DNA of 28,904 nt from Pseudomonadota bacterium (lineage in GTDB: Bacteria > Bdellovibrionota > FAC87 > UBA2466). The stretch covers positions 1 to 28,904 of the forward strand of contig JAYSWN010000111.1 of NCBI GenBank assembly GCA_043718025.1, in the 5' to 3' direction. The first letter of the stretch is position 1; the number at the start of each line of letters is the position of its first letter. Under the pieces are notes generated by a model, which was not told where the DNA came from, ran no database searches, and was given only the letters and a program-made list of their open reading frames with translations. This document shows, piece by piece, positions 1 to 28,904 of this stretch. The translations under genes and the position numbers were made by a program.

Positions 1-3000
1 ATGGTGGCAATTTTTGGTACTCTTTCGTGAAGCAATAATTCGGTGGCTTTGAATTGCGGGTCAGAAAGAAAACGCTTTTGCATTTTTTTATCAAGCAGCC
101 GATAGGCCAACGAGAGAAACGCCATTCCCTGATGATGCGCCATGAACGAACGTACGATAGCGCTCGCTTGGTCGGACACCATGCGTAACGGAGTAAAATC
201 TATCGCCTCGTAAAAACCAAATTGACCCTCGTAGCCCAATGCCTTCATCCGTTTGAGATTCTCACAAGCCTCAAGCGGAGCCACCATCAGTGACATGACC
301 GAAGCGTAAGGAGCGATGACCAGGTCATCAGCCAGCCCTCGCTTAAATCCTAAACCGGGCACGCCGAAGGCCCGATACTGATAGTTAAGGTGGACGTCGG
401 TGGTGTTATAGCCGCTCTCAGAAATCCCCCACGGAACCCCGCGCTCATCACCGTATTCGATCTGCCGTTGAACCGAGGTGCGGTAGGTACGGTCAAGCAA
501 AGTGTCTTTGAACGTCGGCATGACGAGCAGAGGCATCAGGTACTCAAACATTGAGCCGCTCCACGAGAGCAGGGTGGTCTCCTGATTACAGGAGGTGAGC
601 AATCGGCCGAGCGAAAACCAATGCTCTTGGGGCAGAAGACCTTGGGCAATCGCCACGAAGCTGCATAGTCTTGCTTCGGAAGCGAGTAGATCGTAAAAGC
701 CCGCATCACGCCTGTGTTCACTAACATTGTAACCAATACTCAGCAGGTGACGTTGCCGATCGTACAGGAACTCGTATTCCATCATCGTAAAAGCGTCACA
801 ACGTCGAGCTAGTGCTTCGATTTCACCAATCCGCTGCCTGGCCCGAGCGCTCATCTCTTTCGTCACCTCGGTAAGTTGAAGTAACCAGGCAGCTTCGCTT
901 GCTTCGCTTGCTTCGCCATTTTTCAACGCGGAGGTGATCTCACTGATTAACGGTCGAAATATCGTTTCGGCATTGGCCGCTTTTCGAAGGGTGGGAAGGT
1001 ACTCAAGCTCAGATAGCCGGTGGCGCAGCTTACCCTTCGCTTGTCCGTCGTCGCAATCTGGTCCGTTAAAAAGGGTGTGCGGTGGAGTGGGCAGCAAACT
1101 CCAGCCCCCGAAAATCTCTACGTGCTGGTCGACCAGCTCATGGCACTCCTCGCGCAGAGTATTCAGCCACCAACGCTCTTCTTCGTTTATGGGCAGTGCG
1201 AGTGCGGCCAGCTCGTTTTTTAAAATATGCTGTAGTTCACTAACCATTTTCCGGTTAGAGGGCTTTGCTTTCAGTATCGTTTGAATTGAATCGTACGCCT
1301 TTGCCTCGGGAGCAGCCTCGATTAAAGCGGAAAACGAATCTCTCAGCCCCGCAAAAGCATCCTGAGGAATTGACCTTTGGTCAGGAAGTTCGATTAAACC
1401 CTGTTTGAGGGTAAGCAGAAGACCAGCCAAGTTGCCGCTATCGACGGTTGAAACGTAAAGTGGCGCCAGGGGTTTGAGTGAAGTTGTGTCGTACCAATTA
1501 TATAAATGGCCACGAAACCGTTCCAACTGCTCCATGGCATCGAGCGCCTTCGCGGTGCGATTCAACAAATTGCGCGCGGAGAGGTATCCAAAATCAAAAG
1601 CACTCAAATTGGCTAACAGCGAGAGGCCAATGTTAGTCGGTGAAGTGCGGTGGGCAACCACGGCAACCGGATACTCTTGATAGTTATCGGGAGGCAACCA
1701 ATTGTCTTCGGAACCGATAAAGGTTTCAAAAAACCGCCAGGTTTTACGTGAAAGGCGATGCAGGTATTCGGTGTCGGCCGAATCCAGCACTACCTCGTCC
1801 TCCATCAGCTGGCGGCTAATCAAAAAGGCCACGACTGGGGAAAGGAGCCAGGTCACGAGGAAAGGGAGTGCGGACCAAAAATCCGCAGGAAAAAAGTGGG
1901 ACCCCGCCCTGTGAAACTGAGCGGCTAAAACTAACGGAACAGCTAACGTTAATAAGGTGGCCGTGCCCATGGTGCGATAAAACTGAAAGAGCGTCGGCGC
2001 CACCGCTTCTTTAAAATGGCTACCTGATTTCCATTCTAGGAGCCGTTTGCGGGTGAGCCACAGGCGAAGTTGAGTCCGCAAAATGGCGTCTCCCGAGACA
2101 AAGGCTTCGTACGGCAAAAAGATGACCGTAATGAATCCTTTAATCAGATTCCGAATTAGCGAACGTGCGGTTCCGTATAGGTGAAGCCTCAACGATACTT
2201 CGGGAGATTTGCGCATGGCTCCGGCCAAACAGGTCACCAGCGGAGGAAGAAAAATCATGGCCAAAATAACTTGGGGTAAAAACCACTGGTGTCCGTCATT
2301 GGGCAAACTGAGCCAGCCCACAAAAAGCAGCACGAGCGATGCTATCGGTACGAGACTGCGGCGTAGGTTGTCTAAGATCTTCCACCGCGAAAGCCAAGAG
2401 ACCGGATTCTTTCGGCACTTCCCGCCGAATCCAGCCACGGGCGAAAAAAGCCACTGTCCGATCTGCCAGTCGCCCCTTATCCAGCGATGCCGGCGCTTTA
2501 CATCTTCGCTATAAAGATTAGGAAACTCCTCATTCAACGTAATATCGCTGACCAGTGCGCAGCGGACGTAGGATCCCTCGAGCAAATCGTGGCTAAGAAT
2601 TTGATTCTCAGGCAAAACGTTTTTCAGCGCACGGGTAACCGAATCTACGTCGTAAATACCTTTTCCGACAAAAGAGCCTTCACGAAAAAGATCTTGGTAC
2701 ACGTCTGAAACCGCATGAGTGTAGGGGTCGATACCCGCGTCGCCGACGTGCAATCTAACAAATAAAGATCGGCGAGAGCCGGGTAGGCTCGCCGAAATGC
2801 GCGGCTGAAGGATGCCGTAACCCGCCACCACGCGCCCCAGCTTTGGGTCAAACTGCGGACGGTTGAGTGGATGGGAGAGGGTGCCTACTAATTTGTGAGC
2901 CACGTCACGCGGAAGCTCAGTGTCCGTATCGAGGGTGATCACGTACTTTACTTCGGACAAACGGCGCGTCTCTCCGACGATCGTGACGAAGGGAGGTTTT

Positions 3001-4901
3001 AACGATTCGTCGGCAGTGGGGCGGAGAAAGGAGTTAAGGGCTTCAAGCTTTCCGCGTTTGCGTTCGTACCCCATCCAGACCTTTTCGTGGGCATTCCATT
3101 CGCGTTTGCGATGAAAGAGGAAAAAGAGATCGCGCCGGTCGCCAGCGTACTTAATATTCAGCGCATCGATTCCCTTTTCGGCCGCACTGAGTATTTTTTC
3201 ATCGCCAGGAAGGGTTTCGGCCTTTGCATCCGAAAAATCAGTAACCAGCCCAAAGTGCAGGTTTTCGTCACGATTGGCGAGGTAGCGGACTTCCAAATCT
3301 TCGACTAACGCTTCTACCGCGGCTTCGCTCGTGAGCAGGGTTGGTACCGCCACCAGGGTTCGAAAGCGCGCCGGAATGCCCTTTGAAAAATCAAGCCGCG
3401 GGAGCAGATTTGGCTTCACCGTGGCCATCGTCGCCCAATTCACCAAAGAAATGGCCACTTCGCTGGCGCAAACAAAGAGAAGCATCGTCACGAAGGCTAG
3501 CGTAATCGGACTTAAGGCAACTTCGGCAAAACGGGTCGCCACGAGAATCGTGATCGTCGCGGCGATGAGGGCTGCGGCCGCGCCGTGAAAAAACAGTCCG
3601 ACTGACTCTCGCCGCTTTGAAAAAAAATGAAGCACGGTGGCGTTGATGCCTAGTGATGTTTCTAGTTCTACCCTGCCCTTGTCGACGAGATAATAGCCAA
3701 CGTGCGCTAGACGTTCGGCCAGCGGCGCCTCGGTTTGAGCGGCGGCAAGAGCCACCGCCTGATTGGCTACGTCCTTCTCACTCCGCTTGCTTCGACGAGC
3801 GACAGACTCCACCACTTGTCGATAATGGTCGCGAGTTTGAAAATCCATCGCTCCATAAACTCCGGTTGGATCTTTTTGCAGCTCTTTGTCGATAGCATTC
3901 ATCGACTCTACGAACTCACGCCAGTTCATGGCCCCGAGAAAACGAAGACTGCCGATACTGGCACCTACGGACACTTGGTTGGCCGCTTGCTGCTGATTTT
4001 CGAGTTCTACGGTCTGAGCGGTGGAGAGACCTCGATCGGCTAACTGAAGCTCAATCCAACTCAATGGGATATCGAGCGCAGAACCCTGCCCCAGCAAACG
4101 GCGCTCAAATTCGGCAACGAAGGCATTGGTAGTTTGGGGTTGGGCTCGGGCCATGTCGGCGGCCACCAGGATAAGGTTTTTTGGATCTTGTTCGGCGCAC
4201 CGAAGCATGGCATCGGCCCACTTGTTGGCCAGTCGGCGATCATTAAGCCCAATGACCACGCGCGCCGCCACCCGCCGCAGGTTTTCAATTAGGGCTAAGC
4301 GGAACATGATTGGAATCGCCCAGAATTCGCCGAGCTTCAGCGGCACTACCCGTTGGTAGGCGGAAACAAAGGTCGAAATGTTTTCACGGTCTACTCGGCC
4401 GTCGACGTGAGCAATGACTTCGAGAGCAATATCGTACACACGGGGAAAGCCAACGTTTTGGTTATTGGTAAGATACGGCAGCTCGCGACTGTAACCGACG
4501 GGGAGATGGCGCCTGGCCGTGCGGATCTCTTCTTCGATAAGATGAAAGTTATCTAACAACCACTCCCCGGCGGGGGAGATTCGTTCTTTGTTGTGCAAGG
4601 CCGCGCTCAGCTCTTCATAGGACTGGAGAAGCACCTTCTCATTCTCCGACAATCTTAGGAGGAGGAGATCCTGACTGGGGCCTGAACCAATACGGTGACC
4701 GTCCGCTAAGCCTCGCGCGTGGCTCTGCAGCTGCTCGAGACTAAAGAGTTCAAGACGTAAGGGCGGCTGCGTTTCTGCTTCGGACAAAGAAGCGAGGGGG
4801 TGAAGGGTACGCCAACGGGAGGTGGCTTTTCGCCGTACGCCGCGCCACCATAACTTTAGTATCCGAGAGTCTTTTGCGATCCGCTTTTTTATATCGACCA
4901 C
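1..4901 (-). CDS. ndvB: Cyclic beta-1,2-glucan synthase (NdvB/Cgs family), 5' portion; 3' end runs off the window
   Basis: Manual minus-strand translation spot-checked in one consistent frame: PLRLELFSLEQL (~4760), AGEWLLDNF (~4560), LKLGEFWAIPIMFRLALIENLRR (~4320), WMGYERKRGKL (~3065), RWIRGDWQI (~2480), GHLYNWYD (~1500), VRSFMAHHQGM (~140). Probable GTG start at 4899-4901; in-frame TAA upstream at 4935-4937. The GH94 phosphorylase part would lie beyond position 1. Confidence 0.93.
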   Translation of the reverse strand, partial: MVDIKKRIAKDSRILKLWWRGVRRKATSRWRTLHPLASLSEAETQPPLRLELFSLEQLQSHARGLADGHRIGSGPSQDLLLLRLSENEKVLLQSYEELSAALHNKERISPAGEWLLDNFHLIEEEIRTARRHLPVGYSRELPYLTNNQNVGFPRVYDIALEVIAHVDGRVDRENISTFVSAYQRVVPLKLGEFWAIPIMFRLALIENLRRVAARVVIGLNDRRLANKWADAMLRCAEQDPKNLILVAADMARAQPQTTNAFVAEFERRLLGQGSALDIPLSWIELQLADRGLSTAQTVELENQQQAANQVSVGASIGSLRFLGAMNWREFVESMNAIDKELQKDPTGVYGAMDFQTRDHYRQVVESVARRSKRSEKDVANQAVALAAAQTEAPLAERLAHVGYYLVDKGRVELETSLGINATVLHFFSKRRESVGLFFHGAAAALIAATITILVATRFAEVALSPITLAFVTMLLFVCASEVAISLVNWATMATVKPNLLPRLDFSKGIPARFRTLVAVPTLLTSEAAVEALVEDLEVRYLANRDENLHFGLVTDFSDAKAETLPGDEKILSAAEKGIDALNIKYAGDRRDLFFLFHRKREWNAHEKVWMGYERKRGKLEALNSFLRPTADESLKPPFVTIVGETRRLSEVKYVITLDTDTELPRDVAHKLVGTLSHPLNRPQFDPKLGRVVAGYGILQPRISASLPGSRRSLFVRLHVGDAGIDPYTHAVSDVYQDLFREGSFVGKGIYDVDSVTRALKNVLPENQILSHDLLEGSYVRCALVSDITLNEEFPNLYSEDVKRRHRWIRGDWQIGQWLFSPVAGFGGKCRKNPVSWLSRWKILDNLRRSLVPIASLVLLFVGWLSLPNDGHQWFLPQVILAMIFLPPLVTCLAGAMRKSPEVSLRLHLYGTARSLIRNLIKGFITVIFLPYEAFVSGDAILRTQLRLWLTRKRLLEWKSGSHFKEAVAPTLFQFYRTMGTATLLTLAVPLVLAAQFHRAGSHFFPADFWSALPFLVTWLLSPVVAFLISRQLMEDEVVLDSADTEYLHRLSRKTWRFFETFIGSEDNWLPPDNYQEYPVAVVAHRTSPTNIGLSLLANLSAFDFGYLSARNLLNRTAKALDAMEQLERFRGHLYNWYDTTSLKPLAPLYVSTVDSGNLAGLLLTLKQGLIELPDQRSIPQDAFAGLRDSFSALIEAAPEAKAYDSIQTILKAKPSNRKMVSELQHILKNELAALALPINEEERWWLNTLREECHELVDQHVEIFGGWSLLPTPPHTLFNGPDCDDGQAKGKLRHRLSELEYLPTLRKAANAETIFRPLISEITSALKNGEASEASEAAWLLQLTEVTKEMSARARQRIGEIEALARRCDAFTMMEYEFLYDRQRHLLSIGYNVSEHRRDAGFYDLLASEARLCSFVAIAQGLLPQEHWFSLGRLLTSCNQETTLLSWSGSMFEYLMPLLVMPTFKDTLLDRTYRTSVQRQIEYGDERGVPWGISESGYNTTDVHLNYQYRAFGVPGLGFKRGLADDLVIAPYASVMSLMVAPLEACENLKRMKALGYEGQFGFYEAIDFTPLRMVSDQASAIVRSFMAHHQGMAFLSLAYRLLDKKMQKRFLSDPQFKATELLLHERVPKIAT
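892..917. repeat. 9-bp tandem repeat (GCTTCGCTT x ~2.9) inside ndvB, in frame (EAS-EAS-EA)
   Basis: gcttcgctt gcttcgctt gcttcgcc read directly at 892-917. Confidence 0.8.
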
Positions 4902-5188
4902 AAATCTCGATTCGTTGGGAGTTAGGCTAATTGCTTAAGAGAAGCATCAAAGTGTGCTGAATTTCTTATCATCTGTAGCTACGCACGTCATTGGGCAAAC
5001 TCATAAACGAAGAATTAGAAAGATCGGCCATGGAATTCGAAAGGGAGAGCTATCGAATAATGTCGTGATGCGCAGACCTGCCGCAAAAAAATCAACCAAC
5101 TGCTCAAGATAAACTAGCCAAAAAGGTATGTGTGAAACGATTCCGCGATCGGAGAAGATGTTTAAGCCTTCAAAAAAGGATAAACATC

Positions 5189-7534
5189 GTGAAACATTAC
5201 TTCATACAGGTTTTGATTTTGCCCCTACTTATCGGCTGCTTTGGTAGCGATCCGAATGCGATTTCCCCCAAGCTGAACACTGAATGCGTAACTCTCAATG
5301 AAAAGAAACTCTGCTACGAGGTAATACGAGGAATGGCGGTCTTCGCCGGTGACATTATTCTCGATGAGGTCGAAAAAGTTCGCGGCTATCCGCGGGCGGC
5401 CGCAAGTTTTAACGCCCGCTTTGCCTTCACCACCACCTGGAGCCCTTCGCAACTGTGGTTAGCGGGGGCTATGCCCTACGTGATCGACGCCGCTTTAATT
5501 TCTCAGTACCCAGAGCGCGTTGAAGAGATTCAAAGGGCGATCGACATGATTAACCATCGCACTTTCGCCAAAATTTATCCGCGCCGAAACGAAGCCGACT
5601 ACCTCGTTTTTCAAATTTCACGTGATGAAAATTCATGCAACTCACGCTTGGGAAGAGTAGGCGGAGCACAGGCTATCAATGTAAGTCGCTTTGGATGCGA
5701 CGGCGGCCCCGGTGGTATCGCCCACGAAATAATGCACGCCATGGGTTTTTTACATGAACACCAACGTCCCGATCGCGACTCAGCCGTTACCATTTTCTTC
5801 GACCGCATCAATCCCACGTACCGTTATAACTTCGACGTGAACCCCTTTCCCCGGGGCACCATTGGTGGCTACGATCTTGACTCGGTAATGCAGTACAGTT
5901 CGTTCGCTTTCTCTACCGATGGGCAGCCAACGATCCTTGCCAAGAACGGTCGCACTCTCTCGGCCCCTTACTTCATTTCGCCGCTTGATGTGGAATCGAT
6001 AAACCAGCTGGTGGTGGCCTCCTTTACTCATGAACCGTCCTTTTTTAGGCAAAATCCGGCCTATTGGGACTTCTTCATTGATTGGACCCGTTACCAGATT
6101 ATGGGGCAAGGCGCCGACGCCGCCGTGTACGGCGTATTCCGTGGCAATTTAATGGGCTTGCAGGCGATGAAGGCCACCGAACTTGATTGGTTACGACAAA
6201 ATCCCGCGACCTGGGAAGCCCTAATCCGCCGCTGTTGGTACGAAGTTTTGGGAACCGAAGTCGATGCCCAATCGCTAGTGAATTGGAAGAATAGCGTAGT
6301 TGGCTACGCCGCACTAAAAGCCGCCTTGTTGAATTACGTTGGCCAAAATCGTAACGTTTGGGTCGATACCATCAATCGGGTATGGCTAAATATGACCGGT
6401 AGTGTCGATAGCAACGCAATCGGTATTTGGGGTTCACGAATCGATGGGTACCTGGTCATTCGCGATGCGATTAGCAGCTACTATCGTAATACTCCGGCGG
6501 CCTGGACTGCGCTGATCCAACGGGTGTGGCGCGAGACGACGGGTTCTGAAATCGATGCCGCAAGCCTTGCCTACTGGAATTCCCAACCAGTCGGCTACCA
6601 GGCAATACGAGATTCACTACTATCCATTTACCAAGTAAACCCTGCAGAGATGACCGCCCTGATTCAACGCGTGTGGCAGGAAATTAACGGTAGAGAAGCG
6701 AACGAGGGTGAACTTTCTTACGCACGAGCTCATTTCGATGGTTACCAAGCGCTACGCGACTCGCAATTGGCCAACTACCGAACCAATCCTGCTGAGTGGC
6801 AGACGCTAATTACAAAAATTTTCCGGGAAATCGCTGGCCGAGCGGCCAGCGATAGCGAATTCGCTTATTGGAGAAACTCGGTTGTCGGCTACCAGACAAT
6901 ACGTGATTCTCTGTTGGCCTACTACCGATCAACGCCTGGCGCGTGGGGCGTGCTGATTCAAAAAGTGCGGCAGGAAGTTTCAAATCGAGCAGCCACCCCT
7001 AAAGAGTTCGGCTACTGGCAAGCCTCGGTCGTGGGCTACCAAGTGATGAAAAATGCCGTTTTGCAAGAGATGGCGCAAGACCCCGATGGCTGGAAAGAGG
7101 TCATCAAATCCGTTTGGCTCGAAGTAATTGGCACCGGCATCGATGCCGCCAATCTCGGCCGCTGGCAAACCAAGGCTATCGGTTACGAAACCCTCAAAAA
7201 TTTGCTCATCGACGATTTAAAAGCCGCCCCCAAAAATTGGACGGAAATCATCGATACCGTTTTCCAGGAAATGGTCGGAGCCGCGGCAAGTCCCGCCGCA
7301 CTGGCCCAATGGCAAGCAAACGTCGTGGGTCACCAAGCGCTCAAGAATATTCTAAGGAGTGCGATCGCGATGGATTCGCAGCTGAGGAATGCGCTAATTT
7401 CGCAGGCCTGGCATTCGATTTACGGCCGTGAGATTCCCTCGGGAAGTCGTGCCTATTGGTTAAATCGACCCATTAGTTTCCGCGACCTAGTAAACTTACA
7501 ATCCGGCTTTAGCCGCTCGCTGGCCGTGCCGTGA
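5189..7534 (+). CDS. Astacin-family (M12A) zinc metalloprotease lipoprotein with ten ~49-aa C-terminal helical repeats
   Basis: HEIMHAMGFLHEHQRPDRD zinc motif, Met-turn YDLDSVMQY, CNSRLGRVGG, propeptide FAGDIIL. GTG at 5189 follows AAGGA and gives the lipobox signal MKHYFIQVLILPLLIG-C (ORF track start is 5132). Confidence 0.9.
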   Translation: MKHYFIQVLILPLLIGCFGSDPNAISPKLNTECVTLNEKKLCYEVIRGMAVFAGDIILDEVEKVRGYPRAAASFNARFAFTTTWSPSQLWLAGAMPYVIDAALISQYPERVEEIQRAIDMINHRTFAKIYPRRNEADYLVFQISRDENSCNSRLGRVGGAQAINVSRFGCDGGPGGIAHEIMHAMGFLHEHQRPDRDSAVTIFFDRINPTYRYNFDVNPFPRGTIGGYDLDSVMQYSSFAFSTDGQPTILAKNGRTLSAPYFISPLDVESINQLVVASFTHEPSFFRQNPAYWDFFIDWTRYQIMGQGADAAVYGVFRGNLMGLQAMKATELDWLRQNPATWEALIRRCWYEVLGTEVDAQSLVNWKNSVVGYAALKAALLNYVGQNRNVWVDTINRVWLNMTGSVDSNAIGIWGSRIDGYLVIRDAISSYYRNTPAAWTALIQRVWRETTGSEIDAASLAYWNSQPVGYQAIRDSLLSIYQVNPAEMTALIQRVWQEINGREANEGELSYARAHFDGYQALRDSQLANYRTNPAEWQTLITKIFREIAGRAASDSEFAYWRNSVVGYQTIRDSLLAYYRSTPGAWGVLIQKVRQEVSNRAATPKEFGYWQASVVGYQVMKNAVLQEMAQDPDGWKEVIKSVWLEVIGTGIDAANLGRWQTKAIGYETLKNLLIDDLKAAPKNWTEIIDTVFQEMVGAAASPAALAQWQANVVGHQALKNILRSAIAMDSQLRNALISQAWHSIYGREIPSGSRAYWLNRPISFRDLVNLQSGFSRSLAVP
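6047..7516 (+). repeat. Ten tandem ~49-aa (147-nt) coding repeats, DUF4214-like
   Basis: Units align on consensus xxNPxxWxxLIxRVWxExxGxxxxxxxLxYWxxxxxGYQAIRDxLLxxY. Confidence 0.85.
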
Positions 7535-7548
7535 AAAAAAGGAAGCAA

Positions 7549-8010
7549 ATGAAACAAACTCTAATCTTGCCCGTGCTACTTTTACTCTCCGTAATAAACG
7601 GCGGCTGCACCTTAAAGGAGAACGGCAATGGCCGCACTATTCAATTCGGCGCCGCTCCCGCAGTTGCGTGTTCATCTGGAAAGCTCTCAAATCAAGTCTG
7701 CTACTACCTTGCCGCAATCAACCAGAGTTGCCGCACTTTTTGCGCTGGCCACGGGGGCGACCATCCAGCGACTATCGACACCATTGGCGCCGGCGGCACT
7801 CAAGCAAACTGTGCGGCGGTAGCAGGTCTGTTTGGGATCAGCCAAGCGGCGGGTGATTTGGATTATTTGGCACAGGGTCCGGGGGCCCCCCGGGGAATCG
7901 GCTGCGCGATTCGACCCGATAAAAAGGGTTACGTCTACGACGTTGCTTTTCCCACCGTACCTGAAGGTCGCGATGACCTTTCACAGCGCCTTTGCGCATG
8001 TAAGGACTAA
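7549..8010 (+). CDS. Small Cys-rich lipoprotein, probably co-transcribed with the astacin gene
   Basis: MKQTLILPVLLLLSVINGG-C lipobox-like signal after AAGGAAG; CYY..QSCxxFC..GG...C...GC...RLCAC pattern; alternative GTG at 7531 overlaps the upstream stop (GTGA). Confidence 0.8.
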   Translation: MKQTLILPVLLLLSVINGGCTLKENGNGRTIQFGAAPAVACSSGKLSNQVCYYLAAINQSCRTFCAGHGGDHPATIDTIGAGGTQANCAAVAGLFGISQAAGDLDYLAQGPGAPRGIGCAIRPDKKGYVYDVAFPTVPEGRDDLSQRLCACKD

Positions 8011-8035
8011 ACTACTGAGTCGGCTTTACTTCGGC

Positions 8036-8755
8036 TTAAAGCGAAATTGGCGCCACGATGCCAGCAATCTGCTGGTTAGCTCGGCAAAACGTTACGTCCG
8101 TGTCGTCGACGTTGCCGTCTCGATTCAAATCAAACTCATTGGTCACGGCGACACCCTGCGCGAAATTTTCTCTTAGCCTTGAAACGTCGGAGGCGTTGAC
8201 CCTTATTCTAGTAAGGGTATCCCCCACATTGACCGCGGCCAAAACATGTCCGAAATAAAAGATGTCGGCAGTTTTCAACTGAGCAACCTCATCGGCTTTT
8301 ACCGTCACTTTTAGCCACGTGTTCTTAATGGCCCCATCGGCAAACACGATTTTTAGCCGGGTTGAATAATTTGCGCCTTGACCGTGCAATAGTTCGAGCG
8401 TGGGAATCGCCGTCAGTGGCACAAACCCCTCGACCGCGATGCCATTCCAAGTTGCGAACTCGACTGTCTTTAAAAAATCTGAGGCGGTTATTGAAGATCC
8501 TATGTTTTGAAAGTCTATGATTATTCCGTTGAGTCCGCGCTCGTAATTTGTCCAGTTGGTGAAGGCCGAAGGGCCTGAAACCAGGGGCTGCTTCGAAGTG
8601 TCAATCGCGGCTTCAGCCGAACCTGAAGAACTAAACGCCGTCGACTGATTGTAAAAAATAAATCTGCTCGCGATTGCCGGACTACCGGAGCCTAACTTCA
8701 GAACATCGCAGGAGACGAACAAGAAACTTAAAACGAGAATCAGAATGAAACGCAT
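8036..8755 (-). CDS. Lipoprotein composed of a Planctomycete-type C-terminal domain with a dockerin/EF-hand-like Ca-binding motif
   Basis: MRFILILVLSFLFVS-C lipobox; RFIFYNQS...AIDTSKQPL...NYERGLNGIIIDF...IKNTWLKVTV...DIFYFG; FDLNRDGNVDDTD. Confidence 0.75.
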   Translation of the reverse strand: MRFILILVLSFLFVSCDVLKLGSGSPAIASRFIFYNQSTAFSSSGSAEAAIDTSKQPLVSGPSAFTNWTNYERGLNGIIIDFQNIGSSITASDFLKTVEFATWNGIAVEGFVPLTAIPTLELLHGQGANYSTRLKIVFADGAIKNTWLKVTVKADEVAQLKTADIFYFGHVLAAVNVGDTLTRIRVNASDVSRLRENFAQGVAVTNEFDLNRDGNVDDTDVTFCRANQQIAGIVAPISL

Positions 8756-8998
8756 AAATTTCTTCCTATACGTACAGGTCAGTTACAGACGAACAGCAGG
8801 CTATATTCTTCTCGGGTTTTTATCGAACTAACTTGATGAATTTGTTCTTTTCAAAATACGGATGGATGCCACCGCCGTGCGGCGGGTGCCACTCGCCGCT
8901 TAGCCTCACATAATTCCGTCACAATTAATGGTTACCCTAAACTGGGGTTGCCTTTTGTCCCTCTTTTCCAAGCACAATGATCTAAATCGAGAAATTAT

Positions 8999-10423
8999 AT
9001 GTTCAAACGCGGCCATCAACGTTTTTTCGCCTTCGTTCTTTTTCTGGTTTTTCTCATGGGTTGTGAAAAGAAAGAGTCGGCGCAACAAAGAGCGGTAAAG
9101 TTATCCTTGCACCTCGCCCAGTCCGGTTCGACACTCGAGGTAAGGGGAGAGGTCGCCGTTCGGGCGGCAATGGAACTTTGGGCTCCCGCTCTTGAAGGCG
9201 GAACATTGGGAATTCGCGGCGCGGCAGCCGGCGTTACGAAGTTTTCAGTGAATTGTGTGGATCTAAGTTCGCCAGGCTTTGCGCAATTTCTAGAACAAAA
9301 TGCTGGAGGTGTTTCTAGCGAACAAACTACGACCGCCGACGCCGCGCCAACACAGCGTTACCTCAAGATAGTGAATACCCCCGAGGCTGTAGAAAAATAC
9401 TATAAATTACGCGCGGTGGCCTGGTCAGGGATTTCGCAGGCGGCGATTAATCAAATTGCGGTTTGTCCCCCTGCCCCCCCTTTAACGGGAGAGGTCACCA
9501 CGCTACCGAACAGCCCCGTTGATATTGGCCAGTTAACCAAACCCGTGTGTCAACGAGCAGATAGAACCACATCCGCGGTTACTTGCCCCGAAGGCAGCAC
9601 TCCGGCCATTGAAGGTAAGTGCCCCCTTCCCGCTGGCAGTAGCCCTGCACCCTCCTGCTATCCCGGAAGCCAAGGCGACTTCAAAACCTGCCAAGGAAAA
9701 ATGAATCCACCTGTAGGTTGTAAGGAAATTGGAAGTCACTGGAGCCCAGTTCCGCCCTTGCCTGCCGGCGGACCGAATTCAGCCTGCCCCTGTGAAGTTG
9801 GCGACTGCACGACTTTATATCAAGATTTTTCGTGCAATCTTTGCGGGCAGATCTGCTGCGTTTCATTTGAAATAGGAACTCACCAAGGGCCGTTGGATCC
9901 CGTATCCGGCCTCGGTGCGTATTGCGCCTTCGGGTGCTTTGCCAAAGGCACCAAGATTCAGATGGAAGATCGGTCGGAAAAGCTGGCCGAAGAGATCAAA
10001 GCCGGAGACTCCCTGTGGAACCCCATCAAAAAATCAGGGGTACGAGTAAAGCGCGTTGCTCAGGGAACTGACCTTGAAGGTTTCTACGAACTAAAGGCCG
10101 GTACCCGCACGCTAACCGTAACCGCGATTCATCCCCTGCCAACCAAGCGGGGAATGCTTTTGGCCAAAGAGCTAACCGTGGGCGACATAGTCTTCGATGC
10201 GGAGAATCGCCCCCTGAAACTAGAGTCGATACGCCCACTCATTGACCAGGGCGCACCCACCTATAACTTTGACCTCGATGCTAAAACCAATGACCCAAAT
10301 GGCCGAATTTTGGTGGGCAATGGTATCGCCACCGGCGATCTAAAAACACAAAGCGACTTGCAGAAAAAAGGCTTTAGCCACGACCTGGTGAAAAAGCGAC
10401 TCGCGCAACCTAAACTTCACTAA
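8999..10423 (+). CDS. Cys/Pro-rich lipoprotein with C-terminal Hint (Hedgehog/intein-like) autoprocessing domain
   Basis: FLVFLMG-C lipobox; Hint block A G|CFAKGTKIQMED (Cys313, nt 9935), IKAGD, block B LTVTAIHP, block F TYNF, block G ILVGNGIATGD. Confidence 0.88.
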   Translation: MFKRGHQRFFAFVLFLVFLMGCEKKESAQQRAVKLSLHLAQSGSTLEVRGEVAVRAAMELWAPALEGGTLGIRGAAAGVTKFSVNCVDLSSPGFAQFLEQNAGGVSSEQTTTADAAPTQRYLKIVNTPEAVEKYYKLRAVAWSGISQAAINQIAVCPPAPPLTGEVTTLPNSPVDIGQLTKPVCQRADRTTSAVTCPEGSTPAIEGKCPLPAGSSPAPSCYPGSQGDFKTCQGKMNPPVGCKEIGSHWSPVPPLPAGGPNSACPCEVGDCTTLYQDFSCNLCGQICCVSFEIGTHQGPLDPVSGLGAYCAFGCFAKGTKIQMEDRSEKLAEEIKAGDSLWNPIKKSGVRVKRVAQGTDLEGFYELKAGTRTLTVTAIHPLPTKRGMLLAKELTVGDIVFDAENRPLKLESIRPLIDQGAPTYNFDLDAKTNDPNGRILVGNGIATGDLKTQSDLQKKGFSHDLVKKRLAQPKLH

Positions 10424-10460
10424 ACATTTCTTGAATGGGAATCAAGCGCAATGAACGTCG

Positions 10461-10531
10461 TGTTACTTTTTTGTTACAGTTAGTTGCATAATCAGAAATC
10501 TCTTGACTGAATTTTCCCATCTCACGTAGAC
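10461..10531 (+). promoter_or_regulatory. Putative TGTTAC-N5-TGTTAC direct-repeat operator and sigma70-like -35 upstream of the 10582 gene
   Basis: tgttac at 10461 and 10472 (11-bp period); TTGACT at 10503-10508; weak -10 candidate TAGACA. Confidence 0.35.
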
Positions 10532-10581
10532 ATCGATCCTCACCATTGAAGTGCCTCACCAAACGAACAGGAGAAAGATCG

Positions 10582-11784
10582 ATGTTTGCTCAAGTGCTAA
10601 CGATTTTGGCGTCAATATTTTTTACGGCGGCATCTATCCTTGCGGCGGAAGGTAAGGTTGTCCAATTCCATCCGTTGAAAGACCAAAACATCGAAATTTC
10701 TCACGCCGATATAAAAGCGAACCGACTCTATTTGGCGCGAAGCCCGGTAACCGGAAAGCAGTCGCTCTTACTTAGCCGCGCTCTTAACAGCCCACTTACC
10801 GGCTCGGAATGGTTTCGAGTTAGGTTCGCGAGTAGCGTGGACCCAAAAACCATTTTGAATGAACCCTCTCCGAAGTCAGCCGACGCCATTTTGGAATGGT
10901 TTGCCCTGTCGGCCGGCACGGCGGTTCCCGGCTCTTTTTTTGGTTTGAACGGATCTGAAGCCGCGACCATGTTTATGTTCAAGCAGTCCTTTACTGAAGA
11001 CCCCAACACGCATGCAAAAAGATTAGACGGTTGGTGGGTAGAAATGTCCGATCAAACTTCGCCAACGGTCATACGCACGGCCGACACCTTTGAGGACATG
11101 AACGAAAGCAGCGGGCGACTGGCGTGGGAGCTAAATCAGCAGTCCGGGCAATGGCAAATTCTAGCCGCAAGAAGCGAAAAGGGTTCAAGGGTGATACAAC
11201 CCCGCGCCGCCTTTAAACCGGGGGTGCACGAATTATTTGACCCCAGCCTCGGAAAGAATGGCGAATTACTCTGGGCCTACTTATTTGAAAAATCGAACTT
11301 ATACGACGGCGGCGCATGGCCACTGGCGGTAGGGTCGGTAGTACCCAATGTGTACGTCGATGCAAAGTCGACCCAACCGGCCAAACTCTCGCGCCTCTCG
11401 ATGGTAAAGAATGCAGCTGGATTTAGTTACGCTAAATGGGTTGACGGCGGACAGCTTCCCTTCAAGATGGTGCACTCACTAAGAAATGAGGCCTTAGTCT
11501 ATTCCCCAACGGCAGACAAAGCAGAATGGAAATCGGTAGAGCTCAGCTCCCCGTCCCGCTACAACACAGCATCCTATACCTCGGCGGCAACTGAGCGCAG
11601 CAACGCTGATCAGGGGTATATCCTCCCCTTTATGGGACAAGGGCAAACCCAATCCATGCCCTTTCAGTCGACCGGTTCGACGCAAGGGGACCTTGAAGCT
11701 TTGCAGCGACGGGTAATTGAAGTTGAAAGGATACTCAGTACCTATCCCGGGGGCCAACCATTGCCCCTTGGCTATCGACCATAA
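10582..11784 (+). CDS. Secreted hypothetical protein (beta-rich, no Cys)
   Basis: AGGAG then ATG at 10582; Sec signal MFAQVLTILASIFFTAASILA; 400-aa ORF; no family recognised. Confidence 0.8.
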   Translation: MFAQVLTILASIFFTAASILAAEGKVVQFHPLKDQNIEISHADIKANRLYLARSPVTGKQSLLLSRALNSPLTGSEWFRVRFASSVDPKTILNEPSPKSADAILEWFALSAGTAVPGSFFGLNGSEAATMFMFKQSFTEDPNTHAKRLDGWWVEMSDQTSPTVIRTADTFEDMNESSGRLAWELNQQSGQWQILAARSEKGSRVIQPRAAFKPGVHELFDPSLGKNGELLWAYLFEKSNLYDGGAWPLAVGSVVPNVYVDAKSTQPAKLSRLSMVKNAAGFSYAKWVDGGQLPFKMVHSLRNEALVYSPTADKAEWKSVELSSPSRYNTASYTSAATERSNADQGYILPFMGQGQTQSMPFQSTGSTQGDLEALQRRVIEVERILSTYPGGQPLPLGYRP

Positions 11785-11819
11785 AAAAACTCAACCGATC
11801 TGATGGATCTGGACGGCTA

Positions 11820-12089
11820 CTAGTCGTTTTCTTTCTCTTCGGTAATCGTCACCGGAATCACTTTTCGGTCCCGATTGCACGTCACGTTCAGCCGCGAACA
11901 ACGAATCGTGAGGGGATCTAGCCGCACGATGCCGGTCATCACCTCGTCAAAAAAACGGCAGCGGTTACCCACAACACTAGAACCACTAAACAGGCTGACG
12001 TTGCAAAACGAGCGTTCATCCGTTTTTTCCGCCGTTTCCGCGCCCCATGCGAAGCTTGAAAGCACGATCATTGCTAGTAGCAGTTTCAT
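11820..12089 (-). CDS. Small secreted protein with four Cys
   Basis: Signal MKLLLAMIVLSSFAWG; upstream AAGGGG RBS; 89 aa. Confidence 0.75.
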   Translation of the reverse strand: MKLLLAMIVLSSFAWGAETAEKTDERSFCNVSLFSGSSVVGNRCRFFDEVMTGIVRLDPLTIRCSRLNVTCNRDRKVIPVTITEEKEND

Positions 12090-12184
12090 TATTCACCCCT
12101 TTGCGAGAAGGCTAGACGAGGCTTGGCTTAAGCGCACAGCTCGGGGCGTTAATATTTAGTTGATTTGGCTCACGGCAAGGCACT

Positions 12185-13294
12185 TCATTGTGGCTTTTCA
12201 AAAACCTGCATATTGGCGATACCGTAGTACACGGGTTGCGAAGTGGTTAGGTGTCGAAACCCCACGGCTTCAACAAAAGACTGTTGCTCGGCGGGCGTCA
12301 TAAAATCGGTTTTAAAAAGAGAGTGAGCATTTTTTGCGGTGAGAATCGCCACGTCCAAGGCGGTAAGATCAGGGTTATTCCTATAGGCACTGCGCACAAT
12401 TTCTTTCAGAAACTGCCGCCCCGTTGCGGCGTCGTTTGCTTGAAGCACGGGGTCAATCAGTATGAATTTAGCCCCCGGTTTTAAACTGTTATAGATATTT
12501 TGCAGTGCCGTTTTGCGCTGGGCAGTGGGTACCGCAAACAGGGTGAGTACCATCGAAGCTGCGTCGTATTGCTCGATGGGAAACATATGAGGATCACTTG
12601 CGCTACCCCGTCCGGTCCAAAAACGGCCGAAGTTAGCAAGACCAGGATCAGAATATTTGGCAGCGTTTAGATCAGTGATTTCATTCAAACGCCAATTGCT
12701 AATGTTGATACCGGCTCCGGCGATGTCGATCCCGCTAAGAATCGTACGAGGATTGCGAACCACAGTGGCGATACCAAGATTTCCGTCTCCAATTCCCACA
12801 TCGAGAACAAGCGGTGGCGAGCCGTTGAGTGCCGTAGCTCCGTCAAAGCGTGGAAAATGATCGATCGTCTGCTGTACCATTTCACGGTGACCGTCAGTGT
12901 GAGTTGGTACGGCGTGAAATCCCGTATTGAGGTAGAGAGCCCAATTACGAGCGGGAGAAAGTCTACCTAGCACGTCGTTAATCGGGCCGTAAACAGTCGG
13001 ATGGTCAGCCACCAGATCTACCAACCTTAAGGCATCTGCCAAAGATTCAATTTTTCCAAATGCTGGACGAGCAATCGACTGTTCAATGAATATCAACCCC
13101 TCACCCAAGGCCTGCCTCACAAACAATTCTCGCAGCTGTGCGTCTTCTCTTTGAATTTTGGCGGCGATCTCGGGAGAAAGGAGGATAAGCGAGTTATTGC
13201 AAAAAGGAGGGATCGCGATGCGATCGTCGGCGAAAACAGCTGACGTCAACAAAACCAATATTCCAACGACCCAATTTTTAACGAAACTTTCCAT
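12185..13294 (-). CDS. Class I SAM-dependent methyltransferase with N-terminal signal peptide
   Basis: Motif I VLDVGIGDG, post-I GID, YDAASM, motif SLKPGAKFILID; signal MESFVKNWVVGILVLLTSAVFA. Confidence 0.85.
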   Translation of the reverse strand: MESFVKNWVVGILVLLTSAVFADDRIAIPPFCNNSLILLSPEIAAKIQREDAQLRELFVRQALGEGLIFIEQSIARPAFGKIESLADALRLVDLVADHPTVYGPINDVLGRLSPARNWALYLNTGFHAVPTHTDGHREMVQQTIDHFPRFDGATALNGSPPLVLDVGIGDGNLGIATVVRNPRTILSGIDIAGAGINISNWRLNEITDLNAAKYSDPGLANFGRFWTGRGSASDPHMFPIEQYDAASMVLTLFAVPTAQRKTALQNIYNSLKPGAKFILIDPVLQANDAATGRQFLKEIVRSAYRNNPDLTALDVAILTAKNAHSLFKTDFMTPAEQQSFVEAVGFRHLTTSQPVYYGIANMQVFEKPQ

Positions 13295-13342
13295 TTTGGC
13301 TCTACCTAACGCTTAATGAAAACCTTCCGACGCCGTTAAGAA

Positions 13343-13359
13343 TGCAATTGGATGGCCAA
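13343..13359 (-). promoter_or_regulatory. Putative sigma54 (-24/-12) promoter for the methyltransferase gene
   Basis: Minus strand reads TTGGCCATCCAATTGCA, exact GG-N10-GC spacing, ~50 nt upstream of the ATG at 13294. Confidence 0.6.
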
Positions 13360-13558
13360 TTTCGTGAGGGAAATGACAGTCCGATTCAAGCACTTAGCGA
13401 TGTATTCAGACGGTCGCCAGGGGACCGACCGTCAACCGGACCCTTGATCGCGCAAAAAAATGACCACCGTGGTTCGAGCACTTTTGCGAATGCCCCTACT
13501 CAAATCACTTTTCCAATAGGGACTGCCTTTTCATTGTGCTAAGCATTTCTCCTCAAAA

Positions 13559-14500
13559 GTGAGCAAGATGAAATTAAAACGGAGGCAGTGGGACTTTCCC
13601 CATTTGGGGTGTATCCTTTTTTGGTTATTCCCCTATTCAAGCTTCGCTTGGAACTGCGCCGATCTGGTTGTTTCGCTGAATGGTTCGCGCTCCCTTGCCA
13701 GACATGCGAGAGCAGCAGAGGTGGCGTTCGAGTGGGCGCGAGTTGAAAAGATACTAAGCACCCTCCTTGTCGCCGGCCCGCGAAGGCCGATAAACGGCTA
13801 CTCCGATTTGCTTATCCCCATTGGTGGACCAAGTACCCTGCACGGAATCGATGAAACTGGGGTTTGGACGAAAAACGACGACCCCGTAACCGACACGCTT
13901 TTTGCCTTGAACCTACCGCCAGAAAATCAAACCACCGTTTGGCAAATGCTATCGAGCTACGAACGCGGGCTGTTGGTTGAACACTTAGCTCTCTATTTCT
14001 CCCGTGGTCGGTACGATGAACGCTTTCTACAACACTGGATCACCAACCCATTAAAGCTCGCTTTAGACACAAGCTTCCACGCCGGCGATCACGGCGATAC
14101 GCCGATTTACGGCATTTCTCCCACCCAACTGATTCGCTCTGCCGATCGCGGTAACTCGTCGGGGGTTTGTAGGCAGGGAAACCTAGCCCTGGTCGGTCTC
14201 TTGATGGAATTAGGAGCCACCCCTGACTACGTGGTTGCCGTGGCGGGTTCAGACTCAAACGATCGTCACATGTGGACAGAGTACCGAACGGGCCTAAACG
14301 ATAAATGGCTCGCCGTCGACGCCACCCCCTATTCAAACCGCGAAAGCTCAATAGACCATCTGCGATGGATGTCCGCTAACGGGTTTCGAAGTCGATTTCC
14401 GTACGACATAATAGTGCACGAGGCCTTTGCAGTGTCGATCGATAGCGCATTGAGATGCCAACGTGAAGTGGTTCGGGCGCGGTATCGTTTGAGTGATTAA
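13559..14500 (+). CDS. Secreted transglutaminase-like (Cys-His-Asp) protein
   Basis: GVCRQ...LLMELG, HMWTEY, WLAVDATP triad; signal ending SSFA; start may be ATG 13568. Confidence 0.85.
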   Translation: MSKMKLKRRQWDFPHLGCILFWLFPYSSFAWNCADLVVSLNGSRSLARHARAAEVAFEWARVEKILSTLLVAGPRRPINGYSDLLIPIGGPSTLHGIDETGVWTKNDDPVTDTLFALNLPPENQTTVWQMLSSYERGLLVEHLALYFSRGRYDERFLQHWITNPLKLALDTSFHAGDHGDTPIYGISPTQLIRSADRGNSSGVCRQGNLALVGLLMELGATPDYVVAVAGSDSNDRHMWTEYRTGLNDKWLAVDATPYSNRESSIDHLRWMSANGFRSRFPYDIIVHEAFAVSIDSALRCQREVVRARYRLSD

Positions 14501-14572
14501 ATGGGTTGGTTTCCGTTGCATAAGCTAAGCCCCTCCCATGAGCAATGAGTTAGGCCCGGCATCATCTACAAT

Positions 14573-15370
14573 TCACCTCTTTTTTTTCAGCAGCTCTCGA
14601 GGGCAACTCGGGTGAACCCAAGTCTCAAGGGACGCGCGTTCTCTTTCTAACGCGCTAACGAGAAACGAAGCTTTGTGAGCTCGCGCTGCGTCCGAGACTT
14701 GGTAACGCTTAAGAAAGGCAATCCCCGCTTTAAACGCGGCAATCTCTTCTCTTTGCCGTTCCTCAAAGGTGGCTGGCTCGGGCCGAACACCAAGTTTAAG
14801 TTTTAGATGGGTCGGCAGATTGCCGTATATTTCGTGCCCTAACGCCGTCAATAGCCGAATGTAGGCATCCGCATGTTGTTTCCCGTCAGTGGGACTCCAA
14901 AAAATTCGATCCACCAAAATAAAAACGAAGGTGATTAACTCCGTACCTTCGCCGGCGGTGGCGGCGGTAAAGGTGAACGCGTCCGAACCATCACTTGCGG
15001 CGGACTCACGAGAATGATCAAAAACCTGAAGCGCAAGCGGATCGGTAGAGTCCGCGAGCACCACATGAACCCGCCGCTTAGCCCGGCTGGTATACGGATT
15101 TTGACGAGCGGGAGGATTCGCCTTCACTTCGTCCATAGCCAACTGCAGCGCTTCTTCAATAATCGGGCGGTTTTGGGCGGAGATACGGCTGGTGGTTTCA
15201 AAGCTGAACTCTGGTGCACCAACGGCGCCACTCACCCAAAGACCGATACTCGAAATGGTAAGCAAAAAAGTAGCCGGCAGCGGCAGTCGCTTAATGCGCT
15301 TCTTCCGCCAAAATCCAAATGGACTACCCGGCGCCGCTCGCTTCGATTCATTGCGCTGTTCCATGATCAA
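14573..15370 (-). CDS. Exported protein with degenerate zincin-like motif (HEIYG...REE); start uncertain
   Basis: Hydrophobic segment FLLTISSIGLWVSGAVGA; LLTALGHEIYGN; downstream EEIAAF; begins 1 nt after the HxlR stop. Confidence 0.65.
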   Translation of the reverse strand: MIMEQRNESKRAAPGSPFGFWRKKRIKRLPLPATFLLTISSIGLWVSGAVGAPEFSFETTSRISAQNRPIIEEALQLAMDEVKANPPARQNPYTSRAKRRVHVVLADSTDPLALQVFDHSRESAASDGSDAFTFTAATAGEGTELITFVFILVDRIFWSPTDGKQHADAYIRLLTALGHEIYGNLPTHLKLKLGVRPEPATFEERQREEIAAFKAGIAFLKRYQVSDAARAHKASFLVSALERERASLETWVHPSCPRELLKKKR

Positions 15371-15371
15371 G

Positions 15372-15692
15372 CTAGTTCTCCTGACCCCACGTCAACAAGG
15401 CAGACAGAACCGGCCTTAAAGTCTTACCTTTGGGGGTAATTGAATATTCCACGCGCGGGGGAACCTCGGCGTAAACTTTTCGGGAAATGAGACGGGCTTT
15501 TTCTAAATCGCGCAACTGAGTGGTGAGCATGCGTTGAGTAATGCGCGGAATGGTGCGTTTTAACTCGTTAAAGCGGCGCGTGTCGTCGAGCAGCCGGTGC
15601 AAGATGACGCCTTTCCATTTTCCGCCGATGAGATCGAGGGCCGCCTCGATGGGGCAGTTTTCATAATCGGGGTGCCGTTGTTTTCTGGCCAT
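15372..15692 (-). CDS. HxlR-family (DUF24) winged-helix transcriptional regulator
   Basis: CPIEAALDLIGGKWKGVIL, RRFNELKR, ITQRMLTTQLRDLE, VYAEVPPRVEYSIT; N-terminal Cys typical of redox-sensing members. Confidence 0.95.
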   Translation of the reverse strand: MARKQRHPDYENCPIEAALDLIGGKWKGVILHRLLDDTRRFNELKRTIPRITQRMLTTQLRDLEKARLISRKVYAEVPPRVEYSITPKGKTLRPVLSALLTWGQEN

Positions 15693-15714
15693 GAATCACC
15701 TTATAAATCAGCAA

Positions 15715-15771
15715 TAGTATACAAAACGTACCTATATGCTTTATTTGTGCGTACTTCACAACTGGTAACTA
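15715..15771. promoter_or_regulatory. Divergent promoter region with probable HxlR-family operator(s)
   Basis: AT-rich spacer with imperfect inverted repeat TAGTATACAAAACGTACCTA and GTGCGTACTT...GTAACTA between the divergent regulator and monooxygenase genes. Confidence 0.4.
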
Positions 15772-15819
15772 TCTTCGCTAAGACACTCCTCATTGAACCC
15801 CCTAACCCAGGAGATAAAG

Positions 15820-16116
15820 ATGAAGTTAGCGTTGTTTGCCAGACTAGAAGCCAAAGCCGGAAAAGAACAAGAGGTCGCTAAGTTGCTAGAGACCGGGCTC
15901 AAGCTTGCCCACGAAGAGACCACCACCCCGGTGTGGTTTGCCTTGCGACTCGGCCCCTCGACGTTCGGCATTTTTGATGCCTTTACCGACGAGAATGGCC
16001 GCACCAAACACCTTAACGGGCCGATTGCGGCGGCCCTAATGGCGCAGGCTCCCCACCTACTTTCTCAGGCCCCAACGATTGAGCGTATCGAGGTGCTAGG
16101 AGCAAAGCTTAGCTAA
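15820..16116 (+). CDS. Antibiotic biosynthesis monooxygenase (ABM)-family / putative quinol monooxygenase
   Basis: AGGAG then ATG 15820; LEAKAGKE, WFALRLGPSTFGIFDAF, HLNGPIAAAL. Confidence 0.9.
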   Translation: MKLALFARLEAKAGKEQEVAKLLETGLKLAHEETTTPVWFALRLGPSTFGIFDAFTDENGRTKHLNGPIAAALMAQAPHLLSQAPTIERIEVLGAKLS

Positions 16117-16127
16117 TTGATTCAATG

Positions 16128-16161
16128 GCCCGTCTCTTTTCTGATCAAAAAAGAGACGGGC
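16128..16161 (+). terminator. 13-bp stem-loop downstream of the ABM gene, probable terminator
   Basis: GCCCGTCTCTTTT-ctgatcaa-AAAAGAGACGGGC perfect stem; no canonical U-tract follows. Confidence 0.6.
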
Positions 16162-16318
16162 TAAACTGAGTTGAACTTCGAGTTGATAGCTCGCCCTAAA
16201 AATGTCCAGAACGCTGCCGCGCGTCGCACGAATCGCCTTAAAGACTGATACCATTTCACTGATTTATCTTTTTTGGCGACAATCGCCTGCCTTTCACTCT
16301 CACCAAAGGGAAACCTAA

Positions 16319-17584
16319 ATGCTTTCAAAAGTGATTTTCACGCTTGTACCAATATTCTCTATTGCGCTACTCAGCTCATGCGGAAAAAGCTCTTCGTCAG
16401 GAACGGTTGTGGCCCCGCATTTTGCCATCAATGGCGTCACCAACGTTCGTGGAGTTGAATTTCTTCAAGCAGGGGCATTCTGGGGGCAGGCGCTTCGTCA
16501 CTTCAATTTGGATACCCGGCCCGCGCCCGACATAAATAACAGCGGGGTGGCAACCAATGTGTCGTCACTCCAATTTTATTTTACTCGCATTCAACTCTGC
16601 GAAAAATTGACCGTAACCGGATCGGGTTACAACAACCAAGAAAATTGCATGACCGTTTACACAGCTGGCGACGGCGATAATGCGTATGACACCTTTAAAA
16701 TCGCCAACGCTGAAGCCTACACCAGCGAGAACTGGGTCGACCTAATGAGTGCGGCCTCGCTCACCAGCTTTTCGGGACGGGCTGGTTCGGCCACCGCCGG
16801 CACCTACAATTACGGAATCATCGAAAACCGAAAGCCCATCAAACTCAACGCCCAATTTGCTACCACTAATTACGGCACGTTAAGAACTTGCAAGGGGGGA
16901 ACGATCACGGTTCAAGGAAGTGGGCTTGATTTCCAAGAGATTTCCACCGTTGGCAACATGACAACCTGCACGCGTGAAACCATGACGATGGGTACAAATG
17001 GGGGCGGCAAGTGGTTCAAGTTTCAAAGTCCGGTCACCGTGGAGTCGGGCAAAAAGTATATTCTTGATCTAGGTTACAACCCCGAAGAGGCACTATTTGG
17101 GGGGACGAGCAGCATTTCTAACACCTACCGCGACGCAACTCGCGCCATTGCCTGGCCGCAGCTACAAATTTCGCCGGTACTTCGTGACACCACAAAAAAG
17201 ACAGTTAGAGAGCAGTACGAGATTAGTAACTTTGTTCTAGGATCGGTACCGGGCAAAATTGTGGTCGATCTCTACTTTGCCGGCACCAAAGCTGACGTGG
17301 GAACCGGAACCATCACCGGCGCCCAGACGCGATTTGTGCATGGGGCCGCGGCGACGTCGGCGTGTTATGCAGAAACGCCTTACTCGGTAACTGGAACGGG
17401 AAGTTCGGTCACTTTAAAATCTTGGAACGATGTTTCAATTGTAGAAACGTTGGCCCGATCGACCACCGAGACCATTGGCGGGACTCAATCCATCCCGGTA
17501 AATACAGGCGTAATTTCTGGCTGCGGCATTACCGCCACGGCAACTACCGCCACGGTAACCTTTAGGGGAGTGGTTGAGCTCTAA
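16319..17584 (+). CDS. Thr/Gly/Ser-rich beta-structured lipoprotein of unknown function
   Basis: Lipobox IALLSS-C followed by GKSSSSG linker; six further Cys; 421 aa. Confidence 0.85.
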   Translation: MLSKVIFTLVPIFSIALLSSCGKSSSSGTVVAPHFAINGVTNVRGVEFLQAGAFWGQALRHFNLDTRPAPDINNSGVATNVSSLQFYFTRIQLCEKLTVTGSGYNNQENCMTVYTAGDGDNAYDTFKIANAEAYTSENWVDLMSAASLTSFSGRAGSATAGTYNYGIIENRKPIKLNAQFATTNYGTLRTCKGGTITVQGSGLDFQEISTVGNMTTCTRETMTMGTNGGGKWFKFQSPVTVESGKKYILDLGYNPEEALFGGTSSISNTYRDATRAIAWPQLQISPVLRDTTKKTVREQYEISNFVLGSVPGKIVVDLYFAGTKADVGTGTITGAQTRFVHGAAATSACYAETPYSVTGTGSSVTLKSWNDVSIVETLARSTTETIGGTQSIPVNTGVISGCGITATATTATVTFRGVVEL

Positions 17585-17611
17585 CCCGGCTGGCTCAGAG
17601 TCGCTCAACGC

Positions 17612-19468
17612 TTAAAAGGCGAAGAGATCCGGGTTACCCAAATAACGTCTGAGATGTTCTTGCCCACGATTGTACGCTGCAATCGTGGGCCCAAGGGCCT
17701 CACTCAGAGTGGCAACTGCATCCGCCGAATAGGCCGCGGCGGTTAGCGAAATTTCGCGGCTTACGGTTTGCGGCGTGAAATTAAATAGACCAAGTCCCAT
17801 ATACGTTTTTATGGCCGAGCGATAAACATGCCACGACCCAGTCGATGGAATGCGCATTGCTGATTGATTCAGCAAGACAAAGTTCACCTTCAAATCAACG
17901 AGCGTTTTTTTGGGGTTTGGGTCGCCTTGGGCGGCCAATTTTTCTATTGCTCTTCGGTAGGAAACCACTAAAAGTTCTTCACCCGTAAGCTCAGCGTCAC
18001 TACTCACTTCAATCGCCTTAAATTCGCTAAGAAACTCGTCGAGATTTTGCAAACCATCGTACTCAAGCCGATTATGGATATTTCGTTTCCTTACCACTCT
18101 ACCCTGGGCCGCAAAACCGTACTGCTCTGAGTCTTTAACTGCGTAGTCGGCCAGTGAGTCTCTATATTCGGCCATCGGCCCATCCCCCAAAAAATTGAGG
18201 GCGCTTTGCCCTTCTTCGTTTTGCAAGCTGGAGTATTTCTGGGCGGCCAAAATGAGTAGATGTCGAGATAAGAACGAAAAGTCTCTTAGCTCAATTACAT
18301 TTTTTTCATCGGCATCGCTCAAGAACTCGGTGCGGTTTTGCTGAGCACTTAGCCACAGCTGCAGGGCCTCAAAAGCCGAAAGCTGATTACCCGAGGCGCC
18401 AACCAGCGACCCCACCGCCGGGTTTACGTTCTTAATATCAATTGATTGCAGGGCATCTTTCAGGGGACGAACATGCGCCAGTTGTCCGGGTGAATTTTGG
18501 TAACCCGAAAAATCATGCATCAAATAGGTTCGGCGATAGACATTACCGATTCGCTCGTTTAACGAGTGGCCAAAGAGATAGGCCTCATCAAGGTTGCCAC
18601 CCAAGAGAATCAGCTCACGCGAAGCAAAATAAAGCCCCATGCGCAAGGTTTCGAAGAAAGCCTGACTACTAATTTGCGCCGCGCGACCCAACTCCCAAAC
18701 GTAAGGGTATTTTTGGCGATCAATCGGGAGTACCAGATCGTCACTCTCTAAATGCAATCTAAGCCTTTGGCCCCCCGGTTGGCCCGAAAGAATCCACGTA
18801 GCACCTTCCTTAAGCTGATAGGTGGCCGCTTTGGCCTCCTCTTCGGGGGTGCGTTCGTGTCCAAGATCAAATTGCGCAAAGTAGTTGGCCACTCCGGCCG
18901 CAATGGGCTCCCGGCGGGCAAAATCGGGAACCCGGCCAAACTGATCGATCAGTTCGCCGCCCGTGCGCTCAGTAGTGGCCTCGATAAAGAGCACTTGGTT
19001 GGGATTGAGCTGCCGTGGCACCAAGGCCTGAGCCTGACGCAATCGGGCGCTGATGTAGTTAGTGTCTTCCATCACTTGCAGTGGAAAGAACTGGTTACGA
19101 TCAAGGAGGGTACGGCCCCGACTGCCCGAGCCCACTTCGGTGTGAGCCGGGTTAGCTTGTAGAAATGGACTCCCACGGCGTAGGGCCTGCGCCACTGCCG
19201 ACGGCGTAGACTTGAATTGGCCCAGGATGCTCGCCTCACCCCGATTGACGGAGCTGAAGCCCTCGCCGAAATTACGAAAATCGACCAGCCCGGCCGTATC
19301 GAAAGTGCGGCCAAAATAGTTCCAGACCGTTAGCGATGGGCTTTGGGCCGGCAGCCCCCGCAGACGCAGCTCTCGGGCGCAAATCGAGGGGCCGATATCC
19401 GCCGGGTCAATGACGCCGAGAGCCCCCCCCTGAGCCAAGACCCCTATAGTGATGAGCCAACGCACCAT
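17612..19468 (-). CDS. Exported hypothetical protein, possibly with a GNAT/LuxI-like acyltransferase fold centrally
   Basis: 618-aa ORF; weak N-terminal signal; VWELGRAA and GHSL...VYRRTY loosely resemble acyltransferase motifs (function low confidence). Confidence 0.7.
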   Translation of the reverse strand: MVRWLITIGVLAQGGALGVIDPADIGPSICARELRLRGLPAQSPSLTVWNYFGRTFDTAGLVDFRNFGEGFSSVNRGEASILGQFKSTPSAVAQALRRGSPFLQANPAHTEVGSGSRGRTLLDRNQFFPLQVMEDTNYISARLRQAQALVPRQLNPNQVLFIEATTERTGGELIDQFGRVPDFARREPIAAGVANYFAQFDLGHERTPEEEAKAATYQLKEGATWILSGQPGGQRLRLHLESDDLVLPIDRQKYPYVWELGRAAQISSQAFFETLRMGLYFASRELILLGGNLDEAYLFGHSLNERIGNVYRRTYLMHDFSGYQNSPGQLAHVRPLKDALQSIDIKNVNPAVGSLVGASGNQLSAFEALQLWLSAQQNRTEFLSDADEKNVIELRDFSFLSRHLLILAAQKYSSLQNEEGQSALNFLGDGPMAEYRDSLADYAVKDSEQYGFAAQGRVVRKRNIHNRLEYDGLQNLDEFLSEFKAIEVSSDAELTGEELLVVSYRRAIEKLAAQGDPNPKKTLVDLKVNFVLLNQSAMRIPSTGSWHVYRSAIKTYMGLGLFNFTPQTVSREISLTAAAYSADAVATLSEALGPTIAAYNRGQEHLRRYLGNPDLFAF

Positions 19469-19537
19469 GCGAAGTGGGTTAACACGAATTCAATAAATTC
19501 GATACTCTGCGAAGGCGAAGGGGGGCTTCGCCGATCG

Positions 19538-19546
19538 TGCTAGAAT
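19538..19546 (+). promoter_or_regulatory. Extended -10 element (TGcTAGAAT) upstream of the 19559 gene
   Basis: TGn-TAGAAT 12 nt before the ATG; no Shine-Dalgarno sequence. Confidence 0.45.
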
Positions 19547-19558
19547 TAAACACTCCTC

Positions 19559-20416
19559 ATGCGCCGCTTACTCTTTTCTACCACCCTACTTTTTATGCTC
19601 TCGGCCCATCCGAATGCACAATCAGAACCTAGCGTATTTGGTTCAGTCGAATGCCAGAAGGCCTTAAAAGAAATTCGCCGCGAACGCGCCATTATTTACG
19701 CCTTGAAAGCAGAGGACTTAGGCCACGAGGGCCGCGAAATCGACGAGTATATTGAGCGCGCCATTCGCCGCTCCTACTTCAAAGGGCTCACGCGCGACGC
19801 CGCGCAAAGGCTCAATGGCACCAAGTTGTTTATCAGCTACTTAAAGGCACAGCGAACTTTTCTGTTGCCCAAACGGCAAAGAAAAGACGCCGTGCTGGCG
19901 ACCTCAAAACTGCTTGAAGAATTGGCCGCCGAAGCCGACCCCACCCTCGGGGGAAGGCGACCAATTTTAGCGCTGCTGGTCGAGGCAAAGGCGCCCGAGT
20001 CTCTGGCGGATGCCGCCCAAATAGAGTCATTTATGACCCTTCAGTTGTACCTATCGAACCTACGGGCAGAAGTTTCAAAGGGATTTCGCGACCATTTGCC
20101 GACGGATAAAACAATCGCCGACAGCGACCCGGCCGCGGTGGCTAAAATAGTAGAAGACCTTTCTCAAGAATCTTTCGCCCGGCTTCAATCGAGTTTACAA
20201 TCGGCATCCCCCAACACGGGAAAACCGAATTTCTTGCCCGTTTCGGTGGCCGACTACCCAAGCCAGCTAAGTAGGGTATTGAATGCCCCGTCGATACCAC
20301 CGGCAATCAAAGAAGAGCTTACTTTGCAGAAAAATTTTGAAGAAAAATACCAAGCCTCGCCTAGCCAAATGCAACGGCAGTTCGTAGCTGAATTGGTCGG
20401 CTATTTTTTAGAATAA
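19559..20416 (+). CDS. Secreted alpha-helical hypothetical protein
   Basis: Signal MRRLLFSTTLLFMLSAHPNA; 285 aa; single Cys. Confidence 0.8.
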   Translation: MRRLLFSTTLLFMLSAHPNAQSEPSVFGSVECQKALKEIRRERAIIYALKAEDLGHEGREIDEYIERAIRRSYFKGLTRDAAQRLNGTKLFISYLKAQRTFLLPKRQRKDAVLATSKLLEELAAEADPTLGGRRPILALLVEAKAPESLADAAQIESFMTLQLYLSNLRAEVSKGFRDHLPTDKTIADSDPAAVAKIVEDLSQESFARLQSSLQSASPNTGKPNFLPVSVADYPSQLSRVLNAPSIPPAIKEELTLQKNFEEKYQASPSQMQRQFVAELVGYFLE

Positions 20417-20475
20417 AAAAACTCGCCAAAACAGGCGTTGGCCAGACCACAAAGTGACGGCGCATCTTTTGCGAA

Positions 20476-21006
20476 TCAGGCCGTTGCCTCGCAGCACTTC
20501 TTATATTTCTTACCGCTTTGGCAGGGGCAGGGGTCATTACGGCCAACCTTAGATCCTTCACGCACCACGGTAGCAGGCTGTGGCGTGTCGTGATGGCCTT
20601 CGCCCTCTTTATGCTCGTGGGCGTCGCCATCTACGAACAACCACTGGCCCTCTTTAGTTTTGCGAAAAGTGGCCACCTCGTGGTGATCTAAACCCACGCC
20701 CTCTCTTTCGTACGTCGCCGTGAACTCAACCAGTCCCGTGCTGTCGGAAGGGCCACCTTTTTTAGTGTCCTGAATCTTTAGCCCCTTCCATTTAGAACCT
20801 TCGGCCCATTGCCTAGTCCCCACTTCATCAAAGTCTTTTTTCGAGCCGTTCACCATCGTCTTTTTTATGTATTCGATATCGGCACGCGTGTAGGCGGTGT
20901 AGCGGCTTCGCATCAATTGTTCGGCCGTATCGGGGTGCCGTTTTCCGGCCAGATAGGGGCCGCAGCACAATTCGAAAGTACTATCTAATCCGCAGGGGCA
21001 TTTCAT
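20476..21006 (-). CDS. ychJ: YchJ family (UPF0225) protein with SEC-C metal-binding motifs
   Basis: [35 protein letters not shown]-terminal [20 protein letters not shown]. Confidence 0.95.
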
Positions 21007-21042
21007 TGAATCTCCAGTTTCTCCACACGCCTTAGTTTCCCG

Positions 21043-21795
21043 CTAAGGATGGCCCGGCGAGCGAGTTTTCAAAAACAGTAAAGTGGGGTCTGTGTTCGAA
21101 AGCGCCGCCACCCTAACCGTCAAACTGGGATAATAGCCAGCGATCTCTTCTAATACGACTATATCTTTTCCACTTAACGGACTGGACTGCGGGTGGGTAT
21201 GAAGTAGTACGATTTCGGAAAAGAGGGCGGATTGCCCTTCGGCGCGAATGGCCGCTACGGCCTCGTTGTAAGAGTTTGAAATATCGTCGCCATCGATCTC
21301 TCGCCGATCTTTTGAGTTGATTCGGGTCGAGGAGACAACTCTTCCCTGCGGCGAAATAAATAGCCAAACTCCAATTTCCGCCCCGTGCTGCAAAGACTCG
21401 GCTCGAAGTTCAGCGGCCAATTCTCTCATAGGCGGAGAGAGCGCCTGCGTGTCGAGCACCAATTGGTCACTCGGCTTGCCGGTTGCCACCCGTTTTGAGA
21501 CTCCCCTGAATACGACCGTGTCGGATTGTTCAATTCTAACTCTCCGGCCTTTGTGTTGAGCCCAATCGATGAGCGAGCAATCTGAAGAGCACGTCACCCT
21601 CACTACATTCTCACCGCGATTCTCCTCGGCAATAAATTTCCAGGGAAGAATTACTCGTCCACTGCTCGGATAGGCTTCTAACACCTTGAATGCCAGGTCG
21701 CAGCTTGAGTGCAGAAAACCCGATTGCGCATATACGACATTTGTCGCCAGGCTGGCAAAAAGCAAGGTCCTGCCAAATGTAGAAAAGAAAGCCAT
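21043..21795 (-). CDS. Secreted JAB/MPN+ (JAMM) motif metalloprotein
   Basis: Upstream Glu (GAEIG) and LHTHPQSSPLSGKD (HxH...SxxD); signal ending VVYA; ATG 3 nt after the stop of the giant gene. Confidence 0.75.
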   Translation of the reverse strand: MAFFSTFGRTLLFASLATNVVYAQSGFLHSSCDLAFKVLEAYPSSGRVILPWKFIAEENRGENVVRVTCSSDCSLIDWAQHKGRRVRIEQSDTVVFRGVSKRVATGKPSDQLVLDTQALSPPMRELAAELRAESLQHGAEIGVWLFISPQGRVVSSTRINSKDRREIDGDDISNSYNEAVAAIRAEGQSALFSEIVLLHTHPQSSPLSGKDIVVLEEIAGYYPSLTVRVAALSNTDPTLLFLKTRSPGHP

Positions 21796-21798
21796 CGC

Positions 21799-24700
21799 CT
21801 ACGCAACATACTTTCTGCGGTAGCGGCGTCCAAAAAAAAGCGCGCCCACCAAGGTGAGTAAATTGAGCAACATTCCCCAACCCGGCAACTCAGGCCTATT
21901 TCCGATTTGGTGAACACTGGCGCAGGAGCCCGCCGAAGCCCTTTGTTCGCTTCGAGGTTCACCCTTTGCGCTTTGACTCACTTGCAGCATCGGATCGCCT
22001 AGCAAAGTCCACGAACGGATAATATCGGCGGTGCCCAGCGACACTCCACCGCGGTTTTTGGCCAAACGAATGGCGTCTCCCAAACGCATCGAACCTTCGG
22101 CAAGTATTTGGTAGAGGGCTTTTTGAAACGGTTCTTGAAGATCCGGCGAAGTCATTGAGGTTGATCCCCAAAAGGCAATTGCGCCGCCGGTGGGATTAAA
22201 AATCAATCTCTCCGCCAAACTCCGAAAGGCCGGGTCAGCGTCATAGAAGTAAGTATTCAAACAGTTCATCGCCACAATGATTGGCAGAGTTTTATTATCC
22301 AACTTTTCGGCGTCAGCGTTTTGAAAAAATTCGGCCGCGGCCCAACGATCTTCGGCCCCGTGCCCCATAAAGTGGATAAAGGCACTTCCGGCACTAAACG
22401 CCGCCACCAGTTTTTGCTTCAGATCCTCGTCACTTTGCGAGCCTCTAAGTAAACGATTCACCACCAACCCCGATTTAGAGGCCGTGATCTGGCTGGCCAA
22501 AGAATCGGCTTTGGCATGAAAATGCTCCCCGCCCAGCTGATCTTGGTCACTGATAAGGGTAATCTGGTTAGCCGCCACGCCGGTTGGCCGCGCCACCCCG
22601 CGCTCAAAACGGATCACTTTTTCCACGTAGGCCTGGATCAGCTCAGGGGTGCCGCCGGGAATGCGGCCGATGGCAAGATGAGGGGCATCACTCTCGTCAT
22701 CCAACGAAACGTACCAGTTATCGTTTCCGTAGTCCGCGTACAGCCCTTTGCTCAAGTGAACCGGTAAAACCCCTTTTGGATTGTAGTGCAGTTGGTTTTT
22801 CGGATCGTAAGTTCCGTCTCCCACCAGCACGACGTACTTGGGGGCCGGCGACTGCCAGTGGGTTACCACGTATTTTATAAACTCTTTAATTGCGACGGAC
22901 GACTCTGCCCCTTTACCAAACTCCATGTATATTTTTTCGAGGTCTACGAGTGCCGTACGGAACCCCTGGCTTTTTCGATATTCGGCCAGGGGGGAAATCG
23001 CGCCGAGCAGCTTTGCTGGGCCAAGGTAGAGCACGTCGGCCCCTTGGTCGGTAGCCACCAAGTTACTGCCCACGTTAAGTTCTATCGAGGCGGGTCTGGG
23101 CACTACCCCATTCTCAACCGCCCAAAACCGTCGTCCGAGAGTAGGATTGCCCGTAACTGTGCCAAACTGGATTTGATTTCCCGCTTCCGTTACTGAAGTA
23201 ACGACGCCATCCACAATCGTAAGACTATCGGCGTGAGTAATATCGTAGAGTTGAATGTGGGAACTGGTAAAACCGCCGATCGTGAGGGTGCTTCCCGTCT
23301 GGTAATTTAAAAACTCGGCTATTCCCTCTTCCGCCAGCCAATCGTGCGGGTAATCCACCACGATACGGTCTAAATTGATAATGTCGTAGTCACCGCCGAC
23401 GAGATCACCCACCGCCTCCAAATCAATTGCATTCTGCGTCGCCACGAAGCGATTGGCCGCCACCTCGAAAAGAGAGACGTGGGGTTCATTGGTCTGAAAC
23501 TCATCATCGCCCACGGCAATACCATTCACCTTAAGGCGAAGATGGTGCACCGGATTTTTTATCCGTACACCGGCCCCCCCTTTTACGTAGACTTTCACCG
23601 TCACGCTGCCCTGAGCGATAAGCGAGGGCAGCGAAACCACGGTACTGATCTTCTCTTCTCCTGGGGTGTGGGGCGGCGAATAGAATCTCCCCCATAAAAT
23701 GTGATCTAACCCCTCGCCGTAGGGCTCATTAAAAAATCCGAACGAAGCTTTTTCTAACGTTACGCGCTTGTTAAAATAGCGCTGGCTGCTTGGCGTGCCG
23801 ACGGGCACCCCCGAGATTCGGGCCATTCTCTTTCCAACTACCGAATCTAAATATAGGACCAAGGTGTTGTGGGCAGATTCTGCGGACTCGAAATACGGGG
23901 CAAAGAAGCGGATGAAATCACCCGACGAAAAAGTTCCGCTAACGCTACTCACTTCAATTGGCAGCTCAACCAAATCACGAAACAGCCTGAGTTTGGCGCT
24001 GTCCCCTCGCCAAAACGGCCCTTCTACCCCCGCAGAAACCAGATCATCGAAGCTCAGCTGATACAGTCCGGTCTTCGCGATTCTAATTTTGAGACCACCT
24101 TCTAGCCCGTAAGGACCGCTCGCTTCGGGCGCAGCTCCCGAATTCCAGGCCGGAGCTGGCCCAAGAAAAACATCGAAAATGATCTGGGTAGCCACTTCCG
24201 CGGTGCGCGAACCCGCACTGTAGCGCAGGGGGAAAATAGTTACCGGCAGAGAAATTTTATCTGAGCTCTCCACCGCTTTTCCCAACTGCACGGGTGAGGA
24301 CGGCGTAAATTCAGTTGCTGCGTAAAAGTTGGCATCAAAAGCCGGCTTCGGCCCAAGCGCCCCATTTTCTAAAACCCATTCGGGATTGGGGCTTATGGAA
24401 ATTGGACTCACCGTTATCGATTTTTGATCAACAAGCTTAAAGGTTGCCTCGGCCAGTTTCGGAATTTGCAGGTACAGAGTGCGTTCCAAATTTTCAGCTC
24501 GACCGGCCGTTCCGCCCACGGAGTAACCGTCGATAGCGATGTGCTCGTAGGGAAACACCGCCGGTGCCCGTTTTAGTGGGGCAACGTCGATGCGAACTCT
24601 TAGGGAGTGCGTGGTGTACGCAAGCAAAGTCACTCCCGGGGCAAGCTCCACTTGGCCCGGCGCAAAGCTATTGGCTTGGGCGGTGGCGGAGGGGGTGGAA

Positions 24701-27700
24701 CCGCCTTGGCTTCCGGTGATCGCACTAGATTGCGCGGCCGGAGCGGGGCCAAGAAACGCGAACGGCGTGGCCGGAAGTGGTCCATGCCTTTTGCGTTGTC
24801 CGGTCGTAGAAATGTCTTCGATCCAATAATAGTACGTGCGAGCGTTCGCCACGGTTCGGTCGAAAAACTGGTAGTGCCCATGCACCGTCCCCGTGGCCAA
24901 TGGGTTTCTCAACATCACGGGGTTGATTTGCACGGCCCCAAACTCTGGGTCTTCACTTCGATAGACGTTAAAGCCACTGTGTAAGATTTCTAGCCCCGTA
25001 ATCCAATCAACGAGGACCGAACCATCGTAGGGAATGGCTTGAAATTTGGTCAGCGTCACGGGAGAGGCGGCGGCCGTCATCGTGGCATTGCAAGTGGTGT
25101 TGCTCACCTTGCTTTGCACAACAGGAAAATCTACCGCCACAAAAAAGTCACCGAACCAGTTGGTAAAGCTCGTGGTCTGATTGGCGCACCCTGAAGAAAA
25201 GACCAGCCAGTAAGCCGTAGCCACGGTAGGGGGAGAATTGCCGGCGCCCCAGTTAAAACCAACGTAGTCGGCCGTGGCGGGTAACGTGCCCGTAGTATTC
25301 AACTGCAGCGCCTTGAGCGTTCCGCCGCAAGTTCCGGTGGCCGGCAAATCGGTAAACTGGCCGCCATTGAGCGTGCTCAATGTCGTTGTGCCGTTGACCT
25401 GTAAGCCATTGCAATCTAGCCACGCCATGACCCAACCGGTTAAATTTAAAGTGCCGGAAGTGGCCACGAACGACCACGTGCCGCTTCCCCCGTTTCGGGT
25501 CATCGTTCCCTTATTTGAAAGTGACTGCGGATAGCCATCGTTGGTTCCCGCTATTCGGAAAGTAGCGCCACTCACCGTAAAGGTTTGGGCGTTGGAAATT
25601 GCGACCGTAGCTCCTGAATCAACTAGAAAAGTTGCCGATGAGATCGCGGCCCCGTTGGGTAAGGTGAGAATGTCGCCATTGCGAACGTTAAAGGTGAACG
25701 TTTTGCCCGCGGTGATTACAAAGTTGTTGATCGTGAGATTATTATTGCCAATGTAGACGTACCCTCCCGCCGTCTTGTTAAAGACCAGGTAATTTAGAGC
25801 GGATGAACTCTGTAACGTGTTGTTAGTGGGTACCGCACCGTTGTCCCGAACCGAAATTGTGGCGGTTGCGCTGGCTTGGGTTATTGTTCCGGTATTCGTA
25901 ATAGAACCGTAGACGTCCAGATTTTGCCCAGTGTTTATCGTGAGCGTGCCGTTACCGATGGTAAGCGACTTACAGATGGCACCGGCCGCGCTAATGATCG
26001 GATTTCTTACCGCCGAATTGATCACGCAATTTTTAGTGGCGTCAGGAATCACTGTATTGGGACTCCAGTTTGTCGCCACGTTCCACGCCGTCGACGTGGT
26101 GCCGGTCCAAGTGATGGTGCTGCCAATCACGGTAATCGTGCGGCCACTCGCCGGGGGGGCAAACGATCCGTTGAAGGAGTAACTTTGGCTATTTACGACG
26201 TGGGCAGAAGAAGCGATCTTAGCGACAAGCGTAGCGCCGGCGGTGGCCGTTGACGCCACATCGTACTCTACATAAATGCAACGTTTCGGCGGCGACACAA
26301 GGCTTGATTGCACGATAACGCCGGTGAGGCCGCTAAAAGTGAGCGTGGGTGGACTACCGGTAAAAGTTAAAGCCGAACCCACCTGAGTTCCCCCCGTTCC
26401 GCTGCAGGCAGAATCATAATAGAGCCGCGCGCTACCCACGTCGGAGGCCGATCCGGTTCCGTCTAAAGTGATTTTAACCGACGTAATATTGGTGTCGGCA
26501 AAGCTACCCACCTGCGTCTGTTGAAATCCAAACCAACCGGCGCGAACTGAGGTGTCGCCCTGATTGGCGTTATTTACCCCGGCCGAAATCGAATGGACCC
26601 CAGACTGCGTGCCCGTGGTGTTGATGGCGGCACCTCCGCTGGTAGCGGAAACACTAAAGGTGTTGGCGGTGGGTGCAGGAGCGGCGGCAACGTAATAGGT
26701 GGTTGCGGCAACTAGCCCGGTCGGCAAAGCACCCGTAGTGCTAAATTGAACGGCCGCCCCGGCATTCAAGCCGTGAGCGTTCCAAGTGACCACTCCCGGT
26801 ACGGCGATGGCAATGGTAACCACGCCCGACAACCCTTCGGAAGTTAACTTCAAGGTAGTAGTCGGCGACGTCCAACTCACGAGGTAGGTCGGCGCGGTGG
26901 TGCAGCAGTTGGTGAGATCACCGCTATAGTTACTCACGGTTAATGTTCCCGCCGCCGCACTGGTTAAAATGGATTTAGTCCCGGTGGCGGCCGACCCCGC
27001 CTTATCGAATGTCATGCTACCCAGCGCATTTCCCGGAATCTGTCGATTAAGCGTCAACAAAATCGGATTGGTGCCCACGGGGTAGGTAAATGACCCATTC
27101 TGCATGTAGTAAGTGGCGTCCACCGTGGCACCGCCGTTAATCGTCAACCCAGCCACCGCCAGTTTACTGAAAGTGTAGTACTGAGCCTTAATGGTACCCG
27201 TGATCACCACCGCGCATCCGGTGGCGATTCCGGCACAAGTGAACGCGGCATTTTGCGCTGCGGATCCGACGATCTCTAAAGTTCCCAACGCATTTACGGT
27301 AAGGGTTCTTCCATCGCCGAGGGTGAGCGTGGCTCCCGGATCGATCATTAGGGTTCCCCCATTGACGGTGATAGTGCCCAAAACGGTGAGGTTCACTCCT
27401 GGAGTGATGCGCAAAATCCCTGCCGTAAGGGTTAAATTTCCACCGATGGTCCAGTTACTGTTCACGCTGACGGTCGGATTGGTCGCCGCCGTATTGTTGA
27501 TGACCACGTTTCCGGGGAATGTGGTCTGCGCCAAAATACTTTGGCTCGCCACGGTAGAGGCAAAAGAGAGATTACCCGTTACCGAGGTGAGAAACGTATA
27601 TCCGGTGCCGAGCTCAAGCCCGCCCAACAACGTCAACGTATTGGCCGTCCCGCCCCACGTCATCTTACCAAGATCGGGGAGCAACAAATTGGTGCAAGTG

Positions 27701-28904
27701 TAGTTGCCGTTAATACTTGGATAAGAATAGCCGGGCCCCACCTGGCAGTCGCTGGTGGAGACTGGAGTTCCCGCGGGCGCCCAGTCTCCGGCATTCGCAT
27801 TCCAATTTTGCGCGCCGGCGTTGGGTCCAAAGCCGCCGCCCCAGATTTTAATTGCGGTGCCGGTAATGGTGGAGGAAGACCCCTTTACCGGAGGTCCGCT
27901 GGTGTTCGAAAAGCTGTACCCCTGGCTATTTACCACGTCGGTAGTGCCAGCCACTTTTATTTGCAGGGTGTCACCGGTTAGGGCGTTGGCGTTGGTGACG
28001 AGTAGCACATGAACGCATTTTAACGATGTGTTGCTTACGGTAACGGTGCTGGCCGGAATGGTAACGGTGGTAGTTGGGGTGCTTCCCGCAAAGTAGAGAT
28101 TGGCGCCTATCTGAAGATCCGTGCCGGCCTGATAAGTACAATTCCCATTGGTATCGTTCATCACCTGCGCGTAGGCCACGTCTGAAACCAAATTATTTCC
28201 CGCCAGAGTGAAGGTGACCGAAGTAATGTCGCTCGCCGTCCCCGTTCCATTCAGAGAAAAGGCAAACGTAGCAAATAGGGTAGCCGCCGACCCTTTTATG
28301 ATTGTCGTCGCCGGATTTCCGGAGGCGGTACGATTGGTAATCTGCAAAGCCATCGGGGCCTGACTCCCCCAAGTGATTTTATTTGCGGGGTCGGTTTCGT
28401 TGCCCGCTCCGCCAAGTCCCGACCAGTTACTGACGGTAAAAACCGATCCGGTGTAGGCGGTAGCATTAAAGTTTCGGGTATTGGCGTAGGCAAAGTCGTC
28501 GAAAAAGCCAAGGCCGCTCGGATTGGGAGAAGGAATGTTTACGGCCGTGGCCAGAGTTACCGCGTAACCACCGCTTGCGAGGTAATGAAAATCACCATTA
28601 GAAAGCGCCTGGACGGTACCGGTAACATTGATTCCGGGAGCGGTAGTTCGGCTGATCGAGAAATAGTTGGCATTCAGCGATCCAGCCACCGTCACCGCGT
28701 AAGTTGACCCACCCGAATCCGCATCTAAAATCGCCGCGTTTCCCGAAGTGCCGTTTAGTTGAAGCACGCCACCGGCGTTGACCGTCAGGTTTTTTCCGTT
28801 GCCAATCAGCACGGAGGCACCCGCCCCGACTTTCAAGGTGCCATTTACGGTGATTCCCCCCATGGCAACCAGCGTGGCGCCGCTCTGTACGTCTAGCGTC
28901 GCGC
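21799..28904 (-). CDS. Giant surface protein: beta-helix/Ig-like repeats, C25 propeptide-like region, gingipain-family C25 cysteine peptidase and C-terminal membrane anchor; 5' truncated
   Basis: Frame stays open past ATG 28863 to the window end (ATLDVQSGATLVAM). C25 motifs YVVLVGDGTYDPK, DNWY, IGRIP, FMGHG (His 22360-62), AMNCL (Cys 22261-63), GAIAFWGS, WTLLGDP; C-terminal AGSCASV, TM helix, RRYRRK. Confidence 0.92.
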   Translation of the reverse strand, partial: ATLDVQSGATLVAMGGITVNGTLKVGAGASVLIGNGKNLTVNAGGVLQLNGTSGNAAILDADSGGSTYAVTVAGSLNANYFSISRTTAPGINVTGTVQALSNGDFHYLASGGYAVTLATAVNIPSPNPSGLGFFDDFAYANTRNFNATAYTGSVFTVSNWSGLGGAGNETDPANKITWGSQAPMALQITNRTASGNPATTIIKGSAATLFATFAFSLNGTGTASDITSVTFTLAGNNLVSDVAYAQVMNDTNGNCTYQAGTDLQIGANLYFAGSTPTTTVTIPASTVTVSNTSLKCVHVLLVTNANALTGDTLQIKVAGTTDVVNSQGYSFSNTSGPPVKGSSSTITGTAIKIWGGGFGPNAGAQNWNANAGDWAPAGTPVSTSDCQVGPGYSYPSINGNYTCTNLLLPDLGKMTWGGTANTLTLLGGLELGTGYTFLTSVTGNLSFASTVASQSILAQTTFPGNVVINNTAATNPTVSVNSNWTIGGNLTLTAGILRITPGVNLTVLGTITVNGGTLMIDPGATLTLGDGRTLTVNALGTLEIVGSAAQNAAFTCAGIATGCAVVITGTIKAQYYTFSKLAVAGLTINGGATVDATYYMQNGSFTYPVGTNPILLTLNRQIPGNALGSMTFDKAGSAATGTKSILTSAAAGTLTVSNYSGDLTNCCTTAPTYLVSWTSPTTTLKLTSEGLSGVVTIAIAVPGVVTWNAHGLNAGAAVQFSTTGALPTGLVAATTYYVAAAPAPTANTFSVSATSGGAAINTTGTQSGVHSISAGVNNANQGDTSVRAGWFGFQQTQVGSFADTNITSVKITLDGTGSASDVGSARLYYDSACSGTGGTQVGSALTFTGSPPTLTFSGLTGVIVQSSLVSPPKRCIYVEYDVASTATAGATLVAKIASSAHVVNSQSYSFNGSFAPPASGRTITVIGSTITWTGTTSTAWNVATNWSPNTVIPDATKNCVINSAVRNPIISAAGAICKSLTIGNGTLTINTGQNLDVYGSITNTGTITQASATATISVRDNGAVPTNNTLQSSSALNYLVFNKTAGGYVYIGNNNLTINNFVITAGKTFTFNVRNGDILTLPNGAAISSATFLVDSGATVAISNAQTFTVSGATFRIAGTNDGYPQSLSNKGTMTRNGGSGTWSFVATSGTLNLTGWVMAWLDCNGLQVNGTTTLSTLNGGQFTDLPATGTCGGTLKALQLNTTGTLPATADYVGFNWGAGNSPPTVATAYWLVFSSGCANQTTSFTNWFGDFFVAVDFPVVQSKVSNTTCNATMTAAASPVTLTKFQAIPYDGSVLVDWITGLEILHSGFNVYRSEDPEFGAVQINPVMLRNPLATGTVHGHYQFFDRTVANARTYYYWIEDISTTGQRKRHGPLPATPFAFLGPAPAAQSSAITGSQGGSTPSATAQANSFAPGQVELAPGVTLLAYTTHSLRVRIDVAPLKRAPAVFPYEHIAIDGYSVGGTAGRAENLERTLYLQIPKLAEATFKLVDQKSITVSPISISPNPEWVLENGALGPKPAFDANFYAATEFTPSSPVQLGKAVESSDKISLPVTIFPLRYSAGSRTAEVATQIIFDVFLGPAPAWNSGAAPEASGPYGLEGGLKIRIAKTGLYQLSFDDLVSAGVEGPFWRGDSAKLRLFRDLVELPIEVSSVSGTFSSGDFIRFFAPYFESAESAHNTLVLYLDSVVGKRMARISGVPVGTPSSQRYFNKRVTLEKASFGFFNEPYGEGLDHILWGRFYSPPHTPGEEKISTVVSLPSLIAQGSVTVKVYVKGGAGVRIKNPVHHLRLKVNGIAVGDDEFQTNEPHVSLFEVAANRFVATQNAIDLEAVGDLVGGDYDIINLDRIVVDYPHDWLAEEGIAEFLNYQTGSTLTIGGFTSSHIQLYDITHADSLTIVDGVVTSVTEAGNQIQFGTVTGNPTLGRRFWAVENGVVPRPASIELNVGSNLVATDQGADVLYLGPAKLLGAISPLAEYRKSQGFRTALVDLEKIYMEFGKGAESSVAIKEFIKYVVTHWQSPAPKYVVLVGDGTYDPKNQLHYNPKGVLPVHLSKGLYADYGNDNWYVSLDDESDAPHLAIGRIPGGTPELIQAYVEKVIRFERGVARPTGVAANQITLISDQDQLGGEHFHAKADSLASQITASKSGLVVNRLLRGSQSDEDLKQKLVAAFSAGSAFIHFMGHGAEDRWAAAEFFQNADAEKLDNKTLPIIVAMNCLNTYFYDADPAFRSLAERLIFNPTGGAIAFWGSTSMTSPDLQEPFQKALYQILAEGSMRLGDAIRLAKNRGGVSLGTADIIRSWTLLGDPMLQVSQSAKGEPRSEQRASAGSCASVHQIGNRPELPGWGMLLNLLTLVGALFFGRRYRRKYVA

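Follow-up and report, generated by a model that had tools for sequence, protein, structure and literature searches.

A position-flexible terminal cysteine tag on unrelated, predictedly exported proteins of a Bdellovibrionota genome

The window, meaning the whole stretch of DNA analysed (28,904 nucleotides), contains six genes for unrelated proteins that have predicted signal peptides and carry a short tag near one terminus (Table 1). The tag, Cys-x3-Leu/Phe-x2-hydrophobic with one cysteine, recurs in the genome from which this DNA comes (G000; the other genomes are numbered G026 to G142), where many unrelated proteins for which a signal peptide is predicted carry it at the N- or C-terminal end. 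The positions given for the six cysteine codons in a preliminary description are all correct on checking against the sequence, as is its statement that the 369-, 265-, 618- and 285-aa proteins contain no other cysteine. Rfam gave no match in the window.

Table 1. Tagged genes of the window and the positions of their tags
Feature	Position	Strand	Basis
Exported class I SAM methyltransferase, 369 aa, N-terminal tag, single Cys	12185..13294	-	Pfam; AF2 + Foldseek
Methyltransferase tag, Cys32 to +7	13178..13201	-	sequence, alignment
Exported transglutaminase-like (Cys-His-Asp) protein, N-terminal tag	13559..14500, start 13559 or 13568	+	homologue comparison
Tag of transglutaminase-like protein, Cys33 to +7	13655..13678	+	sequence
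Exported 265-aa protein (start uncertain), C-terminal tag, single Cys	14573..15370	-	sequence, homologues
C-terminal tag of 265-aa protein, Cys256 to +7	14582..14605	-	sequence
Exported 618-aa protein, N-terminal tag, single Cys	17612..19468	-	sequence
Tag of 618-aa protein, Cys30 to +7	19358..19381	-	sequence
Exported 285-aa protein, N-terminal tag, single Cys	19559..20416	+	sequence
Tag of 285-aa protein, Cys32 to +7	19652..19675	+	sequence
Exported JAB/DUF4329-like protein, 250 aa, N-terminal tag (C-x3-F)	21043..21795	-	sequence, Atlas features
Tag of JAB/DUF4329-like protein, Cys32 to +7	21679..21702	-	sequence

The protein identities proposed earlier stand for the most part, that of the methyltransferase as a class I enzyme. 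The transglutaminase-like protein has no Pfam match, but a Cys-His-Asp triad-like pattern is present in 4/6 homologous loci; its similarity to TAL proteins in a PDB sequence search consists of summed weak repeat matches only and was judged an artefact. All four of its full-length homologues have an N-terminal cysteine followed by a hydrophobic face, and none keeps the second, C-terminal tag (LRCQREV) that had been claimed for this protein and is probably incidental. The JAB/DUF4329-like protein likewise lacks a Pfam match; its Atlas feature matches to DUF4329/JAB clusters (0.87–0.92) are a lead only, and its one homologue is truncated, hence silent on the tag. Homologues of the 265-aa protein have the terminal cysteine in two loci and a fragment (L274, L276, L278) and lack it in one locus and another fragment (L275, L279). 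The 618-aa protein, for which there is no Atlas match, has one frameshifted homologue with the cysteine retained and Thr at +4, and the 285-aa protein has no homologue among the 37 other genomes searched.

Signal peptides in G000 were called by a custom hydrophobicity rule, not SignalP, and a lipobox regex was used to leave lipoproteins out of the tagged set; Sec export of the tagged proteins is a prediction. The genome-wide regex comparison suggested in the preliminary description finds the motif enriched: a terminal C-x3-[LF] occurs in 89 of 672 predicted exported non-lipoproteins, as against 19.3±4.1 after shuffling (maximum 30 in 50 shuffles), a 4.6-fold excess. With C-x3-L placed 13–35 residues past the start of the h-region, the count is 46 of 601 exported proteins (9.2±2.9 on resampling), and no such N-terminal excess is seen in lipoproteins (1/143 vs 2.8 resampled) or cytoplasmic proteins (48/1514 vs 39 resampled). 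A motif-blind test agrees. The cysteine of 186 single-Cys exported proteins lies near the N-end in 58 (20 expected) and near the C-end in 31 (19.4 expected), and Leu occupies +4 in 22/58 and 17/31 of these, respectively, compared with 11/97 internal sites. Altogether 101 G000 proteins were taken as tagged, 61 with N-tags and 40 with C-terminal tags, the latter having 4–29 residues after the cysteine. Proteins seldom have more than one tag (two are tagged at both ends, 4.0 expected), and the tag cysteine is the sole mature cysteine in 39 of the 95 counted, a set partly selected for low cysteine content. A loose regex could also have yielded the tag through chance and mis-called signal peptides, as is suggested by there being only two fixed positions, by the roughly 19 of 89 matches expected by chance, and by several false members (NDH-2, TolC-like, an NHL lipoprotein). 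Provided that the signal-peptide calls mostly hold, this explanation is refuted by the enrichment together with the conservation described below, and we consider it highly improbable.

The cysteine is kept in homologues, a point on which the preliminary description had staked its proposal. It lies within the last 45 residues in 50/51 complete, signal-peptide-bearing homologues of a CP-ATP-grasp protein, over a range of 30–44% identity, and is the only mature cysteine in 47 of those 50; it is also present in 8/8 methyltransferase homologues that include the N-terminus (P0003 is truncated). A linker of variable length precedes the CP-ATP-grasp tag. The cysteine is missing from the signal-less CP-ATP-grasp homologues of Minicystis, a Myxococcota MAG, Planobispora and one Bacteriovoracaceae. 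Either end can be used in one family: among 27 ATP-grasp homologues with called signal peptides, 15 are C-tagged, five N-tagged, none both and seven neither, and the paralogues in G000 comprise one N-tagged, one C-tagged and one untagged cytoplasmic protein. Together with the enrichment, these families uphold the earlier claim that exported proteins of unrelated kinds bear a terminal tag free to sit at either end; the tag couples to signal peptides across families in Bdellovibrionota. In the methyltransferase family alone, the segment may be structural or vestigial, since it is retained in three signal-less methyltransferase-GNAT fusions (P0009, P0010, L004) and AF2 models it (pLDDT 80–91) with a helix of only three residues.

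Beyond the two fixed positions, the G000 tags show a periodic pattern. Position +7 is hydrophobic in 0.65 of tags vs 0.32 of internal C-x3-[LF] controls, +1, +2, +6 and +8 are poor in hydrophobics, and the hydrophobic moment has z=4.7; +3 is not enriched (0.40 vs 0.38). In 54 CP-ATP-grasp tags, +3 is hydrophobic in 32 and +4 in only 43. S/T/D/N/G is found at -1 in 0.49 vs 0.28, and Pro at -3 to -5 is raised about 3-fold. From this pattern and AF2, the tag is predicted to be a short amphipathic helix (Cys, +4 Leu/Phe, +7 hydrophobic), and given the residues ahead of it the cysteine would sit at the helix N-terminus, behind a loose linker. Thiolates in that position are reactive. In the AF2 model of the CP-ATP-grasp protein, Cys549 opens the final helix (549–559), with a pLDDT of 64 for this block vs 92 overall. 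There is also a lineage-specific flavour at +4, which is Phe in 11/15 CP homologues titled Bdellovibrionaceae vs Leu in 80/90 G000 seeds, these having been selected for L/F.

Tag abundance clearly varies between genomes. Nine further genomes of the phylum were sampled at random on a small scale. Seven of them match the shuffle level (G138 1/26, G139 1/27, G140 1/39, G142 0/1, G036 1/30, G026 2/32, G032 0/31), and only G037 (8/27) and G030 (5/33) lie above it.

The literature and library searches found no description of the tag, in keeping with the preliminary description, which knew of no characterised function; NCBIfam gave no sorting-signal match on about 60 proteins, and PADLOC, run on 30 proteins, showed no model of it. 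Known terminal signals resemble it in part. The bacterial lipoprotein signal (Lgt/LspA/Lnt) also marks exported proteins that are unrelated, by an invariant cysteine close to the mature N-terminus, but there it is residue +1 of the mature chain behind a lipobox. The tag has no lipobox, and its information lies downstream of the cysteine; an AxA-like site (permissive pattern) precedes the cysteine by 0–25 residues in 58/61 N-tags, at distance 0 in only three, and 40 of the 101 tags are C-terminal. MYXO-CTERM-type tripartite signals are likewise short, terminal, lineage-restricted, and built around an invariant cysteine on dozens of unrelated proteins per genome, but the tag is also used at the N-end and has no transmembrane segment or Arg cluster behind the cysteine, the tails being polar at +1, +2, +6 and +8. 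The Tat motif S/T-R-R-x-F-L occurs in 0/101 tagged proteins. CaaX prenylation requires cysteine exactly three residues before the C-terminus, and the 54 CP homologues have 4–40 residues behind it.

An invariant cysteine with an amphipathic helix could still be lipid-modified, by S-acylation or a diacylglyceryl-type transfer, with the helix lying on the membrane and the cargo anchored to the outer membrane, vesicles or prey membranes. Lipidation has been proposed for cysteine-containing myxobacterial sorting signals, according to bioRxiv 10.1101/2023.06.07.544157, and two Lgt genes are present in each of the five genomes tested. The tag-poor genomes among them have two as well, however, and neither the absent lipobox and transmembrane segment nor the distance of the cysteine from the putative cleavage site is what lipidation would lead one to expect. 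Several CP homologues even have a lipobox-like cysteine in addition to the tag, which counts against lipid modification and is also a poor fit with release into prey. On balance we regard a lipidated tag as rather unlikely.

Another close likeness is to the mitochondrial MISS/ITS signal recognised by Mia40, in which a short amphipathic helix lies beside one docking cysteine. In Cox17 the hydrophobic residues are downstream of that cysteine at +3, +4 and +7, and the signal docks on Mia40 before the disulfide forms; it is portable and works on either side of a protein (Sideris et al. 2009, PMC2806287). The tag has the hydrophobic face on the cysteine side at +4 and +7, and the AF2 helix of the CP protein starts at the cysteine. 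In contrast to MISS/ITS substrates, with their twin CX3C/CX9C motifs and internal disulfides, the tag is found in bacteria, on proteins with predicted Sec export whose cysteine is usually unpaired in the mature chain; +4 Leu/Phe dominates, and no aromatic residue is required at +7. The likeness is one of analogy, not homology.

The cargo is biased towards enzymes with cytoplasmic cofactors (ATP, SAM, acyl-CoA, NAD(P)H), which make up 12/26 tagged proteins vs 6/40 untagged neighbours (Fisher p=0.01), a comparison limited to Pfam-matched proteins (most tagged proteins have no match) and to heuristic signal peptides. Pyruvate-kinase-like, GT2 and Zn-dehydrogenase-like proteins are further tagged cargo, so that the earlier remark on normally cytoplasmic folds holds; the exported pyruvate kinase, tried as a second test family, has only one close relative, a fragment without its N-terminus. 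The tag is likely an address label that would route such normally cytoplasmic enzymes into prey. Our best reading, with a probability of roughly 0.42, is that the amphipathic helix would dock on a putative periplasmic reader, with which the cysteine would form a disulfide as the Mia40 signal does, and that the cargo, so routed into prey, would be freed by reduction there. Of the interpretation offered in the preliminary description, the position-flexible tag and the cytoplasm-type cargo are borne out; delivery into prey by a carrier loaded through disulfide or thioester is still an inference. The A subunits of AB toxins are disulfide-tethered, and the proposed logic is similar: a single disulfide keeps a cytoplasm-acting enzyme on its carrier until reduction frees it, except that here the carrier is putative, the cargo is a large and variable set, and the targets would be bacterial prey. 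Predator proteins with secretion signals occur even in prey not invaded by the predator (PMC11003981). A Sec signal peptide by itself brings NanoLuc to the supernatant in B. bacteriovorus, as reported in PMC12622784, which means that the tag is not needed merely to leave the cell.

It is possible, at somewhat less than even odds, that predatory Bdellovibrionota have an undescribed effector-delivery pathway with a portable Cys-helix, convergent with the Mia40 signal, as its address label, in which the cargo is freed from its carrier in the prey cytoplasm. Such a pathway would load about a tenth of the non-lipoprotein secretome of G000, including helicases, Clp ATPases, ligases, methyltransferases and a pyruvate-kinase-like enzyme, and from the tag one could then predict which effectors a genome of this kind encodes. 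How Bdellovibrio-like predators sort proteins and send them into prey is largely an open field (secretion is called 'largely unexplored' in the 2025 paper PMC12622784). A movable two-position tag that some 70 proteins of a single genome carry offers a direct way into this sorting and export, as it can be mutated, grafted on reporters or used as bait for the reader. It also gathers many 'hypothetical' proteins into one functional class and ties together exported ATP- or SAM-dependent enzymes, themselves a puzzle. Should one of the rival readings apply instead, the tag would still be a signal for protein handling that has no description in the libraries and papers searched.

No reader was found among the candidates examined. 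Paralogue families of the G000 secretome and exported proteins common to the sampled loci failed as candidates, and the CP-ATP-grasp loci have no conserved neighbour gene beyond one family in 11 loci. The profiling of tag abundance against carrier and secretion genes, proposed earlier, gave no support: counts of Lgt, secretin and DsbA-like genes do not track the tag, nor does the single cysteine of GspG, a protein with one Cys both in G000, which is tag-rich, and in G032, which is tag-poor, and with two in G036 and four in G030, again tag-rich. Erv1/Alr (PF04777) was found in 0/5 genomes, with control genomes silent too. A profile HMM (A1) built on the signal peptide together with the tag retrieved mainly its own training sequences in G000 and was dropped as a search tool for other genomes, and six guessed tag words had no match in a published prey-proteome peptide table, which is uninformative for guessed words. 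Dsb-type proteins could instead use the cysteine as a redox latch or quality-control handle, keeping enzymes inactive or retained in the predator periplasm with no delivery address. E. coli DsbG/DsbC handle lone periplasmic cysteines (PMC4624244), G000 has four Thioredoxin_4 matches, and a signal peptide suffices for reporter secretion (PMC12622784). A short helix at either end could not easily block the unrelated active sites of unrelated folds, however; the cofactor bias would be left unexplained, and Dsb counts do not follow tag abundance, making this an unlikely alternative to docking on a reader.

Tagged genes are modestly clustered, 25 of 101 lying near another tagged gene (15 expected, p=0.027), and there are operons with tagged parts (L025). 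Both would suit an arrangement in which tag-to-tag disulfides, rather than a dedicated reader, lock together exported proteins that are made separately, as dimers or assemblies, as would the rarity of second tags and the +4 flavour common within a genome. We consider such pairing improbable, given that about 70 unrelated proteins with one degenerate motif would cross-pair unspecifically, that the remaining 76 tagged genes have no tagged gene nearby, and that the CP-ATP-grasp gene lacks a fixed partner gene. Within single loci, unrelated cargo have a common +4 flavour (L183, L175).

The window is contig C15 of the source genome (G000), a 4.14-Mb assembly that is 92% complete. The positions given in the preliminary description for six cysteine codons are all exact, and the cysteine is indeed the only one in the 369-aa methyltransferase and in the 265-, 618- and 285-aa proteins. 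Comparison with a shuffled background, which that description had proposed, shows enrichment of the tag (Cys-x3-Leu/Phe-x2-hydrophobic, at either end) among predicted exported proteins across the genome. Under a single rule applied to every genome, 89 of 672 predicted exported non-lipoproteins in G000 are tagged (19.3±4.1 when shuffled), an excess of about 70 proteins, or roughly a tenth. Genes and signal peptides were called by our own rules, not SignalP. Of 601 exported non-lipoproteins, 46 have C-x3-L starting 13–35 residues past the start of the h-region (9.2±2.9 resampled); the excess is far smaller at neighbouring spacings (21 vs 9.7 for C-x2-L, 15 vs 9.3 for C-x-L and 15 vs 9.5 for C-x4-L). 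There is no N-terminal excess of C-x3-L in lipoproteins (1/143) or cytoplasmic proteins (48/1514 vs 39). Within the last 20 residues it is found in 22 of the 601, against 0.7% deeper in the chain. A motif-blind test on 186 exported proteins with one mature cysteine agrees with this result: the cysteine lies near the N-end in 58 (20 expected) and near the C-end in 31 (19.4 expected), with Leu at +4 in 22/58 and 17/31, respectively, and in 11/97 internal sites. A profile-scored list for G000 has 101 members (61 N, 40 C), a few of them evidently false; their genes show only modest clustering (25/101 vs 15, p=0.027), and the window is a hot spot. Tags at both ends occur in 2 proteins (4.0 expected). 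The tag is very probably a real functional signal.

Relative to 1166 internal C-x3-[LF] sites, tags are hydrophobic at +7 (0.65 vs 0.32) and polar at +1, +2, +6 and +8, and in G000 show no enrichment of hydrophobicity at +3. A helix-capping residue often directly precedes the cysteine (0.49 vs 0.28), and proline is raised about threefold 3 to 5 residues upstream. In AlphaFold2 predictions from 52 sequences of CP-ATP-grasp, a C-tagged exported ligase family, the core ends in a strand, followed by coil and then a helix beginning at the cysteine (549–559; block pLDDT 64 vs 92 overall). Thiolates at helix starts are reactive.

Since kin are not independent, homologue counts are patterns rather than p-values. 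In the methyltransferase the cysteine is kept, with +3 or +4 hydrophobic, in all 8 database homologues covering the N-terminus. Two tags had been claimed for the transglutaminase-like protein; the N-terminal one stands (a Cys helix in 4/4 full-length homologues), while the C-terminal LRCQREV recurs in none of the four. The 265-aa protein has a terminal cysteine in 2/3 full-length homologues, and the 618-aa protein keeps it in one frameshifted homologue (Thr at +4), a further, distant match being ambiguous. The JAB-like protein has a single, truncated homologue, and the 285-aa protein none in the 37 other genomes searched. The strongest conservation test is the CP-ATP-grasp ligase, encoded outside the window, for which 66 loci were found, 57 with a complete frame. 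A signal peptide is present in 51 (in three by visual inspection); 50 of these carry a cysteine within the last 45 residues, after a linker of variable length, and in 47 it is the sole mature one. The other six lack a signal peptide, two Planobispora sequences being placed here on inspection against their call; four of the six have no such cysteine, one has a core cysteine only and one starts inside the domain. In the best 150 representatives of a second ATP-grasp family, 27 are called exported: 15 with a C-tag, 5 with an N-tag, 7 with neither and none with both. A loose C rule matches 21 of the other 123; by eye, about half of these belong to the exported clade but are truncated or mis-called, and the rest have core cysteines. 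G000 itself encodes an N-tagged ATP-grasp paralogue, a C-tagged one and a third that is cytoplasmic and untagged. A ParB-like family has the C-tag in 4/5 homologues.

In these families the tag is present across the phylum, at varying abundance. Random samples, all small, exceed shuffles in genomes G037 (8/27) and G030 (5/33), and match them in G138, G139, G140, G142, G036, G026, G032 and the outgroup Minicystis (0/7). The flavour also varies: +4 is mostly Leu in G000 and G037 and Phe in 11/15 Bdellovibrionaceae-titled CP homologues, and all five G030 tags have C-x2-[IL]-L. Unrelated cargo of one locus shares its flavour (L183, L175), which is what a single genome-encoded reader, a periplasmic partner co-evolving with all tags, would give.

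The tag fails the defining tests of the lipobox, Tat (0/101 tagged proteins), CaaX and tripartite Cys-CTERM signals, those for lipobox and CaaX being textbook definitions. No Pfam, NCBIfam or PADLOC model describes it. The literature searched gave no description at the level of titles and abstract openings, though supplements or subscription papers could mention it; the accessible portions of three Bdellovibrio papers (PMC12622784, PMC11003981, PMC12546842) do not.

Pfam matched 26 of 71 tagged proteins scanned from the 101, including three ATP-grasp ligases, two Clp-type AAA+ proteins, two helicases, two methyltransferases, two nucleases, peptidases, and GNAT, PKS dehydratase, NUDIX, NIF phosphatase and VWA proteins. 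By our own class assignments, enzymes that require cytoplasmic cofactors make up 12/26 (one, an NDH-2, a false member), against 6/40 matches among 89 untagged exported neighbours (Fisher p=0.01), which are mostly ordinary envelope proteins. Scanning 32 further proteins adds a GT2, a Zn-dehydrogenase-like protein and a pyruvate-kinase-barrel protein; the cytoplasmic paralogue of the last lacks both the signal peptide and the tag. Most tagged proteins scanned have no match at all.

Lone cysteines in the oxidising periplasm require protection (PMC4624244), so that selective retention of one exposed cysteine where a helix begins suggests that it is used covalently. In its geometry the tag matches the Mia40 signal of the Cox17 type, in which hydrophobics at +3, +4 and +7 dock first and the mixed disulfide follows (PMC2806287). 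The dependence of cargo on ATP, SAM or acyl-CoA suggests a compartment containing them, most simply the prey interior. Relatives of one tagged protein carry titles mostly of Bdellovibrionota, Bdellovibrionia, Bacteriovoracaceae or Oligoflexia, and from this kinship we infer that the organism is probably a predator. AB toxins offer a comparison for a disulfide-held enzyme. Secreted predator proteins reach even prey left uninvaded (PMC11003981, section 9). The full chain, in which the tag would dock on a reader by disulfide and the cargo would be delivered into prey and released by reduction, is tentative, at a probability of roughly 0.4. Against it, three signal-less methyltransferase-GNAT fusions (L004, region 1410–3160 of G007:C4; P0009; P0010) retain the Cys segment, their signal peptide having apparently decayed, and AlphaFold2 folds this segment at pLDDT 80–91; a lipobox-like cysteine is also present in some tagged ligases; and in B. 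bacteriovorus a signal peptide alone exported a reporter (PMC12622784). No reader was found among CP-ATP-grasp neighbours, exported proteins common to sampled loci, or Lgt, secretin, DsbA-like, Erv1 and GspG candidates.

Further features of the window and of sampled genomes
Location	Strand	Feature	Remarks
window 3-4934	-	1644-codon frame, many membrane segments	runs off contig end; presumably cyclic beta-glucan synthase/phosphorylase
window 5132-7534	+	astacin protease, then a ~40-residue helical repeat in ~ten copies	repeat without Pfam match
window 8999-10423	+	predicted lipoprotein, Cys-rich middle, C-terminal Hint/Vint-like domain	weak Pfam match
window 15372-16116, 20476-21006		ordinary cytoplasmic genes interrupting the tagged cluster	
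window 21799-28863	-	2354-aa protein with a PorU-like Peptidase C25 domain (sub-threshold in NCBIfam)	His and Cys motifs present; ends 3 bp before JAB-like gene, same strand
G000:C225, L257:5004-6620	-	tagged exported pyruvate-kinase-barrel protein	no PK_C match; one close relative in database
L019:8813-10276 (and P0138-P0163)	+	exported ATP-grasp clade	conserved CxxC in first strand plus C-terminal tag
G000:C196:1064-1798, C199:124382-125098		Lgt genes	
G000:C232:24433-29614		four tandem exported paralogues	two mature Cys each; conserved YCYF near C-terminus
G000 C106:5908, C145:13370, C52:19400, C200:52786, C2:26507, C75:426		six exported paralogues of ~240 aa	two or four mature Cys; acidic motif near start

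Two of the interrupting genes we take to be an HxlR-like regulator and a small monooxygenase-like gene; another, YchJ, carries a SEC-C motif. The tail of the Peptidase C25 protein (Cys motif, hydrophobic stretch, Arg cluster) resembles MYXO-CTERM-type signals. All five genomes tested have two Lgt genes; in G030 one of the pair, the second, is strongly diverged.
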